Assembly (NCBI GenBank): GCA_964531695.1
Contig: CAZHEH010000007.1
Location: 34,121 to 98,120 of the forward strand
Direction of reading: 5' to 3'
DNA length: 64,000 bases
From: an uncultured Planctomycetaceae bacterium
GTDB lineage: Bacteria; Planctomycetota; Phycisphaerae; SM23-33
Made by a program: the position numbers and the translations under genes. The notes below the pieces were generated by a model, which saw only the letters and a program-made list of their open reading frames with translations, ran no database searches and was not told where the DNA came from. Shown here piece by piece: positions 1-64,000 of the stretch. How positions within the stretch are numbered: position 1 is the first letter of the stretch; each line of letters opens with the position of its first letter.

Positions 1-353
1 TCGACCGCGCGGATGTAGTTCACGCGCTGGGTGAAGGGGCTGGTGCCGAGCTTCTCGTCGTCGAGGATCTTGTAGCCCGCCTGCCCGCCGCTGGGCACCC
101 CGCTGCCCGCCAGCGTCATGCGGCAGGAGTCGACCTGCTCGACCGGAACCTGAACGGTCGTGCCGCCGTTGTTCAGTTCGTAGGGCACGTCCTGGTCGCG
201 CAGCTTGTCGACGACCCGGGCGGCCTCCTCCGTCGTCAGTCCGCCGTAAAGGATCGTCATCTTCGGCCGCGTCGCCCAGTGCCCCAGCAGCACCGCCGCC
301 CCCACGACCGCCAGCAGCACGGTCAGCAGGAGCACGCGGTGAACGACCGTCAT
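1..353 (-). CDS. fliF: Flagellar M-ring protein FliF, N-terminal part; the gene continues beyond the window start
   Basis: Minus-strand translation from ATG at 353 gives MTVVHRVLLLTVLLAVVGAAVLLGHWATRPKMTILYGGLTTEEAARVVDKLRDQDVPYELNNGGTTVQVP. This has an N-terminal TM helix and the typical FliF N-terminus. It is open to position 1 and lies directly downstream of fliE. Confidence 0.7.
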   Translation of the reverse strand, partial: MTVVHRVLLLTVLLAVVGAAVLLGHWATRPKMTILYGGLTTEEAARVVDKLRDQDVPYELNNGGTTVQVPVEQVDSCRMTLAGSGVPSGGQAGYKILDDEKLGTSPFTQRVNYIRAV

Positions 354-425
354 CTGCCGCCACGCCTCGCCGAGATTCCGAAGTATCTGAGCCACAATCC
401 GTCCTCACCGAATGGCCGCGGCGCC

Positions 426-734
426 CTAGACCTGCATGTTCAGCGTCTGCTTGTACGCCTCGATCATCTTGTTCCGCACGCCGACGAGCAGCTTGAAGCT
501 CATGTCGGCCTTGGCCATCGCCGCCACGGCCGGCAGCACGTCCTCGCTCTTGCCCGACAGCAGGTCCTTGACCGCCGCGCTCGAGGCGTGCTGGTCCTTG
601 TCCACGTTCTTCATGTACGTCTGGAGCGTGTCCTGGAAGCCGGGCTTGGCCGTCGGCTGCGCCCGTTGGGTGCCCTGAATTCCGGAAACGCCCGAAACCG
701 GGTTCGGGCCGCCGGCAATGGGGTTGATCGCCAT
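426..734 (-). CDS. fliE: Flagellar hook-basal body complex protein FliE
   Basis: 102-aa ORF with the FliE C-terminal signature (…SFKLLVGVRNKMIEAYKQTLNMQV). Operon order is flgB-flgC-fliE-fliF. Confidence 0.85.
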   Translation of the reverse strand: MAINPIAGGPNPVSGVSGIQGTQRAQPTAKPGFQDTLQTYMKNVDKDQHASSAAVKDLLSGKSEDVLPAVAAMAKADMSFKLLVGVRNKMIEAYKQTLNMQV

Positions 735-745
735 CTCGAATGCTC

Positions 746-1153
746 CTATCGCAACAGTTCCAACGCGTTGTCCACCGAGTCCTGGTATCTCTTGAGCACG
801 GCCGCGTTCGCCTGGTACGCCCGCGACGCGACCACGAGGTTCATCATCTCCGAGGGGATCGACACGTTCGGCATCGTGACATACCCATCGGCGTCGGCGT
901 CCGGGTGGCCCGGCATGCGGACGCGCTGGAGCGGGTTCTCCATGTCCGGACGGACGGTCTCGATCGTCACGCCGCTCGGGCCGTCGCCGCCGGCGCGGAG
1001 GACGACCTCCCTGCGGCGGTACGGGCCGCCGTCGGCGGTGCGCGTGGTGTGCGCGTTGGCGAGGTTCTCGGCGATAACCTGCATCCGCTGCGACTGCGCC
1101 CGCAGGCCCGAGACCGCAATGTCCACCGAACTGCCGACTCCGTTGACTGCCAT
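746..1153 (-). CDS. flgC: Flagellar basal-body rod protein FlgC
   Basis: From the internal Met MAVNGVGSSVDIAVSGLRAQSQRMQVIAENLANAHTTRT … MMNLVVASRAYQANAAVLKRYQDSVDNALELLR. Flg rod N- and C-terminal motifs are present. The upstream part of the track ORF is a high-GC extension. Confidence 0.85.
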   Translation of the reverse strand: MAVNGVGSSVDIAVSGLRAQSQRMQVIAENLANAHTTRTADGGPYRRREVVLRAGGDGPSGVTIETVRPDMENPLQRVRMPGHPDADADGYVTMPNVSIPSEMMNLVVASRAYQANAAVLKRYQDSVDNALELLR

Positions 1154-1175
1154 GGCTCTCGTCCCGTTCCCGCGC

Positions 1176-1538
1176 CTACCGCTGGGTCTGGATCGCGATT
1201 TCCATCTGGTCGTACACCTTGCCGAGCAGGCGCATGTAGGTCTTCCGGATCGCACTGTTCTTGATCATCTCACCGACTTCCCCGTCGAGGTCCACGTCGT
1301 TGCCGTTCGGGCCCACCGGCGTGTCCATCGGCCGCGTCACGTCGATCTCGAAATTCCGCAGCGTTTCGAGGTCTCCGTCCTCGACGGCCTGGGCGAGGAT
1401 CTTCTCGAACTCGACGGCCCGCCGCCGGAAGTCGGGCGTGTTCATGTTGGCGATGTTGTCCGCCAGCACCTTGCCCCGCATCCCGGTGGCGCGGAGGCCC
1501 GCCTCGATGTACTGAATCACGTTCCCGTCGCCGCCCAT
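1176..1538 (-). CDS. flgB: Flagellar basal-body rod protein FlgB
   Basis: MGGDGNVIQYIEAGLRATGMRGKVLADNIANMNTPDF…RKTYMRLLGKVYDQMEIAIQTQR. A GGAGAGAG RBS precedes the ATG. It overlaps the 3' end of the upstream regulator gene by about 20 nt. Confidence 0.8.
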   Translation of the reverse strand: MGGDGNVIQYIEAGLRATGMRGKVLADNIANMNTPDFRRRAVEFEKILAQAVEDGDLETLRNFEIDVTRPMDTPVGPNGNDVDLDGEVGEMIKNSAIRKTYMRLLGKVYDQMEIAIQTQR

Positions 1539-2923
1539 CGTCTCTCTCCCGCCTCGGCGAAGGCGTCGGGCGGCTCGAAGCCGTCGCGACGGTATCGCCG
1601 CAGCTTGTCCCGCAAGGTTCGGTCGGTGATGCCCAGCATCTCGGCGGCCTTGGCCTGATGGGCCTTGGTCCGCCGCAGCGCCTCGTAGATCGCGGAGCGT
1701 TCCAGCTCCGCCAGCGACAGCGTCGAAAGGTCCCGCGGCGCCGGGGCGCGGAGCTGCCGCCACAGCGACGGCACGCCCGCCAGCGAGAGCGTCTCGCCCT
1801 CGCCCAGCACCAGGGCCGTCCGCACGACGTTGCGGAGCTGCCTGACGTTGCCCGGCCAGGCGTACTTCTGGAACGCGTCCATCATCTCGGGCTCGAGCCG
1901 GGTGACCCGCCGCCCGACCTCGCCGGCGTGAAGGTTCACGAAATGCCACACCAGGGCCTGCAGGTCGCCCGTCCGCTCGCGCAGCGGCGGCATCCAAATC
2001 TCCAGCCCGCCCAGCCGGTAGTACAGGTCGCGCCGGAACGCGCCCTTCTCGACCTCCTCGGCGAGCTTGCGGTTCGACGTGCTGATCACCCGCACGTTGA
2101 CCTGGATCGGCTCGCTGCCGCCGACCCGCTCGAACCGCTGCTGCTCCAGGACCCGAAGCAACTCCGCCTGAAGCTGCGGGCTGGTCTCCGAAATCTCATC
2201 CAACAGCAGCGTGCCCCCGTGGGCCTGCTCGAAGCGCCCCTTGCGGCGGGCGTGCGCGCCGGTGAAGGCCCCGCGCTCGTGCCCGAACAGCTCGCTCTCC
2301 AGCAGCGTCTCGCTCATCGCCCCGCAGTTGACCGCCACGAACGGCCCCTCCGCACGCCGGCTGTGATGGTGAATCATCCGCGAGACCAGCTCCTTGCCCG
2401 TGCCGCTCTCGCCCGTGATCAGAACCGGCAGCGACGTGCCCGCCACCTTGCGGGCCACCGAGATCGTCTCCCGCAGCCGCGGGCTCTCACCCGCGATGTG
2501 AAAGGCCTGCCCCGCCTCGTCGCAGCCGACCGCCGCCATCGGCACCTCGTGCGACGGAACGTAGGCGTCCAGGACCCGCTCCAGGTCCTCGCGCCCCAGC
2601 GGCCGCTCCAGGTAATCCCGGCAGCCCTCCTGCATGGCCCGCACGGCCGTCTCGACCGACTCATCGCCGGCGATCATCACGACCGGTAGCTCCGGATCCT
2701 GCTCGCGGACCCGCTCCATCAGCTCGGCCCAATCGGCGGCGACCGGCGACAGGTCGATCAGCGCCAAGTCCCACGAGCGCCGCGGAAGCTGACGGCACCC
2801 CGCGGCCGTGTCCCGCGCCACCGTGCCGCGAACGCCGCGCGCCGCGAGCATCTCCAGCACCAGCCGCGTCGTTGGCGGGTCGTCGCACACGAACAGAACG
2901 TTCTGTACCGGTGTCTCGGGCAT
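1517..2923 (-). CDS. Sigma-54-dependent response regulator (receiver + AAA+ sigma-54 activator + Fis-type HTH), FleR/FlrC-like flagellar regulator
   Basis: Receiver Asp region, Walker A GESGTGKE, the GAFTGA sigma-54 interaction loop (ERGAFTGA) and a C-terminal HTH (AAEMLGITDRTLRDKLRRY). It is embedded in the flgB operon. Confidence 0.85.
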   Translation of the reverse strand: MPETPVQNVLFVCDDPPTTRLVLEMLAARGVRGTVARDTAAGCRQLPRRSWDLALIDLSPVAADWAELMERVREQDPELPVVMIAGDESVETAVRAMQEGCRDYLERPLGREDLERVLDAYVPSHEVPMAAVGCDEAGQAFHIAGESPRLRETISVARKVAGTSLPVLITGESGTGKELVSRMIHHHSRRAEGPFVAVNCGAMSETLLESELFGHERGAFTGAHARRKGRFEQAHGGTLLLDEISETSPQLQAELLRVLEQQRFERVGGSEPIQVNVRVISTSNRKLAEEVEKGAFRRDLYYRLGGLEIWMPPLRERTGDLQALVWHFVNLHAGEVGRRVTRLEPEMMDAFQKYAWPGNVRQLRNVVRTALVLGEGETLSLAGVPSLWRQLRAPAPRDLSTLSLAELERSAIYEALRRTKAHQAKAAEMLGITDRTLRDKLRRYRRDGFEPPDAFAEAGERRWAATGT

Positions 2924-3801
2924 CAGGCGCCTTCGTCCGCTTTCGCTTCGGTGGCCGAGGTCGATGCCGGTGTCGAGTCCGCGGCCGGGGCGGGCTCGCG
3001 CCTCACCGGCCCGATTGCGTCCACTTCCCGGAGGAACTCGCGCGGCCGCGTGGACTGCTCCCAGGCGATCAGCTCATCCTGCGTGCGGGCCGGCTCGGCC
3101 CAAGGGCTCTCGGCGTGCTCGGCCATGACCTGCTTGTAGGCGGCCCGCGCCGCGGCGGGGTCGCGGGTTTGCAGCGAGTTGCCCGTCTGGAACAGGATCC
3201 ACGCCTTGTCGGCCGGGCTCGGGTCGCGCCGCAGGGCGAGCTGGTAGAACACGGCCGCCGTGTCGAGGTGCCCGGCGCGGAAGAGCGTGTCCGCCAGCGC
3301 CAGCGGGTCCGCCACGCTGTCGGGCGGCACGCTCGTCCGGAGCGTCTCGAGCGTGGCCGCGTCGAGACCCGGCGCGGGGGCTTCCGCCGGTTCCGGCTCC
3401 GGCTCGGCCGGGTCGTCGGTCCCGCCGTCGGCCGTCGTGTCGGTCGGCTCCTCCGGCTCGGGCTCGGCATCCTTCGGCTTCGGGCGCTCCGCGCCCAGCC
3501 GCATCGCGCGGAGACGGCGCAGCGTCGCGGACAGGTCGCGGGCGTCCGCCTCGGTGGACTCCGCCGGCGCCGAAAAGCTCTCCCGCATCAGGTCGCGCAC
3601 GCCGATGTCGAGTTCGGGGTCCGCGGCGGCGTCGGCCTCGTCGGCGTCCCCGGCCGGGCGCGTGGTGGGGGCCGAGGCGGGCCCCGCCGCGCGTTCCGCC
3701 CCGCTCGCGGCCGTCGGGTCGGCCTCCGGCGCCTCCTGGGCCCACAGCGGCGAGGCCCAGGTCGAGAGAATCACCATGACCGTCACGAGGCGCGGCATCA
3801 T
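2923..3801 (-). CDS. Secreted TPR-like protein (signal peptide; acidic Pro/Glu-rich linker)
   Basis: Start at MMPRLVTVMVILSTWASPLWAQE (signal peptide). The C-terminal region has TPR-like helices (FYQLALRRDPSPADKAWILFQTGNSLQ). There is a 4-nt ATGA overlap with the upstream gene. Confidence 0.5.
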   Translation of the reverse strand: MMPRLVTVMVILSTWASPLWAQEAPEADPTAASGAERAAGPASAPTTRPAGDADEADAAADPELDIGVRDLMRESFSAPAESTEADARDLSATLRRLRAMRLGAERPKPKDAEPEPEEPTDTTADGGTDDPAEPEPEPAEAPAPGLDAATLETLRTSVPPDSVADPLALADTLFRAGHLDTAAVFYQLALRRDPSPADKAWILFQTGNSLQTRDPAAARAAYKQVMAEHAESPWAEPARTQDELIAWEQSTRPREFLREVDAIGPVRREPAPAADSTPASTSATEAKADEGA

Positions 3802-6359
3802 TCGGGCTTCTCCCCCGTCTTGGCGTCGAGCATGTCCGAGTAGGCCAGTGCGGCCTTCCGGTAGTCGTGTCGGAGGGCATAGGCGGCCCCGAGCAGTCCG
3901 AGGGCCCGCTCGCGGGCGTCCGGCCCGCTGTCGGCGTCCAGCACGCCCCGGGCCAGCGTAATCGTCTGGGCGGCCTCGCCCAGCTCCAGGCACGCCTCCG
4001 CCAGGTCGCACGCGGCGCCGTAGTACGCCTCACAGGGCGCCATCTTCTCCAGCACCTCGGTCAGGGCCTGCCGGGCGGCCTCGTGGTGGCCGGCGGCCCG
4101 GTGGCAGCGAGCGATCTCGATGCCGACACGGGCCCGGCTCTGGATGTCGCCGGCGGAGGCGACGTGCTCGCTCAGCCGCCGGACGCCGCGCTCGGGCAGG
4201 CCCATCTGGCGGTACATCCGCCCGAGCAGCAGCAGGTAGCGGGCCAGGCGCTCCGCCGGCAACGCGTCGACGTCCAAGCTCCGCAAGGTGCCCAGCGCCT
4301 GAACGGTCTTGCCCGTGTCCAGGTACAGTTCGGACAACGCCAGCGACACCGAGAGGTACTGCTCGCGCGACGGGTCGGTTCCCAGCGCCCGTCGCAGGTC
4401 CGCCTCGGCCAGCTCGGGGCGCCCCAGCTCTCGCCGGCTGAAGCCGCGGAGCAGATACGCCTCGGTCAGGGCCTCGTCGCCCTCGGCGGCCGTGCCGATG
4501 TACCGCGTCAGCCACTTGTCCGCCTTCTCGTGCAGCCCCTTGGCGTAATGGCACCGCCCGACGCCCAGCGCCGCGCGGGCCCGCGACTCGGCCGAGAGGT
4601 TCTGCGTCCAGAGCTTATGGAAGTCGGAGATGGCGTCGTTGTGGCGGCCTTGTCGCCGGTTGGCCTCGCCGAGCGCCAGGTAGACCTCGTCCTGGGCCTG
4701 GAAGTCCGGGTGCAGGTCCAGCAGGCGCTGGAGGTCGTTGCGGGCGCCCTCGTAGTTGGTCAGTTCCATGCGCAGCCGGGCGCAGCGGAGCAGCGCCTCC
4801 GGCGCCACGCGGTGCGCGTCGAACCGGCCCGCGATGAGCTGGTATTCCTTCATCGCCCCGAGCGTGTCGCCGGAGAGCTCCTGCACGACCGCCAAGGCGT
4901 AGCGCCCGAGCGGCCCGCGCGGGTCCCCCGCATCTCGCTGACGCAGGAAGAACCGCCGCCAGCACGAGTTCGCCTCCCGCACGAGCAGATCACGCGATTC
5001 CGACAGCGAGTCGAAGCCGGCCGGGTCGTAGATGTCGATCTGCTCGCCGGAGAAGCGCGCAATCAGCCCGGCCGCGCCCGAGATGACCTCGGCCACGCGC
5101 CCGTCCGACGCGCCTGAAGTGAAGACCGTCACCGCCCGTCGCCGGACTTCCGGGCGAACGTTGACCCATTGCACCTCGATCCCCGCCTGCGAGCCGAAAC
5201 GCGCCAGCAACTCATCCAGGTGCGCGCCGGCGGCCGTGACGGACCACGCCCGGCGCGTCTCGTCCGCGTCCCGCTGAACCTCCGGGCCGAGCAGGGCCCG
5301 GTCCAGCCGTTCGGCGCCCAACGCCAGGCGCTCCCGCAGCTCGGCGTCGGTCAGCCCGGCGAACGGATCCTTCCAGCGGGGCGCCCGCCACTGCACGGCC
5401 TCCTGCTGTCCGTACATGGACAGAACCTTCATCGCCAGCGCACGGGCGGCGAGGTAGTCGCAGTCCAGCTCCATCGGCAACGGCTCGCCGACCGCGCCGA
5501 GCGACGCCATCGCCAGATATGCCTTCGTCCGGCCGTGCAGGAACTGCCCGCCGGACAGGTCCATCTCCGCCAACTGATACCAGGACGCGGCCCGGACCAC
5601 CGGCGAGTCGCTCGACGTCCCCGCCCGCAAGAACTTTCTGCCCAAGGACTTGCGGCCGAGCTGCCGCAGGCAGTAGCCGCGGCGGAACGTCAGCACGTCC
5701 GCCACCAGCGAGTCCGCGGGCGTGCGGGTCGCCTTGTCCAGCAGATGCAGATAGCCGGAGAGGGCCAGCTCGTACTCGCCCCGACCCAGCGCCTTCTCGG
5801 CGCGGGCCCAGGACATGGACGCGGGCGCCGGCTCGCCCGGCTCCGAGGGCTCTTCGGGCGCGTCCGGCTGCGGTGCCGTCCCGGCCGCGACGGGAGCCGG
5901 CGTGGCGCCGCCGGGCAGGCCCCACACGAAGTGCCAGATCAGCACGAAGCCGATCACCGCGATCAGCACCGTGTTGATCAGCAGCACGCCCTGGATGAAC
6001 CTCGGGCGAAGCAGCGGGCTGCCGGCGGACAGGGCCGCCCCGGCGGGGGCCTGGGCCTGAGTCTTCTCGGCCTCAGCGGCTTCCCGCTGTTTCTCGGCCT
6101 CGGCCTGCTCGGTCTCCTGCTTGGCCTTCTTGGCCTGCAGGCGGGCCCGCTGACGCGCGATGATCTCCTGCAGCGAGGGCTGCTGGCCCTCGCCCTCTTG
6201 CGCGCCTTCGGCCGGGGCGCCGCCGTCGGCCGCCGCGTCCGCCGGAGCGTCCGGGGCGGCTTCGTTCATCGGCTCGGAGGGCGGCTCCGACTGCGGCGTG
6301 GACTCTTCGGCGTCGTCCGGCGCGTCGGGCTGGGGATTCTGGCTCTCTTCTTCGGCCAT
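3798..6359 (-). CDS. Large membrane-anchored TPR-repeat protein (acidic/coiled N-terminus, one TM helix, periplasmic TPR array), first gene of the sigma-54 flagellar operon
   Basis: 853 aa. N-terminal EAEKQREAAEAEK coiled segment, TM helix FIQGVLLINTVLIAVIGFVLIWHFVW and multiple TPR-like repeats. It is co-oriented and overlaps the downstream genes. Confidence 0.6.
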   Translation of the reverse strand: MAEEESQNPQPDAPDDAEESTPQSEPPSEPMNEAAPDAPADAAADGGAPAEGAQEGEGQQPSLQEIIARQRARLQAKKAKQETEQAEAEKQREAAEAEKTQAQAPAGAALSAGSPLLRPRFIQGVLLINTVLIAVIGFVLIWHFVWGLPGGATPAPVAAGTAPQPDAPEEPSEPGEPAPASMSWARAEKALGRGEYELALSGYLHLLDKATRTPADSLVADVLTFRRGYCLRQLGRKSLGRKFLRAGTSSDSPVVRAASWYQLAEMDLSGGQFLHGRTKAYLAMASLGAVGEPLPMELDCDYLAARALAMKVLSMYGQQEAVQWRAPRWKDPFAGLTDAELRERLALGAERLDRALLGPEVQRDADETRRAWSVTAAGAHLDELLARFGSQAGIEVQWVNVRPEVRRRAVTVFTSGASDGRVAEVISGAAGLIARFSGEQIDIYDPAGFDSLSESRDLLVREANSCWRRFFLRQRDAGDPRGPLGRYALAVVQELSGDTLGAMKEYQLIAGRFDAHRVAPEALLRCARLRMELTNYEGARNDLQRLLDLHPDFQAQDEVYLALGEANRRQGRHNDAISDFHKLWTQNLSAESRARAALGVGRCHYAKGLHEKADKWLTRYIGTAAEGDEALTEAYLLRGFSRRELGRPELAEADLRRALGTDPSREQYLSVSLALSELYLDTGKTVQALGTLRSLDVDALPAERLARYLLLLGRMYRQMGLPERGVRRLSEHVASAGDIQSRARVGIEIARCHRAAGHHEAARQALTEVLEKMAPCEAYYGAACDLAEACLELGEAAQTITLARGVLDADSGPDARERALGLLGAAYALRHDYRKAALAYSDMLDAKTGEKPE

Positions 6360-6442
6360 GCTTCTTCGAAGTTTCTCGGCGTATCCTGACTCTCAAAGGC
6401 CGTGCGCAAACAGCGCGTGCGCACAGCGCGTTGCTGAACCGG

Positions 6443-6458
6443 ATGCAACGGGTGTGCC
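6443..6458 (-). promoter_or_regulatory. Sigma-54 (RpoN) promoter TGGCAC-N5-TTGCA upstream of the flagellar operon
   Basis: Reverse complement of 6441-6460 is GTTGGCACACCCGTTGCATC, a perfect -24 GG / -12 GC consensus about 85 nt upstream of the start at 6359. Confidence 0.5.
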
Positions 6459-6616
6459 AACCTCAGAGAACGGCACACATGAGCCATCTAGGCATGCCCA
6501 GGAGCCGTATGCGTCAATATCTAAGATGTGCTCGGCCGTGTCCCCGAGCGCAGCGTCAGGATTCTTGCGCCCGCGGCGCTTGCTTTTCGGACACTCCGCC
6601 GTCCCGGCCGGGGGAT

Positions 6617-6630
6617 GTTCCACGTGGAAC
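6617..6630. promoter_or_regulatory. Perfect 14-bp palindrome GTTCCACGTGGAAC in the divergent intergenic region
   Basis: Read directly from the sequence. It lies between the divergently transcribed flagellar operon and the secreted-protein / ECF sigma operon. Confidence 0.35.
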
Positions 6631-6738
6631 ACCCCGTTATCGACGCGATTCTGCGCGCGTATAGGGAGGTAGTATGATGCTTGGGACGTGTTCGATGGAA
6701 CCGGGCCGGCCCGACGGCCGCCCCCAGGGAGACCTGCG

Positions 6739-7746
6739 ATGAAGCGGACGATTCTGATCAGTGCGATGCTGGCGATGTTGACCTGCCCGATGTTGGCGGA
6801 TGAGGCGGAGCCGGCCTATATCTCGGCCGACGCGGCCTGGGTGGTGCATTTCGACGCGGACGCCTGGGGCGAGACGAAGCTGGAGCAGGCCATCCTGGAC
6901 CAGCACCCCGAGGCGATTCCGAAGCTGGAGGAGTTCCGGGCGACCTTCGGCTTCGATCTGCGCGAGGACCTTCACGGCGTGACGCTGTACGGCAGGGGCT
7001 TCGAGCCCGGGCGGGGCGTGGCGATGTTCGACGTGGACGTCGATGAGGACCGCATTCTCGACCTGCTGCGCGAGAACGCGGGCTACGAAACGAGCGAGTA
7101 CGGCGACCGGACGATCCACCGGTGGATCGAGGAGTCGAAACCCCGCCATGGCGAGGAAGACGACGGCACGCGCTACGGGACGTTCGCGGCGTTCGACCTG
7201 GTGGTGGTCTCGCGCGACCTGGACGACCTCAAGGCCGCGCTCGACGTCATCGACGGCGAGGCCGAAAACGCCTCCGAGGCCGAGGAGCCCGTCCTGCCCG
7301 AGGCGCCGGACGGGGCGTTCCTCATCGCTCGGGCCCGCAACCTGGAACTGCCCGAGGGCGCCCGGCGGCCGCGGGCGGCGCTGCTGAAGAAGTGCGAGGA
7401 GCTGTCGATGACCCTTGGCGAGAAGGACGCGCAGGTCTACGTGAACATCGCCGCGGAGATGGAGACCGAGAAGGACGCCCGGCGCGTCACGAAGATGATC
7501 GAGGGCATGCAGGCGTTCGCCGAGATGGCGGCCGAGCATGCTCGCGCTCGGGCCGAGGACGACGACGGCGAGCCCGCCAAGACCCTGCCGGTTTGGATGA
7601 GCTCGCTGATGGAAGCCGAGATGAGCGGGGAGGGGACGAAGGTCGTGCTGGAGATGTCGATGCCGACCGAAGGACTGATGGAGATGGCGGAGAAGCTCCG
7701 AGAAGCCCACCATGGCAGGCGGCACGAAGCGGGCGAGCGTGAGTGA
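6739..7746 (+). CDS. Secreted acidic hypothetical protein (signal peptide)
   Basis: MKRTILISAMLAMLTCPMLADEAEP signal peptide. No recognisable catalytic motifs. It lies upstream of and overlaps the ECF sigma gene. Confidence 0.5.
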   Translation: MKRTILISAMLAMLTCPMLADEAEPAYISADAAWVVHFDADAWGETKLEQAILDQHPEAIPKLEEFRATFGFDLREDLHGVTLYGRGFEPGRGVAMFDVDVDEDRILDLLRENAGYETSEYGDRTIHRWIEESKPRHGEEDDGTRYGTFAAFDLVVVSRDLDDLKAALDVIDGEAENASEAEEPVLPEAPDGAFLIARARNLELPEGARRPRAALLKKCEELSMTLGEKDAQVYVNIAAEMETEKDARRVTKMIEGMQAFAEMAAEHARARAEDDDGEPAKTLPVWMSSLMEAEMSGEGTKVVLEMSMPTEGLMEMAEKLREAHHGRRHEAGERE

Positions 7747-8308
7747 CGAGCCGGACTCGACACCGCGCGAGAGGACGCGGAGCGCCGAGGAGCTGGCCCG
7801 GGATGCGCGGGCCGGCTCCGCGGACGCGTTCGCCGCGCTGGTCGAGCGGTTCCGTCCGCGCCTGAGGGCCTACCTCGGGCGCGGGGCCGGCCAGGAGGCC
7901 GAGGACCTGACGCAGGAGACCTTCCTGCGGGCCTACCAGAAGCTCCGGCAGTACGACCCGAGCCGCCCGTTCGCGCCGTGGCTCTATGCGGTGGCGCGGA
8001 GCGTGGCCGCCACGCAGGCCCGTCGCCGCCGGCCCGCCGCCGCGATGCCGGACGCGGGCCTCGCCGACGCCGCGCCCCAGCCGGGCGACGCCGTCGCGGC
8101 GGACGAGCAGCGGGCCGAGTTGTGGCGGCTTGCCCGCCGCCGGCTGAGTGAAGACCAATACCGGGCGCTCTGGCTGCGATACGCGCGCGACGCGGAAGTG
8201 GCCGAGATCGCCCGCGAGATGCGGCGGAGCCGACCGGCCGTGCGCGTGCTGCTGCACCGCGGCCGGAAGCGGCTCATCGACGCGGCCCGGACCGCCGGAA
8301 CCGCGTAG
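7712..8308 (+). CDS. ECF-type RNA polymerase sigma-70 family factor
   Basis: Region 2 (DLTQETFLRAYQKLRQYDPSRPFAPWLYAVARS) and region 4 (LSEDQYRALWLRYARDAEVAEIAREMRRSRPAVRVLLHRGRKRL). Confidence 0.8.
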   Translation: MAGGTKRASVSDEPDSTPRERTRSAEELARDARAGSADAFAALVERFRPRLRAYLGRGAGQEAEDLTQETFLRAYQKLRQYDPSRPFAPWLYAVARSVAATQARRRRPAAAMPDAGLADAAPQPGDAVAADEQRAELWRLARRRLSEDQYRALWLRYARDAEVAEIAREMRRSRPAVRVLLHRGRKRLIDAARTAGTA

Positions 8309-8322
8309 ATTCGAGGTGCGCC

Positions 8323-8853
8323 ATGCGATGTGAAACCTGCCAGTCGATGATCTCCGAATCGCTTGACGAGCGCCGCGCGTTGACGCCCGCCGCCCGGCGC
8401 CACGCCGAGCAGTGCCCGGATTGCGGTGCGTTCCTGGACGCCTCCCGCGAGTTGGAGGATCGGCTCCGCGCCGCCGCCGACCTCGCGCCCGCACCGGCCG
8501 GGGCGCGACGCCGCACGCCCGTGCTGCGCTTCTGGCGTTGGGCGGGGCCCATCGCGGCGGCCGCGTGCCTGGTGTTGGGCGTATCGCTGTGGCTGTCCCG
8601 CAACGGGGCGCCGGAGCCGCCGGGGGATCGGGCCGGGCCCGGCGGCGAGGTGGCCGCCCCGGCGCAGCCGTCCGCGTTCGGGGCGCCCCGGTCCACGATC
8701 GACACGACCGGAATGGCCGTGGCCCGCGTCGCCACGCAGCCGGTCCGGCGGGAGCTGGAGTTGCTCCGCGCGGACGCCGCCGCCGCGGCCGAGGCGGTCA
8801 TCGACTGCATCGAACTGTTTCCCGCGCGCCAACCGGCGGACCGCGACGGCTGA
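8323..8853 (+). CDS. Anti-sigma factor, zinc-finger (CxxC…CxxC) type with one TM helix
   Basis: N-terminal CETCQ…CPDC motif (zf-HC2-like) and TM segment WRWAGPIAAAACLVLGVSLWL. It lies immediately downstream of the ECF sigma gene. Confidence 0.65.
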   Translation: MRCETCQSMISESLDERRALTPAARRHAEQCPDCGAFLDASRELEDRLRAAADLAPAPAGARRRTPVLRFWRWAGPIAAAACLVLGVSLWLSRNGAPEPPGDRAGPGGEVAAPAQPSAFGAPRSTIDTTGMAVARVATQPVRRELELLRADAAAAAEAVIDCIELFPARQPADRDG

Positions 8854-8860
8854 GACGCGC

Positions 8861-9802
8861 CTACGGCTCTTCGCGGCGCGAGGTCACCTTGGTATCGGTC
8901 TTCTGGTCGATGACCATCTCGACCGCCTCTTGCTCCGGCGGGTCGATGGTCACATGGATCTCGCCCTCTTGGCTCGTCTCGACGGTGGCGAACAATCCCA
9001 GCGTCGCGTCGAAGAGCATGGTGCCCTTCTGGCGGAACTCCATGCCCTGCAACTCCGTTGCGACGCCCGCTGTCACCGGCAACTCGCCGCCCTCGGAACT
9101 CATCGTGCCGTCGAAGGCGATCTCAACCATCTCGTGACCGTCCTGCTCCTCGATCGACAGCACCTCCGCGTCGTAGGCGAACGTCAGCGCCCCCGCCATG
9201 GGAACCGAGAACTCCATCGTGTCCGCGTACGTGTCGCCGACGCCCACGGGCTCGCCCGGCAGCATCTTCGCCTGCTGCGAGACCATCTGCGACATCGCCT
9301 CATCCCCGAGCATCGCCTTCATCTGCTCGAACATCGGCGCGGCGTCGGGCATGCGGCGGGCCATTTCGTCCCACATCGCATCGAGACCCTCGGCCTCGAC
9401 GACCTTCCCGTCAGCGTCCGTGACGACCCGGAACTTCGTGCCGACCAGAGCGCCCAGCGACTTGGCCAGAATGGGCGCGTTGCCCTCCGTGGCATCGCTG
9501 TCGTAGGTCATCACGCCGTGGGCGTGCTCGATCTCCTGGCGGACCCGCTCGAAGGTGAGGAGGGTGGTCTGCTCGCCGTCGGCGTCCACCTCGCCGCACT
9601 CGACCCGCATTTCCATCATCATCTCGACGTCCTGGCTCTGCCCGTCCATCGGGCCGCCCTGGAATGACTGCCGGGTCTCCGTGTCCACCGTCACCCTGTA
9701 CGTGCCCGGCTCGCTCATGCGCGAGAGCTCGACCTTCTCCCGGCAGCCGACGACGCACAGCATCAGACCGACCGCCGCACAGCACTGGATCGCATTTCTC
9801 AT
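8861..9802 (-). CDS. Lipoprotein, acidic, function unknown
   Basis: Lipobox LMLCVVGC. No enzymatic motifs found. Confidence 0.5.
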   Translation of the reverse strand: MRNAIQCCAAVGLMLCVVGCREKVELSRMSEPGTYRVTVDTETRQSFQGGPMDGQSQDVEMMMEMRVECGEVDADGEQTTLLTFERVRQEIEHAHGVMTYDSDATEGNAPILAKSLGALVGTKFRVVTDADGKVVEAEGLDAMWDEMARRMPDAAPMFEQMKAMLGDEAMSQMVSQQAKMLPGEPVGVGDTYADTMEFSVPMAGALTFAYDAEVLSIEEQDGHEMVEIAFDGTMSSEGGELPVTAGVATELQGMEFRQKGTMLFDATLGLFATVETSQEGEIHVTIDPPEQEAVEMVIDQKTDTKVTSRREEP

Positions 9803-9989
9803 GGGGTATCCCTTTCCAGGTGTCGGCCGCCCCGCGCGACCGTGCCGGCATCATCGGCGCCCGGCCGCCGAATCGCAAGGAGCAGCATCACCCCATCACC
9901 CCGGAGAACGCCTCGTTTGCCAGCGAGAGCCGAGCAGCAAGCGACATTCCCCCCGCTGCGGCCATGTCATCCGTGGCGAGCCGCCGCGG

Positions 9990-10805
9990 CTAGCGCCCGG
10001 ATTCGGCCTTCTCCGTCCGGCCGCGGACCTCGATGCGCTCGATGGACTCGGTCCGGCCGCTGGCGGGGTTGACCGCCGCCAGCACGCCGCACAGGCGCGG
10101 GTCGCCCTGGGCCACGTCGAACCGCGCCGGCATGGAGGTCGTCATGTACTGGAGCACGCGCTCTTTCTTGCGCCCGAGCACGCCGTCGTAGGGCCCGGTC
10201 ATGCCCACGTCCGAGATGTAGCCGGTGCCCTTGGGCAGAATCCGAGCGTCGGCCGTCGGGATGTGCGTGTGCGTGCCGAAGATCAAGCTCATCCGCCCGT
10301 CGAGGTACCAACCCATCGCGATCTTCTCGCTGCTGGCCTCCGCGTGGAAGTCCATCACGCGCATGATGACGTCGGAAGGCACCTCATTGAGGACGCTGTC
10401 CACGGCCGTGAAGGGCGAGTCCGTCTGCTTCATGAACATCTGACCCAACGCGGCCGTGACCGCCACTCGATGCCGCCCCGACTTGGTCGGCACGACGGTC
10501 CATCGTTTGCCCGCCGCCTTGGGCAGCAGGTTCGCCGGGCGGACGACGCGGTCCGACTCGCGCATCGTCGGGATGATCTCCTGCTTGCGGAAGCAGTGAT
10601 CCCCGAGCGTGACGACATCTACCCCGTAGCGGAGCAGCTTGTTGAAGATCTGCGGCGTCAGGCCGCTGCCGCCGGCGACGTTCTCCGCATTGCAGACGAC
10701 CAGCTCGATGGATCGCTCGGCGATCAGCTCCTCCAGATGGTCCGAGAGCACGCCTCGACCGGGCGGGCCCACAACGTCCCCGATGCACAGTATGTTCACC
10801 GCCAT
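9990..10805 (-). CDS. ymdB: YmdB-like metallophosphoesterase (2',3'-cyclic-nucleotide phosphodiesterase family, TIGR00282-like)
   Basis: MAVNILCIGDVVGPPGR…VVCNAENVAGGSGLTP…GDHCF…GTHTHIPTAD metallophosphatase motifs typical of YmdB. Confidence 0.8.
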   Translation of the reverse strand: MAVNILCIGDVVGPPGRGVLSDHLEELIAERSIELVVCNAENVAGGSGLTPQIFNKLLRYGVDVVTLGDHCFRKQEIIPTMRESDRVVRPANLLPKAAGKRWTVVPTKSGRHRVAVTAALGQMFMKQTDSPFTAVDSVLNEVPSDVIMRVMDFHAEASSEKIAMGWYLDGRMSLIFGTHTHIPTADARILPKGTGYISDVGMTGPYDGVLGRKKERVLQYMTTSMPARFDVAQGDPRLCGVLAAVNPASGRTESIERIEVRGRTEKAESGR

Positions 10806-10900
10806 GCGACCGCGTCGCTTCCTAGCCCCCGCTACCGCGGCATTGTAGCCGCAACGAACCGCCAGACCAACCCCGTCGCTCGAATCCGGCCGGGCCTGCG

Positions 10901-12058
10901 TCAGTCCGTGTCCCGCGTCAGGATCTGAAGGTACGCGTCGTATGCGTAGACGCGGTCGCGCTGCCGCCCGGTGGTCTCGCGCAGAATGCCCGCTTGCTGG
11001 AGCGTGTCAATGGCCTTGCCCGCCGTGGGCTTGGTCGTATCCAGCAGCTCGACGGCCGCGGGCAGCGTCAGCACCGGTCGGGTGGCCAGGCGCTCCAACA
11101 GCCGGATCGCGCTGAGCGTCGCCCGGCGGTCCTCCACGAGCGTCCGCCGATCCCGCGTCAGCAGGGCGAACAGCCGCTGGGCCGTGGCGACCGCGTCGTC
11201 GGCCGCCTCGCGAACGCACTCCAGGTAATAGACCGTCCATCCCTCCCAGTCGCCTTCCGTCCGCACGCCCGTGAGGCGACGATAGTACTCCCGCTGGCGA
11301 TGCCGGAACGCCACGCTCAGGTACAGCAGCGGCGCGTCGAGCAAGCCCCAGTGCTCCAGCAGCAGCGCGATCAGCAGCCGCCCGATCCGGCCGTTGCCGT
11401 CGAGGAACGGGTGGATCGTCTCGAACTGCACGTGGGCCAGCCCGGCCCGGATCAGCGGCGGCAGCGGGTCGTCCGCGTCTATCCATCGCTCCAGCGAGGA
11501 CATCGCCGCCGGCACCTCCTCCGGCGGCGGGGGCACGAAGGCCGCGTTGCCGGGGCGCCTGCCCCCGACCCAGTTCTGCGAGCGGCGAACCTCACCCGGC
11601 CGCTTCTGGACGCCCCGGGCCCCGGCCATGAGGCGATCGTGGGCCCGGCAAAGCAGCCGCGTGCTCAGCGGCAATCCCCGCGGGCGGGCCATCTCGCGCC
11701 GTGCGTACGACAGCGCCTCGACGTAGTTGCAGACCTCCTCCACGTCCTCCGGCCGGTCGGTCTGCTCCGTCGCCTCGAAGGCCAGCACGTCGCGAAGCGT
11801 GGCCTGCGTGCCCTCGATCTGGGAGGAGATCACGGCCTCCTTGCGGACGAAGCCGTAGAGGAACCAGTCGATGCTAGGCACCATCGAGCCGGCCACCGAG
11901 AGCCGCCCCAGCGCGGCCTGTGCTTCCGTAAGCAGGTCCGCAAGCTCGTCGTCCACGACCAGCGGTGGCTTCGTGGGCGGAAGGGGATGGGGCACGAACG
12001 TCCGGACGGTCTCGCCGCCCGCCGCGCTCGTTCGGTATGCTCCGGTCTGACGCGCCAT
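10901..12058 (-). CDS. Fic family protein (AMPylase fold) with C-terminal winged HTH
   Basis: Canonical Fic motif HPFLDGNGRIGR, N-terminal Fic_N-like region and a C-terminal wHTH (GKAIDTLQQAGILRETTG). Confidence 0.85.
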   Translation of the reverse strand: MARQTGAYRTSAAGGETVRTFVPHPLPPTKPPLVVDDELADLLTEAQAALGRLSVAGSMVPSIDWFLYGFVRKEAVISSQIEGTQATLRDVLAFEATEQTDRPEDVEEVCNYVEALSYARREMARPRGLPLSTRLLCRAHDRLMAGARGVQKRPGEVRRSQNWVGGRRPGNAAFVPPPPEEVPAAMSSLERWIDADDPLPPLIRAGLAHVQFETIHPFLDGNGRIGRLLIALLLEHWGLLDAPLLYLSVAFRHRQREYYRRLTGVRTEGDWEGWTVYYLECVREAADDAVATAQRLFALLTRDRRTLVEDRRATLSAIRLLERLATRPVLTLPAAVELLDTTKPTAGKAIDTLQQAGILRETTGRQRDRVYAYDAYLQILTRDTD

Positions 12059-12091
12059 GTCCAGTCAAGGGCCTTCACCTGTAAGCCATGC

Positions 12092-12142
12092 TAGTAAAGC
12101 ATTCTTTACTAACGTCTGCCGTTAGTCAAGGTTCCTTTACTA
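12092..12142. promoter_or_regulatory. Two tandem palindromic operator-like sites TAGTAAAG-N4-CTTTACTA (12092-12111) and TAGTCAAG-N4-CTTTACTA (12123-12142)
   Basis: Read directly from the sequence in an AT-rich stretch. They sit about 35-85 bp upstream of the Fic start and at the head of the intergenic region preceding the portal gene. Centre-to-centre spacing is 31 bp. Confidence 0.45.
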
Positions 12143-12379
12143 AAGAAGTCCGCGTCGGCCGTCCCCGCAGCCCCCACGGCCGGGGGACAAGGCCCACATT
12201 GCCCGCGCGACGCGGATGTGCGCACAGGCGTTCCTCCCCTTCGCGCGGCTCGGCCGATTTTTCGTCATTTTGCTTAAACCCTATTCAGGCAAGACTTGCA
12301 CTCGTTCCGGCCCGGCCGTGTGCCGCGTCTGTGCGCGCGCCACGCGGCGCGCGGCGGGGGAGGTCGAGGAGACGACGCA

Positions 12380-14023
12380 ATGGCCTTCGACCTGACGAAC
12401 TTCCAAGACCCCGACCTCAGCAGCGACTACGTCCAGTACCTCGTCGAGCACGAGGCGCCGGATCGGGCCCGCCGGCTCGCCCGGGCTTGGGACTACTTCG
12501 CCAACCCGACCCGCCCGCTGAGCCGGACGCTCGCCGACGGCGGCGGAACCAGCGCCCGCCCGTACGTGCAGGCGCAGGAGCAGGGCCTCCCCGCACGCAT
12601 CACCGGCCTCAACCGACTCGGATCGCGGACCCGCGAGACGAACCTGAGCCGCAAGGAAGTCGTCATCGAGAACGACATCGCCTGGCGGGTTCAGACGATG
12701 GTGGATTTCCTCTTCGGGCGTCCGGTGCGGGTGCGTTCGCTCGCGGCGGACGCGAATCTGGCGGCGACGATCGAGCAGGTCGTCGCGACGCTGCTGGAAG
12801 ACAGCGGCGGCGTCGGCTTCTGCCAGGAAGCGGCCCTGTACGGGGCCGTATACGGCTTCGTGGACATCGCTCTCCGGACCCCGGCCGGCGGATCCGCCGT
12901 GTCCGGCCCCGCCCTGCCCAGCGCGGCGGGTCGCGGCGCGGGCGGTCCCCTTCCCGCCGACGCGCCACGCCGGCCGGGGCATCTCAACAACAACGCGCCC
13001 GACGCGGGCGCACAGACCGAGAATGCGGCAGGACCGCCCGGGCGAGCCCGGCCTGAACCGCGACTACAGCGGGCCCTGCAAGCGGCCCGCATGATCCAAC
13101 TGGAGGCCCTGGAGGCCCCCCGGGTCCTGCCCATTCTCGCCGAGGACGACTGCCGCCGCATCCGCTACTGGGTGCAGGTCTACCGCAAGCGTCCGCCGCG
13201 GCTGGCCCGCTCGCGGCGCCCGTGGTTCCTGCCGGGGCGCTCGCACGCCGCCCGCCCCGAGGAGGTCGAGGTCGTCGAGATTCTCGGCCCGACCTGGTGG
13301 CAGCGCTACGAGGACCGCCGCCTGGCGGCCGAGGGCCCCAACGCTCTCGGGCGGCTGCCCGTCGTGCACGTGCAGAACGTCGCCCAGCCGGGGCGCTACG
13401 AGGGGCTCAGCGACGTGCTGCCGCTGATTCCGCTTCAGGATGAGCTGAACACGCGGCTGAGCGACCGGGCGAGCCGCGTGACGTTCCAGTCGTTCAAGAT
13501 GTACCTGGCCAAGGGCATCGACGACTTCCTCGAGCGGCCGATCGCGCCGGGACAGATGTGGGCGACGCACAACCTCGACGCCCGCATCGAGGAGTTCGGC
13601 TCGGACACCGGCTCGCCCAGCGAGGACGCCCACATCGAGCAGGTCCGCCGGGCGATGGACAAGGTCTCCGGCGTCACGCCGCTGGCGGCGGGGCTCATCG
13701 AGGGCAACGTCGGCCACCTCACCAGCGCCACGGCGCTGAAGGTCGTCCTGAGCGGCCTGCTGGCCCGCACGGCCCGCAAGCGTCTGACGTACGGCGCGGG
13801 TCTGGCCGGCGTGGTCGAGCTGGCGCTGGCGTGGCTGGACCGCACCGGCGCGCTGGCCACCCGCCCCGACGACCGGCGGATCGAGATCGACTGGCCCGGC
13901 GTCCTGCCGGAGGATGAGTCCGAGCGGCTCCGCAACGCGGTGGTCAAGTCCCAGCTCGGCGTCCCGGCCGGGCGCATCCTGGCCGAGCTCGGTTACGGCC
14001 CGACCCCCAACGACGTGCATTGA
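12380..14023 (+). CDS. Phage portal protein (probable)
   Basis: 547 aa from MAFDLTNFQDPDLSSDYVQYLVEHEA. It has a portal-like size and an N-terminal R-rich/DYF region, and it sits in the portal-scaffold-capsid gene order. Confidence 0.55.
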   Translation: MAFDLTNFQDPDLSSDYVQYLVEHEAPDRARRLARAWDYFANPTRPLSRTLADGGGTSARPYVQAQEQGLPARITGLNRLGSRTRETNLSRKEVVIENDIAWRVQTMVDFLFGRPVRVRSLAADANLAATIEQVVATLLEDSGGVGFCQEAALYGAVYGFVDIALRTPAGGSAVSGPALPSAAGRGAGGPLPADAPRRPGHLNNNAPDAGAQTENAAGPPGRARPEPRLQRALQAARMIQLEALEAPRVLPILAEDDCRRIRYWVQVYRKRPPRLARSRRPWFLPGRSHAARPEEVEVVEILGPTWWQRYEDRRLAAEGPNALGRLPVVHVQNVAQPGRYEGLSDVLPLIPLQDELNTRLSDRASRVTFQSFKMYLAKGIDDFLERPIAPGQMWATHNLDARIEEFGSDTGSPSEDAHIEQVRRAMDKVSGVTPLAAGLIEGNVGHLTSATALKVVLSGLLARTARKRLTYGAGLAGVVELALAWLDRTGALATRPDDRRIEIDWPGVLPEDESERLRNAVVKSQLGVPAGRILAELGYGPTPNDVH

Positions 14024-14044
14024 CCCCCCAGGAAAGGACACGCG

Positions 14045-14581
14045 ATGAACGACCCGACACAAGACACGCCGACACCGGAGGAAGCCCAACCGGACAGCCC
14101 CGGGCTCGCCCCCGTGGCCGAGTCCATCAAGTACCGCCGCCGAGCGCAGCAGGCCGAGAGACGCGCCGAGGAGCTGGAGCGGCGGCTCGCCGAGCGGGCG
14201 GACCAGCTCGCCACGGCCGAGGCCCAACGGGACGAGGCGGCCCAGCAACTCGCCGCGACCGAGAACCGCGCCGCCGCCGAGCGGATGCTCACGGAGGCGG
14301 GCGTGGCGGACCTGGAGGCGGCGTCGCTGCTGTTGGCCCGGCGGGTGGACCTCGCCCAGCCGGCCGAGGGCGATTCGCTCCGCACGGCCGTCGAGCACCT
14401 CCTGCTGGACAAGCCGTTCCTCCGCGGCGCCGCGCCGCAGTTGCCGCCGACCTCGGCCGGCGAGCGCGGCGACGCTCCGCTCGGAGCGCAGCTCGCCCAG
14501 GCGGCCGACCGCGCCGCGCGGCAGGGCGATCGGCGCAGCATCGCGCATTACCTCCGGCTGAGGCGCCAAGCGGCGAGCTAG
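14045..14581 (+). CDS. Phage scaffolding-like protein (acidic, coiled-coil)
   Basis: 178 aa with a long charged helical segment RRAQQAERRAEELERRLAERADQLATAEAQRDEAAQQLAA. It is located between the portal and the capsid gene. Confidence 0.5.
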   Translation: MNDPTQDTPTPEEAQPDSPGLAPVAESIKYRRRAQQAERRAEELERRLAERADQLATAEAQRDEAAQQLAATENRAAAERMLTEAGVADLEAASLLLARRVDLAQPAEGDSLRTAVEHLLLDKPFLRGAAPQLPPTSAGERGDAPLGAQLAQAADRAARQGDRRSIAHYLRLRRQAAS

Positions 14582-14751
14582 CCGACCGGGCCGTCGCGTG
14601 GGGCATGTGCGAGAGGCCCGTGCCACGCATGCGCGATTGCTCGAGCCGCAGCCATCGGATCGATGGGCCCAGGCGGGCCGAGATTCCCCGGCCGTGCCGG
14701 GAAGGACGTACCCCACACGAACACGAACCTCGAACCTTCAAGGAGCACGAC

Positions 14752-15912
14752 ATGCCATTCACCGGAAAAGCAACCTACTCCGCCGGCAGCGCCCTGCCGG
14801 AACTGGCCGAGGACGTCGGCGACATCATCGGCATCGTCTCGCCGTATGAGACGCCGCTGCTGGACCGCCTCGGCGACGCGGCCCGACCCGCCACGAGCAC
14901 CTACCACGAGTGGCTCGAGGACGAGCTGCTGCCCAACACCGACGCGATCGACGACAACGACTGGACCGACCCGGTCTCCGATCAGACCTTCGGCGTGGAC
15001 CACCCCGAGCGGTTCCGCGTCGGCGACCAGGTCCGCCCCGCGGGCAGCTCCGAGCTGATGCTGGTGGCCGCGACGGACGCCGTCGCCGGCACGATCACCG
15101 TCGACCGCGGCTACGGCGGCACCGCGCCCGAGGACCTCGCCGACGACCAGGTGCTGCACATCCTCGGCAACGCGGCCCTGGAGGGCGACGACGCCCCGGC
15201 CGCCCGCTTCACCCACCGCGTCCGCAAGGGCAACTGGACGCAGATCTTCACCGCCGCGGTTCGCGTCAGCGGCTCGGACCTCGCCGTCCGGAAGCTCGCC
15301 GTCGCCGACGAGCTGGACTACCAGAAGCAGGAGCGGCTCCGCGAGCTGCTGCGCGACCTGGAAAGCACCGTCATCAACGGCACGACCTCCGCGGCTTCGC
15401 CCCAGGGCTCGGCCACCGTCCGCCGCACGATGAAGGGCATCATCCCCTCGCTGACGACGAACGTGTTCCGGCCGAGCGTTGGCGGCTTCCCGAACGACGG
15501 CGACCTGACCGAGACGCAGCTCAACCTCGCCCTGCGCCGCATCTGGGAGGGCGCGTCGAGCCGCATCGACACGATCGTGGTCGGCGGCTACCAGAAGCGC
15601 CGCATCAACTCTTTCATCACGTCGGGGCGCTCGTACGGCCCGGACGACGTGACGTACCGCGAGCTGGTGAGCATCTACGAGAGCGACTTCGGCGTCTGCC
15701 GCGTCGTGCTGTGCCGGTCCGTCCCGGCCGACACGGTGCTGCTGCTGGACAGCTCCCGCGTCGAGGTGCTGCCGCTGGCCGGGCGGAGCTTCCACTTCAA
15801 GCCGCTCAGCGCCGCCGGCGACTACGAGGCCGGCGAGGTCATCGGCGAGTACACGCTGGAGCTGCGGAACGAGAACGCCCACGGCGTCATCACCGGGCTG
15901 GACATCTCCTGA
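14752..15912 (+). CDS. Phage major capsid protein (probable, ~386 aa)
   Basis: ATG at 14752 follows the RBS AAGGAGC. It has a capsid-protein size and position, with a C-terminal region (…RVVLCRSVPADTVLLLDSSRVEVLPLAGRSFHFKPL…) typical of capsid-family proteins. Confidence 0.55.
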   Translation: MPFTGKATYSAGSALPELAEDVGDIIGIVSPYETPLLDRLGDAARPATSTYHEWLEDELLPNTDAIDDNDWTDPVSDQTFGVDHPERFRVGDQVRPAGSSELMLVAATDAVAGTITVDRGYGGTAPEDLADDQVLHILGNAALEGDDAPAARFTHRVRKGNWTQIFTAAVRVSGSDLAVRKLAVADELDYQKQERLRELLRDLESTVINGTTSAASPQGSATVRRTMKGIIPSLTTNVFRPSVGGFPNDGDLTETQLNLALRRIWEGASSRIDTIVVGGYQKRRINSFITSGRSYGPDDVTYRELVSIYESDFGVCRVVLCRSVPADTVLLLDSSRVEVLPLAGRSFHFKPLSAAGDYEAGEVIGEYTLELRNENAHGVITGLDIS

Positions 15913-15985
15913 CCCGCGCGGGCCGACGGTGCGGCGGGTCGATGGCCGGCCCGCCGCGCCGCTCCCGCCCGAGGAGGACGAGCCG

Positions 15986-16639
15986 ATGACATCCTTCTGC
16001 ACGGACAGAGACCTGCTCGCGGCCGAGCCGCTGATCTACCTCAGCGGCGGCTTCCCGGCCCAGGCCCCGGCCGCGGGCGACGACGGCGAACTCGACGGCA
16101 CGAGCTTTACCTCGGCCGGCAGCGACTTCGCCGCCGCGGGGGCCGCCCCCGGCATGGTGCTGCGGGTCGCCGACGGCCCGCAGGCGCAGCGAAGGGCCCT
16201 GGAGGTCGTCTCCGTCGAGGGCCCGACGGCACTGACGGTGTCCGTGCTCCGCCCGGATGCCGAAGCCGACGCCGTGCCGCCGGTCGCGGGCACCGGGCTT
16301 CACTTCGAGCTGCGGACCTTCGCGGCGCAGATCGCCTCCGTCTCGGCCACGCTGGCCGAGAAGCTCCGCACCGCGTCGGAAGCGGCCGGCATCTCCGCGG
16401 CCGAGTTCGCGGACTCGGCCCAGCTCGCCCGGTGCTGTGCGGCCGGCGTGTTGGCGAGCGTCTACACCGCCCGCGCCGAGAACGCCGCCGCCGAGGACGC
16501 CAACTGGACCAAGGCCGAGCACTATCGCCGCGTGTTCCGCCGGAGCCAGGTGCGGCTCCGACTGGCGGTGGACGCCGACTCCGACGGCACGGCCGAGAGC
16601 ACGCGAACGCTGGGGCACGTCGCCCTGCGGAGGGTCTGA
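15986..16639 (+). CDS. Phage-like structural module protein, function unknown
   Basis: Start MTSFCTDRDLLAAEP. First of a chain of translationally coupled ORFs after the capsid gene. Confidence 0.45.
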   Translation: MTSFCTDRDLLAAEPLIYLSGGFPAQAPAAGDDGELDGTSFTSAGSDFAAAGAAPGMVLRVADGPQAQRRALEVVSVEGPTALTVSVLRPDAEADAVPPVAGTGLHFELRTFAAQIASVSATLAEKLRTASEAAGISAAEFADSAQLARCCAAGVLASVYTARAENAAAEDANWTKAEHYRRVFRRSQVRLRLAVDADSDGTAESTRTLGHVALRRV

Positions 16640-16641
16640 GC

Positions 16642-17076
16642 GTGACTTCCACCGAAACCGCCATCTGCCGGGACGCGGCCGCGGCGCTGGACGCCTCGGG
16701 CCTGTTCGCCGAGACGCACGTCGGGCTCGACGCGGCGAGCAATGCCGTGCCGCGGGCGAGCGTCGCCGTCGAGGGCCGCGAGGTCTTCCTCAGCGACGAC
16801 CGCCCCAACGGCCTGTGGGTCCGCCTGCGCCTGCGCGTGTTCGTGCGGGACCGGGCGGACAACGTCGGCGACGGCGTCGCCCGCACGGCCGACCTGTGCG
16901 CCGCGGCGGGCGCGGCCCTGCTGGCGGACCCGAAGCGCGGCGGGCTCTGCCGGGACCTGCCCGTCGGGCGGGCGACGGAGTTGGGCGCGACGGACGCGGT
17001 CACGGGCGTGCGCCGCCCGGCCGTCGAGGCCTCGCTCGCCGTCCGCTGCCACTACGAGACGGAGGACGCGCCATGA
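16642..17076 (+). CDS. Phage-like small structural protein (GTG start)
   Basis: GTG is 2 nt after the previous stop, with GGAGGG about 8 nt upstream. The protein has no internal Met and ends in an ATGA overlap with the next gene. Confidence 0.4.
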   Translation: MTSTETAICRDAAAALDASGLFAETHVGLDAASNAVPRASVAVEGREVFLSDDRPNGLWVRLRLRVFVRDRADNVGDGVARTADLCAAAGAALLADPKRGGLCRDLPVGRATELGATDAVTGVRRPAVEASLAVRCHYETEDAP

Positions 17077-17480
17077 CGCGCTACGCTCGCATCGAATCGC
17101 TCCGCTTCGGCGCGACGGCGCTGCCCCTGCCGATCTCCGTCCGAGTGACGCGCCGGGCGGGGGTCCGCGCCGCCGCCGGCGCGGGCGACCGCTACGCCTC
17201 GAGCGTCGAGTTCGACGGCTGCCGCGTGGAGGCGGAGGTCCGGCTCCGCGGCACGGCCGCCGCCGAGAACCTCGCGCCCGGCGAGGAGGGGACGCTCGCC
17301 TTCACCGTCTCGGCGATGCGCGCGGGCGCGAGCGGGCGGAGCGTCAGAATCTCGGGCGCCGTCCTCACGAGCATCGAGATCGCGTACGAGCAGACGTCCG
17401 CCGCCGTCGCGGTGCTGCGACTCACGGCCGAGTCGGACGGCGGCGCGCACGACCCGCACGCCGCGGAGGATGACGAATGA
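17073..17480 (+). CDS. Phage-like small structural protein
   Basis: MTRYARIESLRFG…. ATGA overlaps on both sides. Confidence 0.45.
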   Translation: MTRYARIESLRFGATALPLPISVRVTRRAGVRAAAGAGDRYASSVEFDGCRVEAEVRLRGTAAAENLAPGEEGTLAFTVSAMRAGASGRSVRISGAVLTSIEIAYEQTSAAVAVLRLTAESDGGAHDPHAAEDDE

Positions 17481-17839
17481 CCACGATCGACGCTCAAGCC
17501 CTGTTCGCCTCCGGCCCGCACTCGCTCCGGCCGGGAACGCCGCAGCGCCATATCGTCCGCCGCGGCCTGCCGGGGCTCGACGGAGAGCTGGCGCTCGACA
17601 TGGGCCTCCGCTCGCGCCGGCTGGTGCACACCGGGCGGCTCCAGGGCCAGACCGCCCAGGAGGTCGCCGATCAACTCGCCGCCATCGAGGCCCGCATCGA
17701 CGGCCGGACGCACCTGCTCGCCGACGACCGGGCCGGAACCTTCCCCCGAGTGCTCATCGAGTCCTGCGAGCCGACGGCCATCCGTCGCGGTCGCCGCTTC
17801 TGGTGCGACTACGAAATCGTCTATCGCCAACTGCCATGA
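17477..17839 (+). CDS. Phage-like small structural protein
   Basis: MTTIDAQALF…. ATGA overlaps on both sides. Confidence 0.45.
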   Translation: MTTIDAQALFASGPHSLRPGTPQRHIVRRGLPGLDGELALDMGLRSRRLVHTGRLQGQTAQEVADQLAAIEARIDGRTHLLADDRAGTFPRVLIESCEPTAIRRGRRFWCDYEIVYRQLP

Positions 17840-18555
17840 CGACCCTCGCCACGGACAACATCGACCGTCTCACGGCCGAGCCGACCCCGAGCGGCTGGCG
17901 CGTCCGCTTCCGCTCCGCGCACCCCGGGCTGTGCCACCAGCTCTACGTCAACGGACGACTCGCCGACTTCACAGACACGCCCGCCGGCCGGGCGTTCGAC
18001 GTGCCGGCCGGCCCCGAGCCGCGCGAGCTTTGCATCGCGGCCGTCGAGCCCGCGCGGCGCGGCGAGGACCTGTCCGGCCTGCTTCCGCCCGCGCTGCGCG
18101 AGCCCGGCTGGCTCTACACGGCCACGGTCGTGCGCGAGCCGGGCGCCCGAGCCGGCGACCTGCTGGCCGTGCGGAGCGACCGGGCCGACGCCCCGCTTCG
18201 GGTTCGCGAGTCGGCCCCGGACTGGCTGCCGCGCTGGGGCTTCGGCGCAAGCGCGTTCGGCCTGGGCGCCGCCGGCTACGGCGGCATCGGCGCGCCGGGC
18301 CTGGGCCGGGGCGGCTTCGGCGCCGGCCCGTTCGGCTTCGGGGCGGCAGTCCTCGAGCTTCGCGTGCCGCTGGCGGCGGACGGGACGCACGCGATCACCC
18401 TCCGCACGCGCTCCGCCGAGGGCCAGACGACCGACACGCCCGGCGGCGAGGTCGTCGCGCATCCGCCGCCCGCGCCCCCGGCCGCGCTGCACGCAACGGC
18501 ATACGACCCGCAGACCCACGCACTCACACTCACCCTCGAGGACCCCACGCCATGA
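17836..18555 (+). CDS. Phage-like structural protein with a Gly-rich segment
   Basis: MTTLATDNIDRL… containing GFGASAFGLGAAGYGGIGAPGLGRGGFGAGPFGFG. ATGA-coupled to its neighbours. Confidence 0.45.
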   Translation: MTTLATDNIDRLTAEPTPSGWRVRFRSAHPGLCHQLYVNGRLADFTDTPAGRAFDVPAGPEPRELCIAAVEPARRGEDLSGLLPPALREPGWLYTATVVREPGARAGDLLAVRSDRADAPLRVRESAPDWLPRWGFGASAFGLGAAGYGGIGAPGLGRGGFGAGPFGFGAAVLELRVPLAADGTHAITLRTRSAEGQTTDTPGGEVVAHPPPAPPAALHATAYDPQTHALTLTLEDPTP

Positions 18556-20135
18556 CCGAACTCTACCCCACCGACGCCGAGCTGAACGCCCTGTCGGGCA
18601 CCGTCGACCCCGAGCAGGAGGTCCTGTTCATCCCCACCGGCGAGAGCCCCTACCACACGAGCTTCTACAAGATGCTCCACCGCCTGCTCGACGTCGCGCG
18701 GCGGGCCGGCGACCTCCGCGTGTACAAGGACGGCGAGCTGACCTTCGGCGTCCGCGCCGGGCGGTTCCTCGACGGCGCCACGCCCGTGGAGTTCCCCGGC
18801 GCCGGCGAGCAGCCGCTGACCGACAACGCGACCCAGGCGATCTACCTGCTTGCCGACGGGACGCTCGCGGTCGCGACGGACGGCTTTCCCGACCCGGCCG
18901 CCGTGCCGAACATCCCGCTGGCGACGATCGACTGCGCCGACGGCGGCTACGACCACGCCGACATCACAGACTGCCGCGGGCGGGCCATGCTCTCCGCGGC
19001 CAGCGGCATGGCGGCCGCGGACGCCAACGCCCTGACCGGCGGGGGCATCGCCGGGGGCCTCCACACGCACGCCGCCGAGGGCATCGAGGACGGCGCCGTG
19101 ACGGCGGCCAAACTCGCCGCCGCGGCCAGCCAGGAAATCACGGCCAGCAATCAGACGATCCAGCACGACGGCCGGCGCCTCGTCTCGCTGACCACGCCCG
19201 ACGGAGCGACCAAGGTGCTCGGCACAACCGCGGCGGCGGTCGCCGACGGAACCGTGGACGGCCAACTGCTCACGCTCCGATGCGCGGGCGGCGAGGGGTC
19301 GCTCCGGATCGCGGACAATCCCCCCACGGCCAACGTGGACCTGGGCGGCGACTGGTATCCGTACGAGACGGACATCGACGTGTCCCTGACCCTGATGTGG
19401 GACGCCTCCGCCGGGCTGTGGCGCGAGCTGTTCCGTTCCTCGGCCGCCAACGACAACTCGGGCCTCCTGGCCGCCGCGTCGGGCGGGCGGGACCACAGCA
19501 ATACCGGCGGGTACGCCGGGAGCGCCGGCGGGCGCTTCAACGTGAACTCCCACAACTACACGGGCAGCGCCGGCGGCTTTTCCATCACCAACAGCGGCCC
19601 GCGGGCGGGTTCCGTCGGCGGCCAGGGCAACACCAACTCCGGCGCATCCTCCGGCTCGGTCGGCGGCGTGCATGCGAAATGCCGCCATGAAGCCGAGTCG
19701 CTCGCCGCGTCCTACGGCCTGGAGGCGAGCCCCGGCGATTGTCAGGTGACGAACTTCATGCTGCGGGGCGATTACACGGCCGACGCGAACGAACACACCA
19801 CGCCCGTCTGGCATGAATTGACCTCGCCCGAGCGGTGGACGCTGGAGGCCGAGACGACGGTCGGATTCACGGTGACGGTCGTGGGCCGCAAGTCGGACGG
19901 CTCGAAGGCGGCGCTGTTCAAGCGGATGGCGCTGCTGGAGCGGGATGACTCGAACAACACAACCATCGTGGGTGCGGCCCAGACCCTCGGCACGGACATC
20001 GCCGACGACGCGAACTGGGACGTGCAACTGTCGGCCGACGACACGAACGAAGCCCTGAAGATTGAGGTCCATGCCGCCGACAACGACGGCGACGTGCGAT
20101 GGACCGCCCACGTGCAGGCGCAGGTCTGCGGATAG
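18552..20135 (+). CDS. Tail-fibre / receptor-binding-like protein (Gly/Ser-rich repeats)
   Basis: 527 aa. Repeats SNTGGYAGSAGGRFNVNSHNYTGSAGGFSITNSGPRAGSVGGQGNTNSGASSGSVGG are typical of phage fibre proteins. Confidence 0.5.
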   Translation: MTELYPTDAELNALSGTVDPEQEVLFIPTGESPYHTSFYKMLHRLLDVARRAGDLRVYKDGELTFGVRAGRFLDGATPVEFPGAGEQPLTDNATQAIYLLADGTLAVATDGFPDPAAVPNIPLATIDCADGGYDHADITDCRGRAMLSAASGMAAADANALTGGGIAGGLHTHAAEGIEDGAVTAAKLAAAASQEITASNQTIQHDGRRLVSLTTPDGATKVLGTTAAAVADGTVDGQLLTLRCAGGEGSLRIADNPPTANVDLGGDWYPYETDIDVSLTLMWDASAGLWRELFRSSAANDNSGLLAAASGGRDHSNTGGYAGSAGGRFNVNSHNYTGSAGGFSITNSGPRAGSVGGQGNTNSGASSGSVGGVHAKCRHEAESLAASYGLEASPGDCQVTNFMLRGDYTADANEHTTPVWHELTSPERWTLEAETTVGFTVTVVGRKSDGSKAALFKRMALLERDDSNNTTIVGAAQTLGTDIADDANWDVQLSADDTNEALKIEVHAADNDGDVRWTAHVQAQVCG

Positions 20136-20249
20136 GGGACGGCCGAATTCGGCGCTCGACGCTCGACGCGCAACGTGCCGCGAGGCGTCGAAGGTCGGCC
20201 CGATTCCTCTGCTCGGGATCGCCGAACCGTCGCAATCGAGAACGCACCC

Positions 20250-20816
20250 ATGCCCAACACCTACAACATCTACCTCGGCATCGGCTCGGTGGAGGCCGTC
20301 GATTGGTCGCAGCCGGTGGTCGTGGCGAACGGGCCCGGCCCCGTCGAGGTTCCGCTGACGGCCGAGCCGGGCGTGCGATACGTCCTGGCGGCGCGGGCCG
20401 TGTCCGAGGCCGGCGTCGAGGAACGCAACACGCACGTGTCGGCCGTCGTCGAGGTCGATGAGGCCGGCGCGCTGCTGCCGCCCCCGCCGCCTCGGTGCGA
20501 GGACACGACGGCGCGCCTGCTGACGGACGGCGACGCGCGGGTCGAGTGGTCCTGTCGCGCCCGGCCGGGCCGGGCGGAGCCGGACGGTTTCGACGTGTTC
20601 ACCGACGACGGCACCGGGACGCTCGACCTGGCCACGCCCGCCGCCGCGCTCGATGCGGTCGGTCCGGATCAGCGCGAGTTCGCCCTACGGCTGACGCCCG
20701 CCGCGCCGCCGCTGAAGCTGGCCGTGCGCGGCCGCGCGGGCGGACGTGTCGGCCCACTGAGCCGAATCGTCACGCTGGCCGCACCGGTCCCGCCCGCGCC
20801 CGCCAACGTCCTGTGA
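20250..20816 (+). CDS. Phage-like structural protein, function unknown
   Basis: MPNTYNIYLGIGSVEAVDWSQPVV…; Pro-rich. Confidence 0.4.
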   Translation: MPNTYNIYLGIGSVEAVDWSQPVVVANGPGPVEVPLTAEPGVRYVLAARAVSEAGVEERNTHVSAVVEVDEAGALLPPPPPRCEDTTARLLTDGDARVEWSCRARPGRAEPDGFDVFTDDGTGTLDLATPAAALDAVGPDQREFALRLTPAAPPLKLAVRGRAGGRVGPLSRIVTLAAPVPPAPANVL

Positions 20817-20823
20817 GGAACCC

Positions 20824-22548
20824 ATGCAGACACTCACGCTGATGCCGACCCCGCCCGAGCCGGTCCTTCGCTGCCGCCCGCCCCGCGTCTACGCGGCCGG
20901 GCTGCGGCGGCGCGACCTGGAGGTGCTGTCGATCGAGTGGCTGCCCGCGCCCGACTTCTGCCGGGCGCGGCTGCGCGTGCATCCGCCCGGATCGCGCTCT
21001 GAGGATGCGTGCTTCGAGCGGCCGGGGGCCCTGCCGCCTGTCGGCTGCCCGATCACCATCCACCCCGGCGACGGCGACGCGGGTGTCCTGCCGGGCGTCG
21101 TGACGGCGCACGAGGCGGTCTTGGGCGAGCGGGGCGAGCAACTCATCGCACACGTTTCGCACGTGCTGGCCGAGCGCCTCGCCGCGCCGGCAGGGTGGCG
21201 CTGGCAGGTCGGGCCGGACGGCGCGCCGCTAACGGTCGCCGGCGCGCGCACGTCCTTCAACGGCGACGGCGGTTGGGCCTCGGCCGATCTGCACGAACTC
21301 AACGGCAGGCCGGCGCGCGTCTTCGCCGCCTGCCCGAACGCCCGACGCTGGACGGTCGCCGACGCGCTGGGGTACCTCCTCGCTGCGCTCGCGCCCGCGG
21401 ACGTGACCGTTCCGGGCCGCGAGGAGTTGCAGGAACGGGCCGGGGGCATCGACCTTGGCCGCGTGGACGTGAGCGGCAGGTCCGCGGCCGCGGCGATTGT
21501 CGCCGTTGCGCATCGCGGTGGGCTGGAGGTGCGAGCCGCGCGCGACGGGCTCGGCATCGTCCTCTATCGTCCTGGCCGGGACGGCCGGCGCGTCTCCGTC
21601 CGCCAACAGCCCGCCGGCGAGGCGCTCGACCGGACCCGCAGCAACCTGTGGCGCGCCCGGCTCCGCTTCCGCCGCCGCCCCGGTCGCCGGGCCGTCCTCG
21701 CGCTCGGCGGACCGAAGCTCTACGAAACGACCGTCGAACTCGCGCCCGGCTGGAACCCGTCGGACGCGACCGGTCGCTGGCGCGACCACGTCCGCTCGCT
21801 CGCCGGCGGCGGCCCCGGCTCGCGCGAGGTTCTCCGAGCATGGGTGCTCAACGAGCATGGGCGCTACGGCGCCTCGCCGTGGATGCTGCCCACGCACGAC
21901 TTCGCGGCACTCGGCGAGGACTTCTTCCTGTCCGTCCCGCGGCGCCTGCGGCCGTGTGTGTCGACCGACGCGGCCGGCCGGTCGCTCGGCATCGTCGTCG
22001 AATGGCGGCCCGAGGCGGGTGCCGGCTGGCGTCCTTGGCCCGGACCGGTGTACGTGTCCCGCGACGAGTGCAGCGTGCGGCTCGGCGGGGATGCGCTGCC
22101 GGGCGCATACTTCCGGGCGGCGCTCGCGGGCACGGCCGGGGTGCGCGTCACGGCGACGATCGCCTCCGACGCCCGCCTGTCCGTGGAGGTGCCCGGCGAC
22201 GCGAACCTTCCTCGAGAGGTGATCGATCTCGGCACTCAGGCCGGTTGGCAAACCGTTCACGAGACGAGCATCTTCCACAACGCCGCGCCCGGCGAGCCGG
22301 CGGAGCGCGACGACGCGGCCGTGCTCGGTGCGCTCGCCGAGCGGCACGCCGAATCCCTCACCGGCGCCGCCCAGGCCGAACTGACGCTCGCGTGGGTCGA
22401 TCCGACCTACGCCGTCGGCGACCTCGTCGAGCGCGTCGAGGGGCGAACGCTGGAGCTGCCCGCGGCGCCCGATCGCAGCCCGGCCGTGACGAGAGTCCGG
22501 CACGAGTTCGGCAAGACCCAGACCACCACACTCACGCTGGAGGCATGA
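20824..22548 (+). CDS. Large phage-like structural protein (574 aa), tail or baseplate candidate
   Basis: Co-oriented and ATGA-coupled to the next gene. No recognisable enzymatic motif. Confidence 0.45.
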   Translation: MQTLTLMPTPPEPVLRCRPPRVYAAGLRRRDLEVLSIEWLPAPDFCRARLRVHPPGSRSEDACFERPGALPPVGCPITIHPGDGDAGVLPGVVTAHEAVLGERGEQLIAHVSHVLAERLAAPAGWRWQVGPDGAPLTVAGARTSFNGDGGWASADLHELNGRPARVFAACPNARRWTVADALGYLLAALAPADVTVPGREELQERAGGIDLGRVDVSGRSAAAAIVAVAHRGGLEVRAARDGLGIVLYRPGRDGRRVSVRQQPAGEALDRTRSNLWRARLRFRRRPGRRAVLALGGPKLYETTVELAPGWNPSDATGRWRDHVRSLAGGGPGSREVLRAWVLNEHGRYGASPWMLPTHDFAALGEDFFLSVPRRLRPCVSTDAAGRSLGIVVEWRPEAGAGWRPWPGPVYVSRDECSVRLGGDALPGAYFRAALAGTAGVRVTATIASDARLSVEVPGDANLPREVIDLGTQAGWQTVHETSIFHNAAPGEPAERDDAAVLGALAERHAESLTGAAQAELTLAWVDPTYAVGDLVERVEGRTLELPAAPDRSPAVTRVRHEFGKTQTTTLTLEA

Positions 22549-23096
22549 CGATGGACCCCTGCCAGGGACACGACGCACTCGGCCGGCTCGTGCAGGCCGG
22601 CGGCCGCGCGGGCATGATGCTCTTCCGCCTGACCGGCCTGGAAGGCGGCAACCGCTACACGGCGCTGCCCGTCGAGTTCGACGCGGACGGCGCAACGGAG
22701 CCGGCGTCCGACGAGCCGGTGACCGTGACGAACCTGGCCGAGCCCGCCGACGCGGACGGCGCGATCCCGGCCGGGACGGAAGCCGTCGGCGTCGACGTCG
22801 AGGGACGCTGGGTCGTCTTCCTGCGCCCCGTCGCGGCGGGCGCCTTCCCGGCGCGGGTCCTCGCCTCGGCCGGCGGCGCCGCGTACACGGTGCGCGAGCA
22901 GCTCGCCACCGGGCCGGGGCAGTTCACCGACAAGCCGGGGGCCGCCGACGCGACGGCCCACAATCTGGCCGAGTTATCGCTCGGTCCGGGCGCGGCCGTG
23001 GAGGACGACACCCTCGTCCTGGTCACCGCGCTGTCCGACGGGGCCGAGACCCGTCACGTGTTCGACCATCCCGCCTACGCCAAGTACCTGGATTGA
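22545..23096 (+). CDS. Phage-like structural protein
   Basis: MTMDPCQGHDALGRLV…. ATGA overlaps on both sides. Confidence 0.45.
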   Translation: MTMDPCQGHDALGRLVQAGGRAGMMLFRLTGLEGGNRYTALPVEFDADGATEPASDEPVTVTNLAEPADADGAIPAGTEAVGVDVEGRWVVFLRPVAAGAFPARVLASAGGAAYTVREQLATGPGQFTDKPGAADATAHNLAELSLGPGAAVEDDTLVLVTALSDGAETRHVFDHPAYAKYLD

Positions 23097-24139
23097 CCAT
23101 GACCTACGCACCCGCTTGGACACAACAGAACGCATCCGGCCGCTTGGAACCCGCCGTGGATCGGGTCCGCGCGGTCAGCGCGGCCGAGCTCGCCGACGCC
23201 GTCAACCGCAGGCGGCGGCTGACCTACCGCGAGGCGCACGACTACTCGCCGCAGATCACCGCCGGGCTGCCGGTTCGCCTGACGACGCTCGCCACGGCCG
23301 AGGCGCCGCCGCTGGACAACCTACGCGATGCGCTCGCCGTCCACGTGCTCGAGCCGCCCCCGGGCGGGCTGGGCGGCGACCCGCCGACACCGGCCGCGAT
23401 GGAATGGCTGTGGCCCGAGCCGGACGGCGACGAGGGCAAGGTCATCGTCCCGGCCGGCGCGGGGGCCGGCGAGGTGGCGCTGCCGGCCAAGCTCAACGGC
23501 ACGGAGGACTGGACCGACCCGGCCCCTTCGGCGGGGACCACGCCGATCCGCGCGGTGCACTGGAACGAGCTGCGGCAGGCCGTCGAGTGGCTGCGCCGCG
23601 GTCGCTGGGTGCTGCCGGTGTATCTGACGGCCGGGGTCTTCTCCGTCCTGCCCGACACGCCGTGGACGGGCGACGCCGTCGCCAACAACGGCACGAACGA
23701 GCTGCGGGCGGTCGGCTTCGCCCTGCTTCGGACCGGCGACGACCCGCCGCGCGGGCTGACGGACGTGACGGTGCTCGACGCGACCGGGCTCGAACTCACC
23801 GCGGACCTCGACTGCAAGATCGAGGCATACCGCTGCAAGCGGCCGTTGGACTTCGTCGCCGACCCGCCCACGTGGAACGAGTACGCGCCCGCGAGCGACC
23901 TCGCCTGGCAGTCGCCGGGCGGGACCGGCCCGGACGACGCCGAGAGGATCGGCACGCTCGACCTGTCCGCGGGCGAGCCGTCCGCGCTGACCGGCCCGGC
24001 GCTGGCGTCGGCCTGCCAGGCGATGGTCGGCGGCGCCGAGCAATCGTTTCTCTTCCGCCGCGCCGACACCGGGCCCGAGACGGTCGGGCTTATCGCGTGG
24101 CTCACCGTCGCGTTCGAGTTGAACGCGCCGCCCAACTGA
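23093..24139 (+). CDS. Phage-like structural protein (348 aa)
   Basis: Last of the overlapping chain. Confidence 0.45.
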   Translation: MTMTYAPAWTQQNASGRLEPAVDRVRAVSAAELADAVNRRRRLTYREAHDYSPQITAGLPVRLTTLATAEAPPLDNLRDALAVHVLEPPPGGLGGDPPTPAAMEWLWPEPDGDEGKVIVPAGAGAGEVALPAKLNGTEDWTDPAPSAGTTPIRAVHWNELRQAVEWLRRGRWVLPVYLTAGVFSVLPDTPWTGDAVANNGTNELRAVGFALLRTGDDPPRGLTDVTVLDATGLELTADLDCKIEAYRCKRPLDFVADPPTWNEYAPASDLAWQSPGGTGPDDAERIGTLDLSAGEPSALTGPALASACQAMVGGAEQSFLFRRADTGPETVGLIAWLTVAFELNAPPN

Positions 24140-24149
24140 GGAAACCGCC

Positions 24150-24434
24150 GTGACACTGACCGCCTTCATGTCGGAATTCGCCAGCTTCGGCGCGGCCGGG
24201 CTCATGGGCGCGATGTGGCTGTGGGAGCGCCGCGCCGGGCGGCTCCGCGAGCAGCAGCTCACCGACGCCCACGAGCGCATCGGCCGCGACGAGCAGCGGC
24301 TGGAACACCTCTCGCGGGTGGTGGAAGCCAACACGACGGCGCTGACTCGCTTCTCCGAAACGCAACGGCACCTCGCCGAGACACTCAAGGACCTCGCAAG
24401 GGAGTACCGCAATGACCACGCACGCAAGACGTAG
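24150..24434 (+). CDS. Small membrane protein (one N-terminal TM helix, charged tail), holin-like candidate
   Basis: FASFGAAGLMGAMWLW TM helix followed by a highly charged C-terminus. Confidence 0.4.
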   Translation: MTLTAFMSEFASFGAAGLMGAMWLWERRAGRLREQQLTDAHERIGRDEQRLEHLSRVVEANTTALTRFSETQRHLAETLKDLAREYRNDHARKT

Positions 24435-24936
24435 GGCGCCCGCGCGGACGCCGCATCGGTTTCTTCTGGCCGCACTGTGCCTGTTTTCGCCCCTGGCCGG
24501 CTGCGAGGCGCCACCGGCGACGATAGAGCTCATCGCCGTCGCCCGGACCGGCCTGGCCGGTGCGGGCGAGGCGGAGGACCAGCGACACGAGCAGGAACAG
24601 GCCCACCTCGCCGCGCAGACGGCCGCGCTGGACGCCGCGTTCGACGCGGACGTTCGCCTCGCGGCCGCGGGCGAGCTGAGGGGCGCCGACGGCGAGCGGG
24701 TCGCGCTCGACGCCGAGTGGGTCATCTCCGCGCGCAAGGGCTACGCCGCCGCGCGCGACCTGCTGGCGGATGAGGCCCGCGCCGCCGAGCGCGAACACGC
24801 CACGCGGGCGGACAACCTGCGGGCGTCGGATGAGGCGCTGGAGATGGCCCAGGAGCTGATCGCCGAGCGGTGGGCCGTCGGGGCCCGCGTGCGGCGGACC
24901 GTGATGAACCTCTTCAGGAGCACGAACGATGAATGA
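24412..24936 (+). CDS. Lipoprotein with coiled-coil region, spanin-like candidate
   Basis: Lipobox LFSPLAGC. Ala/Glu-rich helical body. It overlaps the upstream and downstream genes. Confidence 0.4.
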   Translation: MTTHARRRAPARTPHRFLLAALCLFSPLAGCEAPPATIELIAVARTGLAGAGEAEDQRHEQEQAHLAAQTAALDAAFDADVRLAAAGELRGADGERVALDAEWVISARKGYAAARDLLADEARAAEREHATRADNLRASDEALEMAQELIAERWAVGARVRRTVMNLFRSTNDE

Positions 24937-25180
24937 CCCCGTACAGCAGGCCGTGGAACAAGCCGTCGGCCGGGCCTTCGACGCCTGGGCGGCCGAGCAC
25001 CCCTCCCTCGCGGCCGTGATCGACCGCATCGCGCTGACGGAGCGATCCGTCGCCTCCCTCCGCGAGACGGACGCCTACCGCGCGGCCGTGGCGGCCTACC
25101 ACCGCGACCGCAGCCAGGCCGAGCTCGTCAGCCGCCTGACCGACGCGGCCGCGGGCGTACTCGGGCGGCTGCTGGCGTAA
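24929..25180 (+). CDS. Small hypothetical protein (83 aa)
   Basis: ATGAATGA overlap with the preceding gene; no motifs. Confidence 0.3.
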   Translation: MNDPVQQAVEQAVGRAFDAWAAEHPSLAAVIDRIALTERSVASLRETDAYRAAVAAYHRDRSQAELVSRLTDAAAGVLGRLLA

Positions 25181-25326
25181 CCGCGCGCGCCGCCCGTCCC
25201 GATGATCCTCGGGACCGGTGCATGCGCCGTATCTGCCCCTCGCCCGGCCGTGAGGACACGCCCGTGCCGCCCGGTTTCGCGCTCCTGAGACCTAACTGGT
25301 GACATAACCCACCAAGGAGAATAGAC

Positions 25327-25539
25327 ATGCGAAGCTTCCTCGAACGCATCTCGTCGCGCAAGTTCCTGACCGCCCTGGCCGTGCAGATCGCGGCCGTGGT
25401 GGCCCTGTTCCGCCCCGCCGACGCCGAAACGCTCCACACCGCCGCCGTCCGCATCGCCGCCCTGGCGGCTCTCATCCTCGCCGCACTCGGCTACGGCAAG
25501 ATCGAGGCGGAGGTGGACAAGGCGGGAGTCAAGCGGTGA
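25327..25539 (+). CDS. Small two-TM membrane protein (70 aa), holin-like
   Basis: RBS AAGGAG precedes the ATG. Two hydrophobic helices (LTALAVQIAAVVALF and AALAALILAALGY). ATGA overlap with the next gene. Confidence 0.4.
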   Translation: MRSFLERISSRKFLTALAVQIAAVVALFRPADAETLHTAAVRIAALAALILAALGYGKIEAEVDKAGVKR

Positions 25540-26096
25540 AGAGCGTGACGGGGCTGAGAAGCCCATTGCGGTGGTCGGGAGGACAGAGCCGGGTGGCGAA
25601 GGACATAGTAAACTGTGTTCCCAAACACTCCGCCTATGTGGAACCGTGCTGCGGGGCGGCTTGGGTCTTCTGGGCTAAGCCGAAGGAGCTGTCGCGTGCG
25701 GAAGTACTCAATGATCTCGACGGCGAACTGATCAACTTCTACAGGACCTTGCACAGGCGGGGTCGCCGGCTTACTCAGGAGGTAGACTCGATTCCGTACT
25801 CACGTCGCCTCTTCCGGCAGGTCGCGCATAGTAAGCCGCGAACGGCCTTCGCCCGAGCCGTCCAGTTCGGCGATGGGGATCACGTGCGTCTCCGCGAAGT
25901 CCTTCGGCGGACGGCTGGCTGCTGGCTGCTGAGCTACAGGAATTGCGCACAGGTGCGGCGTCTGTACAAGGGCTGTCACCGCAAGCTCGTGAGCACGCGC
26001 TACACATTGGGCTGCAATTCCGCCGCCCGCGCCCGGTCCGAGGCGCGCGAACTCCTGCTGAGCAACCGCCCATTACTGCGTAGGGGGCGCGCGTAG
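25536..26096 (+). CDS. D12-class (Dam-like) N6-adenine DNA methyltransferase homologue lacking the central DPPY catalytic segment; probably inactive
   Basis: The N-terminus PLRWSGGQSRVAKDIVNCVPKHSAYVEPCCGAAWVFWAKP…VLNDLDGELINFYRTL aligns to Dam motifs X/I. The C-terminus CWLLSYRNCAQVRRLYKGCHRKLVSTRYTLGCNS…ELLLSN aligns to the Dam C-terminus. Only 186 aa remain, and the DPPY region (about 90 aa) is missing. Confidence 0.6.
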   Translation: MKSVTGLRSPLRWSGGQSRVAKDIVNCVPKHSAYVEPCCGAAWVFWAKPKELSRAEVLNDLDGELINFYRTLHRRGRRLTQEVDSIPYSRRLFRQVAHSKPRTAFARAVQFGDGDHVRLREVLRRTAGCWLLSYRNCAQVRRLYKGCHRKLVSTRYTLGCNSAARARSEARELLLSNRPLLRRGRA

Positions 26097-26170
26097 CTCG
26101 CGGCCAAGTGAATCTTTGTGGCAGGGAGGTTCCGCGCTGTACGCTGTAGCCATGTTGTGAATCCTGAAGC

Positions 26171-27706
26171 GTGGAACGTCAGAGGGGATCCTGCCGCCAC
26201 ATGCCAACACACGCACCGGACCTCGGGCTGGACGCGTCATCGTCCGCGTGGGACGTGCCGGCGGCTCACGCGCCCGTCGCGCCCGCGCATTTTCGCCCGG
26301 AGCGTATCTACCTGTGCAAGGGCGCCACGGCCACGCCGCGGCGGCGGGCGTTCGTGGAGCGGATCTGCGCGGCGCTGCCGGGCGCGGAGGTCATCGAGCG
26401 CCCGGACATTCCCCACAACCGCATCGACCTCGCGGAGCTGGACCCGCTGGCCCGCAGCCGACGCGGCAAACGGACGTTGGTTTTCGGCGAGTTGAAGACG
26501 CCCGAGCTGTCCGACGCCGAGCTGGACCGGCGGATCGACGCACTGCGCCGGGCCGACTTCACCGTGACCGTTCCGGACGCCGACGGCGAGCCGGCGGACG
26601 CGCCCGTCCGCTACGAGCTGACCCGGCACGAGTTCCCGTTCGGGACGACGATCAAGGGCAAGTGGCTCGCCACCAACGACGGCTCGTGGGTGGGGGACGA
26701 GGCGAAGGACCATCCGGGCGACGCCCGCGAGTACGAGCGGATCGCCCGCGCCTACTTCAACGCGGCCGTGTGCGGGAACGACATGAAGTGGGCGTTCATG
26801 GAAAGGGCGGACGGCGAATGGAAGGGCGAGGAGCGGGCCCTGGCCGCCTATGAGTGGTGCGCCGAACGGGGGCTCGCGCTGCGCGGGCATTGCATCTGGT
26901 GGGGCGTGCCGCGCTGGCTGCCCGACTGGCAGAAGGAGCTGGCCGAGCGACCGCGGGAGGTCATCGAGGCCCGCATGACGCGCCGCCTGCGGCACGTGCT
27001 GGAGCTGTTCGCGGGCAAGGTCCACGAGTGGGACCTGAACAACGAGATGATGCACGAGGACATCTTCGCCGAAGGGATGGGGCTGGAGAGTCAGGCCGCG
27101 TACTTCCGCTGGGCCAAGGAGGCGGCGCCGGACGTGACGTTCTACGTCAACGAGTACGGCATTCTCTCGGGCGTGGACGCCGAGCGGTACGTCGAGCACA
27201 TCCGCGGGTTGATCGCCGACGGCGCGGAGGTCGGCGGCATCGGCATGCAGGCGCACTTCTTCAGGCCGGTCCCGTCGAACGAGAAGCTCTGGTCGATTCT
27301 GGAGAAGTTCCGCCCGTTCGACCTACCGATCCGCATCACCGAGTTCGACCTGCACTACGCGGACATGACCGACGAGGAGCAGGCCGAGCAGCTCGTGCGA
27401 TTCTACAAGCTCTGCTTCGCCCATCCGTCCGTCGCGGGCATCCATATGTGGGGCTTCTGGCGGGGTGCGCATTGGCGGCCCGACGCGGCCATCTGGCGGC
27501 AGGACTGGACGCCCCGCCCCGCGGCCCGAGCGTACATGAAACTCATGAACGAAACGTGGCACACCGAAGGCAGGAGCAAGCCGGACGAGAAGGGCGAGGT
27601 CGCCTTCCGCGGCTTCCCCGGAACCTATCGCATCACGCGGGGCGAGCGCACGGCCGAGGTCGAACTGACACGCCACGAGCCGAATGCGGTCGTCCGCTTC
27701 GAGTAG
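26171..27706 (+). CDS. Glycoside hydrolase family 10-like protein with an N-terminal unknown domain
   Basis: GH10 signatures WDLNNEMMHE and ITEFDL, with the catalytic Glu positions. The start may be at 26201 (MPTHAPD, GAGGGG RBS). Confidence 0.6.
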   Translation: MERQRGSCRHMPTHAPDLGLDASSSAWDVPAAHAPVAPAHFRPERIYLCKGATATPRRRAFVERICAALPGAEVIERPDIPHNRIDLAELDPLARSRRGKRTLVFGELKTPELSDAELDRRIDALRRADFTVTVPDADGEPADAPVRYELTRHEFPFGTTIKGKWLATNDGSWVGDEAKDHPGDAREYERIARAYFNAAVCGNDMKWAFMERADGEWKGEERALAAYEWCAERGLALRGHCIWWGVPRWLPDWQKELAERPREVIEARMTRRLRHVLELFAGKVHEWDLNNEMMHEDIFAEGMGLESQAAYFRWAKEAAPDVTFYVNEYGILSGVDAERYVEHIRGLIADGAEVGGIGMQAHFFRPVPSNEKLWSILEKFRPFDLPIRITEFDLHYADMTDEEQAEQLVRFYKLCFAHPSVAGIHMWGFWRGAHWRPDAAIWRQDWTPRPAARAYMKLMNETWHTEGRSKPDEKGEVAFRGFPGTYRITRGERTAEVELTRHEPNAVVRFE

Positions 27707-27750
27707 CCCGCCGACGAGCAGGGCGAGCCGGCCGTAACGGAGACGGGCGC

Positions 27751-28830
27751 ATGGCCATCGAATTCACACCGGCCGACTGGCAACGCATCCGGGAAACCTA
27801 CGCCGCCTGGTGGGCGGGCGAGCTGGGCCGGCCGCTGATCCACGTCAGCGTAACCGGGCGTGACCCCGGGCGGCCGGAACCGAAGCTGCCCGCCCGCGGC
27901 TTCGACGCACAGTACGGGCTCGAGGTGCCGCCCGAGGAGCTCATCGACCGGCGCGACTACGACCTGTCGCGCCGGCGCTTCCCGGGCGACGCCTTCCCGT
28001 CGCACTGGCTGAACTTCGGGGCGGGCGTCATGGCCGCCTTCCTGGGCGCCCGGCTCGAAACGGCCGAGAGCACCGTCTGGTTTCATGCCCCGGCCGAGCG
28101 GGAAGCCGCCGATATCCGCTTCGCCCACGATCCGGACAACGCGTGGCTGAAGCGCGTCAAGGAGCTGGCCCGCGCGGCCGTGGAGCGATGGGACGGCATG
28201 GTCCAGGTCGGCATGACCGATCTCGGCGGGAACCTGGACATCCTCTCGACCTTCCGGCCGGGCGAGCGGCTTCTGCTGGACCTGTACGATCATCCCGACC
28301 AGGTCAAGCGCCTCACCTGGGAGGCACACGAGCTGTGGTTCCGCTACTTCGACGAGCTGAACGCGATCCTTCGTCCGCGGAACCCCGGCTACACCTGCTG
28401 GACGCCGATCTTCTCGCCCGAGCCGTACTACATGCTCCAGTGCGACTTCTGCTACATGATCTCACCGGCGATGTTCGACGAGTTCGTAAAGCCCGAGCTG
28501 GCCGCGACCTGCAAGGGGCTGGCCCACCCGTTCTACCACCTCGACGGGCCCGGGCAGCTCGCGCACCTCGACTCGCTGCTGGAGATCGAGAAGCTCAAGG
28601 GCGTGCAGTGGATTCCCGGCGAGGGCCGGTCGGACGTGCGCCACTGGCCCGACGTGTACCGCACGATCCACGCGGCCGGGAAGAAGATTCAACTCTTCGG
28701 CGGTCCGGACGCGCTGGAGGCCGTGGCCGAGCAGGTCGGCGACGCCAGCGGGATCGTCCTCATCGGCGAAGTCGGCCCCGAGGACGAGCCGAAGCTGATG
28801 GAGACGCTCAAGCGGTACGGGGCGGACTGA
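27751..28830 (+). CDS. Uroporphyrinogen decarboxylase (URO-D) family protein
   Basis: 359 aa with URO-D / methyltransferase-MtaA-like fold features (…YMLQCDFCYMISPAMFDEFVKPEL…). Low-specificity family assignment. Confidence 0.5.
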   Translation: MAIEFTPADWQRIRETYAAWWAGELGRPLIHVSVTGRDPGRPEPKLPARGFDAQYGLEVPPEELIDRRDYDLSRRRFPGDAFPSHWLNFGAGVMAAFLGARLETAESTVWFHAPAEREAADIRFAHDPDNAWLKRVKELARAAVERWDGMVQVGMTDLGGNLDILSTFRPGERLLLDLYDHPDQVKRLTWEAHELWFRYFDELNAILRPRNPGYTCWTPIFSPEPYYMLQCDFCYMISPAMFDEFVKPELAATCKGLAHPFYHLDGPGQLAHLDSLLEIEKLKGVQWIPGEGRSDVRHWPDVYRTIHAAGKKIQLFGGPDALEAVAEQVGDASGIVLIGEVGPEDEPKLMETLKRYGAD

Positions 28831-28930
28831 GAACGACTCTCAGCGCGCAGACCGCGGAGGAGGACAGCGCATGCGCGAGGGCCGGGGCCGCGTCCGCCTA
28901 CGTGGCGCGCGTGCGGAAGAACTCGGCGAT

Positions 28931-29251
28931 CTACTCCTTGCCCGCCTGACCCGTGGCGACGGACACGGTAAGGTCGTACACCTCGCCACGCTGCGCTTCG
29001 ATGTCCACGCCGTTCAGGTCCAGGAAGGCCAAGGCCACCACGGCGCCCGCTCGCTTGTTGCCGCCAACGAACGGATGGTTCTGCACGAGGTGGTACATGT
29101 ATGCGGCCGCCTTCCGGCACAGGTCGCCATGCAGGTACTCCCCACCGAACGCCGCTTGGGACTGCGCGACTGCGGATTCCAGCAACCCCACATCGCGCAG
29201 GCCTTGCTCGCCCCCGTAGCGGTCGATCGGGTCGGCATGGAGCAGCAGCAC
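28931..29251 (-). CDS. doc: Doc (death-on-curing) toxin, Fic-fold
   Basis: HPFVGGNKR Doc/Fic motif; 106 aa. Confidence 0.8.
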   Translation of the reverse strand: MLLLHADPIDRYGGEQGLRDVGLLESAVAQSQAAFGGEYLHGDLCRKAAAYMYHLVQNHPFVGGNKRAGAVVALAFLDLNGVDIEAQRGEVYDLTVSVATGQAGKE

Positions 29252-29256
29252 GTCCG

Positions 29257-29484
29257 CTACTCCGCCAGCCGCCGAAGGTCGTCACCGAACTTCCGGTTGA
29301 TCTTGTCCAGCGAGGCCCGGAGCTGCGCCTCGCGCGCCTCGCCACGAACCGGCGATACCATCAGCGTGTCGCCGTCGGTCGTCAGCTCGAGCGGCGTATC
29401 CGCCGAGATGCGGAGCATCTCCAGAATCGGCTTGTCGATGACCAGCGCGTAGCTGTTGCCGTGCTTGGTGAGTTTCTTGACCAT
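29257..29484 (-). CDS. AbrB/MazE/SpoVT-type antitoxin (Phd-like partner of Doc)
   Basis: MVKKLTKHGNSYALVIDKPILEML swapped-hairpin motif. It lies immediately upstream of doc. Confidence 0.7.
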   Translation of the reverse strand: MVKKLTKHGNSYALVIDKPILEMLRISADTPLELTTDGDTLMVSPVRGEAREAQLRASLDKINRKFGDDLRRLAE

Positions 29485-29683
29485 GGCCGGGCTCCGATGG
29501 GTATACACACAGTATATCCCGTGTATATACATCGGGGCAAGCGGACCCGTGATTTCGGAACACCCGGAACGGCCGGCGCCATGCCCCCCGCCGGGCTCGC
29601 AGGCCGATCCTTGCGATTCCGCCCGAGCGCGATAGGATGGCCGCCGACGGGCGAATCAGGACGACGGACACAAGGGGATCCAC

Positions 29684-30925
29684 ATGCGTGGTACTTCGCG
29701 CCTATGGCTGGCGGCAGGGCTGTGGCTTGCGGCCACGGCCTGCCTGCCGTCTTGCAGCGACGAGACCACACGCCAGCGCGCGCCCGAGCCCCAGACACGG
29801 GAGACGGCGGAGACGCCCTCGGCCGCGGATACGCCAGCGCCGGCCACCAAACCGACCACGCGGCCGGGCGTGCTGGCCGAGTTCGCCTTCAACCCGGACA
29901 TCGGGCTCATACGGGTCCCGGTCGAGCTGGACGGCCGGGAGTACCCGTTTGTTCTCGACACCGGTTCGACGCACTGCGCGTTCGACGAATCGCTGCGGGA
30001 CCTGCTCGGCGAACCCGTGGATGAGTACGAGATGGCAACTCACGCGGGCTCTATCCCAATAGAGGCCTATCGCCCGCCGCCCGCCGTTCTCGGCCGCATC
30101 GACCTCGATGAACTCGAGTTCGTCGTATGCCTTGACCTGGAGATCTTCCGACACATCGGCGGCACGGACATCCGCGGCATCATCGGCATGGACGCCCTCC
30201 GCGACCGCGTGGTGCAAATCGACTTCGACGCCGGGCGCGTAACCATTCGCAAGCCGGACGAGCGGCCGCGTCCCGAGTGGGGCGAGGCAGTGCCGCTTCG
30301 CGTCGTGAAGGGCTACCCGATCGTCGAGGCCGGCATCGCGAGCGGACGGGGGCAGTTCCTGATCGACACGGGCGACACAGGCGGGGTGACCCTGAATGGA
30401 GAAGGTTTCGAGCTCGTCCGGAAGGCCACCGGCGCCGCCGTCACGACAGACCTGTATGCCACGGCGGCGGGCACGGTCCGCCGCCGCTTACTGCGTTTGA
30501 GACGCTTTCGGCTCGGTGAGTGTGAGTATCCGCCACTGGTCGTCGGCGAGTCGGATTTTTCGAGCATCGGGGCGAAGGTTCTGTCCCGGACCAACGTGGT
30601 GTTCGACTTCGCCGGCGGTGCGATGCACCTTCGCAAGCGCGATCGCTTCGACCGGCCGGGCGAAGCCGACATGAGTGGCCTGCACCTGCTCCGCATCGAC
30701 GGCGAAACGGTGGTGCACTCCGTGGACCGCGACAGCCCGGCCGAGAGAGCCGGCATCGAGGCCCAAGACGTCATCCTGACCGTCGACGGCAAGTCGCCCG
30801 ACACGTGGACGATGCAATCGCTCCGCGGCTATCTTCGCCGCGAGCACGGCCGCGTCGTGCGCATGACCCTCCGCCGCGGCGAGGAGGAGCTCAAGGCGGC
30901 CTTCCGCCTCCGCAGGCGGCTGTAG
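29684..30925 (+). CDS. Retropepsin-like (clan AA) aspartic protease lipoprotein with C-terminal PDZ domain
   Basis: Signal/lipobox …ATACLPSC. Two D(T/S)G motifs (LDTGSTHC and IDTGDTGG). PDZ-like C-terminus (LLRIDGETVVHSVDRDSPAERAGIEAQDVILTVDG). Confidence 0.6.
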   Translation: MRGTSRLWLAAGLWLAATACLPSCSDETTRQRAPEPQTRETAETPSAADTPAPATKPTTRPGVLAEFAFNPDIGLIRVPVELDGREYPFVLDTGSTHCAFDESLRDLLGEPVDEYEMATHAGSIPIEAYRPPPAVLGRIDLDELEFVVCLDLEIFRHIGGTDIRGIIGMDALRDRVVQIDFDAGRVTIRKPDERPRPEWGEAVPLRVVKGYPIVEAGIASGRGQFLIDTGDTGGVTLNGEGFELVRKATGAAVTTDLYATAAGTVRRRLLRLRRFRLGECEYPPLVVGESDFSSIGAKVLSRTNVVFDFAGGAMHLRKRDRFDRPGEADMSGLHLLRIDGETVVHSVDRDSPAERAGIEAQDVILTVDGKSPDTWTMQSLRGYLRREHGRVVRMTLRRGEEELKAAFRLRRRL

Positions 30926-31000
30926 GCCGAGCGCAGCCGGCGGGACTTGCCCCGGGATCGCGCAACGCTACAATGCCGCCCTGAAGGAGGCCCAACCGCC

Positions 31001-31645
31001 ATGATTCAGGCAGTCATACTCGATCTCGACGGCGTCATCGTCTCGACGGATGAGCAGCACTACCGCGGCTGGCAGAAGCTCGCCGACGAGGAGGGCATCC
31101 CCTTCGACCGCGAGACGAACCATCGGCTGCGCGGCGTCAGCCGCATGGCCAGCTTGGAGATCATCCTCGAGCGGTCGACGCGCGAGTACTCGGACGACGA
31201 GAAGGCCGAGATGGCCGCACGCAAGAACGGCTACTACCGCCAGATGCTCGCGGAGCTCTCGCCCGAGGCGATTCTGCCCGGCGCCATGGAAGTGATGGAC
31301 GCCTGCCGGGCCCGCGGGGCGAAGCTCGCCGTCGCCTCCTCCAGCCGGAACACGCCGTACATCCTGGAGCGGATCGGCCTGAGCGACTACTTCGACGCCA
31401 CCGCCGACGGCAACGACATCACGCACTCGAAGCCGCACCCGGAGGTCTTCCTGCTGGCCGCCGAGCGGGTGGGCGTTCCGCCGCAGGATTGCCTGGTCGT
31501 CGAGGACGCCCGCGCCGGCGTCGAGGCGGGGCTGGCCGGCGGCATGAAGGTCCTCGGCGTCGGCGACGCCGCCGGCGACGAACGCGCCCACCTCACCGCC
31601 GCCGACCTCTCGGCCGTGACGGCAGAGGAACTGCTGGCGATGTGA
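31001..31645 (+). CDS. pgmB: HAD-superfamily hydrolase, beta-phosphoglucomutase family
   Basis: DLDGVI motif I, S/T motif II and a K…(V)EDA…G…G pattern. RBS GAAGGAGG. Confidence 0.7.
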   Translation: MIQAVILDLDGVIVSTDEQHYRGWQKLADEEGIPFDRETNHRLRGVSRMASLEIILERSTREYSDDEKAEMAARKNGYYRQMLAELSPEAILPGAMEVMDACRARGAKLAVASSSRNTPYILERIGLSDYFDATADGNDITHSKPHPEVFLLAAERVGVPPQDCLVVEDARAGVEAGLAGGMKVLGVGDAAGDERAHLTAADLSAVTAEELLAM

Positions 31646-31689
31646 GGGCCACCGTCAGCCGTCAGCTCTCGGGTGTCGGCTAGCACTCC

Positions 31690-32170
31690 GTTGAAGAATG
31701 GGCTCCGTGGCCAGCTCGAACGGAACGGCCGGGCCCCCAGGAGCGGGAACGCAGATCCCGCCGGGAGCGAGTTTCCGCGACGCAGCGCAGGCCGTTCCGG
31801 CGATCGCAGCAGGAACAGCTTCTTCAACGGGCTGCTACGCGAAGGCATCGGAGATACGCCCGGAGACAGGCAGCGATCACGCGCCCACCGCCTCCGGCGC
31901 GGAGAAGGCCCGGCCGCCGCAGCGCAGCGAAGGCCCCGTAGGGGCCGTAAGAAGGTAGCCCCGCCCGTGCGGTCTGAAGCGAGTCCCGGCGCGTCCGGGA
32001 TGAGTCGAAGGCCGGAGGGCGGGGACAAGGTCACGCCGCAGCGCCCAGGAGCCCCAGCGGGGCGACAGAGCCGTGGATCGCCGCTTCCGTCGCCCCTGCC
32101 GGGGCTCCCAACTCGGGCAGGCGGCTCTCGGCCCCCGGTCTGACGACCGGGGCTACCTTCTGCCGCCGCT
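31690..32170. repeat. ~580-nt non-coding region with two long-range inverted repeats: CCGTTGAAGAA (31698-31708) / TTCTTCAACGG (31819-31829), and GAAGGTAGCCCCG (~31953-31965) / CGGGGCTACCTTC (~32150-32162)
   Basis: Read from the sequence. There is no credible ORF, because the track ORFs here are GC-artefacts. It lies immediately upstream of the Rhs C-terminal fragment. Confidence 0.3.
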
Positions 32171-32226
32171 GCCGCTGCGCCGTTTGCCCTTGCCGATTCC
32201 GGCCGTGCGCGGGATAATCCCCGGCC

Positions 32227-33300
32227 GTGATGGGGAACGCGTCATCTCGGGGCTTCGCCCAAGGCCGACCGACCTGCGCGCCCCCGGCACAGCCCCTCGA
32301 GGTCCGCACGAACGGCGACGGCGAATCCGACTGGGAAAACGGCATCGTCTACTGCGGTTACCGCCAGGACCCCGAAAGCGGCGCGAACGGACAGGGCATC
32401 ATGCATGTGCGGCATCGGCCGTATCTGCCCCCGCTCGGCCGCTGGGCCAGCCGGGATCCGCTGAATCAGGATGTTGCCGGCGGCGGGTATCACGATGGGA
32501 TGGGGTTGTATACATATGTACGTTCAATCCCCATTGGTGCGACTGACCCCACGGGCAACGTCTTGGTAGTGATGGCGGGTTGGGCACAGAGCTTTGAATA
32601 TATGCAAACATTGGCAGATGCGGTTGGTGACAGCATTCTCAGCCGACTGTCCCCATATGATGCTCCTGCTGACTTGGTTCTTGGGCAACGTTTTATATCC
32701 GAGGGCCCGCTCATAGATAATGGGCACTATGACAAGCCTCCTGCCGGGTCATCGGAAAAAGAATATATCTCTTATAGCAGGAGCCGCATGAGCTATGATG
32801 ATGCGGTTCGGTATCATTATGAGCAATACGTCCAACGGAAAAGGGACGACCCGTGTAGCCTGGAACAATTTGTCGCCATCGGGCATAGCTCTGGGGCCTC
32901 TGCCATAGCAAATAATCTGGCAGCGGGGCATCTCACTGATCCTGATTTCCCGCCTGCCTTTCTTGGCCTGATCGATCCTGTCTTAGGCGAACATGACCTT
33001 CGGTCAGTCACACACGACGGATGGGGCGTCTTCGTCTGGTATCAAGAAAACCCACTGGACTTCCATGGCTCACCTGTCCAAGGTGCCGATAAGAATTGGC
33101 TTATTGAAGGCAAGAATGTTACTCCTGCCGGTGAGACTAGTCGTGAGGATGTTGGTCATATGAATATTGTTAGCGATCAGAGAGTACTCTCCGAAGTATC
33201 TCAAGGAGCCGCTGCCTATTACCATGTAAGGGTATATATCGAGTCCAAGAAAGCACCGGGCAAGGTACCTTATGATACGCCGGAGGAGGGAAGATGGTGA
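32227..33300 (+). CDS. Orphan Rhs C-terminal module: last Rhs repeat plus the DPxG boundary, fused to an alpha/beta-hydrolase (lipase/phospholipase-type, GHSxG) toxin domain
   Basis: VYCGYRQDPESG…RHRPYLPPLGRWASRDPL…GGYHDGMGLYTYVRSIPIGATDPTGN is the Rhs core end. It is followed by a domain with the GHSSGAS nucleophile motif and downstream Asp/His residues. Local GC drops. Confidence 0.7.
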   Translation: MMGNASSRGFAQGRPTCAPPAQPLEVRTNGDGESDWENGIVYCGYRQDPESGANGQGIMHVRHRPYLPPLGRWASRDPLNQDVAGGGYHDGMGLYTYVRSIPIGATDPTGNVLVVMAGWAQSFEYMQTLADAVGDSILSRLSPYDAPADLVLGQRFISEGPLIDNGHYDKPPAGSSEKEYISYSRSRMSYDDAVRYHYEQYVQRKRDDPCSLEQFVAIGHSSGASAIANNLAAGHLTDPDFPPAFLGLIDPVLGEHDLRSVTHDGWGVFVWYQENPLDFHGSPVQGADKNWLIEGKNVTPAGETSREDVGHMNIVSDQRVLSEVSQGAAAYYHVRVYIESKKAPGKVPYDTPEEGRW

Positions 33301-33812
33301 TGAAATTGACGATGACGTGTTCTATTGTGTTTATTGTGGCGACCATGCTGATTGGGTGCGACACGGGGCATGTTGAGCCATGCGAGAGATGCTCATCTCC
33401 GCAGGCGTTAATGTCGGCGTTGTATCACAAATTTGAGTCAGAGGAGTATCCTGATCTTGAGTCCCTGATTCATCCCCGACTACGTGGGCAGTGGAAGGAG
33501 TTTGTCTATTGGGACGGCCGAATTAGGCGCGAATTCCCGAAGGCTCTCGGCACAGAATACACAAGTCCGATAGATAACCTTCGAGAAGAAGTATGCCATG
33601 GGAAGGGGCAGTGGAAGATCGAAGCACAGAGGGATCTGGCGCGTGTGAGGATCGGAGAGTCAGGCACTTCACTGGTTCTCAGAAGACATTACGGGCAATG
33701 GTACATCGTGCTATATGAAACCTGGGAAGTCGCTGAGTATATGTCGCGATTGAGGAAGGAAATCTCGAAGGTAGAGTATCACAGACTAAGCGATATGAAT
33801 CGCAGGGACTAA
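33294..33812 (+). CDS. Lipoprotein, candidate immunity protein for the Rhs lipase toxin
   Basis: MKLTMTCSIVFIVATMLIGC lipobox. It overlaps the toxin gene's 3' end and has low GC like the toxin. Confidence 0.45.
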   Translation: MVMKLTMTCSIVFIVATMLIGCDTGHVEPCERCSSPQALMSALYHKFESEEYPDLESLIHPRLRGQWKEFVYWDGRIRREFPKALGTEYTSPIDNLREEVCHGKGQWKIEAQRDLARVRIGESGTSLVLRRHYGQWYIVLYETWEVAEYMSRLRKEISKVEYHRLSDMNRRD

Positions 33813-33816
33813 CAAC

Positions 33817-33837
33817 GTGTCCAGTCCGTAGGGACAC
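33817..33837. terminator. Hairpin GTGTCC-N9-GGACAC directly after the immunity gene stop (terminator-like, no clear U-tract)
   Basis: Read from the sequence. It shares the GGGACAC core with the inverted repeats at 34022 and 34299. Confidence 0.3.
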
Positions 33838-34021
33838 ATAGTTAGCCCGCATTATTCGTGAAGCTGCGCGAAACGCACGATTGTGACGGGTTTTGGCATG
33901 CCGTCGAGGCGAGAGGGGTGGCTGAGGCGCGGCGAGGCGGCGGAAGGGAGCAATCGGCGGCGCTGAGAGGCCAACATCCGCCCCGACCCGTGGCGGAATC
34001 TTGGGAATCTTGGAATCTCGC

Positions 34022-34317
34022 TTGGGACACCATACGGTTTTTTGCTTGCGTGGAGATGTAATAGCGGTAGGATGTTTTGCATGCCGAGACTCGCACGAGC
34101 AGTGATTCCGGGCCGGCCCCACCACGTCACGCAGCGCGGCAACCGTCGCCAGCAGACGTTTTTCGGCGAGGACGACTATCGCGCGTACCTGTCGCTGCTG
34201 GGCCGGTGGTGCGCGGCGCACGAACTGCGGGTATGGGAAGCTGCTGGGCCGCCCCCTCCTGCCCGGCCGACCCGGTCGGCCTCGTACGCGAGAGAAACAA
34301 ACCGTATGGTGTCCCAG
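34022..34317. mobile_element. Degenerate REPtron-like element: 19-bp perfect inverted repeats TTGGGACACCATACGGTTT (34022-34040) and AAACCGTATGGTGTCCCAG (34299-34317) flanking a truncated RAYT/IS200-like transposase fragment
   Basis: The inverted repeats were read from the sequence. The enclosed ORF begins MPRLARAVIPGRPHHVTQRGNRRQQTFFGEDDYRAYLSLL, the conserved N-terminus of REP-associated tyrosine transposases, but it lacks the HuH and catalytic Tyr regions. A GGAATCTTG x3 tandem repeat lies just upstream (33997-34020). Confidence 0.5.
34081..34260 (+). pseudogene. Truncated REP-associated tyrosine transposase (IS200/IS605-like TnpA) N-terminal fragment
   Basis: Only about 50 aa of homology. 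The downstream track ORF continuation is unrelated sequence. Confidence 0.5.
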
Positions 34318-34514
34318 GATAACAGGATAACCATGAAGGAAGAGATCACATGTGACGCGGCTGGGAACTTGCAAGTGCCACCCGAGGCCGTATCGTGTAC
34401 CGGGAAGAAGTGTTCTGGGGATGCGACGTCCTCGCCGAAGGAGTAGTTATGATTATCAGCTATGCCTGTGTGGCAGTTTGTGACAGACCATCAATGGATG
34501 TGCCTCGTACAAGA

Positions 34515-35231
34515 ATGCGCCGGCACGGTCTCGCAATGCCCGCAGGACCGCTCCAACTTCGCCTGGTTCTGCTGATTGGGGCGGCTCTCTGTCTTGGCTT
34601 GCACGGCTGCTCGGACACGCGAGATGGTAGCCGCCGCGCTGGAGGTACAGAGCCGAAGAGGCCTGCTTCTGCCCAAGAACAGGCGGTTGCGGAAACGCCG
34701 ATGTTAACCGGCCTAGAGATTTGGGAACCGGAGGGCGCGAGTGTCGAAGGGCGGCCATCGCAATCAGGCCAGCTCACTGTGGCGCAGCTTGCCCAGGAAA
34801 CGCTGCTTGACCTGAGCGATGATGGGGCCTCAGTCGTGGCCAATCCCAAAATATCATTCAGCGTTACGAAGAAATCGGCCGAACAAAGGGTGTGGCTGGA
34901 GATCGTCATGCGTGTTCCGACTGGGGAGCCATTTTCGGATGATAAGGTGTATTGGCTTGCCTCTCGGAATATTGGCAAGGTGTACTTGGCAGGTGGGTCA
35001 CGCGGCCCGAGCGGACTCCCTTACCGTGTTGAGGAAACGATCAGAATACACACAAAGCTTGGCCGCGCTGGTACGGATGTGAAGCGCTTCACGGAAGCCA
35101 ACGGCGTCATTTGCGGATCATTGTACGGACGGTCAATGAAGCCGAATGGGCATGGGGCCTGCCTGTTGGCAAGCTTCACCATCCCAATCGCCGCACCGGA
35201 CCGCACGTGGGGGAACAATGTGGTCGAGTAG
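34515..35231 (+). CDS. Secreted / lipoprotein-like hypothetical protein (low-GC island)
   Basis: MRRHGLAMPAGPLQLRLVLLIGAALCLGLHGC signal region; start uncertain among 34395/34515/34533. Confidence 0.4.
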   Translation: MRRHGLAMPAGPLQLRLVLLIGAALCLGLHGCSDTRDGSRRAGGTEPKRPASAQEQAVAETPMLTGLEIWEPEGASVEGRPSQSGQLTVAQLAQETLLDLSDDGASVVANPKISFSVTKKSAEQRVWLEIVMRVPTGEPFSDDKVYWLASRNIGKVYLAGGSRGPSGLPYRVEETIRIHTKLGRAGTDVKRFTEANGVICGSLYGRSMKPNGHGACLLASFTIPIAAPDRTWGNNVVE

Positions 35232-35552
35232 CGCGTGCAGGCATCGGGGGGAAAGGGGACCGGCAGCGGCCGGAGGCGCCGCCGGAGTGTCGTCTCCGAA
35301 ATAGGGCCCTTCTTCAATCTTGTTGGTGGACTGAATGCTTGAAACAACGCTCAACCTCTGCTTGTTCAATGGGTTGTCACGCCTCATCGATCGGCAGGAG
35401 GTTGAGCCAGGTATGTGCACGGCATTCGTGCGTTGTTTCACTGTGAAGGGCACGTCGTCCGGAAGATTACGATGAACAGCGACATTGTCCAGCGAAGCGC
35501 GACGCAGTCATTGAATGGCATCGCCTGAGGGCGCTCCCGTCTTGCGGGGCGG

Positions 35553-36410
35553 TCAGACGGCGCGCGGCTTCGTCAGCCGGCGCTTGAGCGTCGTGCCGCC
35601 GAGGACGGCCAGGTAGCAGGCGCCGGCCAGCAGGATGGTCGTCGCCCCGGCGGGCAGTTCCGGGCCGTAGCTGACGGCCAGGCCGACGAGGACGAGCAGG
35701 ATGCTCAGCGCAGACGAGGCGGCCATGAGCTTCCACAGGCGACGGGTGAACGGTGCGGCCGTGGCGACGGGCAGCGTGAGCAGCGCGATCACCAGCACGA
35801 CGCCCACGACGCTGACGAGCGCGACCACGCTCAGGGCCGTCAGCGCCAGCAGCAGAAGGTAGTACGCATCCACCCGCACGCCGCGCGAGCGGGCGAACTC
35901 CTCGTCGAAGCAGATCGCAAGGAATTGCTTGTAGCAGGCGAGCGTGACGAGGATGACCAGCCCGGCCAGCACGGCCACCAGCTTCAGCTCGGCCGTCGAG
36001 ACCAGCGTGATGTTGCCGAACAGGTAGCTCATCAGGTCCTGCCGGTAGCCGGGCGTCGCCCAGATGAACAGCACGCCCGCGGCCATGCCGAGCGCCCACA
36101 GGGCGCTGATGACCGTGTCCTCGCGCTGGCGGAAGCGTAAGCTGACGGTCCCGATGCCCACGGCCGCGACCAGCGCGGCCGCGACGGCGCCGTGCAGCGG
36201 ATGCAGCCACGACCAGCCGTGGACGGTTTGGAGGTACATGGCCGCGCCCATGCCGCCGAGCACGCAATGGGCGATGCCCGCGCCGAGGTAGGTGATGCGC
36301 CGGACGACGACGAACGTGCCGACCACCCCGCACGTCACGCCGGCCAGCATGCCGGTCAGCACGGCCCGCTGCACGAGGGGGAACCGCAGCGCCTGGAAGA
36401 ACTCAACCAT
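35553..36410 (-). CDS. znuB: Metal (Zn/Mn) ABC transporter permease, ZnuB/MntB family
   Basis: Eight predicted TM segments and a family-typical …LFGNITLVS… region. Confidence 0.75.
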   Translation of the reverse strand: MVEFFQALRFPLVQRAVLTGMLAGVTCGVVGTFVVVRRITYLGAGIAHCVLGGMGAAMYLQTVHGWSWLHPLHGAVAAALVAAVGIGTVSLRFRQREDTVISALWALGMAAGVLFIWATPGYRQDLMSYLFGNITLVSTAELKLVAVLAGLVILVTLACYKQFLAICFDEEFARSRGVRVDAYYLLLLALTALSVVALVSVVGVVLVIALLTLPVATAAPFTRRLWKLMAASSALSILLVLVGLAVSYGPELPAGATTILLAGACYLAVLGGTTLKRRLTKPRAV

Positions 36411-37149
36411 GGTCGCCCTCCCGGTGGTCGTGGCGGACCATCCGCACGTCGGTCGCGTAGAGATCGCGCAGCACGTCGCCCGTAAGCTCCTCCGTCGGGT
36501 GCACTTCCGTCGTTCCCTTCACGCAGACGACGCGATCGATGGACTGCGAGACGAAGCCGATGTCGTGCGAGGTCATCAGGATGGTCATCCGCTCATTGAG
36601 CCGGGCGAGCAGCTCGTAGAGGCGTTGCTCGGCCGCGACATCCAAGCTCGAGGTCGGCTCGTCGAGGAAGAGCAGCTCCGGCTCGCCCGCGAGCGAGCGC
36701 GCGATGACGGCCCGCTGCCGCTGCCCGCCGGAGAGCGCCCCGAACGGCCGGTTGCGGAGCTGGTCCAGCTCAACCTCGCGAAGCGCGGCGCGGGCGGCGT
36801 CTCGGTCGGGGCGGCGGAACGGCCCGATCGGGCGGGTCTGCCCCAGCCGGCCCATGAGGACCACGTCGAGCACGCTGGCGGGGAAGTGCGAATCGACGGA
36901 GGTGTGCTGCGGCGTGTAGCCGATGCGCCCGCGGGCCTCCTCCGCCGGCATGCCGAGGATGCGGACCGTGCCCCGGTCCGGGCGGAGCAGCCCGAGGCAG
37001 ATCTTCAGCAGCGTGGTCTTGCCGCCGCCGTTGGGGCCGACCATGCTGACCATCTCGCCGCGCGCGATGGTGAAGCCGGCGTCTTCGAGCACCGGCCCGC
37101 CCTCGTAGGCAAACCACACCCCGGCGACCTCGACCGCGGGAGCGGGCAT
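36403..37149 (-). CDS. znuC: Metal ABC transporter ATP-binding protein, ZnuC family
   Basis: Walker A GPNGGGKTT, signature LSGGQRQR and Walker B LLFLDEP. Confidence 0.8.
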   Translation of the reverse strand: MPAPAVEVAGVWFAYEGGPVLEDAGFTIARGEMVSMVGPNGGGKTTLLKICLGLLRPDRGTVRILGMPAEEARGRIGYTPQHTSVDSHFPASVLDVVLMGRLGQTRPIGPFRRPDRDAARAALREVELDQLRNRPFGALSGGQRQRAVIARSLAGEPELLFLDEPTSSLDVAAEQRLYELLARLNERMTILMTSHDIGFVSQSIDRVVCVKGTTEVHPTEELTGDVLRDLYATDVRMVRHDHREGDHG

Positions 37150-38103
37150 CAGCCGCCTCCCCCCGACAGCGCGTCGCGGATCCGCCCCGCCAGTGTCCGC
37201 ATGTTCGCCAGGTAGTCGCGGGCGAGCGGGTCCATCGGCACGACGGCGACCGACACGTCCCGGCCGTCCGCGCGGTAGAGCCGCTCCATCTCGTCGGCGA
37301 GCGTGCGAGCGGATTCGTCCGAGAACTGCGGCTGGACGAAGATCACGCGGACGCCTTCTCCGACCGCGTTCTCGGCGATCCGGCCGATCCGCTTCTCGCT
37401 GGGCTGCTTGCCCTCGATCTCGACCGGCTCCTGCACGAGCCCGTAGTCCTCCGCCAGGTAGCCGTAGGCGGGGTGATAGACGTAGATCTTCTGCCCGGCC
37501 AGCGGCCCGAGCGTCTCCTCCAACTCGCGATCGAGCGCGTCGAGGTCCGCCTGGAACGCCTCGAGGTTCCGCCGGTACTCCTCGGCATGCTCCGGGTCGG
37601 CCGCGATGAAGGCCTCGGCCGTGTTCGCGGCGACCGTCTGGACCCGACGCGGCGAGAGCCAGATGTGCGGGTCCCGCGCGCCGTGCTCGTGCCCGTGGTC
37701 GTGGTCATGATCGGCGTCGCGGGGCTTCATCGAGCGCATCGCGACGCCCCGGCTCGTGTCGACGATCCGCGGCCGGTCGTCGGAAGTCTCGATCTTCGGC
37801 AGCAGGGCCTGCTCGAACGGCACGCCGATGCGGAGGTACAGCGCGGCGTGGTCCAGCTCGACCATCTGCTTCATCGGCGGGCTGTACGTCGCGGGCGAGT
37901 CGCCGGGCCCGAGCAGGGGGACCACCTTGAAGCGATCCCCCGCGATCCGCTCGGCGAAGTACGCCTGTGGCGGAATGCTGACGAACGCGACGCGCTCCTC
38001 GGCCGGTCCGTCCCCGCAGCCGTGCAGCCAGACGCCCGACAACACGGCCGCGAGCAGGCAGGCCCCGGCCAGCCCCGCACGGCGAAGCGGTGATCGCGTC
38101 ATG
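37149..38103 (-). CDS. znuA: Metal ABC transporter substrate-binding lipoprotein, ZnuA family with a His-rich loop
   Basis: Start MTRSPLRRAGLAGACLLAAVLSGVWLHGC (signal/lipobox). His-rich loop DHDHDHGHEHGARDPHIW, typical of ZnuA. Confidence 0.75.
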
Positions 38104-38407
38104 GGCTTGTCCTTTCGGGTTCGAGCGATTCCGGGTGGGCCTCGTCCGTCTCTTCCTGCTCGCAGACGAGGTGTACCTCGTGGCACTCGGGGCACTCGCG
38201 GGCGGTGTGATGGGCGGCGAACTGCTCCCAGTGCTCCCACTGCCGCGGGCTCAGCGTGCCCGTGCCGGCGCAGAGGGGGCAGCTCCGCCCGAGCGCGGCC
38301 AGCACGGCCGCCCGGATGAACTCCGAGCGGTTCGGCACGCCGCGCATGGCTTCGACGAGCGCCGGCTCGGCCTTGAACGTGATGATCTCGCTGTTCTTCC
38401 GGGCCAT
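38099..38407 (-). CDS. Ribbon-helix-helix (CopG/Arc/MetJ-like) DNA-binding protein with a C-terminal Cys/His zinc-ribbon; putative metal-responsive regulator of the znu operon
   Basis: MARKNSEIITFKAEPALVEAMRGVPNRSEFIRAAVLAAL is an RHH fold. It is followed by CPLCAGTG…H…H…CPECHEVHLVC. It is the first gene of the operon and overlaps the znuA start. Confidence 0.55.
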   Translation of the reverse strand: MARKNSEIITFKAEPALVEAMRGVPNRSEFIRAAVLAALGRSCPLCAGTGTLSPRQWEHWEQFAAHHTARECPECHEVHLVCEQEETDEAHPESLEPERTSP

Positions 38408-38569
38408 TGGCGTATGCCTCACGGAGTACGGGTAACACATCGTATTCCCTCCATCAAGCCGGTAGCAAGGGCGACGTGCGGGGGCACGGCAAATCGCGCG
38501 GGCGGCGTGGGGGCTTCTGGTATGATTCCCGCCCGGCCGGGAGAGACCGGCAGCTCGAGGAGAACAGCG

Positions 38570-39154
38570 ATGAGCGCGAAGAGCGAGCAGCACGAGGCGG
38601 ACCGAATGCCGTTGGTGCCGAAGGAGATCTTCTTCACCAAGGGCGTCGGCAAGCACAGGAACCGCTTGCAGAGCTTCGAGTTGGCCCTGCGGAAGGCCGG
38701 CGTGGAGCAGTGCAACCTGGTGAAGGTATCGAGCATTCTGCCGCCTCGTTGCGGGCTGATCTCGCGGGCGGCGGGGCTCAAGCGGCTCCGCCCGGGGCAG
38801 ATCACCTTCTGCGTGATGGCCGAGTGCTCGACCAACGAGCCGTCGCGGCTGGTGGGCGCGGGCATCGGCCTGGCCCGCCCGACGGACAAGGAGCAGTACG
38901 GCTACATCAGCGAGCATCACGGCTTCGGACTGCGACGGGAGAGGATCGAGGAACTCGTCGAGGACATGGCCGCGACGATGCTGGCCACGACGCTGGGCCT
39001 GGAGCTGGACCCGGAGGCGGCCTGGGACGAGCGGCGCGAGATCTACCGGATGTCGGGCAAGATCGTGAAGGGCCGCAGTTGCGTCCAGACGGCCGAGGGC
39101 GACAAGAACGGCCTTTGGACGACCGTCGTATCCGCGGCTATCATGCTGCTCTAG
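38570..39154 (+). CDS. pdaD: Pyruvoyl-dependent arginine decarboxylase
   Basis: LVPKEIFFTKGVGKH…LQSFELALRKAGVEQCNLVKVSSILPP matches the PdaD family. RBS GAGGAG. Confidence 0.75.
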   Translation: MSAKSEQHEADRMPLVPKEIFFTKGVGKHRNRLQSFELALRKAGVEQCNLVKVSSILPPRCGLISRAAGLKRLRPGQITFCVMAECSTNEPSRLVGAGIGLARPTDKEQYGYISEHHGFGLRRERIEELVEDMAATMLATTLGLELDPEAAWDERREIYRMSGKIVKGRSCVQTAEGDKNGLWTTVVSAAIMLL

Positions 39155-39185
39155 CCGACCTGTCCAACGGAAGGAGGCATCCGGC

Positions 39186-40298
39186 ATGGCTGACGGCAAG
39201 GCGCCCGACGAGCAGGCGAACGCTCCGGTCGGGGGCGAATCCAAGCGCGAGTTCCTCGACCGCGAGGTGCGCCCCGTCTCGCTCCGGCCGGGCATGAGCG
39301 TGGCGGACCTGGTCGACGGGCTCAAGGGCATGTCGATCCAGGCCCGGAACGTCGGCCGCTGCGCCGAGGTGCTCGACGGCGTCTACGGCGACCCGGACCG
39401 CCCGACGGTGTACCTCGGGCTGGCGGGCCCGCTTATCGCGGCCGGGCTGCGGAACGTCCTTCGCGAGCTGATCGTCGGCGGCTACGTCGACGTGGTCGTC
39501 TCGACCGGGGCGATCCTGTATCAGGACATCTACCAGGCCCGCGGCCACCGGCACTACCAGGGCAGGCCCGACGCCGACGACGTCCGCCTCCGCGAGCTGC
39601 ACATCGACCGCATCTACGACACGTACGTCGACGAGGACATGTTCTGGCAGACGGACCTCTGGTGCGGGCGGCAGGCGGACGAGCTGGCAGCGGGCAACTA
39701 CTCCAGCCGGGCCTTCCTGGACGTTCTCGGCTCGCGGCTGGACGACGAGGACTCGATCGTCCGCCAGTGCCACCGGCTGGGCGTGCCGATCTTCTGCCCG
39801 GCGCTGAACGACTCCTCGCTCGGCATCGGCCTGACGGATCACTACCACCGCTGCCGCGCGGAGGGGCGCAAGGGCATCGCCATCGACTCCATCCGCGACA
39901 ACTACGAACTGGTGCAGACCGTCATCCGCAGCCCGAAGACGGCCGCCATCTACATCGCCGGCGGCGTGCCGAAGAACTACATCAACGACTCGATCGTCAT
40001 GGCGTACATCTTCAACGAGGAGCGTGGCCACGACTACGCCATCCAGCTCACCACGGCCGTGACGCATGACGGCGGGCTGTCCGGCTCGACGCTCGGCGAG
40101 GCCCGGAGCTGGGGCAAGATCCGCGGCGACGCCCGCTTCGCCATGGCGTGGGTGGAGCCGAGCGTGTCGTTGCCGCTCGTGGCCGGCTACGTGTTCGACC
40201 GCTTCCCGGCGCCCTGCCGCCCGCGCCTGCGCTTCGACTGGGACGGCGACGAACTGCGCTCCCTGACGGCGGCGCGGACGAACGAGGCGACCCGATGA
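39186..40298 (+). CDS. Deoxyhypusine synthase-like protein (bacterial homospermidine-synthase-type)
   Basis: DHS-family core (…GLAGPLIAAGLR…VVSTGAILYQDI…IAGGVPKNY…). It is operonic with pdaD and speB. Confidence 0.7.
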   Translation: MADGKAPDEQANAPVGGESKREFLDREVRPVSLRPGMSVADLVDGLKGMSIQARNVGRCAEVLDGVYGDPDRPTVYLGLAGPLIAAGLRNVLRELIVGGYVDVVVSTGAILYQDIYQARGHRHYQGRPDADDVRLRELHIDRIYDTYVDEDMFWQTDLWCGRQADELAAGNYSSRAFLDVLGSRLDDEDSIVRQCHRLGVPIFCPALNDSSLGIGLTDHYHRCRAEGRKGIAIDSIRDNYELVQTVIRSPKTAAIYIAGGVPKNYINDSIVMAYIFNEERGHDYAIQLTTAVTHDGGLSGSTLGEARSWGKIRGDARFAMAWVEPSVSLPLVAGYVFDRFPAPCRPRLRFDWDGDELRSLTAARTNEATR

Positions 40299-41146
40299 GG
40301 CCGTTCCTGGGCGAGGAAGGTGCGTGCGCGGCCCCTTCGCGGGCTCGCTACGTTGTTCTGCCGGTCCCGTACGAGGGGACGGTCAGCTACCTGACGGGCA
40401 CGGCCGGCGCGCCTGAGGCGATCCTGGCGGCGTCGGAGCAGGTCGAGCTGTTCGACGAGGAGCTGCTGCGGGAGTGTCACCACGCCGGCATCGCCACGCT
40501 GCCGCCCGTGGCCCCGGCCGACGCGCCGGCCGAGCAGATGCAGCGGGTTCGCGCCGCGGCCGCGCCGTGGGTCGAAGCGGGCAAGTTCGTCCTCGCGCTG
40601 GGCGGCGAGCACAGCATCACGGCGCCGCTCGTGGCGGCTGTGGCGGAGGCCCGGTGCGGCGTGAGCGTGCTGCAAGTCGACGCCCACGCGGACCTGCGGG
40701 ACGAGTACGACGGCACGCGGCACTCGCACGCGTGCGTGATGCGGCGGGTGCTGGAGGTGACGGACCGCGTCTGCGAGGTCGGCGTGCGGAGCTTCAGCGC
40801 GGCCGAGTATGCCGAGTGCCGCGAGCGGATCGACGCCTGGGTCACGCCCGCCGACATCGACGACGGCGAGGCGTGGATCGGCCGTGTCGTCGAGCGGCTG
40901 GCGGACCCCGTCTACGTGACGATCGACCTGGACGGGCTGGATCCGTCGATCGCCCCCGGCGTCGGGACGCCGGAGCCGGGCGGGCTCACCTGGCGACAGG
41001 TGACGCGCCTGCTGCGGGCCGTCTGCCGCGAGCGAGAGGTCGTCGGGGCCGACATCGTCGAGGCCGTGCCGATGCCGCCGGCGACGTTGACGGAGTTCAC
41101 GGCCGCCCGGCTGGCGTACAAGATCGTCGCCTACACGCAGGAGTGA
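40295..41146 (+). CDS. speB: Agmatinase (ureohydrolase family)
   Basis: Arginase-family metal-binding motifs GGEHSIT, DAHADL and TIDLDGLDPS. ATGA overlap with the upstream gene. Confidence 0.8.
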   Translation: MRPFLGEEGACAAPSRARYVVLPVPYEGTVSYLTGTAGAPEAILAASEQVELFDEELLRECHHAGIATLPPVAPADAPAEQMQRVRAAAAPWVEAGKFVLALGGEHSITAPLVAAVAEARCGVSVLQVDAHADLRDEYDGTRHSHACVMRRVLEVTDRVCEVGVRSFSAAEYAECRERIDAWVTPADIDDGEAWIGRVVERLADPVYVTIDLDGLDPSIAPGVGTPEPGGLTWRQVTRLLRAVCREREVVGADIVEAVPMPPATLTEFTAARLAYKIVAYTQE

Positions 41147-41276
41147 ACGGCGAGGGGAGGAACCGGGGGCACGCGGCCCGCCCGAACGGCCGCCGAACGG
41201 CCGCCGGCGCGGCGTCGGGCCGGGGGGCTGCGTCACGGCGCCGCGATCGGAGCTTGCGCCGGCGTGGGTGCATAAG

Positions 41277-41305
41277 AAAACGCCGCCCGATATCGGACGG
41301 CGTTT
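41277..41305. terminator. Bidirectional Rho-independent terminator (AAAAC-GCCGCCCGAT/ATCGGACGGC-GTTTT) between the convergent speB and cspA
   Basis: A GC-rich imperfect palindrome flanked by an A-tract and a T-tract. Confidence 0.5.
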
Positions 41306-41330
41306 TGTGATGGCTGCCTGTACTTTGCAG

Positions 41331-41531
41331 CTAGGGCTTGGCGACGTTCGTCGCCCGCGGGCCCTTTTCGCCCTGGACGATCTCGAAGGACACCGTCTCG
41401 CCCTCTGCGAGCGTACGGAAGCCCTCCATCTGGATGTCGTTGTGATGCACGAAGACGTCGCCGCCCTCGTCGGACTCGATGAAACCGAAGCCCTTGGAGT
41501 CATTGAACCATTTCACTTTGCCTGTTGCCAT
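41331..41531 (-). CDS. cspA: Cold-shock protein, CspA family
   Basis: [33 protein letters not shown] motifs. RBS GGAG. Long 5' UTR. Confidence 0.85.
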
Positions 41532-42091
41532 ACCTACGGCTCCTTCAAACACTCAGCACGATGGGTTCCCCAGCGTCGTTCGTCCAAGCTGTGCTTTCCG
41601 TCACGGCGATGGATGTCCGTCTACCCCGGCACCTTGCCGGGACTACTGTTCAAGACCTGACCTAAAGCTGGAAACGATTCGGATGCAATCCCGATTCGTC
41701 GGTCCGGCGTGGAACCTCTCCACGCCCGTCACCGACCCACAACTCCAGGATACTACGGACGGCACCCGGGCAAGTCAACAAAAAATCTCGATTCTTGATC
41801 GCGGCCGTCCGGGGGCTGCCCCCACCTGCCCCGGACCGGGGCCGTGCGCCCCGGCCGGGCAGGGCACGCCGGATGCGCGGGGCCGCCGGGTTCGGGCCCA
41901 ACTCGACCGGGGAACGGGAGAGGGCGGGCGCCCCTTCCGGAGCGCGGGCGCCCTCCCGAGCCCCCCTGCCCCTCGGGCAAGCTGCCCGGCTCTTGGCCCG
42001 AACGGCTACCCGAGTCCGTGGGTATGCGTTACAATGCCGGCTTCCTGTCGCGCCGTCGGGCGCGGAAACGAGACCCGAAAGGGACGAACCG

Positions 42092-42922
42092 ATGTATGAG
42101 GTCATAAGCAACGAGGAGCTGGCCCCCAACGTGCGGCGGCTGGTGGTGCGGGCCGAGCGCGTCGCGGCGGCCCGCAAGCCCGGCCAGTTCGTGATCGTCC
42201 GGGCCGGCCAGGATTGCGAGCGGATCCCCCTGACGATCGCGGACGCCGACGCGGAAGAGGGCACGATCACCCTGATCGTGCAGGCAGTGGGCGAGAGTAC
42301 GACGGATATCGCGTCCGTGCCGCCCGGAGAGGGCCTGCGCGACGTGGCCGGGCCCCTCGGCAAGCCGACGGAGATCGAGAAGTTCGGCCGCGTGGCCTGC
42401 ATCGGCGGCGGCGTCGGCACGGCCGTGCTGTTCCCGCTGGCCAAGGCCCTGGCGGAAGCCGGCAACGACGTGACGGCCATCATCGGAGGGCGGGGCAAGC
42501 CGCAGGTGATCCTGCGGGACGAGCTGGCCGAGTTCTGCTCGGAAGTGCTTGTCACCACGGAGGACGGCTCGCTGGGCACGAAGGGCTTCGTCACGGCCGA
42601 GCTGGAGAAGCTGCTGGCGGATGAGGCCCGCCGACCGGACGCGGTCTACGCCGTCGGCCCGGTGCCGATGATGCGGGCCGTGACCGAGCGGACGCGCGAG
42701 CCGGGCATCAAGACGATCGTGAGCTTGAACCCGATCATGGTCGACGGCACGGGCATGTGCGGCGGCTGCCGGGTGACGGTCGGCGGCGCGGTGAAGTTCG
42801 CCTGCGTGGACGGCCCGGAGTTCGACGGACACGAGGTCGACTTCGTCGAATTGGCCACACGCCAGCGAACGTACGAGGAGGACTACTGCCGCCTGGAGAG
42901 CAAGCTCCGTACGATGGAATAG
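42092..42922 (+). CDS. Ferredoxin-NADP reductase-like / sulfide dehydrogenase beta-type subunit (NfnA/PyrK-like, FAD and [2Fe-2S])
   Basis: FAD/NAD-binding fold plus a C-terminal CGGC…C cluster motif (GMCGGCRVTVGG…C). It is paired with the downstream GltD-like gene. Confidence 0.65.
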   Translation: MYEVISNEELAPNVRRLVVRAERVAAARKPGQFVIVRAGQDCERIPLTIADADAEEGTITLIVQAVGESTTDIASVPPGEGLRDVAGPLGKPTEIEKFGRVACIGGGVGTAVLFPLAKALAEAGNDVTAIIGGRGKPQVILRDELAEFCSEVLVTTEDGSLGTKGFVTAELEKLLADEARRPDAVYAVGPVPMMRAVTERTREPGIKTIVSLNPIMVDGTGMCGGCRVTVGGAVKFACVDGPEFDGHEVDFVELATRQRTYEEDYCRLESKLRTME

Positions 42923-43025
42923 CAGAGCCCGCGGATTCCACGAATTCCACGAATCAGATAGACGAACTCAGAACCCTCCCCTTCGCGAAATCCATGCGAT
43001 TCGTGGCAATGTTGTCAGGTCAACC

Positions 43026-44450
43026 ATGAACACGACGAACGACAAACTGACGCCCAAAGAGCGGATGGCCATCGACCGGGTCGAGATGCCCGAGCAGCCG
43101 GCGGCCGAGCGGATCACGAACTTCTCGGAGGTCAACCGGGGCCTGGCCGAGGAAGCGGCCGTGCGCGAGGCCCAGCGATGCCTCCAGTGCCGCAACCGCC
43201 CGTGCGTGGCCGGCTGCCCGGTCGCCGTTCGCATCCCGGAGATGCTGGAGCGGGTCGCCGGGGGCGACTTCGCCGGTGCGGCCGAGATTCTCCAGGTCGA
43301 CAACGCCCTGCCCGCCACGACCGGGCGGGTCTGCCCGCAGGAGGAGCAGTGCGAGCAGCTCTGCGTCCGCGGCAAGAACGGCGAGCCGGTGGCGGTCGGC
43401 TGGCTGGAGCGGTTCGTCGCCGACTGGGCGACGGAACACGGCGAGCCGCCGCCGGCCCCGCCGGTGCTGACCGGCTTCAAGGTCGCGGTGGTCGGCGCCG
43501 GGCCGGGCGGCCTGACGGCCGCGGGCGAGCTGGCCCGCATGGGCCACTCCGTCACCATCTTCGAGGCCCTGCACGAGGCCGGCGGGGTGCTTCGCTACGG
43601 CATCCCCGAGTTCCGCCTGCCCAAGCGGATCATCGACAAGGAGGTCGCCAACCTCGAAGCGCTCGGCGTGCGGCTGGAGATGAACGTGGTGGTCGGCAAG
43701 ACCCTCACGCTCCGGCAGATTCGTGACGAGTTCGACGCCTGCTTCGTCGCCAACGGGGCCGGCCTGCCGCGGTTTCTCAACATCCCCGGCGAGAACCTCA
43801 AGGGCGTGTACTCGGCCAACGAGTACCTGACGCGCGTGAACCTGATGGGCGCGTACCGGGACGATTCCCGCACCCCGGTGGCCCGCGGCGCCACGGCCGT
43901 GGTGTTCGGCGGCGGCAACACGGCGATGGACTCGGTCCGTACGGCCCGGCGGATGGGCTCGGAGCGGGCGGTGATCGCCTACCGCCGCGCGCGGGAGCAG
44001 ATGCCGGCCCGCGCCGAGGAGATCAAGCACGCCGAGGAGGAAGGCATCGAGTTCATGTTCCTCGTCAGCCCTCTGGAGCTTCGCGGCGACGAGGACGGCT
44101 GGCTGCGGTCCGTGCGGCTCCAGCGGATGGAGCTGGGCGAGCCGGACGATTCCGGCCGGCGCCGGCCGGTACCGGTCGAGGGCAGCGAGTTCGAGTTGCC
44201 CGCCCAGATCGCCATCGTGGCCATCGGCACGCGCCCGAACCCGCTGCTGACGGCCGCCAGCCCGGAGCTGACCCTGAACAAGTGGGGCAACATCGAAACC
44301 GGCGAGAAGCACAGGACGTCCCTGCCGGACGTCTTCGCCGGCGGCGACATCGTCCGCGGCGGGGCGACGGTGATCCTCGCAATGGGCGACGGCAAGGAGG
44401 CGGCCGCGGCGATTGACAGATATCTCAAATCCAACCCGGCCGAGAAGTAA
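43026..44450 (+). CDS. NADPH-dependent glutamate synthase small-subunit-like oxidoreductase (NfnB/GltD/SudA family)
   Basis: Two N-terminal Cys clusters (CLQCRNRPCVAGCP, C…C…C) and two Rossmann motifs (VVGAGPGG, VFGGGNTAMD). Confidence 0.8.
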   Translation: MNTTNDKLTPKERMAIDRVEMPEQPAAERITNFSEVNRGLAEEAAVREAQRCLQCRNRPCVAGCPVAVRIPEMLERVAGGDFAGAAEILQVDNALPATTGRVCPQEEQCEQLCVRGKNGEPVAVGWLERFVADWATEHGEPPPAPPVLTGFKVAVVGAGPGGLTAAGELARMGHSVTIFEALHEAGGVLRYGIPEFRLPKRIIDKEVANLEALGVRLEMNVVVGKTLTLRQIRDEFDACFVANGAGLPRFLNIPGENLKGVYSANEYLTRVNLMGAYRDDSRTPVARGATAVVFGGGNTAMDSVRTARRMGSERAVIAYRRAREQMPARAEEIKHAEEEGIEFMFLVSPLELRGDEDGWLRSVRLQRMELGEPDDSGRRRPVPVEGSEFELPAQIAIVAIGTRPNPLLTAASPELTLNKWGNIETGEKHRTSLPDVFAGGDIVRGGATVILAMGDGKEAAAAIDRYLKSNPAEK

Positions 44451-44635
44451 CGGCATCGGGCCGGGCCAGCCGCGCACGGCGCCGTCGTTACAACGGCGTA
44501 TTTTTCTCGGATTTGTACGAAATGGGCAAGCCGGGCTGACGTTATAGAGGTAGCATTGTCATGGCGGGTCAAGTCCGCACATGGGTCGGATGGCGTGCCG
44601 CTGTGGGCGGCCGCGACATGTTAAGGAGAAGAACC

Positions 44636-45412
44636 ATGCGACGTGGAACGGTACTGGTGGTGACGCTGGCATTGATGGCGGGTGTGGTGCTTTCGGTCCT
44701 TCCGGCACGAGCCGAGGGCGACGAGAGCGAACTGAAGAAGAAGCTCGACGCGCTCAAGGCCTTGGACACCGAGGAGTTCTCCCGCGAGAACAACGCCGGC
44801 GACCTGGTGCGCGGCTTCGTCACCGGCTCCGTGGCCGAGGGCGACGGGTACGTGGCGTACGTGTACCTGCATTGGGGCGACCTGGACGACAAGATCGACA
44901 CGATCGACCCGGAGCACTACAGCAACTGGGACGGCTACGTCGAGGTTTCCGGCGGCATGGCCTCCGTCGAGGCGGAGATCGTCTTCGACGACGGCAGCGC
45001 GGGCGTCGGCTCCGAGCCGCCGCCGAGCAAGGAAGAGATCCTCGCCAGGTTCGTGGACCGCATGGAGGACAGAATCGCGCGGATCACCGCCCGGATCGAG
45101 GAGAAGGTCGACGACCCGGACAGACGCGAGGAGCTGATCGCCAAGGCAGAGGCCCGTGGCGAGAAGGCCATCGCGGATTTCACCGAGCGGCTCGAGGCCC
45201 GCCCGGAGCCGGGCCCCCGCGAGGGCTCCGGCCGTGACCTGCTGCTGCCGAGCGACGATGAATCGGTCGTCTCATGGGAAGCCGGCGTGATCGGCGCCAC
45301 GGACGGGCTGCTGATCAAGCTGGAGCTCGACAGCCCCGAGGCCACCGGCGAGATCCAGGCGGGCGTGTTCACCATCCCCTTCATGGTCGCGCCGGTCGAG
45401 ACCGAAGAGTAA
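44636..45412 (+). CDS. Secreted acidic hypothetical protein
   Basis: RBS AAGGAG. Signal peptide MRRGTVLVVTLALMAGVVLSVLPARA. Confidence 0.5.
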   Translation: MRRGTVLVVTLALMAGVVLSVLPARAEGDESELKKKLDALKALDTEEFSRENNAGDLVRGFVTGSVAEGDGYVAYVYLHWGDLDDKIDTIDPEHYSNWDGYVEVSGGMASVEAEIVFDDGSAGVGSEPPPSKEEILARFVDRMEDRIARITARIEEKVDDPDRREELIAKAEARGEKAIADFTERLEARPEPGPREGSGRDLLLPSDDESVVSWEAGVIGATDGLLIKLELDSPEATGEIQAGVFTIPFMVAPVETEE

Positions 45413-45508
45413 GCACGAGTCGGTACAGGCAAGCCGGGCCGCGGCGTTCGCGAATACGAGCGTCTCGGCCCGGCGTCTTCTTCTCCCGGCGGGCCGGCCC
45501 GCGGGTCT

Positions 45509-47092
45509 CTACGCCAACTCGCCGATCCGCTCGCGGCGAATGGCCTCGGCCGCCGCTTCGTCGATGATCCGCAGGCGGGCCGGTCCTCCCTCGGCCGGGC
45601 AGACCACCACGGCCGCCAGGGTCCGCGAGAGGGGCCACGGCTCCAAGCCCATCGCCAGCAGTTCGCCGACGGCCTCGGCGGCGTCCGCCGCCCGCACCAC
45701 CGCCACCACCGAAGCGCCTTCGCGAGCCGCCTCGAACGCCTCCAGCGCCGTACCGGGGTCGCGCAGGTCCTCGACGCAGACCAGATCCGCGTCCTGCCCC
45801 ATGGCCGCGGACATCGCCTCGGCATATGCCAGCCCGTTCCGCCCGCCGGTCGGGACGTCGTCGGCCTCCTCGCCGGCCACCCCCGCCTGGCGCCCGAGCA
45901 CCAGCACGCTGCACCCCGCGGCCGCCGCTTCGCCCGCCAGCGAGCACAGCAGGGCCCGGCGCCCGCTGCGCGCCGGCCCGGCCAGAACGACCCAAACGCC
46001 GCCGCCGGTCAGCAGCTCCATGAGCCGCGCGCGGTCCACCGCGCTCAGAGCGGCTCGTGCGCCGGCCCCGTCCATCGGGCGGAGGCGCAGAACCAGGCGC
46101 GGGCCCCGAGCCGTCGGGCATGTCGCCACGGCCGCGTAATAGGACGTATCCCCGTGACGTACTTCCATCATTCCCTCGGCCGGTCGCTCCAGCGCCTCGG
46201 CGTCCAGGCCGGCGCGCCCCGCCAGCCGTTCCAGAATCGCCCGGTCCAGCCCCGCGGGCAGACGGGCGGCGAAGCCCGGCTTCTCCCGCAGCACGCCATC
46301 CACGCGAAGGCGGAGCGACAGCCCCTCTTCGCGCGGCTCGAAGTGTACGGCCGTGGCGTGCTTGGCCAGGGCATCCGCCAGCACCGCCTCGATGACCTGG
46401 TCGGCCCGAGCCGGGCAGGCGTCGTCGGCCTCCGGCTCGTCGGCCTCGTGGGGCCCGGCCTCGTTGAGTTCGGCCTCTTGGGGATGGGCCTCCGGGGTAG
46501 TCCTGGGCTCCGGCTCGGGCACCGGCCGAAGCTCGACCTCCAGCTCGTCAAACGCCGGCTCCGCTTCCGGCATTGGGCTCGGCCGCGGCTCGTCTGCCCC
46601 GGACGGCTCCGGGCCGGCCTCGTGTGCGGCCGGCGTTTCGGGCTCGGGCTCCGCCTCGGGCTGCGGCTCGGGCTCGTAGCGGCCCTCATCCGGCTGCGGA
46701 TCGATCGGCTCGGGCTCGACCGGCTCGCGCCCATCCGGCCGGGCCGGCTCGGAATCCGCCACGTCCGGCTCCCACGACTCCGCCTCGCTCGGCGGCTCGC
46801 CCGCCGGCCGACTGGCGATCCGCCGGGCCAGCAGCTTCCGCGCCCGGCGGGCCGATGCCTCTTCGTCCTCCGGCTCGGACGCGGGCTCGACCCTCGCCCC
46901 GGCCATAAGCTCCGCCAGGTCCACGCCGCGGTCTCGGAGGAACCCCACGAGCGATTGCTCGGAGATTCGGATGGCCCCGTCCGGCATGCGACGCACCGGC
47001 AGCCAGCCCTTCTGGATCCACTCGACCACCGTGCCGGGCGTCTGCCCGAGCAACTCGGCGATTTGGTAAGTCGTGAAGGTACGCTGGGACAT
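45509..47092 (-). CDS. Fusion protein: N-terminal MerR/excisionase-type HTH, Pro/Glu-rich linker, then a C-terminal GspE/PilB N-domain-like region with a degenerate Walker A (pseudo-ATPase)
   Basis: MSQRTFTTYQIAELLGQTPGTVVEWIQKGWLPVRRMPDGAIRIS (HTH). About 200 aa of PE-rich low complexity. Then VIEAVLADALAKHATAVHFEPREEGLSLRLRVDGVL (T2SSE_N-like) and GVWVVLAGPARSGRRALLCSLA, which is GxxxxGRR rather than GKT. Confidence 0.5.
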   Translation of the reverse strand: MSQRTFTTYQIAELLGQTPGTVVEWIQKGWLPVRRMPDGAIRISEQSLVGFLRDRGVDLAELMAGARVEPASEPEDEEASARRARKLLARRIASRPAGEPPSEAESWEPDVADSEPARPDGREPVEPEPIDPQPDEGRYEPEPQPEAEPEPETPAAHEAGPEPSGADEPRPSPMPEAEPAFDELEVELRPVPEPEPRTTPEAHPQEAELNEAGPHEADEPEADDACPARADQVIEAVLADALAKHATAVHFEPREEGLSLRLRVDGVLREKPGFAARLPAGLDRAILERLAGRAGLDAEALERPAEGMMEVRHGDTSYYAAVATCPTARGPRLVLRLRPMDGAGARAALSAVDRARLMELLTGGGVWVVLAGPARSGRRALLCSLAGEAAAAGCSVLVLGRQAGVAGEEADDVPTGGRNGLAYAEAMSAAMGQDADLVCVEDLRDPGTALEAFEAAREGASVVAVVRAADAAEAVGELLAMGLEPWPLSRTLAAVVVCPAEGGPARLRIIDEAAAEAIRRERIGELA

Positions 47093-47256
47093 CGAGGGCC
47101 TCCGGTCTCCCGTCGGGGGCATTGTCCCACCCCCCCGCCGATCCGTCAACCGGGCCCACGGCCGGGCTTGTAAGGGGGCGAGGCAGCGGCTATGCTCGAT
47201 GTTTCGGCGCGGCGGGACAAGTCGTGCCGTCAACCCGAACGAGAAGGAACCTACCC

Positions 47257-48357
47257 ATGCGGATTGCGGTAATCGGCGGAGACGGGACCGGACCGGAAGT
47301 GGTGGCCGAGGGGCTGAAGGTGCTCCGGGCGGTCGCGGCGAAGGTCGGCTTCGAATACGAGACGAAGGACTTCAACGTCAGCGGCGATCGATACCTCGCC
47401 GCGGGCGGCGACCCGAACGTCGCCTCGATGCCTATCGTCAGCGAAGAGGAGATCGACGAGCTTCGCGGCTACGACGCGATCTACCTCGGCGCGGTCGGCC
47501 ACCCGGACATCGCCCCCGGCATCCTGGAGAAGGGCCTGCTGCTGCGGCTGCGCTTCGCGCTGGACCAGTACATCAACCTTCGCCCGGTGAAGCTCTACCC
47601 CGGCGTCGAGACCCCGCTGGCGGGCAAGGGCCCGGAGGACATCGACTTCGTCGTCGTCCGCGAGAACACCGAGGGGCTCTACACGGGCATGGGCGGCAAC
47701 CAGTACCAAGGCACCGCCAACGAGGTCGCCACGCAGGTGATGTGCAACACGCGCCACGGCGTGGAGCGGGCGATTCGCTACGCCTTCGAGCTGTGCAAGC
47801 GGCGGAACGACAAGGGGCGGCTGACGCTCGTCGGCAAGACGAACGTACTGACCTTCGCCCATGGGCTGTGGTACCGCGCCTTCTGCGAGATCGGCGAGGA
47901 ATACCCCGACATCGAGAAGGACTACAACCACGTCGACGCCTGCTGCATGTGGTTCGTCAAGAACCCCGAGTACTACGACACGATCGTCGTGTGTAACATG
48001 TTCGGGGACATCATCACGGACCTCGGCGCGATGATTCAGGGCGGAATGGGCGTGGCCGCGGGCGGGAACATCAACCCCTCCGGCGTGTCGATGTTCGAGC
48101 CCATCGGCGGCTCGGCGCCCAAGTACACCGGGCAGAACGTCATCAACCCGGTCGCGGCGATCGCCTCGCTGGCCATGCTGCTGCGCGAGACGGGGCAGAA
48201 CACGGGCGAAGCCAAACTCATCGACGCCGGCGACCGCGTCGAGGCCGCCATCATGGCCGTCACCCCCAAGATGGACAGCCAGTCCGCCAAGGGGATGGGC
48301 TACTCGACCACCGAGGTCGGCGACCTGGTCGCCCAGGCCGTGACGGACGCGGAATAG
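47257..48357 (+). CDS. Isocitrate / isopropylmalate dehydrogenase family enzyme (LeuB-like, 366 aa)
   Basis: MRIAVIGGDGTGPEV…NLRPV…GSAPKY motifs of the beta-decarboxylating dehydrogenase family. Confidence 0.75.
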   Translation: MRIAVIGGDGTGPEVVAEGLKVLRAVAAKVGFEYETKDFNVSGDRYLAAGGDPNVASMPIVSEEEIDELRGYDAIYLGAVGHPDIAPGILEKGLLLRLRFALDQYINLRPVKLYPGVETPLAGKGPEDIDFVVVRENTEGLYTGMGGNQYQGTANEVATQVMCNTRHGVERAIRYAFELCKRRNDKGRLTLVGKTNVLTFAHGLWYRAFCEIGEEYPDIEKDYNHVDACCMWFVKNPEYYDTIVVCNMFGDIITDLGAMIQGGMGVAAGGNINPSGVSMFEPIGGSAPKYTGQNVINPVAAIASLAMLLRETGQNTGEAKLIDAGDRVEAAIMAVTPKMDSQSAKGMGYSTTEVGDLVAQAVTDAE

Positions 48358-48449
48358 GCAACGGCGAGGGGAGGCGTCCCGGCGCCGGCAACTCGACCGG
48401 GCGCATCCCGACTCCCACGGATGGGTAAGCCACCCGCGCCCCGCACGGA

Positions 48450-48791
48450 TCAGCTTGCCGCCGCGTAGGCCGCCAGGCCCGGCCGGCTGCGGCGGAGGCG
48501 CTCGAGCCGCTCCGCCAGCTCGCTCTGGTGTTGAGCCAGGGCCAGGCCCAACTCGCGCTGGAGCTTGCCGATGCGCTCCGCCTGCGCCTCGCAGCCGGAC
48601 GGCGGGCCGTCGAGCTGCCGCAGGTGCTGCGTGCACTGTCGCACGGCCGCATCGAGCGCAGAGAGCGCCTCGTACCGGCCCTTGCGGGCGAGGGCGAGCT
48701 GCTTGGTCAGCACAGTCTCGACCTGTTCAAGCACTCGGGCCGGATCGGCAGGCGGTTCCGGCACGGCATGTTTGTCTTGGGGTTGGGTCAT
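48450..48791 (-). CDS. Small helical hypothetical protein (113 aa), last gene of the glycosyltransferase/TPR operon; possible FlgN-like chaperone
   Basis: MTQPQDKHAV…LTKQLALARKGRYEALSALDAAVRQCTQHLRQL. ATGA-coupled to the upstream TPR gene. Confidence 0.35.
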   Translation of the reverse strand: MTQPQDKHAVPEPPADPARVLEQVETVLTKQLALARKGRYEALSALDAAVRQCTQHLRQLDGPPSGCEAQAERIGKLQRELGLALAQHQSELAERLERLRRSRPGLAAYAAAS

Positions 48792-49439
48792 CGGTTGGCG
48801 GCTCCGGCGGTCTGGCATGCGGCGAGGCGGCGCTCGACGTCGGCGAGCAACTCGGTCGCCTCCTTCTTGTCCGGCTCGAGCGCGAGCACGCGGCGCAGGA
48901 CCTCGGCGGCGTCCTCGAACCGTTCTTCCTTCACGTAGAGCGAGCTGAGGCAGAACAGCACGCTCGTGTCGCCCGGGTGCTTGTCCAGGTACAGCTCCAG
49001 GAACTGGATCACCTTGCCGAAGGTGCCCATCTGGCACGAGGTCTGGAAGAGCCCCAGCAGCGCCGAGAGATTGTCGACGTCCAATTCGAGGCACGTCAGG
49101 TACATCTCGAAGGCCTTGGCGTACTCGGCCTTCTGCTGGTAGACCATCGCCAGCCCGCCGTAGGCCTCGGCGCAATTCGGGTCGAGCCGCTTGGCCGTGC
49201 TGAAGGCCGCCAGCGCGTCGTCGGACCGGCCGTCCTGGATCGCCAGCACCCCGAGCCCGACGTGCGGCTGGGCCTTATTCGGCGCCAAGTCGAGGGCGCC
49301 GAGGTAACACTCCCGGGCCCGGCCGCCGTCGCCGAGGCCGGCGTAGCAGTCGCCCATTTCCTTCATCACCTCGTAGTGCTGGTCGAGGACGTTGTCCGGC
49401 TGTCCGGACTGGCGCTTGTTCGAAGTCTCGGGTTTCACT
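48788..49439 (-). CDS. TPR-repeat protein
   Basis: Tandem TPR helices (AYGGLAMVYQQKAEYAKAFEMYLTCLELD…). Probable GTG start with a GGAAGG RBS. Confidence 0.5.
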
Positions 49440-51000
49440 GGGGAACCTTCCAATCCAGAATCTTCTTGGCCTGTTGCAAACGCTGGAGCGCCTCGCCCAG
49501 GCGGTCGGACCGCCGGTGCAGCTTGGCCTCCAGCAGCAGCGTGGCTGGGGTGGGTCGTTCCTGGTTGACGGTGCGGCAGAGCTTCATGGCCTCGTCGTCG
49601 GCCGGTCCGCCGGCGTTGTACAGCGCCTGAATCGTCTGTCGCTGCATCCACGTGTCGTTCCGGAAGCGGCGGCGGCATTCCTGATACACATCGGCCGCCC
49701 GTAGCCAGTCGCCGTCGCCTTCGGCCCGGATCGCCTCCCGCATGACGTCGTCGAAACGGAACGGCAACTCCTCGTATTCCGGGTTCCGCACGGTGACGCC
49801 CGAGGCCTGTACGCTCCGCCGGACACTCAAGCCGGGCCATCGCCGGCGGGCCCGGATGAGCGTCTCGCGGTCGATCACGGCCGCCCAGCGATCCGGGCGG
49901 CAGCCGGGGATGCGGAACGCCTGATTCGCGTCGCCGCAGTTGATCAGGGCATGCAGCGGCCGCTCGATGAACATGTCGCCCACCGGCATTCCGCCCGGAA
50001 GGACCGCGACGTAGTCCCCCTCGCAGCGGGCCAGGGCGGCATCGACCCGCGCCTCGTGCGGCATGTCGGTCGGCACGGGCACCAACACGACGTTCGGCAT
50101 GCCGGAGGAGATCGACGCCTGCTCGTAGTCCGGAAGGGCCAGATACACCTGGTACGGCATGAAGCCGTAACGCCAGATGCCCTTGAGCTGGTTGATGACC
50201 GTCGCGTCCAGATGCGGCGGTGCGTGCAGGATGGAAAGGTCCGGCACCTTCGCCCACGGCTTGGGCGGGCGGGCCGTCTTGATGCGCAGCGTGTTGTGCA
50301 GGTACTTGTTCTGGTCCTCCCGCTCGCGCGTCGAGATGCGGTCCTTCTTGTTGACCGTCACGCAGAACTCACCCGTCACGGCCGGGACGTGCAGGAAGTC
50401 GCTGTAGAACGCGATTCTCCGGTTCAGGTCCCACTCGATCATCACCCGGACCTTCTCGTTGTACGGGCCCGTCCGGTCTAGGATCTCCCGCGTGTGCATC
50501 AAGCTCACGTGCAGGACCTGGTTGATGTAGAACTCGAAGTAACGGTCATAGTCACGGCTGATCGACACGTGCTTGCTGAGTACCCGCCTGGAGCCGTCGG
50601 GCTCGACGCGCACGTTCATCTGGTACAGGTCGCTGTAGGCCAGGTGGTACTCGGGGTTGCGCTCCAGGGCGTCCACAAGCGTCCGGACGTGGTTCGGGTA
50701 GTGGATGTTGTCGTCGAGATAGCAGATGTACTTGCCCGAAGACAGCCCGATCGCCTCGTTCAGCGAGGCGGCCTTGCCCTTGGTCTCCGCCCGCTGGTGG
50801 AGCTTGACGCGCGGATCGCCCGCCGCCTCGACGATGTCGGCCACGTTCTCCCCGCCGTCGTTGACGAGGATCACCTCCAGGTTCGGGTAGTCCTGCGTCA
50901 GCGCGCTGCGCAGGGCGTCCGGCAGGTACTGCCGCCGGTTGTACGTGCAGATGATTACGCTTACCCGCGGCGTCTGCCGGCTGTCGGCGAGGTTAATCAT
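49435..51000 (-). CDS. Family 2 glycosyltransferase with extended C-terminal domain
   Basis: From MINLADSR: VSVIICTYNRRQYLPDALRSALTQDY…ILVNDGG…YLDDN is a GT-A fold with a DxD motif. Confidence 0.7.
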   Translation of the reverse strand: MINLADSRQTPRVSVIICTYNRRQYLPDALRSALTQDYPNLEVILVNDGGENVADIVEAAGDPRVKLHQRAETKGKAASLNEAIGLSSGKYICYLDDNIHYPNHVRTLVDALERNPEYHLAYSDLYQMNVRVEPDGSRRVLSKHVSISRDYDRYFEFYINQVLHVSLMHTREILDRTGPYNEKVRVMIEWDLNRRIAFYSDFLHVPAVTGEFCVTVNKKDRISTREREDQNKYLHNTLRIKTARPPKPWAKVPDLSILHAPPHLDATVINQLKGIWRYGFMPYQVYLALPDYEQASISSGMPNVVLVPVPTDMPHEARVDAALARCEGDYVAVLPGGMPVGDMFIERPLHALINCGDANQAFRIPGCRPDRWAAVIDRETLIRARRRWPGLSVRRSVQASGVTVRNPEYEELPFRFDDVMREAIRAEGDGDWLRAADVYQECRRRFRNDTWMQRQTIQALYNAGGPADDEAMKLCRTVNQERPTPATLLLEAKLHRRSDRLGEALQRLQQAKKILDWKVPQ

Positions 51001-52540
51001 CGGCGCCCCCTTCCCGTCCGGCCGAAGACCCGACCGGCTCGACGCTGCCGGTCCAGGTCCCGTTCTCCTCACCGCGGACCGGATCGGCCTCCAACTCCAT
51101 CAGAAGCTCGTTGATGCGGTCGTGGGTCCGCCGAAGGGAGAACCGCGTCTCGACGAACCGGCGGTACGCCGACGGGTCGAATGTCCCGTCCGTCACGATC
51201 GCCCGGAACTCCTCCGGCGTGCGGAACAGGTGTTCGTCCGGCAGCAGCCCCCGGCTTCCGGGGAAGGCATGCACCACCGGCTTGAGTCCGCGGGCCATGC
51301 CCTCCAGCACGTGCAGCGGAATGCCGTCGAACAGCGCCGTCGAGACGATGTACTGCTTGTCCGCCAGGTAGGCGTCGAGGTCGGCCTGATGTCCATCGAA
51401 GGTGACCCGCCCGGACAGGCCCAGCTCGTCCGCCATCGTCCGCAGGTAGGTCTCCAGGGCGTCGCCGCGGATCGATCCCGCCACGTGAAGCGAGTACTCC
51501 GCGTCGGCATCGCACAGGACCTTCATGCATTGAAGCAGCAGTGCGGGCCCGGACAGGAAGTCCGGGTCGCCGATGCAGGCCAGACGTTTGCCCGGCTTGC
51601 GCTCGACGAACCTCGCCCCGGCCAGCTCGACCCCGCGGGGACAGTCGATCAGCCGCGTCTTTTCCCCGATACGCGGCACACGTTCCAGGAGTCCGGCACG
51701 CCCGGCCTCGTTCATATTGAGCACGACCGCGTCCACGCGACTCCAGTCCGTGTCGCACAGCATCGGCCCGAACAGGTCGTGCTGGTGCAGCCGGAGAACC
51801 GTTCGCTTGCGCTTGCCCAGGCAACTCACCCGTGCCGCCTGCTCCGTACACGACTCGAACCACGCGATGTCGCACCAGGCGTACCGGTCCAGGACTTCCT
51901 CGTCCTTCGTGCCGTGGAAGACCCGCACCTCGTGCCGCGGCTCCAGAAAACGCCGCAGGGCATCGGCGTACACCGCCAGCGCCGGCGGGTAGAACAGCGC
52001 CACCTTCGCCCGGGTCCGGCGGATGTTCTTGAGGATCGGCTCGAGGATCTTCTGCTGGTCCGGCGCCATCTCCATCGAACGGAGCAGCGCTTCCATTCCG
52101 CGTCCGGCCTTGCCCGCCTCGATGAATGCCGTGGCCGTGCGGTTCACGAGGTCCGGGTTGAGCAATTCCTCGGCGGCGAGTCGGTCAAACAGGGACAGCG
52201 CCTCGTCCGGTCGCCCGGCGGCAAGATGCACCTCCACCAGGTTCCACAGGGTCTCGGGGGCCCCGTCGGGCAAGTGCTCCAGCGCCTGGCGCAGGTGCTC
52301 GGCCGCCTCGTCGAACCGTCCGAGGGTGTACAGCAGCGCGCCGGCGTCGTTGAGGGCCTGCCCGTCCCTGGGCTGCTGACAAAGGTGCTCGCGGAGGCAC
52401 TCCAAGGCCTCCTCGTGCTTGCCGGCCTCGGCGAGTTCGAGGCCTCGCTGATAGGCGGATTGCGGCTGCGATGGATCGGTCACGATGCCATCCTTCCTGT
52501 CGAGTTCCGCTCGTGCGGCCGGGGCGCGGGGACGCACCAC
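50993..52540 (-). CDS. TPR-domain plus GT1/GT4-type glycosyltransferase fusion (flagellar-locus glycosyltransferase)
   Basis: N-terminal TPRs (AYQRGLELAEAGKHEEALECL…), then a GT-B C-terminal domain (…DGIPLHVLEGMARGLKPV…). The start is uncertain; a GTG at about 52483 with an AAGGA RBS is possible. Confidence 0.6.
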   Translation of the reverse strand: MVRPRAPAARAELDRKDGIVTDPSQPQSAYQRGLELAEAGKHEEALECLREHLCQQPRDGQALNDAGALLYTLGRFDEAAEHLRQALEHLPDGAPETLWNLVEVHLAAGRPDEALSLFDRLAAEELLNPDLVNRTATAFIEAGKAGRGMEALLRSMEMAPDQQKILEPILKNIRRTRAKVALFYPPALAVYADALRRFLEPRHEVRVFHGTKDEEVLDRYAWCDIAWFESCTEQAARVSCLGKRKRTVLRLHQHDLFGPMLCDTDWSRVDAVVLNMNEAGRAGLLERVPRIGEKTRLIDCPRGVELAGARFVERKPGKRLACIGDPDFLSGPALLLQCMKVLCDADAEYSLHVAGSIRGDALETYLRTMADELGLSGRVTFDGHQADLDAYLADKQYIVSTALFDGIPLHVLEGMARGLKPVVHAFPGSRGLLPDEHLFRTPEEFRAIVTDGTFDPSAYRRFVETRFSLRRTHDRINELLMELEADPVRGEENGTWTGSVEPVGSSAGREGGADD

Positions 52541-52556
52541 GGCCTTGTCGTGGTGA

Positions 52557-52573
52557 TTGCAAATCCTGTGCCG
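52557..52573 (-). promoter_or_regulatory. Sigma-54 promoter-like element GGCAC-N5-TTGCA upstream of the TPR-glycosyltransferase operon
   Basis: Reverse complement of 52557-52573 reads CGGCACAGGATTTGCAA (GG-N10-GC spacing is exact). Confidence 0.45.
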
Positions 52574-52730
52574 CTCGGCCGGATGACGTATTCCGCCGCG
52601 TTCGGCCCGCCCAAAGGCCGCACGGGCCGGGGCGGGGCCCCAAATTCCGACGTCGGCCGGAATTCCGGCCGCCGGCCGTCAAGATATCGTGCGCGTCTGC
52701 GCCAAAATGCTGTCCGGCCGGAATCGTCTT

Positions 52731-54152
52731 TCAGATGAAATCCAGCAGGGACAGCGACAGCAGTTTGGACGCGCTGGCGAGGGTCATCTGGTACAGCGTC
52801 TGGGTCCGGGCGAGATCGACCGCCACCTGCGCGATGTCCGCGTCGGACAGCCGGCTCCGTTCCATCTTCGATTCGCTCTGGAGGCCCTCCAGCGAGTTCT
52901 GGAGCTTGTCCATCGCCGACAGCCGGGCGCCGATGGTGGTCATGCTCTCGGTAACGGCGGCCGTAACCTCGTCCAGCGATTCCAGGGACCGCTCCATGAA
53001 GTCCTGCCGCGTGTCGCGGTCCATCTCGACGTCGTTGGCCAGCGCGTCGCGGATCTGGATCAGCGAGTCGAAGACGTCGTAGGTTCCCGGCACGCGGACG
53101 GGCTCGACGCCCTCGCGGCGGATCCCGGTCGTGTCCAGGTTCAGCACGCGGCCCGACTCCCCGTCCGTGACGGCGAGCTCGGCGGCGAAGTCGTCCACCG
53201 GGGTCGTGGTCGCCCCGCCGTCGACCGAGGCCGTGCCGGTTCCCGTAATCGTGACGGACTCGTCCAAGCCGGACCAGCCGGAGACGTCCACGTGGACGAC
53301 GTCGCCGTCCGCGTTGGTCACCTCGACATTCGTCTGGCCGGGGGTGAACGTGACGGCCGGGCCGCCGTCCAACTGGATCTGCCGGCCCGAGGCGGTGACG
53401 GTGAGCGTATGCTCGCCGAGGATCGTGTCCTCATCCGCGGAGTCGTCGCCCGCGGCCAGGCCGTGCGCGCCGGCGGCGTAGTCGGTGGCGGTGTGCGTCA
53501 GTGCCAGCCACACGTCGCCCTGTACGGAATGCGTCGCATCGCCGCCGGCCGCCCCGGTCTTGCCGAGGAAGGTCGGGTCCTGACGGTTGTCGGAGCGGAA
53601 GATCTCCTCGCCGACGAAGATCCCCGCCTGCTCGACGCCCTGACCGACGGGCACGGGCATCTCCAGATGGCTGCCTTGGTACGACACGCTTACGATCTTT
53701 CCGTCCGCGTATTCGGCGACGTACGGCTTCACGCCGGGGCTGGCCCCGCTGAAGACGTATCGGCCCATGCTCTTGTGGTTCGCCAGCGCAACCGTCTGCT
53801 TGAGCAGAGCGCTGATCTCCTCGGAGATCGCGCGCTTGTTGCTATCGTTGAGCGTGCCGTTGACGGCCTGGGTGAGCAGCTCCTGTACGCGGGCCAGCCC
53901 GGAGCTGACCTGCTCCAGGGAGTTCGACGCCTCGCCCATGCTCTGGACCACGGAGTGAAGGTTCTCGACGTAGCTGGCCAGCGTCGCCGATTCCGTGCCG
54001 AGGTACAGAATGCGATTGGCGTCGCTCGGATCGTCCGAGACGCGCGTGACGCGTGAGCCGGTCGACGCCTGGCGCTGAAGCTCGGCCATGCGCGCCGAGT
54101 GCGTCCGCATCGAGAACGTCGTCGAGTTGTAGATGGAACCCCATCCGCTCAC
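52731..54152 (-). CDS. flgL: Flagellar hook-associated protein 3 (hook-filament junction) FlgL
   Basis: Flagellin-family N-terminus (…RMAELQRQASTGSRVTRVSDDPSDA) and C-terminus (…DADIAQVAVDLARTQTLYQMTLASASKLLSLSLLDFI). Confidence 0.8.
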   Translation of the reverse strand: MSGWGSIYNSTTFSMRTHSARMAELQRQASTGSRVTRVSDDPSDANRILYLGTESATLASYVENLHSVVQSMGEASNSLEQVSSGLARVQELLTQAVNGTLNDSNKRAISEEISALLKQTVALANHKSMGRYVFSGASPGVKPYVAEYADGKIVSVSYQGSHLEMPVPVGQGVEQAGIFVGEEIFRSDNRQDPTFLGKTGAAGGDATHSVQGDVWLALTHTATDYAAGAHGLAAGDDSADEDTILGEHTLTVTASGRQIQLDGGPAVTFTPGQTNVEVTNADGDVVHVDVSGWSGLDESVTITGTGTASVDGGATTTPVDDFAAELAVTDGESGRVLNLDTTGIRREGVEPVRVPGTYDVFDSLIQIRDALANDVEMDRDTRQDFMERSLESLDEVTAAVTESMTTIGARLSAMDKLQNSLEGLQSESKMERSRLSDADIAQVAVDLARTQTLYQMTLASASKLLSLSLLDFI

Positions 54153-54174
54153 CGGACGGCTCCTTCCTGCCGCG

Positions 54175-56142
54175 CTAGAGCAACTGGGCCAGCATGTCCA
54201 GCGCGTCCTTCTGCGTGTTCATGAACTTCGCAACCCCCTGGAACATCTGCTCGTAGACCAGAAGCTTGGCGGCTTCCTCGTTGACATCGACGCCCCCGAT
54301 TTCGTCCCGCCGCTGCTCGAGCTGGCGCATCACGGCCTCCATCCCCTCGAGACGGGACTCCCGGACCGCGACCGACTGCCCCACGCCCGTGACCATCTCG
54401 CGGTACGCGTCCGAGGGTGTGAGGTCCCCCAGCGCCGTCAACGTCGTCTCCGACAAGTCCGCCATGCGATGCACGTTGATGTTGTCCGTCATGTCGCCGC
54501 TGGAGGCCACGGCCAGCCGGGCCGGGTCGTCCTGCAGCTCCTGCCGGACGCCGAGCGTGGTGGCGGAGTTCCCGCTGAACAGCGTGTTCATGCCCGCCGC
54601 CGCCAGCAGCCCGCTCGTGTCCGTCTCGGCCAGGGCGAGGATCGAGAAGCTCTCGGTGTCCGTCACCGTTCCGACGGGCATCGAAACATAGAGCCCGTTG
54701 CCGATGTTGATCGGATCGCCGGGGGCGTAGCCCGAGCCGATATTCACCGTGTCGAGCAACTCGCCCGCGCCGTTGCGGACCTCCAGCGAAAGATCGCCGG
54801 TTCCGACCGTGCCGTCGCCGTCGACGGTTACGGTGAGCGTGTCGTTCGATTCGCCCGTGTAGACGCCCGAGGCGACGGGCTCCGACGTGCCCGTCCAGCC
54901 GCCGGAGATGTCCGCCAGCGGGGCGGGCAGGAAGTCGAAGGTGAAGGTCTGGTCGTCGACGCTCTCGATCCGCAGTGCCCCGGCCGTGACCCTGGCGGTC
55001 AGCGCCGCGTCCCCGTCGGCGTCCGTCAGCCCGTCCAGGGCCGTGGCCACGTCCGAGAGAGTCTGGCCGGTCGTCACGTCGATCTTGTGCCGGACGATCT
55101 TGCCCGTGCTCTCGTTCGTCACGCGGAGGTGGAACGAGCCGTCCTGGATGCCCGCGTTCCACTCGCTGAACGCCTCGGAGGCCGAGGGCACGCCGGTCAG
55201 GTCCGTGAAGGCCCCGCGGGCGCCCACGCCCTGGGCATGCAGCTTGTTGATCTCCGTGGCGAGGGTCGACGCGAGCGTGTCGAGCTGGTTCTGAACGTTC
55301 GGGATGATCTCGTTGTACAGGGCGAACAGCCCGCCGAGCTTGCCGCCGTCGCAGCTCGTGGAGTAGTTCCCGGCGCCGCGGGCCGCCACGCCGAGCTTGT
55401 CGCCGCTGGTGATCGCCACGTCCAGCGCGGTCGTGATCGTGCTGATGGCCAGCGGCGTGCCGACCGACAGGACCGAGACCGACCCCTCGTACGAGCCGTC
55501 GTAGCTGACCTCCATCTCGATGAGCTTGCCGAGGTCGGCCAGGGCTTGGTCCCGCTTGTCCAGCAGCACGTTCGGATTCCCGCCGCGGACGTTCATCGTG
55601 TGGATCTCGCTGTTGAGCGAGGCGATCTCGGCGGCGAGCGTGTTGACGTCCTCGACCCGGTTCCGTGCCTCGACGGCCACCTGCCGCCGCAGCCCCTCGA
55701 TGAACCGCCCGACGCGGCGGAACTCTGTGGTCAGCGAGTGGGCGGCCCAGACCGCCTGGTTCTGGAGCGGCTGGCTGTTGGGCTGGGCGGACAGCTCCCG
55801 CAGCGCGCCGAAGAACGTGTCCAAGGCCGTGCCGAGACCCTCGGCGTCCAGCTCGCCGAAGACGCTCTCCAGCGTCTTGAGGGTCGTCAGTTCCCGCTCC
55901 ACTTGGCCGTGCTGGGGCTGTTGCCCGACGATCTCGGCCTCCAGCAGCGCGTCGGCGGCGCGCTGGATGTCCACCACCTCGACGCCGAGGGGCTCCTGCA
56001 TCGTCTCGCCGAAGGCGACCGGCGCCAGACGCAGGTCCTGGCGGTGGTAGCCCTCGGTCGCGGCATTCGAGATGTTCGTGCCGACCAGGGAGATCGCCCG
56101 CTGGGCGACCTCGAGTCCGGTAAGTCCGATTGACCAGTTCAT
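54175..56142 (-). CDS. flgK: Flagellar hook-associated protein 1 FlgK
   Basis: MNWSIGLTGLEVAQRAISLVGTNISNAATEGYHRQ N-terminus and conserved C-terminus (…LLVYEQMFQGVAKFMNTQKDALDMLAQLL). Confidence 0.85.
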   Translation of the reverse strand: MNWSIGLTGLEVAQRAISLVGTNISNAATEGYHRQDLRLAPVAFGETMQEPLGVEVVDIQRAADALLEAEIVGQQPQHGQVERELTTLKTLESVFGELDAEGLGTALDTFFGALRELSAQPNSQPLQNQAVWAAHSLTTEFRRVGRFIEGLRRQVAVEARNRVEDVNTLAAEIASLNSEIHTMNVRGGNPNVLLDKRDQALADLGKLIEMEVSYDGSYEGSVSVLSVGTPLAISTITTALDVAITSGDKLGVAARGAGNYSTSCDGGKLGGLFALYNEIIPNVQNQLDTLASTLATEINKLHAQGVGARGAFTDLTGVPSASEAFSEWNAGIQDGSFHLRVTNESTGKIVRHKIDVTTGQTLSDVATALDGLTDADGDAALTARVTAGALRIESVDDQTFTFDFLPAPLADISGGWTGTSEPVASGVYTGESNDTLTVTVDGDGTVGTGDLSLEVRNGAGELLDTVNIGSGYAPGDPINIGNGLYVSMPVGTVTDTESFSILALAETDTSGLLAAAGMNTLFSGNSATTLGVRQELQDDPARLAVASSGDMTDNINVHRMADLSETTLTALGDLTPSDAYREMVTGVGQSVAVRESRLEGMEAVMRQLEQRRDEIGGVDVNEEAAKLLVYEQMFQGVAKFMNTQKDALDMLAQLL

Positions 56143-56145
56143 GCG

Positions 56146-56664
56146 CTACGACTCCGTGTCCACCAGGCCGGTGTGCGGGCGCCAGGACTCGCGCCCGGAC
56201 GTGCCGTAGGTGGTCACCGGCGTGCTGGCGGGGAAGAGCGTCTCCATCAGCTCGCGGTTAACGCGGGCGCACTCGGTGAGCAGCATGGCCGTGCGGATGT
56301 GCTCGCGGCGAACGTCCTCAACGAGGACCATGATCCGCCGCCGGCGCCACTCGATCCGCCCGCGGTCCTCGCCCGAGAGGCGGTCGATCAGGCGGCTGAG
56401 GCGCAGCTCCGAGGCGTCGCAGGCGAAGCACGCGGCCAGGGCGCGCCGCGCGTGCCGCAGCCGGCGGTCCGTGGCGGCCTGTACCTGCTGAAGCTGCTCC
56501 ATCTCCGCCAGGAGGCGCTCCATCGGCTCGTCGTCGCGAGCCGCGATGGCGCCGGCCAGCTCGCGGAGCTGCCCGTGCCGGCGGGTCAGCAGGGCGATCT
56601 CCTCGTCCAGCACGTCGGCGAGATTCGCCACGAGCCCCGATAGCGTGGGTCCGCTCGGCATCAT
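56146..56664 (-). CDS. flgN: FlgN-like flagellar export chaperone (probable)
   Basis: 173-aa helical protein immediately upstream of flgK. Start MMPSGPTLSGLVANLADVLDEEIALL. Confidence 0.5.
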   Translation of the reverse strand: MMPSGPTLSGLVANLADVLDEEIALLTRRHGQLRELAGAIAARDDEPMERLLAEMEQLQQVQAATDRRLRHARRALAACFACDASELRLSRLIDRLSGEDRGRIEWRRRRIMVLVEDVRREHIRTAMLLTECARVNRELMETLFPASTPVTTYGTSGRESWRPHTGLVDTES

Positions 56665-57014
56665 AGGGATTGCTCCACGGCCGGCGGCTCGGGCTCCTGC
56701 CCGCCGCCGTATTCGTTGTAGACGTCCTTCCACAGGCCCAGCCCGCCCTTGTCCGCCAGATCCTGCGAGAGGTACATCCAGAACATGTCCTGCATCTGCT
56801 TCGTCACGCCGCTGGACAGGAGCCCCGAGTCGGGGATCGTCCGCTTCATCTCTTCCATCAGACGGCCGAGCAGGACGGACTCGAAGTCCTTGGCGGCCTC
56901 GCTCGCCTTGGCGCGCTGCGCGGCGGCCTGGGCCAGCGACTGCTGCGCCGCGGCCAGCGGGTCGGGCACGTTCCGGGACGAGATCGGGTCGATGGGAAAG
57001 TCGATTCCGCTCAT
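56661..57014 (-). CDS. flgJ: Rod-binding protein (FlgJ N-terminal domain-like)
   Basis: …AKASEAAKDFESVLLGRLMEEMKRTIP…MFWMYLSQDLADKGGLGL matches the Rod_binding family. There is no muramidase domain. Confidence 0.65.
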   Translation of the reverse strand: MSGIDFPIDPISSRNVPDPLAAAQQSLAQAAAQRAKASEAAKDFESVLLGRLMEEMKRTIPDSGLLSSGVTKQMQDMFWMYLSQDLADKGGLGLWKDVYNEYGGGQEPEPPAVEQSL

Positions 57015-57022
57015 GGCTGCTC

Positions 57023-58132
57023 CTACATCACTTCCAGTTCGGCCTGGAGGGCGCCGGCCTTCTTGAGCGCCTGGAAGATGGCGATGATGTCGCGCGGGGT
57101 CAGGCCCATCGAGTTCAGCGCTCGCGCCAGTTCGGCCACGGACGCCCCGTCCGGGATGACCTCGATCTCGGCCTGCTCCTCCACCACGCGAATCCGGGTT
57201 TCCGTCGTCGTCTCGCTGCTGCCCGTCCGCGAAAACGGCAGCGGCTGGGAGACCTCCTCCCGTTCTTCCGTGACGATCGAGAGGTTGCCGTGTGAGATCG
57301 CCACCGACGAGATCCGCACGTTCTTGCCGACGATGACCGTGCCGGTCTTCTCGTTGAAGACCACCGTGGCGGGGAAATCGACCTCGACCTCCAGCGCGCG
57401 AATCTCACGCACGAAGCCGGCGAGCTTCTTGGGGGTGATCTCGTCGGGCAGGTCCACCCGGACCGTGCCCGCGTCGACGGCCGTGGCGGCGCCCTCGTAG
57501 GCCGCGTTGATCTTGTCCGCGATGCTCTCGGCCGTGCCGAAATCCGGATTCCGCAGCAGGAGCGTGACTTCCTCGTTCTCTACGAACTCGCCGATCTCGC
57601 TGCGTTCGACGATGGCCCCGTCCGGCACCGTCGCGACGGTGGCGTGGCCCTTGGTCACCGAACTCTTGTCGCCGGTGGCGGAGAATCCGCCGACCATCAG
57701 CGGCTTCTGCACGACGGCATAGACCTGCCCGTCTGCGCCTTTGAGCTCGGTCATCAGCAGCGTGCCGCCCCGCAAGCTCGTGGCGCTGCCGATGGTCGAT
57801 ACGGTCACGTCCAGCCGCCCCCCCACGCGGTCAAACGCCCCCAGCTCGGCCGTGACGATCACGCTCGCGATGTTCTTGCTCGACATGTCGTCGGGATCGA
57901 GCACCAGCCCCTCGCGACGCAGTATGTTCGTCAGCGCCTGGCGGCTGGCGGCGGCGTTGTCACCGGTGCCGTCCAGTCCGACCACGACGCCATAGCCCCA
58001 GATCGGGTTGCCGCGGGCGCCCTTGATGCTCGTGATGTCCTTGATGCGCTCGGCGCCCGCGCCGGCGGCCAGGACCAGCACGGCCGCGGTCGTCAGCAGC
58101 GTCCTTCGCGTGGTGTCGCTTCTGCTGTGCAT
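57023..58132 (-). CDS. flgI: Flagellar P-ring protein FlgI
   Basis: Signal peptide, then ERIKDITSIKGARGNPIWGYGVVVGLDGTGD…NSMGLTPRDIIAIFQALKKAGAL. Confidence 0.85.
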   Translation of the reverse strand: MHSRSDTTRRTLLTTAAVLVLAAGAGAERIKDITSIKGARGNPIWGYGVVVGLDGTGDNAAASRQALTNILRREGLVLDPDDMSSKNIASVIVTAELGAFDRVGGRLDVTVSTIGSATSLRGGTLLMTELKGADGQVYAVVQKPLMVGGFSATGDKSSVTKGHATVATVPDGAIVERSEIGEFVENEEVTLLLRNPDFGTAESIADKINAAYEGAATAVDAGTVRVDLPDEITPKKLAGFVREIRALEVEVDFPATVVFNEKTGTVIVGKNVRISSVAISHGNLSIVTEEREEVSQPLPFSRTGSSETTTETRIRVVEEQAEIEVIPDGASVAELARALNSMGLTPRDIIAIFQALKKAGALQAELEVM

Positions 58133-58147
58133 GTGTCGGGCTTTCCT

Positions 58148-58786
58148 CTAGAACGGGCTCAGGGCGTTGGCCAGGCGCGAGAGCCAGCCGGGGTTCACGA
58201 AGTCCTCTTCCTGCCCTCGGGCCTTGAAGACGATGTGGAAGTCCGCCACGCGGGTGCTGTCCACCTCGTTGTCGATGTTGATGTCCGACGGGCGGACCAG
58301 GCCGCTGGCCTGGATGATCTGCGTGTCGCCGCCGACCGTCCGCGTCCGCGTGCCGAGCACGACCAGGTTGCCGTTGGGCAGCACGTCCTCGACGACGACG
58401 GAGATCTTGTCCGTCAAGCTGCGATCGCTGCCGTAGTCGGCCCCGCCGGCGAAGGTCGACTCGGCCGAGCTTCCGAAGTCCAGATTCGGAAAGTCGAAGA
58501 TGTACTTCCCGACCTGGGCCAGGAGGTTCGCCGGGTCGAGCGTGCCGCCCATCTCCGCGTCCCGCGTCTCGCTCTTGTCCAGCTCCCGGCTGGTCTCGTT
58601 CTCGATCTTCGTCTGCTCGTCGATCGTGATCGTGAGGATGTCGCCGACGTCCCGCGCCGTGTCGTCCGTGAAGATCGACTGCGTCCGGCGCGACCCCCGG
58701 GCCCAGATGGACCCGGCCTCCGCCGAACCGGCCAGAAGCGCCCCGGCCGCGAGTGTCAACACGATGCATCGAAGGTAGCGGCTCAT
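58148..58786 (-). CDS. flgH: Flagellar L-ring lipoprotein FlgH
   Basis: …GDILTITIDEQT… and …GNLVVLGTRTRTVGGDTQIIQASGLVRPSDI…. Confidence 0.8.
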   Translation of the reverse strand: MSRYLRCIVLTLAAGALLAGSAEAGSIWARGSRRTQSIFTDDTARDVGDILTITIDEQTKIENETSRELDKSETRDAEMGGTLDPANLLAQVGKYIFDFPNLDFGSSAESTFAGGADYGSDRSLTDKISVVVEDVLPNGNLVVLGTRTRTVGGDTQIIQASGLVRPSDINIDNEVDSTRVADFHIVFKARGQEEDFVNPGWLSRLANALSPF

Positions 58787-58790
58787 GCCA

Positions 58791-59783
58791 TCACCTCTTG
58801 ACTATGGGTTTCACGGTTCCGTCGAAGGCGACCTTCGCCGTCACGACGCGCCCGGTGTCCGGGTTGCGGACCCGGATGAAGTCCCCCGGACGCCCGTCCT
58901 CAAGGGCCCGCCCCACGGCCGAGATCGTGAAGCACTCGCCGGTTATCTTCATCATCACCGGCTCGTTTCGCTTGACGACGATCTCCGGACGGGCCTCGGC
59001 CAGCAGCGGCGGGCGAATGACCGTCCCCGCCGAGACGCGGCGGTTCGTCTTGGAGCCGTACGGCGGCTCCCAGCCCGGCTCGGGGGCGGAGGTCTTCTCC
59101 ACCACCTGTATTTCCGTGTTGCTCGGCGTGACCAGCGTGCCGGGGGCAAGGTCCTTCGTGGCCACCAGCTCCCGCACGCGGTACCGGGCCGAGAAGTGAA
59201 CGTCCCGCGCGGCGAGCTGGTCCTCGCCCCGCATCACCGCCACGGTGATGGTCACGCGGCCCTCGGCGGAATGCTCGCCCACGGCGGCGGTCAGCTCGAC
59301 CTCGGCGTCGGCGGGCACGGCGATCGCCTCGGGCTTCCGCACGAGGCGCCAGGTTGCGGCCGGCTCGACGACCTCCTCCGAGAGCTTCTTCTGCGCGACC
59401 GCCAGGATCTGCTCCGGGACGATCAGCTTGTCGTGGCGGCGGACGCGGATCTCCTCGGAGCCGCTGAACTCCACCCGCTCCGGGTCCACGCCCGACGCCG
59501 CCAGCCGGCTCAGCAGCGTGCGGCGCTCGATGACGATGGTCTCGTCGTCCCACGGCGCCCGACCCATGGGCACCTTGCAGGCGGCGGCGTGAAGGTCCGC
59601 GTCGTCGCACGACAGCACCGCCACCTGCTCGAGCGTCACCGCCTCGCCCTCGACGGTGATGTTGCGGGGGCAGTACACCTTCAGCACGGGCGGGGCGTCG
59701 TCGCCGCCCTCGTCGGCCGCCGGCGACAGCGCCGCGACGACCAGGCAGCCCAGCAGAATTTGAAGCGATACCCGGCGGATCAT
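58791..59783 (-). CDS. flgA: Flagellar basal-body P-ring formation chaperone FlgA (SAF domain)
   Basis: Signal peptide. C-terminal …ITGECFTISAVGRALEDGRPGDFIRVRNPDTGRVVTAKV is SAF/ChapFlgA-like. Confidence 0.7.
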   Translation of the reverse strand: MIRRVSLQILLGCLVVAALSPAADEGGDDAPPVLKVYCPRNITVEGEAVTLEQVAVLSCDDADLHAAACKVPMGRAPWDDETIVIERRTLLSRLAASGVDPERVEFSGSEEIRVRRHDKLIVPEQILAVAQKKLSEEVVEPAATWRLVRKPEAIAVPADAEVELTAAVGEHSAEGRVTITVAVMRGEDQLAARDVHFSARYRVRELVATKDLAPGTLVTPSNTEIQVVEKTSAPEPGWEPPYGSKTNRRVSAGTVIRPPLLAEARPEIVVKRNEPVMMKITGECFTISAVGRALEDGRPGDFIRVRNPDTGRVVTAKVAFDGTVKPIVKR

Positions 59784-59791
59784 GGCGGCTC

Positions 59792-60580
59792 CTATCGGAT
59801 CAACTGGTTCGCGGTGGTCAGCATCTCGTCGCCCGCCTTGATGGCGCGCGAGTTGATCTCGTACGCCCGCTGGGCCGTGATCAGGTTCACCAACTCGCTC
59901 ACCATCTGAACGTTGGCCTTCTCCAGGAAGCCCTGGCGAATCGTCCCGAACCCGTCGGCCCCGGCCGTGCCGGTGGTCGGCGAGCCGCTGGCGGGAGTCT
60001 CGGCCAGCAGGTTCTCGCCCTCGCTGCTCAGCCCGGACGGGTTGGAGAACCGCGCCAGCGTCAACGTGCCGACGACGCTCGGCGTGGTGGAGCCCCCGGA
60101 CATCACCGAGATCGTCCCGTCCTTGCCGATGCTGATCGTCCGGGCGTCGGCGGGAATGCTGATCGCCGGCTCGACGAGGTACCCGCCGCTGGTAACGAGG
60201 TTGCCGTTGGCGTCCACCCGCAGCGACCCGTCTCGCGTGTAGCGGACCGCGCCGTTGGGGGTGGTGATCTGGAGGAACCCGTCGCCCTCGATGGCGATGT
60301 CGAGGTTCCGCTGCGTGTTGAGCATCTCGCCCTGGCTGAACACCCGCAGCGTCGAGGCGGGCGAGACGCCCGTGCCCAGCTCGAAGCCGCTGGGGGCGAC
60401 CACGCCCGCGGCCGTCTCGCGTCCGGGCTCGGCCAGCTTGAGGTACATCAGGTCCTGGAAGTCGACCTGCGCGCGCTTGTAGCCCGTCGTGTTGATGTTC
60501 GCCAAATTGTTGGCGATCACGTCCACAACCGACTGCTGCGCCTCCATCCCGGTTGCCGCCGTCGAAAACGCTCGTAACAT
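59792..60580 (-). CDS. flgG: Flagellar basal-body rod protein FlgG
   Basis: MLRAFSTAATGMEAQQSVVDVIANNLANINTTGYKR…VSELVNLITAQRAYEINSRAIKAGDEMLTTANQLIR. Confidence 0.85.
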   Translation of the reverse strand: MLRAFSTAATGMEAQQSVVDVIANNLANINTTGYKRAQVDFQDLMYLKLAEPGRETAAGVVAPSGFELGTGVSPASTLRVFSQGEMLNTQRNLDIAIEGDGFLQITTPNGAVRYTRDGSLRVDANGNLVTSGGYLVEPAISIPADARTISIGKDGTISVMSGGSTTPSVVGTLTLARFSNPSGLSSEGENLLAETPASGSPTTGTAGADGFGTIRQGFLEKANVQMVSELVNLITAQRAYEINSRAIKAGDEMLTTANQLIR

Positions 60581-60606
60581 TCGTCCTACTCCCGCGCCGA
60601 TGCGCG

Positions 60607-61317
60607 CTACGCCATCAGGACCTTCAGAATCTGGCCCATTCGCTCGTCCTGTTTGGAAATCATCTTCATGTTCGCCTGGTAGAGGCGGGTGATCTGGATC
60701 AGGTCCACCAACTCCCGGACCGTCGAGACGTTCGACCCCTCCTGGAAGCCGCTGCTGACGGTCGCCTCCGTCGCCGCGGTCGGGCTGGCCGTGTCCGGCG
60801 CGGAGAAGCAGCTCGCCCCGACGGCCGTCAGGACCGACGGATCCTCGAACCGCACGATCTGAAGCCGGCCGATCGCCTGGCCCGCGGCCGTGACCTGCCC
60901 GTCGCGACCGATCCCGATCTGTGAGGGCGACACCGACTCCGGCAGCACGATCACCCCGCCCACGCCGGCCACGAGCCGCCCGGCTCCGTCCACGAGCTGC
61001 CGGCGATCGTTCGGGCGGAACACGCCGCTCCGGGTGTACACCCGCCCGCCGGGAACGTCCGGCGTCTCGACGACGAAGAAACCGTCGCCCGAGATCGCCG
61101 CGTCCAACGGGCGCCCGGTGTGGACGAGCCGGCCCTGGCTGAAGTCCACGGCCGGGGCGGCGACCACCGGGCTGCCGGCACCGTTCCCGGCCTCTCTGCA
61201 CGCGGCCAGCCGCCGCTTGAAGCCGGGCGTGGCGGCGTTGGCGAGGTTCTCCGTCGCCGTCCGGAACTGGTGGCTCAGCGACTCGATGCCACTGCTTGTG
61301 CTGATCGGTATGCTCAT
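60607..61317 (-). CDS. flgF: Flagellar basal-body rod protein FlgF
   Basis: MSIPISTSSGIESLSHQFRTATENLANAATPGFKR…VRELVDLIQITRLYQANMKMISKQDERMGQIL. Confidence 0.75.
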   Translation of the reverse strand: MSIPISTSSGIESLSHQFRTATENLANAATPGFKRRLAACREAGNGAGSPVVAAPAVDFSQGRLVHTGRPLDAAISGDGFFVVETPDVPGGRVYTRSGVFRPNDRRQLVDGAGRLVAGVGGVIVLPESVSPSQIGIGRDGQVTAAGQAIGRLQIVRFEDPSVLTAVGASCFSAPDTASPTAATEATVSSGFQEGSNVSTVRELVDLIQITRLYQANMKMISKQDERMGQILKVLMA

Positions 61318-62435
61318 GCGTCACTCGGCTCGGCCGATGGGGCCGCGGCGCCGGTCTGGGCGGCGTTCGTCGCCCGCACCAGCTCGGCGATTTGCTCGTG
61401 GTTCAGGCCGGTCAGTTCGACGGCCAGCACGGCCTTGCCGTCCTCGTTGTGCATCACGCGGTGCACCGTGCCGACCGCCTGGAGCTTCCGCTCCGCGTCG
61501 AGCTGCACGACGGCCAGGATGTTCTGGCCCGCGCGGGCTTCCAGGTCCGTCTCGAGCCGCATGCCCGGCCCGGCGATCTCCACCACCGTCCCCGGAACAA
61601 ACTGCGGGGCGTCCGAGGCGTCCGCCGCTTCCACGCCCGCCATGCCCGCCAACTGAGCCGGCCGTTCCGTCGGCACGCGCGGGAAGCGCCGCCGGTTGAT
61701 GTAGCGGAACCGCGACGGGCGGTTCAGAACGAAGCGGTTCCGCTCCCGCCGCAGCACCGAGGCATCGAACTCCCACACCGTGCCGCCGTTGGGATACCGG
61801 ACCAGCCAGCTCTCGCCCGGCTCGGTCGAGACCGTCGGACCGTCCGATTCGATGACCAGCTCGCGCTCGGTGACCTCCCGAATCGTGCCGGTGAAGTCGC
61901 CGCCGCGCCCGCGATGCACGACTGCGACCTGCCCGCCCGCCTCCAACGTCTCATACGCCCGCGGCGCTGCGGCGGCCGCGACGGGGGCGGCCGTCCGGAG
62001 GCCGAGCTTTTCCCGGAGCGACTCGGCCGTGGTGAGGACGCTCTCCTGCTGCTCGGTCGGCAGCGCGCGGAAGGCGCGGGACTCCACGTAGCCGGACAGC
62101 CCCCGAGCGAACGCCACCTGCGAGGTCAGCACGATGGTGGGGTCGCTCAGGCCGGCCTGCCGCGTGACCCGCCAGGCCAGGCCGGCCTCGTCCTCGGTCA
62201 GCCCGAGCCGTTCGGCGGGCCCGTCGAGCGCCCGCCGCCCGCGGCGGAGCAGCACGCTCCGGCCGACCAGCAGCGCCACCGACCCGAGCACGAGCAGGCC
62301 CAGCACGGCGATCAGCGCGACCCACAGCCACCAGCCGCCGGCGTCGCTGGGCATGTTCTGGGCGGCCTCGAACCGCTCGACCGCGTTCAGGACCGAGAAG
62401 GGCGAGGCCGGATCCGTTGTGACCGGAACGTTCAT
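61314..62435 (-). CDS. Membrane-anchored PilZ-domain protein (YcgR-like candidate c-di-GMP receptor) between flgE and flgF
   Basis: N-terminal TM helix (WWLWVALIAVLGLLVLGSVALLV), an RRRFPR (RxxxR) motif and a downstream beta-barrel-like C-terminus. Confidence 0.45.
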   Translation of the reverse strand: MNVPVTTDPASPFSVLNAVERFEAAQNMPSDAGGWWLWVALIAVLGLLVLGSVALLVGRSVLLRRGRRALDGPAERLGLTEDEAGLAWRVTRQAGLSDPTIVLTSQVAFARGLSGYVESRAFRALPTEQQESVLTTAESLREKLGLRTAAPVAAAAAPRAYETLEAGGQVAVVHRGRGGDFTGTIREVTERELVIESDGPTVSTEPGESWLVRYPNGGTVWEFDASVLRRERNRFVLNRPSRFRYINRRRFPRVPTERPAQLAGMAGVEAADASDAPQFVPGTVVEIAGPGMRLETDLEARAGQNILAVVQLDAERKLQAVGTVHRVMHNEDGKAVLAVELTGLNHEQIAELVRATNAAQTGAAAPSAEPSDA

Positions 62436-62451
62436 GTCGTCTCAGCGTTTC

Positions 62452-64000
62452 CTAGCGGATCAGGTTCGTCAGCTCGCGGAGCATCTCGTTGCTGACTGTG
62501 ATGGTCCGGGCGTTGGCCTGGAAGGCATTCTGGGCCTGAATCAGGTTCACGAACTCCTGGGCGGTATCGACGTTGGAGCTTTCCAGCGAGCCGCCCTGGA
62601 CGGCGCCCGCCCCGCCGGACATGGCCTTGGTGGGCACGGCCTCTCCGGAGTTGGCCGACGGCTCGAAGTAGTTGTTGCCGATGGACAGCAGGCCCGCGGG
62701 GTTCTGGAACGTTGACAGCTTGATGGCCGCCAGGTCGCGCCGGGCGCCGTTGGTGAACACGCCCACCAACACGCCCTCGCGGGTCACGGACACGCTGGAC
62801 AGGTCGCCCGAGGCGTAGCCGTCCTGCCCGGACGGCGACACGGTGGACGAGCCGCCGAACTGGCTCAGCCCGTCGTATTGGCCGATCGTGCCGAGGTCGA
62901 CGCTCACCTCGACCTGGCTGTCCGGGTCGTGCCCGAACTTCATCTTGAAGCTCTGGGACTCGGGCGGGGTCGCCTCGGCCAGGCCGCCGAAGGCACCGTC
63001 GGCCAGGAAGGTGATGCCCTGGATCCGCCGGTCGACGAGCTCCACGTCGCCCGTGATGGACGTCAGCACCATGTCCCACTGGTTGGCGGTGTCCGTCTTG
63101 ACGAACGCGGCCGAGAGAATGTGGCTGATGCCCTGTGAATCGAAGATCTCGATATTGGTGTTCTTCACCTCCTGCCCGCCGGCGGTCATGACTTGCCAGT
63201 GATCGGGCAACTCCAGCGTCGCATCCGTGCCGCCGGAGAAGGCGATGTCCAGGTCCGCCTGGCTGTAGCCGGCCGAGTCGCCGACCAGCCGGATCTCGCC
63301 GTTGACCAGCGTCGCCGTCGAATCCTCGTACAGGGCGCTGATCTCGTCGAGCAGATCCTCCATGGTCTGGACCTCGTCGACTCCGGCCGCGGCGTCAACG
63401 ACGGTGAGCGCCTTGCTGACGGCATCGCCGTCCTCGTCGGTGCCCGTGATCGTGAGCGTGCCGCCGACGATGGTGCCGCCGACGTCCGTGACGGTGACCT
63501 GGTCGAGGTCCTTGATGACCGTGTCGCTGGCGGCGCTGGCGCCGTCGATGGTGTACTGCGTGCCCGACGTGATCGTGTGGGTCGTCGGCTCGGTCTGGTC
63601 GGCGGAGAGATTGCCGTTGTAAGAGACCGACTCGGTGGCCTTGGCCGGCAGGGCCACGTCGTAGGGAATGCGAATGGCGTCACTCGTGGCGACCTGGAAG
63701 CCCTCGGACACGCCCTCGGAACCGGTCCGCTGCACTCGGTAGCCGGTGCTCGGGTCGACGAGGTAGAATTCCGAATCCACCGCGAAGGTCCCGACGCGGG
63801 TGAAGACCTCCTGCGTGCCGTCGTGCAGGACGAAGTACCCGTTGCCCTCGATCGCCATGTCCAGCGGCTGGCCCGTGTTGATCATGCTGCCTTCGGACAT
63901 GTCGCGGTCGATGCTGCCGACCGTCACGCCCGAGCCGACCTGCTGGGGGTTCGTGCCGCCGACCGTCGAGGTCGGCTGCGACGCTTCCTTGGTCGTCTCG
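62452..64000 (-). CDS. flgE: Flagellar hook protein FlgE (C-terminal about 515 aa; the N-terminus lies beyond the window end)
   Basis: …GQPLDMAIEGNGYFV… and C-terminal …SNVDTAQEFVNLIQAQNAFQANARTITVSNEMLRELTNLIR. The reading frame is open to position 64000. Confidence 0.8.
   Translation of the reverse strand, partial: ETTKEASQPTSTVGGTNPQQVGSGVTVGSIDRDMSEGSMINTGQPLDMAIEGNGYFVLHDGTQEVFTRVGTFAVDSEFYLVDPSTGYRVQRTGSEGVSEGFQVATSDAIRIPYDVALPAKATESVSYNGNLSADQTEPTTHTITSGTQYTIDGASAASDTVIKDLDQVTVTDVGGTIVGGTLTITGTDEDGDAVSKALTVVDAAAGVDEVQTMEDLLDEISALYEDSTATLVNGEIRLVGDSAGYSQADLDIAFSGGTDATLELPDHWQVMTAGGQEVKNTNIEIFDSQGISHILSAAFVKTDTANQWDMVLTSITGDVELVDRRIQGITFLADGAFGGLAEATPPESQSFKMKFGHDPDSQVEVSVDLGTIGQYDGLSQFGGSSTVSPSGQDGYASGDLSSVSVTREGVLVGVFTNGARRDLAAIKLSTFQNPAGLLSIGNNYFEPSANSGEAVPTKAMSGGAGAVQGGSLESSNVDTAQEFVNLIQAQNAFQANARTITVSNEMLRELTNLIR

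Follow-up and report, generated by a model that had tools for sequence, protein, structure and literature searches.

To our knowledge, flagellar regulation and motor architecture in Planctomycetota are essentially unstudied. In Caulobacter crescentus, the activator FlbD is encoded in the fliF operon, represses the fliF promoter (that of its own operon), and activates later gene classes; this operon depends on CtrA and sigma-73 and is not known to be sigma-54 dependent. In Vibrio, FlrA activates class II genes that include flrBC, such that an activator gene stands under a sigma-54 promoter fired by a foreign activator, and in Vibrio cholerae FlrC then serves class III, placing two sigma-54 activators in series (PMC12607845); FleQ and fleSR of Pseudomonas follow the same design. 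For Planctomycetota, earlier work predicted sigma-54 promoters on basal-body genes and on genes for enhancer-binding proteins (EBPs) (PMC12316311). Periplasmic motor scaffolds rich in TPRs are known from other bacteria, namely PflA/PflB in Campylobacter and Helicobacter, FlcA/FlcB in Borrelia, and MotC/MotK in alpha-proteobacteria, and E-ring proteins (FlgY, FlbB, MotE) pair with TPR partners (PMC12222027, PMC13023049).

Here we describe a locus from an uncultured Phycisphaerae-type planctomycete, contained in a 64-kb stretch of DNA (the window), that invites comparison with all of these systems. The best explanation of the locus as a whole, which we regard as fairly probable, is an early flagellar operon under a two-tier sigma-54 cascade with its two leading TPR proteins as periplasmic motor accessories.

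A Conserved Early Flagellar Operon

The window holds the promoter and the first seven genes of an early flagellar operon, all on the minus strand. The operon opens with genes for two TPR proteins, TPR1 (3798–6359, 853 aa, ATG at 6359) and TPR2 (2923–3801, about 292 aa), followed by an embedded sigma-54 activator (1517–2923, 468 aa, REC-AAA+-HTH_8 by Pfam). Next come the proximal-rod genes flgB (1176–1541, Flg_bb_rod), whose place in the order is kept in relatives, and flgC (746–1153, Flg_bb_rod and Flg_bbr_C), then fliE (426–734, FliE, E = 1.6e-20) and the 5′ part of the MS-ring gene fliF (1–395, YscJ_FliF), which is cut by the window edge and starts at a GTG at 395 or at a downstream ATG. Open reading frames and Pfam domains thus agree with the gene order given in a preliminary description of this DNA, as does the lack of an adjacent histidine kinase, none being found among the neighboring ORFs scanned; the span of 1517–6458 assigned there to the operon has to be extended, since flgB, flgC, fliE, and fliF lie outside it.

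Several features suggest that these genes form one transcription unit. Neighboring genes overlap by 4, 1, or about 23 nt or are separated by gaps of at most about 30 nt, TPR2 is translationally coupled to TPR1 through an ATGA overlap, and neither a sigma-70-like promoter nor a minus-strand terminator-like site was found in positions 1–7000. A single transcript would therefore carry TPR1, TPR2, the NtrC-family activator, flgB, flgC, fliE, and fliF. In a twin contig with 98% identity (L001), fliF is followed by fliG-fliH-fliI-fliJ-X223-motA-motB, where X223 is a FlgY-like candidate, and past the window edge the transcript would likewise run into fliG, fliH, fliI, fliJ, the FlgY/FlbB-like gene, motA, and motB. 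The operon is real and is kept across a group of uncultured planctomycetes: the order from TPR1, TPR2, and the activator through flgB to motAB recurs in each of the ~30 related Phycisphaerae-type loci with enough DNA, at TPR1 identities of 29–54%. No rpoN gene was seen within the 64-kb window. An ECF sigma gene at 7712–8308 is adjacent to the operon in the window and in the twin contig only.

Promoter, Upstream Element, and Leader

The operon is preceded by an exact sigma-54 (−24/−12) promoter, TGGCAC-N5-TTGCA (TGGCACACCCGTTGCA), at 6444–6459 on the minus strand, one base from the 6443–6458 reported earlier. This is the sole exact match in the window, compared to 0.01 expected by chance. It is intergenic, correctly oriented, and 84 nt 5′ of the TPR1 ATG, and within the extended consensus its GG and GC dinucleotides are exactly 10 nt apart. 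A TGGCA[CT]-N5-TTGC box occurs 5′ of TPR1 in 12/12 lineages of a first set and in 19/19 metagenomic loci with enough upstream DNA. Sigma-54 RNA polymerase would bind this box and would require an AAA+ activator.

A conserved element further upstream (GCGCAAGAATCCTGACGC, 6553–6570, minus strand) is a candidate enhancer, or UAS, to which such an activator may bind. Scored with a position weight matrix (PWM), the element starts 111–115 bp 5′ of the −24 box TGG in 7/12 training lineages; in L004 it was recognized by eye at about 112 bp, and among metagenomic loci outside the training set it appears at 112–114 bp (L016, L018, L024, L026, L031, L034, and L036). No PWM match of at least 14 bits occurs outside TPR1 promoter regions in the ~400 kb scanned. 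Evidence from the matrix is partly circular, as its training sites belong to this very class. The upstream half of the promoter-distal element, GAAAAGCAAGCGC (6576–6588, minus strand), was picked out by eye in an anchored alignment of 12 lineages and is a direct-repeat-like partner of the main motif, ~22 bp away; similar units (GAAAAsCAgACGC) are present in L003, L004, L006, L009, L012, and L013. Two other identities for the upstream element were considered and rejected. It has no conserved −10 and no sigma-70-like match, which argues against a sigma-70 promoter, and the hairpin-like GCGCC-GCG-GGCGC that might mark a terminator of an upstream activator gene (below) is not conserved in other lineages.

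A second element lies in the leader (6402–6426, minus strand), with CTGTGCGCAC at 6417–6426 set within the inverted repeat GTGCGCA-N9-TGCGCAC (6402–6424), at roughly +9 to +33 relative to the expected transcription start. The window, L004, L006, and L007 share it at an identical offset (+35 from TGG), and a diverged version is present in L009, L010, and L011. The repeat could form a hairpin, with folding z-scores that do not reach significance, and the leader as a known RNA was set aside for want of an Rfam match and of significant z-scores. We treat it as a candidate operator or 5′ stem-loop.

The Embedded Activator Has a Degenerate Receiver

The embedded activator has the features of an NtrC-family EBP. 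Pfam assigns Response_reg, Sigma54_activat (PF00158, E = 7.8e-69), AAA_lid_14, and HTH_8 (PF25601 and PF02954), and the translation directly shows GAFTGA, Walker A (GESGTGKE), and Walker B (LLLDEI) in the AAA+ domain ahead of a C-terminal Fis-type HTH. NCBIfam equivalogs are called at or above a curated cut-off score, and the protein falls under every one, including FlbD (NF050807, 346.7 bits, cut-off 750), FlgR (NF049963, 250 bits, cut-off 750), and NtrC (TIGR01818, 374 bits, cut-off 559). An exact look-up returned no record.

We compared its receiver with those of CheY and NtrC by alignment, using CheY numbering (D12/D13, D57, T/S87, and K109). The window protein keeps the acidic pair and D57 and has T87 replaced by A and K109 by R. 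Across orthologues, positions 57, 87, and 109 vary, the acidic pair is absent in most (RR, HN, AP, and others), one orthologue on a JGI contig has no receiver at all, and in L031 the whole protein is cut down to a 74-aa HTH remnant. The conserved residues and cognate kinase that mark a phosphorylatable receiver are not found together here; by sequence, this is a pseudo-receiver that is degenerate across orthologues, in line with the lack of a neighboring kinase gene. Contacts with other proteins, or the abundance of the activator itself, would accordingly be its likely means of control, in place of a histidine kinase.

A Putative Two-Tier Sigma-54 Cascade

A second sigma-54 activator gene, EBPup, lies directly 5′ of the promoter and outside the transcription unit in ~20 related loci. 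These EBPup genes are orthologous and adjoin the conserved element 111–115 bp 5′ of the −24 box. EBPup is absent from this 64-kb window and is non-adjacent in L019–L021, L030, and L038; because L019–L021 also lack the upstream motif, the wiring is not uniform across relatives. In relatives, the divergent fliK-flgD-flgE-PilZ-flgF/G operon comes with a separate sigma-54 box and a distinct palindrome, CGGAAGAnTCTTCCG. No copy of this palindrome was found in the window, and the corresponding promoter region presumably lies beyond its right edge. The separate hook-operon box and different palindrome point to two enhancer types and two activators.

An arrangement resembling FlrA to FlrC fits these observations best. 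EBPup, whose gene adjoins the operon in most relatives and probably lies at another site in this genome, would bind the element about 112 bp 5′ of the −24 box and fire the early operon. Since its gene would sit in that transcript, the embedded activator would be co-expressed with the MS ring, rotor, and export ATPase, and it would in turn activate the next class, the fliK-flgD-flgE hook/rod operon. Feedback of the embedded activator on the promoter of its own operon, positive or negative, may occur as well.

Both forms of feedback have been weighed as the main logic of the operon. The preliminary description proposed a possible positive autoregulatory loop; spelled out, the embedded activator would bind to the upstream element of the promoter that serves it and make the early operon bistable and self-amplifying. 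The premise stands, in that a sigma-54 promoter does precede the activator gene; this genome and a few relatives have no further activator gene next to the operon; and self-activated EBP operons have been described (ZraSR) or suggested (NtrBC) (PMC12316311). As the governing circuit, however, the loop seems unlikely to us. A second activator gene adjoins both promoter and upstream element in ~20 relatives, and L031 retains the promoter, the upstream element (at 112 bp), and EBPup even though a mere HTH stub is left of its embedded activator. A pure loop would also be without a starting input, and the two distinct upstream elements imply that labor is split between two activators.

The leader repeat raises the opposite possibility, that the embedded activator binds 6402–6426, shuts off the early operon, and activates later classes as FlbD does, with the repression of the Caulobacter fliF promoter as precedent. 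CTGTGCGCAC and the inverted repeat do occur at a fixed offset just 3′ of the start in several lineages, the HTH-only remnant of L031 could still bind DNA, and FlbD ranks with the best NCBIfam matches over the full length. We nonetheless consider this type of repression rather improbable, as the element is only moderately conserved and may be a mere 5′ leader hairpin, and the FlbD score (347 bits) is far under the 750-bit cut-off, such that the embedded activator is not an FlbD equivalog. It does resemble C. crescentus FlbD, which acts with FliX, in being a kinase-less sigma-54 activator with an atypical receiver inside an early MS-ring operon; no fliX-like gene was identified.

The HTH helices differ between the two activator orthogroups, in keeping with the cascade, and are invariant within each. 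Because of this invariance, covariation of HTH and site did not assign the upstream element to one activator, and the sequences would be compatible with either pairing of activator and element.

Like that of Vibrio, the predicted cascade would run through two sigma-54 activators in series; the gene for the second shares its sigma-54 promoter with genes of the MS ring and of export, and hook and rod genes make up a later sigma-54 class (PMC12607845). Unlike Vibrio and Pseudomonas, this locus has no FlrB/FleS-type kinase, its embedded activator has a degenerate receiver and reaches no NCBIfam equivalog cut-off, and the activator gene lies inside the flgB-fliF operon rather than in a two-gene operon of its own, alongside proximal-rod, stator, and two TPR genes. 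Taken alone, the regulatory part varies a familiar theme, the sigma-54 flagellar cascade. The locus nevertheless offers a concrete, conserved wiring of two sigma-54 promoters, two different upstream elements, and two kinase-less activators.

TPR1 and TPR2 as Candidate Motor Accessories

TPR1 combines TPR arrays with a second fold. Its N-terminus is disordered and acidic and carries the PSLQEIIARQRARL motif (conserved as PSLQEIIAxQRxxL); the AlphaFold model then shows a hydrophobic membrane helix (residues about 121–146), followed by a periplasmic TPR-like domain (184–315), a secretin-N0/STN-fold domain (360–444), and a TPR superhelix (452–840). Several TPR Pfam families score above cut-off. 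In comparisons with the PDB, the excised middle domain alone was informative: its model superposes on N0/STN structures with the topology beta-alpha-beta-beta-alpha-beta(-beta). Whole TPR1, by sequence profile or whole-chain Foldseek, retrieved only generic or designed TPR proteins, and no Pfam STN or FecR match was found at the sequence level. TPR2 has an N-terminus that looks like a signal peptide (MMPRLVTVMVILSTWASPLWA|QE), and a short conserved helix and a Pro/acidic linker lie between this and about two TPRs on the C-terminal side; the TPR block is kept in 8 orthologues, and its Pfam matches are weak (TPR_14, 23.4 bits against a cut-off of 23.5). Judged from the membrane helix, the signal peptide, and the charge distribution, membrane-anchored TPR1 and secreted TPR2 would both be periplasmic.

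TPR1 belongs to a large family. Word-index searches with the single sequence or a profile recovered only 6–7 relatives and an exhaustive HMM search recovered hundreds, amounting to hundreds of unannotated clusters at 50% identity, for which a look-up returned no names. A TPR2 orthologue comes after TPR1 wherever the locus is long enough, the pair heads the flgB-fliF operon in every related locus of sufficient length, and both genes keep a strict linkage with genes for the MS ring, the stator, and FlgY-like proteins, consistent with the earlier suggestion that they are lineage-specific flagellar factors. Could they instead be generic envelope proteins of a Tol-Pal/YbgF-like or BamD-like kind that share the transcript and have no role in motility? 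The best NCBIfam matches are indeed the TPR regions of YbgF, BamD, and PorW, all far under their cut-offs. Strict linkage to the flagellar operon in every informative locus, maintained at 29–54% identity, and translational coupling of the TPR genes within the operon make this highly improbable.

Genomic context and analogy lead us to favor a scaffold. TPR1 and TPR2 would most likely be structural motor accessories around the rod, E-ring, and stators, functionally comparable to PflA/PflB, FlcA/FlcB, and MotC/MotK, with TPR1 probably a periplasmic motor scaffold analogous to PflA/PflB. As in that pair, both proteins would be periplasmic TPR proteins, one (PflB-like, about 800 aa) anchored by an N-terminal membrane helix and the other secreted, and as in that group they are encoded with stator genes and with a FlgY-like gene beside fliJ (PMC12222027, PMC13023049). 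The claim that the TPR proteins have no counterpart in model flagellar operons accordingly holds for E. coli and Salmonella only, given PflA/PflB, FlcA/FlcB, and MotC/MotK elsewhere (PMC12222027, PMC13023049). The likeness does not extend to detail. TPR1 has no detectable sequence similarity to PflB and resembles it structurally only as a generic TPR protein: PflA/PflB were not among the results of the PDB profile search with TPR1, and the Campylobacter jejuni scaffold chain 9hmf_L ranked 36 at TM 0.20–0.24 (Foldseek). PflB is not described as having the inserted N0/STN-fold domain; TPR2 falls far short of PflA in size and, by its sequence, would have no room for the PflA beta-sandwich; and unlike in the PflA/PflB group the TPR genes lead an early operon. 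Should TPR1 and TPR2 be scaffold parts, they would represent an independent case of TPR recruitment around the ancient E-ring and stator ring, bearing on the evolution of high-torque or lineage-specific motors. In any case, TPR1 defines a sizeable unannotated family of TPR/N0/TPR architecture that is always attached to an MS-ring and stator operon.

The N0/STN fold, a module for ring building and periplasmic contacts, also invites a signaling interpretation. TPR1 might be a trans-envelope checkpoint whose STN/N0 domain and TPR arrays dock onto the nascent basal body and relay its state, in the manner of FecR, to the pseudo-receiver activator, a kinase-less protein whose gene is the second one after that of TPR1; the signal would cross the membrane by way of the helix and reach this activator via the cytoplasmic tail. 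We find both the docking relay and this route improbable, despite the bitopic, FecR-like layout with its conserved cytoplasmic motif and an activator that has a pseudo-receiver and no kinase. About five lineages (L009, L010, L011, L013, and the JGI contig) lack both tail and motif, and of the four tail-less lineages with a readable activator, three (L009–L011) have it at full length, the JGI contig alone being without a receiver. Co-loss of motif and receiver was likewise rejected, as L010 and L011 lack the motif yet keep the receiver. TPR1 also departs from FecR/PupR-type anti-sigma factors: no anti-sigma N-terminal domain is detected by Pfam, the cytoplasmic tail is variable or absent, and there is no conserved partner ECF sigma. 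Finally, ring-forming structural proteins (secretins, DotD) show the N0 fold just as typically; the TPR1 domain is periplasmic like those of secretins and TonB transducers and, unlike theirs, sits between TPR arrays. If the checkpoint did exist, the target of its FecR-like signaling would be a sigma-54 activator and not an ECF sigma factor.

A Candidate E-Ring Gene after fliJ

The proposed scaffold would be expected to meet an E-ring, for which the gene after fliJ (X223, outside the window, at 12478–13149 of the twin contig L001) is a FlgY/FlbB/MotE candidate. Described members of this group share an ARM-like MgtE_N domain (PF03448) at the C-terminus, have a membrane helix or signal peptide at the N-terminus, and are encoded next to fliJ or fliK (PMC13023049). 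A profile of the post-fliJ protein retrieved nothing meaningful from the PDB. The FlgY-like assignment is a tentative one: the gene adjoins fliJ, an N-terminal hydrophobic helix is present, and weak MgtE_N matches occur in 3/7 orthologues (best E = 0.003).

Conserved Gene Order and Promoter Mark a Flagellum-Linked TPR Family

The window has a base composition of ~70% G+C, and its single exact match to TGGCAC-N5-TTGCA (0.01 expected in 64 kb) is the −24/−12 box TGGCACACCCGTTGCA at 6444–6459 on the minus strand. This is the perfect sigma-54 promoter of the preliminary description, which had placed it one base off. Behind it on the same strand lie TPR1 (853 aa, 3798–6359), with several TPR Pfam families over the cut-off; TPR2 (2923–3801), with a signal-peptide N terminus, weak TPR matches, and a conserved block; an embedded sigma-54 activator (468 aa, 1517–2923) with Response_reg, Sigma54_activat, AAA_lid_14, and HTH_8 domains and a GAFTGA motif; and, by Pfam, flgB (1176–1541), flgC (746–1153), fliE (426–734), and the first ~130 codons of fliF (1–395). 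The order proposed earlier is therefore borne out by Pfam and motifs, with flgB–fliF falling outside the span first assigned to the operon. Genes are joined by ATGA and TGATG overlaps, one ~23-nt overlap, and otherwise short gaps, and a search across 1–7000 found neither a sigma-70-like promoter nor a minus-strand terminator-like site.

A TPR1 twin with 98% identity lies on ENA contig L001, where the operon runs on through fliF-fliG-fliH-fliI-fliJ, a gene for a 223-aa protein, motA, and motB. Other loci came from exact homologue look-ups, a scan of GTDB species genomes (nine loci, all from Phycisphaerae or Planctomycetota MAGs), and a metagenome scan (23 loci). By tblastn mapping, the order TPR1-TPR2-activator-flgB-flgC-fliE-fliF-fliG is kept in all sufficiently long loci (~24), with locus L031 as the sole variant. 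With a threshold of E ≤ 1e-30, an exhaustive TPR1 HMM search returned 462 cluster representatives; full-length matches below 1e-148 account for at least 150, and none of ten representatives sampled across the ranking carries a name. Given this conserved order, the HMM counts, and the unnamed representatives, the TPR genes are a sizeable unannotated family strictly tied to flagellar genes.

The promoter is persistent too. A TGGCA[CT]-N5-TTGC box stands upstream of TPR1 in 12/12 lineages of the first set with enough upstream DNA and in 19/19 informative metagenomic loci, two of which have TTGCG and were picked up by a relaxed score; in the other loci the sequence stops within or just short of the TPR1 coding region. 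The strict pattern is nearly absent elsewhere in the 222 kb made up by the window and the first 15 loci. A conserved motif, GCGCAAAAAtCCTGACGC, lies farther upstream of the window's promoter at 6553–6570, with a related unit ~22 bp beyond it (6576–6588). This motif starts 111–115 bp before the TGG in 8/12 lineages (seven by PWM, L004 by eye) and recurs at 112–114 bp in seven loci outside the PWM training set (L016, L018, L024, L026, L031, L034, and L036). Just 3′ of the expected transcription start, a conserved CTGTGCGCAC/inverted-repeat element occupies 6402–6426.

Two Kinase-Less Activators and a Probable Two-Tier Cascade

The embedded activator has intact ATPase motifs. Its receiver can be aligned to CheY and NtrC, yet conservation does not extend to the phospho-acceptor machinery. 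The window has DD as the acidic pair, against RR, HN, AP, AD, SD, or RD in other orthologues; two lineages have E in place of D57; the window has A in place of T87; and K109 is replaced by R in the window and by P or S in other orthologues. That no cognate kinase is adjacent, as remarked earlier, holds true, and the missing kinase is best explained as a consequence of this putative pseudo-receiver. The protein also misses the NCBIfam equivalog cut-offs for NtrC (374 vs. 559 bits), FlbD, another embedded activator (347 vs. 750), and FlgR (250 vs. 750). Domain loss among orthologues forms a natural series, from full length, through a 351-aa protein without a receiver on a JGI contig, to L031, where a 74-aa ORF (L031 5012–5233, plus strand) keeps the Fis-type HTH alone.

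A second sigma-54 activator gene, EBPup, directly precedes the TPR1 promoter in ~20 loci; encoded on the same strand, it therefore lies outside the sigma-54 unit. Its product has AAA+ and HTH_8 domains and no Pfam match to a receiver; identity is 53–69% between orthologues and ~40% to the embedded activator. The exceptions to the scarcity of strict boxes are minus-strand boxes upstream of EBPup (L004 179–194, L007 7670–7685, L010 176–191, and L011 485–500), which face a divergent fliK-flgD-flgE-PilZ-flgF/G operon. The fliK promoter has its own element, the palindrome CGGAAGAnTCTTCCG, ~110–125 bp upstream and distinct from that of the TPR1 promoter. The HTH helix differs between the two activators (QRTRAAALLGITRATLHAKLKRY in EBPup, HQAKAAxLLGITDRTLREKLRRY in the embedded activator); because it is invariant within each orthogroup, assignment of sites to proteins by HTH covariation failed.

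EBPup was not found within the 64-kb window. A hook cluster occupies 52.7–64 kb on the minus strand, with mostly housekeeping genes between it and the operon. Since this cluster reaches the window's right end, EBPup, fliK, and flgD are expected just past that edge, by reference to L007 and L015. Divergent from the flagellar operon, at 6736–8308 on the plus strand, are a gene for a 336-aa protein without a family match and an overlapping ECF-type sigma factor gene (7712–8308). This neighborhood is common only to the window and its 98% identical twin contig, so a lineage-specific rearrangement appears to have displaced the upstream activator gene. In three loci (L019–L021) both an adjacent EBPup and the upstream motif are missing; the wiring is therefore not uniform.

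In flagellar assembly, the hook comes after the MS ring, the export apparatus, and the proximal rod. This order, together with EBPup, the two enhancer types, L031, and a precedent in Vibrio, makes a two-tier cascade the best-supported control logic. The preliminary description had instead proposed a positive autoregulatory loop. The embedded activator gene does sit downstream of a sigma-54 promoter, but EBPup, the two distinct elements, and L031 favor the cascade. L031 comes nearest to a natural deletion experiment: EBPup, the upstream element (at 112 bp), and the −24/−12 box all persist there, and this argues against a need for the embedded activator's ATPase in firing the TPR1 promoter. Feedback by the embedded activator, whether positive or negative, is possible. 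In Vibrio, class II genes, including flrBC, are under FlrA, and class III genes then come under FlrC (PMC12607845), two activators in succession as proposed here for EBPup and then the embedded activator.

Sigma-54 control of flagellar basal-body and enhancer-binding protein genes has already been predicted genome-wide in Planctomycetota (PMC12316311), and earlier work describes two-activator cascades as well as embedded activators, FlrC and FleR among them (PMC12607845). New here are a TPR/N0/TPR family at the head of an early operon, two kinase-less activators with conserved upstream elements that differ from each other, a natural series of activator erosion, and the combination of these features.

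TPR1 and TPR2 as Candidate Motor Accessories

An AlphaFold2 model of TPR1 from a six-sequence alignment (mean pLDDT 79, >85 across residues 180–840) comprises a disordered, acidic N terminus, a helix with a PSLQEIIARQRARL motif (63–99), a membrane helix (121–146), a TPR-like domain (184–315), an alpha/beta domain (360–444), and a TPR superhelix (452–840). The membrane helix has arginines ahead of it and an acidic linker rich in Pro behind it, suggesting an N-in, C-out topology. Whole-chain Foldseek and PDB profile searches gave generic TPR matches only, with Campylobacter jejuni scaffold chain 9hmf_L at rank 36 (TM ~0.2). The excised middle domain (pLDDT 88) is predicted to have a secretin-N0/STN fold, scoring 8.9 against FecR-type anti-sigma 4m0h, 8.6 against the FecA signaling domain, 8.5 against DotD, 8.1 against PilQ, and 7.7 against GspD N0. 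The cytoplasmic motif occurs in about eight lineages, is missing from L009–L011, L013, and the JGI contig, and does not vary together with the activator receiver, which weakens a signaling role for the TPR1 tail. In TPR2, a signal peptide is followed by a short conserved helix, and a low-complexity linker then connects to about two TPRs.

The 223-aa protein encoded between fliJ and motA, beyond the window's left edge (L001 12478–13149, plus strand), starts with a hydrophobic or membrane helix at its N terminus, contains a coiled coil, and in 3/7 orthologues shows a weak MgtE_N match in its C-terminal region. It is probably a homologue of the E-ring family FlgY/FlbB/MotE, whose genes usually adjoin fliJ and whose TPR partners include PflA, FlcB, MotC, and MotK (PMC13023049). 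On the basis of structure, flagellar context, and this FlgY-like neighbor, we read TPR1 and TPR2 as putative periplasmic motor accessories that would work like PflB/PflA, which form a spoke-and-rim arrangement (PMC12222027). Foldseek and PDB profile searches gave no support for homology to PflA/PflB. The earlier view of the TPR proteins as lineage-specific factors without a model counterpart stands insofar as the TPR/N0/TPR family is new and strictly flagellum-linked, and falls short in that TPR motor scaffolds are already known.

Other Features of the Window

The second flagellar cluster (52731–63999, minus strand) contains flgE (62452–63999), a 375-aa PilZ-domain protein gene (61314–62441), flgF/G (60607–61320), flgH (58148–58801), flgI (57023–58147), flgK (54175–56145), and a flgL-like gene (52731–54218). 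The PilZ gene is kept between flgE and flgF/G in L007 and L015, and its product may be a c-di-GMP brake or stator-associated. Downstream of flgL, a second near-consensus sigma-54 box, CGGCACAGGATTTGCA (52558–52573, minus strand), lies between the flgL-like stop (52731) and a TPR-glycosyltransferase gene (GTG near 52491). Some 90 bp upstream of the box, GGCCGGAATTCCGGCC (52655–52670; 0.00 expected) forms a perfect palindrome of 16 bp. Box and palindrome may represent a sigma-54 promoter and its dedicated enhancer, driving flagellin-glycosylation-type genes (49435–52491).

A 620-aa protein encoded at 45509–47371 on the minus strand pairs HTH_17 with T2SSE (type II/IV secretion ATPase), an uncommon combination; its strand and frame are uncertain because a plus-strand ORF overlaps. 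Nearer the operon, an SPP1-type phage portal gene (12278–14023, plus strand) adjoins a Fic/DOC gene (10901–12064) and a YmdB-like phosphoesterase gene (9990–11006), both on the minus strand, and 9990–14023 may be a prophage remnant.

Follow-up and report, generated by a model that had tools for sequence, protein, structure and literature searches.

The phd/doc module, whose toxin Doc has the Fic fold, is a known case of type II toxin-antitoxin autoregulation. Among the class II Fic enzymes whose C terminus carries a winged helix-turn-helix (wHTH), CccR is, to our knowledge, the only one with a mapped operator, and the structure of another, SoFic, was deposited in 2008 as that of a "transcriptional regulator." In Yersinia pseudotuberculosis, the class II Fic toxin CccR (YPK_0951) has its HTH at the C terminus and lowers the activity of its own promoter 3.3-fold (PMC9755527). 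The DNase I footprint of this protein covers AGATAATCAT-N26-ATGATAATCT, with inverted repeats near the -35 and -10 elements, and binding needs the dimer (PMC9755527), in which the HTH domains are reported to be 70 Å apart. The SoFic dimer (SO_4266, mloA) of Shewanella oneidensis binds within the 100 bp that precede its own start codon, as described in a preprint that defines no site or operator and tests no regulation (bioRxiv 10.64898/2026.07.09.737422). For CbFic2 (CBU_0822) of Coxiella burnetii, binding of DNA by the HTH promotes dimerization and switches between AMPylation and deAMPylation; the protein bound random DNA with high affinity and without evident sequence specificity, no specific operator is known for it, and its proposed role is that of a secreted effector acting on host histone H3 (PMC10628234).

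Here, we analyzed a stretch of DNA of 64 kb (the window), in which the fic gene at 10901 to 12058 on the minus strand encodes a class II Fic enzyme of 385 aa (Pfam Fic_N, 1.1e-25; Fic, 1.4e-22). The catalytic motif H216PFLDGNGRIGR227 of this protein conforms to HxFx(D/E)GNGRxxR, and the inhibitory motif S78-S-Q-I-E82-G83 lies within the Fic_N match (residues 41 to 119), on the same chain and N-terminal to the Fic core; the residues of both motifs are invariant in the orthologue alignment. Matches to PDB sequences included 7cb8 (6.9e-40) and SoFic 3eqx (1.9e-32), and the full-length fold matched 7cb8, the Fic protein of Mycobacterium marinum, with a TM score of 0.80 and SoFic with one of 0.72. 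The AF2 model (pTM 0.81; pLDDT 88 to 96 over residues 300 to 360) showed a wHTH at residues 315 to 372, composed of helices at 315 to 324, 332 to 339, and 343 to 355 and a wing at 359 to 372, in addition to a long helix at residues 37 to 59 of the monomer; SoFic-like enzymes form homodimers by way of an N-terminal helix. Weak MarR_2, HTH_20, and IclR Pfam matches at residues 314 to 369 fell below the curated thresholds. Thus, the C-terminal winged HTH ascribed to the Fic protein in the initial annotation is found in the AF2 model, with Pfam HTH matches at sub-threshold level only, and it is the feature that marks the SoFic-like class II Fic enzymes. We propose this domain, encoded at 10904 to 11131 on the minus strand, as the operator-binding domain; the codons of its recognition helix (residues 343 to 355, KPTAGKAIDTLQQ) lie at 10994 to 11032 on the same strand, and K343 among them is predicted to determine specificity at half-site bases 3 and 4. 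The family is very large, with at least 8,000 homologues in our search, all of them significant; the best 120 of these were 68 to 81% identical and nearly all of 384 to 389 aa, and the closest protein relatives were from Planctomycetota (Pirellulales and Phycisphaerae).

Upstream of the fic ATG (12058, minus strand), two 20-bp palindromes were read in the sequence. The one at 12092 to 12111, TAGTAAAGcattCTTTACTA, is a perfect 8+4+8 palindrome (TAGTAAAG-catt-CTTTACTA), and the one at 12123 to 12142, TAGTCAAGgttcCTTTACTA, has 7 of 8 pairs matched (TAGTCAAG-gttc-CTTTACTA). They are 31 bp apart from start to start and lie 34 to 84 nt upstream of the fic ATG, in close agreement with the 35 to 85 bp noted initially, and the GC content across 12092 to 12142 is 0.37, compared with 0.70 for the whole window. 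The original description of two near-identical 20-bp palindromes 31 bp apart was therefore borne out by the sequence, as well as by randomization of the 64-kb window, in which 0.02 palindrome matches are expected by chance and the observed count was reached in 0 of 100 shuffles. Both palindromes are unique in the window, and the proposed search for other copies of the motif, run on these 64 kb, returned no further match even at up to 3 mismatches. That they occupy the only AT-rich stretch of the region did not hold, given that 12256 to 12306 in the same intergenic gap has a GC content of 0.39 and that a low-GC island occurs at 32 to 35 kb.

In addition, 12061 to 12080 holds a third, degenerate site, the halves of which are 3 nt apart (AGGTGAAG-gcc-CTTGACTG, read in the direction of fic). 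This site is weak in the window, falling below the threshold of the template-plus-symmetry score described below, and it aligns with the better third sites of the closest relatives (TGGCAAAGctgcCTTGACCG in L081 and TGGGAAAGctgtCTTGACCG in L084), which have a 4-nt spacer, suggesting that the window site has lost one spacer base. The description of the sites as a pair was thus incomplete, the set being a three-site array. Viewed from fic, the putative distal operator (12123 to 12142, minus strand) is centered at -74 from the ATG and reads TAGTAAAG-gaac-CTTGACTA; the putative middle operator (12092 to 12111, minus strand) is centered at -43 and reads TAGTAAAG-aatg-CTTTACTA, which is perfect; and the putative, degenerate proximal operator (12061 to 12080, minus strand) is centered at about -12, over the 5' untranslated region (UTR) and the ribosome-binding region.

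A search of 11900 to 12500 for sigma-70-like promoters returned a single match, on the minus strand and facing fic, with 9 of 12 consensus positions matched and a 17-nt spacer, while shuffled sequences gave an average of 0.0 matches; this call is a match to the sigma-70 consensus only, and planctomycete promoters are poorly characterized. The predicted -35 hexamer, TTGACT, lies at 12124 to 12129 on the minus strand, in the promoter-proximal half of the distal palindrome, and the predicted -10 hexamer, AAGAAT, at 12101 to 12106 on the same strand, in the center of the middle palindrome, which would place the start of fic transcription near 12094. The palindromes therefore overlap the predicted -35 and -10 elements of the gene's own promoter, as in the CccR type of arrangement. 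Just upstream of the array, a G+C-rich hairpin at 12154 to 12197 on the minus strand was predicted in the fold of 12050 to 12200, with the core CCCCC-acggcc-GGGGG at 12171 to 12186. A similar hairpin, CCCCGGCCGGGG, occurs in the same place in L081 to L084, and it may represent an insulating terminator or the boundary of a transferred fic unit.

To describe the distribution of the array, 80 genomic loci with Fic orthologues of 50 to 70% identity were fetched from more than 10 phyla, including Planctomycetota, Alpha-, Beta-, Gamma-, and Deltaproteobacteria, Bdellovibrionota, Chloroflexota, Spirochaetia, Acidobacteriota, Gemmatimonadota, Latescibacteria, and others, and 78 of them were scored for operators. 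Tandem palindromes were visible by eye within the 140 nt upstream of the fic start in nearly all loci. Autocorrelation of the 110 nt upstream of fic peaked when the shift was 31 (0.417, the background being ∼0.25) and again at 62 (0.337), and coding and far-upstream control regions gave no peak. Sites were then scored by template plus symmetry, as palindromy alone over three windows spaced at 31 bp often gave the wrong register, including in the window. With this score, at least two sites within -140 to +10 of fic were found in 62 of the 78 loci, three sites (the third 31 bp past the second) in 23, and four in 2, and the spacing between neighboring sites was exactly 31 bp in 80 of 89 cases. 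The control regions of most loci were free of sites; a few loci had one there, and only one locus had two. Across the 657 kb of fetched DNA, 66 of 67 high-scoring sites were upstream of fic, and the remaining one precedes a second copy of fic in L062. In that locus, the two fic copies are ∼4.7 kb apart and each follows an identical operator, TGGGCAAGatatCTTTCCCA, with the site of the second copy at about 8740 to 8760.

The position of the promoter elements within the array was also shared among orthologues. In 60 orthologous site chains, TTGAC at positions 14 to 18 occurred in 26 of 60 first sites, compared with 3 of 60 second and 2 of 23 third sites, and a -10-like hexamer occurred in 25 of 60 second sites, compared with 8 of 60 first and 1 of 23 third sites. 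The recurrence of this split, with -35 in site 1 and -10 in site 2, indicates that the promoter-in-operator design is a property of the family. The half-site types differ by clade, the main ones being TAGTAAAG, TAAGAAAC-GATC, TATTAAAG, and TAAGAAAG, and when neighboring palindromes were compared, outer and inner halves were all similarly conserved. In one locus, L031 (Povalibacter), repeats of ACATGTCG, ATGTCGAT, and ATCGACAT were observed upstream of the Fic-type palindrome, ∼80 to 125 nt before the fic start codon. Of these, ATGTCGAT is also the repeated 8-mer of those SoFic promoter fragments for which binding by SoFic has been shown.

Moreover, the bases that vary among the operators covary with the recognition helix of Fic. 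Out of about 385 alignment columns, that of K343, the first residue of the wHTH recognition helix, ranked top for association with half-site positions 3 and 4, and the next-ranked columns, V336 and G347, are also in the HTH. For instance, K343 was accompanied by GT in 42 of 47 loci and A343 in 0 of 11, F343 was accompanied by TT (4/4) and I, L, or P343 by AG (3/3), and I347 goes with C at half-site position 5. The K343 group has a mean identity of 0.59 within and 0.58 between groups and still keeps GT; being as divergent inside as between groups, it shows an association that is not simply one of overall relatedness. Only about 3 to 4 independent switches between lineages underlie the covariation, however, and common descent therefore accounts for part of it. 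Based on these sequence comparisons, K343 is predicted to read half-site bases 3 and 4; if this readout is true, K343A would shift the preference to TAAGAAAC-GATC-GTTTCTTA, and K343F to TATTAAAG.

Considering these results, the palindromes most likely constitute a phased array of operators at which Fic, through its C-terminal wHTH, negatively regulates its own gene. The initial proposal of dimeric-repressor operators that autoregulate fic is thus strongly supported on comparative grounds, as the predicted promoter faces fic, the array follows the fic orthologues, the operator bases covary with the recognition helix, and CccR and SoFic provide precedents. We infer that Fic itself would bind its own promoter, as a dimer or a higher oligomer with two HTH domains per palindrome, and that the effect would be repression. 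The locus would then be a single-gene, self-regulating unit with three 20-bp sites, each made up of two 8-bp half-sites and a 4-bp spacer. Because 31 bp corresponds to three helical turns, all sites would be on the same face of the DNA, and the exactness of this spacing suggests contacts between proteins bound at neighboring sites. With the distal site over the -35 element, the middle one over the -10 element, and the weak proximal one over the leader, occupancy would exclude RNA polymerase and keep the level of Fic low, a negative feedback that would limit a potentially toxic AMP-transferase.

The autorepression of CccR and the binding of SoFic to its own promoter make the proposed circuit one of a known type. 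The window Fic resembles CccR in several respects: it is a class II Fic enzyme, its inhibitory motif is N-terminal and its HTH C-terminal, it is encoded by a single gene without an antitoxin, and palindromic DNA near the -35 and -10 elements (predicted ones here) of its own promoter would be the target, bound by a dimer, in a logic of negative feedback. In contrast, the CccR operator consists of two 10-bp inverted repeats 26 bp apart, compared with two to three 20-bp palindromes of different sequence 31 bp apart at this locus, and CccR is a T6SS effector adjoining effector-immunity genes, whereas the neighbors of fic examined in the window (ymdB, a DUF6263 gene, an ECF sigma factor, and the phage head module) are of other kinds. 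The window Fic matched the fold of 7xux, which we take to be CccR from its release date and title, with a TM score of only 0.56. SoFic has the same domain order, a close fold (1.9e-32; TM 0.72), and repeated 8-mers upstream; for example, its fragment F1 contains repeated ATGTCGAT 8-mers, including the palindrome ATGTCGAT-tga-ATCGACAT. It differs in that the two proteins are only 24 to 27% identical in the structural alignment, the 8-mer has a different sequence, and the repeats are about 39 to 40 bp apart rather than 31. CbFic2 shares the class II Fic architecture with a C-terminal HTH and differs in lacking a specific operator and in its fold match to the window Fic (TM 0.54). As for phd/doc, a toxic Fic-fold enzyme would likewise be kept low here by repression of its own promoter at palindromic operators; however, there is no separate antitoxin or repressor gene, and the inhibitory helix and the DNA-binding domain are on the same polypeptide. 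A two-gene toxin-antitoxin module was also considered and rejected, since fic has no adjoining antitoxin gene and no partner gene is conserved, with no flanking ORF family common to more than 4 of the 80 loci. The literature searched contained no operator consensus for this subfamily, no strict 31-bp phasing across phyla, and no predicted specificity residue.

The initial annotation also raised the possibility that the palindromes gate expression of the phage-like head module that starts with the portal-like gene (ATG at 12380, plus strand), and they might do so by themselves or while serving fic as well, as a divergent operator. The palindromes do lie in the 321 bp that separate fic from the portal gene, no evident regulator belonging to the module is present there, and the closest fic relatives (81% and 79% identity) are found among ParB-methylase, Prim-Pol, DUF3987, and HARE-HTH genes, a mobile-element setting. 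These relatives lack the portal gene, however, and the portal, scaffold-like, ymdB, and DUF6263 genes of the window were present in 0 of the 80 fic loci; ymdB, which is downstream of fic in the window, was beside fic in none of them. Thus, the array is independent of its neighbors. Similarly, DNA homology to the closest relatives has the fic stop codon as its exact starting point and extends no farther than 12144 to 12185 (12185 for L081), such that the shared DNA comprises the fic ORF and 90 to 130 nt upstream, with the operators and the short G+C-rich hairpin and nothing on the phage side. The absence of the neighbors from the 80 loci and the end of homology short of the portal gene remove the basis for gating of the particle module. 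In addition, 238 nt separate the palindromes from the portal ATG, and the sigma-70 consensus search of 11900 to 12500 returned nothing promoter-like on the plus strand. The head-module promoter is better sought in the second AT-rich patch (12256 to 12306, GC 0.39), a candidate that lies 75 to 125 nt upstream of the portal ATG and is not part of the DNA in common with other fic loci. Taken together, control of the particle module by the palindromes is very unlikely, and the array is better assigned to fic.

The head module itself (12380 to 17100) encodes a portal protein (phrog_104), a protein resembling a scaffold, and a major head protein (phrog_1328, 1.8e-68), and a tail terminator is weakly matched; no terminase gene lies ahead of the portal gene, and fic occupies that position. 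A portal-based search of viral contigs returned one locus, which comes without upstream DNA. The large ORFs sampled in 17.4 to 28.8 kb had no PHROG or Pfam match. Farther along, 32000 to 35000 is a low-GC island (0.53 to 0.61, compared with 0.70 for the window) in which the ORFs at 32227 to 33300 and 33294 to 33812 had no Pfam match, and it may be a recently acquired segment.

To approach the question from the motif, a metagenome collection was scanned with a degenerate two-site pattern, for which we estimate a chance expectation far below one match. Results revealed 28 double-operator loci, 22 of which had a fic orthologue starting 16 to 36 nt after the pattern, while the other six (L105, L091, L107, L096, L086, and L099) had no adjoining orthologous fic, indicating that the link between operator and fic is strong and not absolute. 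The exact pair TAGTAAAGaaaaCTTTACTA-N11-TAGTAAAGaagtCTTTACTA was observed at 1665 to 1715 of L091 and 2969 to 3019 of L107, which are two copies of one AT-rich (GC 0.31), phage-like sequence in which the pair directly precedes a run of small genes of unknown function; no fic or wHTH homologue was found in the fetched DNA of these two loci, and other mobile elements could thus use the Fic repressor. The pair in L096 (894 to 944) precedes a small ORF by ∼110 nt, and a ParE-like toxin gene comes after this ORF; that in L105 (2537 to 2587) lies ∼40 nt past the stop codon of a different Fic-domain gene of 441 aa with its own HTH, and those in L086 and L099 are in unclear contexts. A stand-alone wHTH homologue was found in none of the six.

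The six matches away from orthologous fic show that the operator can exist, and its motif function or persist, in other contexts, and they make another binder possible, such as a global or stress regulator of the host in place of Fic. Against such a factor, the array accompanies fic across more than 10 phyla in which no other gene is conserved, no Fic column outside the recognition helix predicts the variable bases as well, and the 64-kb window holds no further copy. We rank this reading directly after gating of the head module and give it similarly little credence, with Fic remaining the favored binder. One specific candidate, the Xanthomonas-type LexA box (TTAG-N6-TACTA), was dropped because its spacing differs and the sites track fic.

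The palindromes could also act as RNA hairpins in the fic leader, through attenuation, stability, or translation control, and the minus-strand transcript of 12050 to 12200 is indeed predicted to fold stably (-67.2 kcal/mol; z = -4.05), with the third site overlapping the ribosome-binding region. However, the predicted -35 and -10 elements are inside sites 1 and 2, meaning that these two sites would not be transcribed. It is the sequence of the half-sites, and not pairing alone, that is conserved; the mismatches within palindromes are not biased toward wobble pairs (48 sense-strand G-U, 48 A-C, and 212 others); and nothing at the RNA level would call for an exact 31-bp phasing. Scans for Rfam families and tRNAs, covering the region and the window, gave no match. 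An RNA-level role is thus more doubtful still than the two preceding explanations. Finally, promoters of high-GC genomes are AT-rich and short palindromes can arise randomly, yet a chance AT-rich promoter sequence with fortuitous symmetry is effectively refuted by the result of 0 in 100 shuffles, by the autocorrelation peaks, and by an architecture that 62 of 78 orthologous loci share, down to the exact spacing of 31 bp.

Beyond autorepression of fic, a broader reading can be offered speculatively, although we regard it as improbable in its entirety. Fic might act as a cooperative oligomer on one face of its promoter, with occupancy setting both the oligomeric state and the balance between AMPylation and deAMPylation, so that the promoter DNA would serve as an allosteric scaffold in a horizontally moving one-gene toxin-regulator cassette, and other mobile elements would plug their genes into the Fic repressor. 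The idea of a cooperative oligomer in place of independent dimers derives from the exact 31-bp phasing that two to four fully conserved palindromes show in more than 10 phyla; the facing half-sites of neighboring palindromes are 19 bp (about 65 Å) apart, which is close to the HTH separation of 70 Å given above for the CccR dimer. That of other elements plugging into the repressor derives from the operator pairs on phage-like DNA (L091 and L107) and beside the ParE-like module (L096).

For the annotation of the window, these findings assign the palindromes to fic and set them apart from the adjoining phage-like head module. The resulting operator model consists of a 20-bp palindrome of the form T-R-N-N-N-A-A-S, N4, and the complement, repeated at 31 bp, with the -35 element in site 1, the -10 element in site 2, and K343 as the predicted specificity residue. 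It is a concrete proposal for a very large subfamily of Fic proteins, every part of which is directly testable. Thus, the wHTH tail of class II Fic enzymes, the role of which has been unclear since the SoFic structure, is provided here with an operator model.

Follow-up and report, generated by a model that had tools for sequence, protein, structure and literature searches.

The question raised by this locus is whether a compact run of phage-like virion genes, lying in a window of 64 kb (the whole stretch of DNA analysed, part of a 101-kb source contig), belongs to an ordinary prophage, to a satellite, or to a particle system that the host has made its own. The earlier note on this DNA had described an intact virion module of phage type, and gene calls together with Pfam and PHROG searches confirm it. 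The reading argued for here, to which we give a probability of about 0.7, is that positions 12380-25180 hold the operon for structure and lysis of a "viriform" resembling a gene transfer agent (GTA), derived from a caudovirus, domesticated long ago and fixed in the chromosome, vertically inherited across the class Phycisphaerae and presumed to transfer DNA. No literature on such a Phycisphaerae particle system was found.

Extent of the operon and its head genes

Genes were called by third-position GC, and the Pfam and PHROG scans covered every module ORF and all terminase-sized ORFs in the window. The module genes form a single unbroken and tightly coupled run on the + strand (12380-25180, 12.8 kb). 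Its 3' end had been placed at 24139, which is not borne out, since the conserved genes g14, g15 and g16 carry the module on to 25180 and are collinear in related genomes. Overlaps of the 4-base ATGA type join g5/g6, g6/g7, g7/g8, g8/g9 and g11/g12, and the other junctions are gaps of 2-114 nt, so that the description of ten ORFs joined by overlaps was only nearly right. Similarly the GC content of the module (0.71-0.75) is close to that of the flanks (0.68-0.70) but slightly higher, and a match in GC is in any case a weak argument by itself.

The portal and capsid calls prove to be real, with significant Pfam and PHROG matches for each. The portal protein (547 aa; 12380..14023) matches SPP1_portal (E 2.6e-9) and phrog_104 (E 4.5e-21) and has orthologues at 75 loci with 41-76% identity, and the major capsid protein (MCP, 386 aa; 14752..15912) is shown by its matches to SU10_MCP (E 9.2e-84) and phrog_1328 (E 5.7e-69) to be an HK97-fold capsid protein of the SU10 type. 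For the scaffold-like protein between them (178 aa; 14045..14581) position and conservation, in 70 loci, fit the call made earlier, but the profile support is weak (Pfam Phage_scaffold E 3.5e-3; PHROG scaffolding families E 2.8e-3); neither Pfam nor PHROG finds a protease domain in it.

Connectors, tail tip and lysis genes

Directly after the MCP lies g4 (217 aa; 15986..16639), present at 75 loci in all clades and by this position a candidate head-to-tail adaptor; its PHROG match to a "pilot protein" is weak (E 2.3e-3), and a profile search of the PDB returned coiled-coil noise only. Its neighbour g5 (144 aa; 16642..17076) is connector or tail-terminator-like (phrog_4204 tail terminator, E 1.5e-5) and occurs at 26 loci, all in the clade closer to the window, being missing from Sedimentisphaerales loci such as L060. 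To that closer clade is also confined g6 (135 aa; 17073..17480), a small virion protein conserved in 22 loci that has no match in Pfam, PHROG or PDB searches, and g7 (120 aa; 17477..17839), also with no PDB match, is a core small connector protein found at 65 loci across all clades. Two FN3/Ig-like beta-sandwich domains with a Gly-rich linker between them make up g8 (239 aa; 17836..18555), and the FN3-like fold led to its rejection as a tail tube. Tube, tape-measure and sheath proteins were not identified in the module by Pfam or PHROG.

The fibre or receptor-binding-like g9 (527 aa; 18552..20135) begins with some 150 aa that form a conserved N-terminal domain and continues as a variable Gly/Ser-repeat shaft and C-terminus, and its alignment with other loci, where the ORF ranges from 145 to 653 aa, is limited to the N-terminus. 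Next g10 (188 aa; 20250..20816) has its homologues in relatives as the C-terminal portion of larger proteins (650-744 aa). For g11 (574 aa; 20824..22548) a sequence profile had pointed to Pvc8/Afp8 before any structure search, and an AlphaFold2 model (pLDDT 86.5) gave 43 Foldseek matches in the PDB at E<=1e-3, including 7b5h_AJ (E 6.5e-12), 9gtr_q, 3cdd, 9ki1_G (Mu) and 6j0m_A (PVC), which makes it a baseplate central hub of the gp27 / Mu gp44 / VgrG-Afp8 type. A podovirus nozzle was rejected as the tail tip on account of this hub, and the genes point to a short tail tip with the gp27/VgrG-like protein at its centre and FN3-domain and fibre proteins besides. Two further proteins complete this part: the conserved tail-tip protein g12 (181-183 aa; 22545/22551..23096), with a median identity of 57% over 17 loci and no match in profile or PDB searches, and g13 (346-348 aa; 23099..24139), which has no Pfam, PHROG or PDB match and is a candidate enzyme or baseplate protein. 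In conservation g13 is second only to the MCP, with a mean column identity of 63%, 43 invariant columns and many invariant W/R/N/E residues.

A puncturing hub of VgrG/gp27 type combined with a hypervariable fibre C-terminus is also what target-specific killing would use, and so speaks for a domesticated particle other than a GTA, namely a PBSX-like killer particle or a bacteriocin of phage type, a decoy against phages, or a delivery device with a capsid head. Such a particle is a less favoured and rather unlikely reading. The evidence weighed for it fits a GTA equally well, and the tail-less variants of the locus, which retain head and lysis genes (L037, L045, L066, L113), are a misfit for any tail-based activity.

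The downstream "small membrane genes" earlier taken as a boundary are part of the module, as a spanin-like pair for disruption of the envelope. An N-terminal membrane anchor and a coiled coil, with a weak match to the Rz-like spanin family phrog_89 (E 3e-3), make g14 (94 aa; 24150..24434) i-spanin-like, and its N-terminus FGAAGLMGAMWLWER is conserved in 16 loci. Its putative partner g15 (174 aa; 24412..24936) is an o-spanin-like lipoprotein with lipobox LAGC, the signal peptide and L-x-G-C lipobox being kept in 7/7 orthologues. The last conserved gene, g16 (83 aa; 24929..25180), has orthologues in 8 loci, always preceded by g15. Beyond it the holin-like g17 (70 aa; 25327..25539, + strand), with two TM segments predicted by hydropathy, is lineage-specific and absent from other loci. 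No endolysin was recognised.

Flanks of the window copy and missing phage functions

The flanking genes had been correctly named: ymdB (9990..10805) and fic (10901..11995), both on the - strand, lie upstream, and the GH10 gene (26255..27706) lies downstream. Around the block, over 12 kb upstream and 39 kb downstream, are flagellar, TPR, sigma-factor and glycosyltransferase genes, and so the check that had been set, for terminase, integrase and replication genes around the block, finds host genes instead within the 64 kb. Across this window neither Pfam nor PHROG detects a terminase, an integrase, a protease, a tape measure, a sheath or any gene for replication, and phmmer with nine phage TerLs as queries finds no TerL there.

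Some features of this copy do recall a temperate family that integrated independently in many Phycisphaerae and here lost its left arm of terminase, integrase and replication genes. The module starts at the exact point where TerL ends in the phages L084 and L085, the Fic that abuts the portal belongs to a family common in phages (phrog_5978, E 2.4e-83), the module is closely followed by a truncated piece of a Dam methyltransferase (25536..26096), and the fic and ymdB flanks are unlike those of relatives. However neither a contiguous integrase, att or replication module nor a terminase beside the portal was found in the 64 kb, and the window has no tRNA or att-like context. A prophage or its remnant is very improbable, and with the distribution considered below it is already largely refuted.

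Packaging genes and candidate regulation in relatives

The earlier suggestion that the large terminase might be encoded elsewhere is upheld, in relatives only, where a highly conserved TerL sits at a separate or split-off locus. There a second block, as conserved as the structural one, encodes a sigma-region-4-like HTH protein, an ABC-like ATPase, a conserved protein, TerS, a ParB-like protein and TerL, and is set apart from the structural operon by 6 to >10 kb with host genes between or around. TerL is about 6 kb from the portal in L040, L047 and L082, is 9 kb from the MCP in one high-GC Phycisphaerae contig, and stands by itself, surrounded by host genes, in L107-L111 and L115. Its family comprises at least 2005 clusters, of which the best 120 are 69-90% identical. 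The packaging block was not found within the 64-kb window. Sequence comparison thus gives what looks like an undescribed GTA-like element with packaging genes at a separate locus, and the window copy would best be read as the structural half of an old element of this kind, passed on vertically and spread over more than one locus.

That TerS and TerL are as conserved in relatives as the capsid argues that DNA is packaged, and so against a killer, decoy or delivery device. The same two genes bear on a capsid-forming satellite of the cf-PICI kind, for which a helper phage would supply the terminase and other missing functions. Such a satellite would encode portal, scaffold, capsid and connectors for itself, as here, with no TerL in the window and with tail genes missing at the locus in some relatives. 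But the relatives have conserved TerS and TerL of their own rather than helper-dependent packaging, hub, fibres and lysis genes are encoded in the window copy itself, and no integrase, primase/replicase or replication initiator, or repressor-antirepressor module was found; given also a fixed chromosomal position with host genes on both sides and a distribution that looks vertical, a satellite is hardly credible.

As for regulation of the GTA-like element, a LexA/CI-type repressor gene adjoins the packaging block in 4/5 high-GC contigs examined. A T-rich element, GATTTTTCG (12256..12264, + strand), 116 nt upstream of the portal ATG, is a candidate promoter or activator site; GC-rich relatives repeatedly show a ATTTTTCG-like box some 100-130 nt ahead of the portal, and in the Sedimentisphaerales clade it lies within a conserved 40-nt box, TTTTTCGCATCAAACGCGCAGGTTCGTCCCATTTATAGAGG. 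The 9-mer GATTTTTCG alone is not enriched in the window.

Distribution, selection and descent

Relatives of the MCP occur in at least 524 species-level genomes, and the block is read as present in all of these. The loci examined were the best 80 of these matches, each from an assembly of its own; the assembly titles read Planctomycetota, Phycisphaerae, Sedimentisphaerales or a related name, mostly Phycisphaerae, with capsids 63-84% identical to that of the window. Each assembly has one locus (80/80), the MCP ORF is intact in all and other module ORFs in more than 90%, and the predicted synteny is seen, the 80 loci being collinear with host-gene neighbours; in the complete 7.5-Mb chromosome of one relative the module is likewise bounded by host genes. 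With dN/dS of 0.05-0.54 for every module gene (8 locus pairs), all are shown by these comparisons to be under purifying selection. A prophage or prophage remnant sits badly with a truncated content that is the same in 80/80 genomes and whose ORFs are intact, with dN/dS values under 1, and with the lack of any integrase or replication gene within 10 kb in any related locus examined.

Host neighbours are also kept within clades (13 loci have MurD, PurB and DUF4870, and 19 have PfkB), which again argues against independent integrations, and across orders the capsid is more conserved than the neighbouring housekeeping enzymes, the mean pairwise identity of the MCP being 0.82 and 0.75 against 0.68 for PfkB and 0.69 for PurB. 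Divergence follows that of PfkB for the portal (Spearman 0.86) and the MCP (0.74). In the PurB clade co-divergence is moderate (Spearman 0.34-0.44; MCP versus portal about 0), which allows for recombination between lineages, or for replacement. Overall these sequence comparisons are strongly suggestive of vertical inheritance and co-diversification with the hosts.

Virtually no close relatives occur in IMG/VR, a further point against a prophage. It gave 24 MCP relatives among 2.9 million viral contigs, all at <=40% identity except L083, a real phage with a lone MCP copy that lies outside any structural module and is a captured capsid gene in its early region. This capture suggests phage-host conflict around the particle, and so favours somewhat a particle that is not a GTA. 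The capsids of L084-L098 are 37-40% identical to that of the window, and in the true phages L084 and L085 the gene order is TerL, portal, scaffold, MCP, with TerL directly upstream of the portal. Taken together, the real portal and capsid, the collinear intact loci, the purifying selection and the host flanks support the domesticated GTA-like particle module proposed in the earlier note.

Comparison with known particle systems

GTAs have been delimited as elements whose caudoviricete-derived proteins form caudovirion-like particles, whose genome is fully endogenized in the host, often at multiple loci, whose limited head size prevents full packaging of their own genes, which are inherited mostly vertically and co-diversify with their hosts, and which deliver encapsidated DNA to other cells (10.1101/2022.06.10.494566). 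Here portal, SU10-type MCP and gp27-like hub are caudoviricete-derived by profile and structure similarity, the particle being known from its genes, and the module lies between host genes in the window as in 80 relatives, no integrase or replication gene being found there and the second locus being seen in relatives. The split-locus layout alone would prevent co-packaging of its own genes where the loci lie far apart.

RcGTA of the Alphaproteobacteria (Rhodogtaviriformidae) likewise has caudovirus-derived head, tail and lysis genes, chromosomally fixed with no integrase or replication genes, spread over more than one locus and with a sigma-like/HTH activator candidate, and it is inherited vertically across a large clade, as the Phycisphaerae element appears to be. 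Its origin is however unrelated: RcGTA head genes (g3/g5) are of the HK97-type Phage_capsid and Phage_portal families, whereas here SPP1_portal and SU10_MCP are the sole Pfam families matched by portal and capsid. Also unlike the Phycisphaerae element, RcGTA belongs to a different phylum, its main cluster begins with TerL, it possesses a prohead protease as well as tube and tape-measure proteins, and its function has been demonstrated, the element here being read from genes alone. BaGTA (Bartonella) and BhGTA/VSH-1 (Brachyspira), the latter with a TerL that is only putative, are independently domesticated GTAs that co-diversify with their hosts, as the Phycisphaerae element probably does, but in other lineages and with other gene families.

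The PBSX-like elements of Bacillus are chromosomally fixed defective phages under SOS-type regulation, whose particles contain host DNA and leave the cell by lysis; for the Phycisphaerae element the last three likenesses are a proposal. PBSX is contiguous, myovirus-like, with terminase, sheath and tube, and present in few species, whereas the Phycisphaerae element is split and class-wide with no sheath or tube detected. With Escherichia phage SU10 (Kuravirus) and L084-L098 it has the capsid family in common, the capsid alone being detectably homologous; the SU10 tail is not known to be hub-based, and these are genuine phages, in which TerL immediately precedes the portal and the genome measures about 33-41 kb. 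The structures closest to g11 are the Afp8/Pvc8/Cis8 spike-hub proteins of Afp, PVC, AlgoCIS and the Anabaena CIS. Yet extracellular contractile injection systems and tailocins combine a sheath and tube with baseplate wedges and lack both capsid and portal, whereas here capsid and portal are present, g8 is FN3-like, and sheath and tube were not detected.

Proposed working of the element and what it would mean

As a GTA-like element the system might work as follows. Stress would relieve the repressor and the packaging operon would be expressed, its sigma-like protein then switching on the structural genes by way of the conserved T-rich box that precedes the portal. Procapsids would assemble with no need of a protease and be filled with DNA by TerS/TerL in a headful manner, and the hub-and-fibre tail tip would then be joined. 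A subpopulation of cells may lyse through the spanin-like and holin-like proteins, and the particles could deliver DNA to related cells with a specificity set by the variable fibre C-terminus.

Were the particle instead not a GTA, its payload or benefit would be the killing of competitors or the blocking of phages, and not recombination of transferred DNA. If it is a GTA, the Phycisphaerae element would represent one more exaptation that arose independently, and its host range by species count would be far wider than that of BaGTA or BhGTA.

Head genes and operon layout

Open reading frames in the window (about 70% GC) were called by third-position GC, and sixteen genes form an unbroken series on the plus strand from 12380 to 25180, followed by a seventeenth, g17, at 25327-25539. 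Most of the gene junctions are 4-nt overlaps or gaps of less than 20 nt, a scan for intrinsic terminators found no convincing plus-strand terminator within the module, and a sigma-70 promoter scan inside it gave nothing useful. The block described in the earlier note stands as described except for its end, which moves, the module running on to 25180. At its head are a portal (12380-14023, +; Pfam SPP1_portal, E 2.6e-9; phrog_104, E 4.5e-21), a scaffold-like protein (14045-14581, +) with weak profile matches only, and a major capsid protein (MCP; 14752-15912, +; Pfam SU10_MCP, E 9.2e-84). The portal and capsid calls made earlier from the sequence are thus borne out by Pfam and PHROG profiles, and support for the scaffold is weak. 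Module proteins other than those of the head gave zero Pfam matches and PHROG matches that were weak at best.

The flanks of the module are ordinary chromosome. Upstream lie fliF, fliE, flgC, flgB, a sigma-54 activator, TPR proteins, an ECF sigma factor, DUF6263, YmdB and Fic; downstream there is GH10 and, further on, a T2SS-type ATPase, glycosyltransferases, flagellin, FlgK and FlgE. Scans of the window for tRNA and Rfam families were both empty. Nothing resembling a terminase, integrase, prohead protease, tape measure, sheath or replication protein occurs within the 64-kb window, where phmmer with nine phage TerLs also gave no match, and so the earlier statement that such genes are missing holds across the 64 kb. 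The head-gene profile matches, the ordinary flanks and the absence of packaging and integration genes from the 64 kb together confirm the original observation.

Several features of the surroundings merit separate mention. Flagellar clusters bracket the region of the module (fliF/fliE/flgC/flgB in 1-1538 and flagellin/flgK/flgE in 52731-63999), and so the organism is probably motile. GC is only 0.56-0.57 between 31600 and 35550, down from about 0.69; the largest ORFs of this stretch (32227-33300, 357 aa; 34395-35231, 278 aa) have no Pfam match, and it is probably a foreign island. At 25536-26096 there is a truncated D12-class (Dam) DNA methyltransferase, matching profile positions 1-75 of 253 only; since this fragment, like g17, is missing from related loci, it is a lineage-specific remnant beside the module. 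The Fic gene (10901-11995, minus strand; Fic_N, Fic and winged HTH; phrog_5978, E 2.4e-83) abuts the portal, and Fic genes lie near packaging or structural loci in three further contigs (L035:938-2119, L113:14041-15126 and L114:5489-6574), with an identity of only 31-37% to that of the window. The association of Fic with the module may be real or coincidental.

Probable tail-tip, fibre and lysis proteins

Structure models were made for two module proteins, g8 and g11. The g11 model (pLDDT 86.5) matches the hub of the Anabaena contractile injection system (CIS) with a Foldseek E of 6.5e-12, and other strong matches are to the hubs of Streptomyces CIS, MuSo2 and Mu, to PVC, to siphophage Tal proteins and to the T6SS VgrG. 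By its predicted fold g11 is a central hub of the gp27, Mu gp44 and VgrG-Afp8 type, a direction in which a sequence profile had already pointed. A podovirus-type tail, as would be expected from the SU10 capsid family, is unsupported, the g11 hub being of the gp27/VgrG type. Modelling of g8 (pLDDT 68) yields two FN3-like sandwiches with a Gly-rich linker between them, which rules it out as the tail tube.

The fibre-like g9 begins with an N-terminal domain of about 150 aa that is conserved, and continues into a Gly/Ser-repeat shaft and a C-terminus, both of which vary from genome to genome; g10 aligns with the C-terminal part of far longer proteins in other genomes. Variability of this kind is typical of receptor-binding fibres. 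Further downstream g14 carries a coiled coil and an almost invariant N-terminal membrane anchor, g15 is a lipoprotein with its lipobox kept in all seven orthologues, and the two look like a spanin pair. The lineage-specific g17 is holin-like, with two predicted TM segments. Among module proteins g13 is second only to the capsid in conservation. Sequence-profile searches of the PDB with g4, g5, g6, g7, g8, g12 and g13 returned noise only, nor was a tube, tape measure, sheath, protease or endolysin recognised in the module.

Distribution and inheritance

A scan with the capsid of one genome per species, covering 185,579 species, gave at least 524 species-level matches. The best 80 of these come from 80 separate assemblies, every one with a Planctomycetota title, and are 63-84% identical to the capsid of the window; most carry the label Phycisphaerae, Phycisphaerales, Sedimentisphaerales or Anaerohalosphaeraceae, the 'Pirellulales' or 'Planctomycetaceae' labels on some MAGs being those given by submitters. 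Use of all the window proteins in tblastn showed the module to be common to relatives and the flanks not, with a recurring order of portal, scaffold, MCP, g4, (g5, g6), g7, g8, the g9 N-terminus, a variable region, (g10) and g11-g16. The synteny comparison that the earlier note had called for hence gives, locus after locus, a collinear module without shared flanks.

Capsid ORFs are intact in 80 of 80 cases and those of portal and g4 in more than 90%, and NG86 dN/dS lies at 0.05-0.54 for every gene over eight locus pairs. The host genes that precede the portal are conserved within clades: MurD, adenylosuccinate lyase and DUF4870 are found there in 13 loci and a PfkB kinase in 19. On one complete Sedimentisphaerales chromosome of 7.5 Mb (L060), amylase-like and spore-photoproduct-lyase genes border the module. 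Between genomes the capsid (means of 0.82 and 0.75) is more conserved than PfkB (0.68) or PurB (0.69). Portal and capsid track PfkB divergence with Spearman coefficients of 0.86 and 0.74, the correlation with divergence being weaker in the PurB clade (0.34-0.44). Among 2.9 million viral contigs there are only 24 capsid relatives, all but one at 40% identity or less, and in the true phages among them, L084 and L085, the genes follow the canonical order TerL, portal, scaffold, MCP.

A family of prophages, or a decaying remnant of one, does not fit this pattern of an intact collinear module with conserved host neighbours and scarce viral relatives. The intact ORFs, the dN/dS values, the host neighbours, the co-divergence with PfkB and the few and distant viral relatives argue instead for a domesticated element, and the sequence comparisons strongly suggest that it is vertically inherited.

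Head operons lacking the tail-tip genes g8-g13 at the locus are seen in L037, L045, L066 and L113. The Phycisphaeraceae-type loci of this kind pass from MCP and g4 (and g7 in L037) directly to g14, with g15/g16 as well in L037. These loci are either tail-less variants or ones whose tail genes have moved to another place.

On a 41-kb phage contig (L083; IMG/VR UViG_3300033145_000895) a lone intact capsid gene at 7023-8183 is 77% identical to that of the window. It sits in the part of the phage devoted to recombination and replication, flanked on one side by an exonuclease/RecT pair and on the other by a Holliday-junction resolvase and methyltransferases; the TerL of the phage itself, at 16717-18057, is distant. 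The gene has the look of a domesticated host capsid gene captured by the phage.

Packaging genes in relatives

Phage TerL probes found TerL in three contigs of the Sedimentisphaerales clade (L040, L047 and L082; E about 1e-36), and the L040 ORF exceeds the Pfam Terminase_6C cut-off. The distance from TerL to portal in these is about 6 kb and is taken up by host genes for pseudouridine synthase and PfkB and by a conserved block, which encodes a 146-158 aa sigma-70 region 4-like protein, an ABC-like ATPase, a conserved unknown protein, a ParB-like protein and a 143-167 aa small-terminase-like protein. The TerL family comprises at least 2005 clusters in a database of 5.8 billion proteins, and the best 120 of these are 69-90% identical, a degree of conservation close to that of the capsid.

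The arrangement differs elsewhere. In L107-L109 TerL is solitary among metabolic genes, variable insertions separating it from the rest of the block. The high-GC contigs L110 (GC 0.69), L111 (0.75) and L115 (0.71) have a compact packaging block, around which 7-10 kb of sequence contain no structural genes. The high-GC TerL HVX83691.1, whose annotated source is a Phycisphaerae MAG, lies on a 108-kb contig (L113, GC 0.67) in which a LexA-like gene, the packaging block and TerL come within 9 kb of the end of a head operon; the two halves are convergent, with host genes and a Fic gene between them, and the capsid is 61% identical to that of the window. With TerL solitary, about 6 kb from the portal or 9 kb from the head operon, depending on the contig, the system is multi-locus, and the gap between its packaging and structural halves varies by lineage. 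For the organism of the window the packaging half was not found within the 64 kb of its 101-kb source contig. Together with the intact collinear module and the purifying dN/dS, the separate TerL locus in relatives supports the domesticated GTA-like interpretation advanced at the outset.

Regulation

A T-rich box upstream of the structural operon is conserved across clades; the 9-mer GATTTTTCG, tried as a regulon marker, shows no enrichment in the window. Of five high-GC contigs examined, four (L110:5099-6040, L111:3469-4431, L113:1512-2615 and L115:6249-7469) have a LexA/CI-like gene (HTH_3 and Peptidase_S24) that adjoins the packaging block and is encoded on the opposite strand; the fifth, L114, begins within the block. 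In the low-GC L082 an HTH_3 and Peptidase_M78 gene adjoins TerL. The presence of repressor-type genes beside the packaging block suggests damage-inducible control.

Before the packaging operon of relatives there is a near-consensus sigma-70 promoter, TTGACA-N17-TAATAT or TATACT (regions L040:6151-6500, L047:6347-6630, L035:6028-6475 and L110:6040-6370). Between its end and the start codon there is room for just a few bases, and so the packaging transcript may be leaderless. A divergent gene for a sigma-54-dependent activator lies about 1 kb upstream of the portal in L034, L037, L045 and L068. Scanning 65 portal-upstream regions for TGGCAC-N5-TTGC gave nothing consistent, and sigma-54 control of the portal operon was set aside.

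Identity and proposed mechanism

With a probability that we put at about 0.85, the block belongs to a phage-derived particle system of Phycisphaerae that is ancient, domesticated and vertically inherited, and makes up its structural and lysis half. Few lineages are known to have functional gene transfer agents (GTAs), namely two alphaproteobacterial types and those of Brachyspira, a Desulfovibrio and a Methanococcus (10.1101/2022.06.10.494566). Each of these is the product of its own domestication. Of the properties by which GTAs are recognised in that work, caudovirus-derived parts are apparent from the genes and models, the system is endogenised with a multi-locus layout seen in relatives, and vertical inheritance is strongly suggested by the comparisons made here. 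Membership of the RcGTA family is excluded because the capsid and portal families differ from those of the block. Nor is the block a functional prophage, a cf-PICI-like satellite or a tailocin or eCIS, defining features of each having been looked for without appearing. The most likely function is DNA transfer as a GTA, at somewhat better than even odds, and its main rival is a particle serving for killing or defence.

Under the GTA reading, relief of the LexA/CI-like repressor would lead to expression of the packaging operon, its sigma-like protein included, and the structural operon would then be switched on. Procapsids would assemble independently of a protease, TerS and TerL would fill the heads by a headful mechanism, a short hub-and-fibre tail tip would be attached and the cell would lyse. 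The parts and their conservation are directly apparent; the regulatory cascade, the DNA content of the particle and its delivery are what we infer from them.

Put as one claim, Phycisphaerae would carry an unrecognised, independently evolved, multi-locus GTA viriform that joins an SU10-type head to a tail tip with a VgrG-like hub and is governed by a cascade of SOS-type repressor and sigma-like activator, kept since before the Phycisphaerales/Sedimentisphaerales split and serving as the main gene-exchange route of a class where none is known, its capsid gene having been captured by phages (L083) to interfere with it. This we advance tentatively, at a little short of even odds.

The cultured Phycisphaerae species Poriferisphaera heterotrophicis, when grown on nitrate or ammonium, is reported to release hexagonal phage-like particles of about 30 nm, which the authors ascribe to an extrachromosomal phage of 21.9 kb (PMC10945688). 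No paper that connects GTAs, or a conserved phage-like module, to Phycisphaerae, Sedimentisphaerales or Planctomycetota came up in full-text searches. What is rated as new is a GTA-like domestication that took place independently, in a phylum new to such systems, and is set apart by its split architecture and hub-based tail tip.

Implications

Genetic tools exist in few Planctomycetota species, and we know of no natural gene-exchange mechanism in the phylum. If the reading is true, a class-wide, ancient and independently derived member would be added to the GTAs, in Planctomycetota, and there would be a second large comparative data set, besides RcGTA, on how a phage becomes a host organelle. 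Bearing on that question are the loss of protease, tube and tape measure, the split between packaging and structural genes, the survival of a LexA/CI-like switch and the stronger conservation of the capsid relative to neighbouring housekeeping enzymes. Cultured Phycisphaerae allow the reading to be tested directly.
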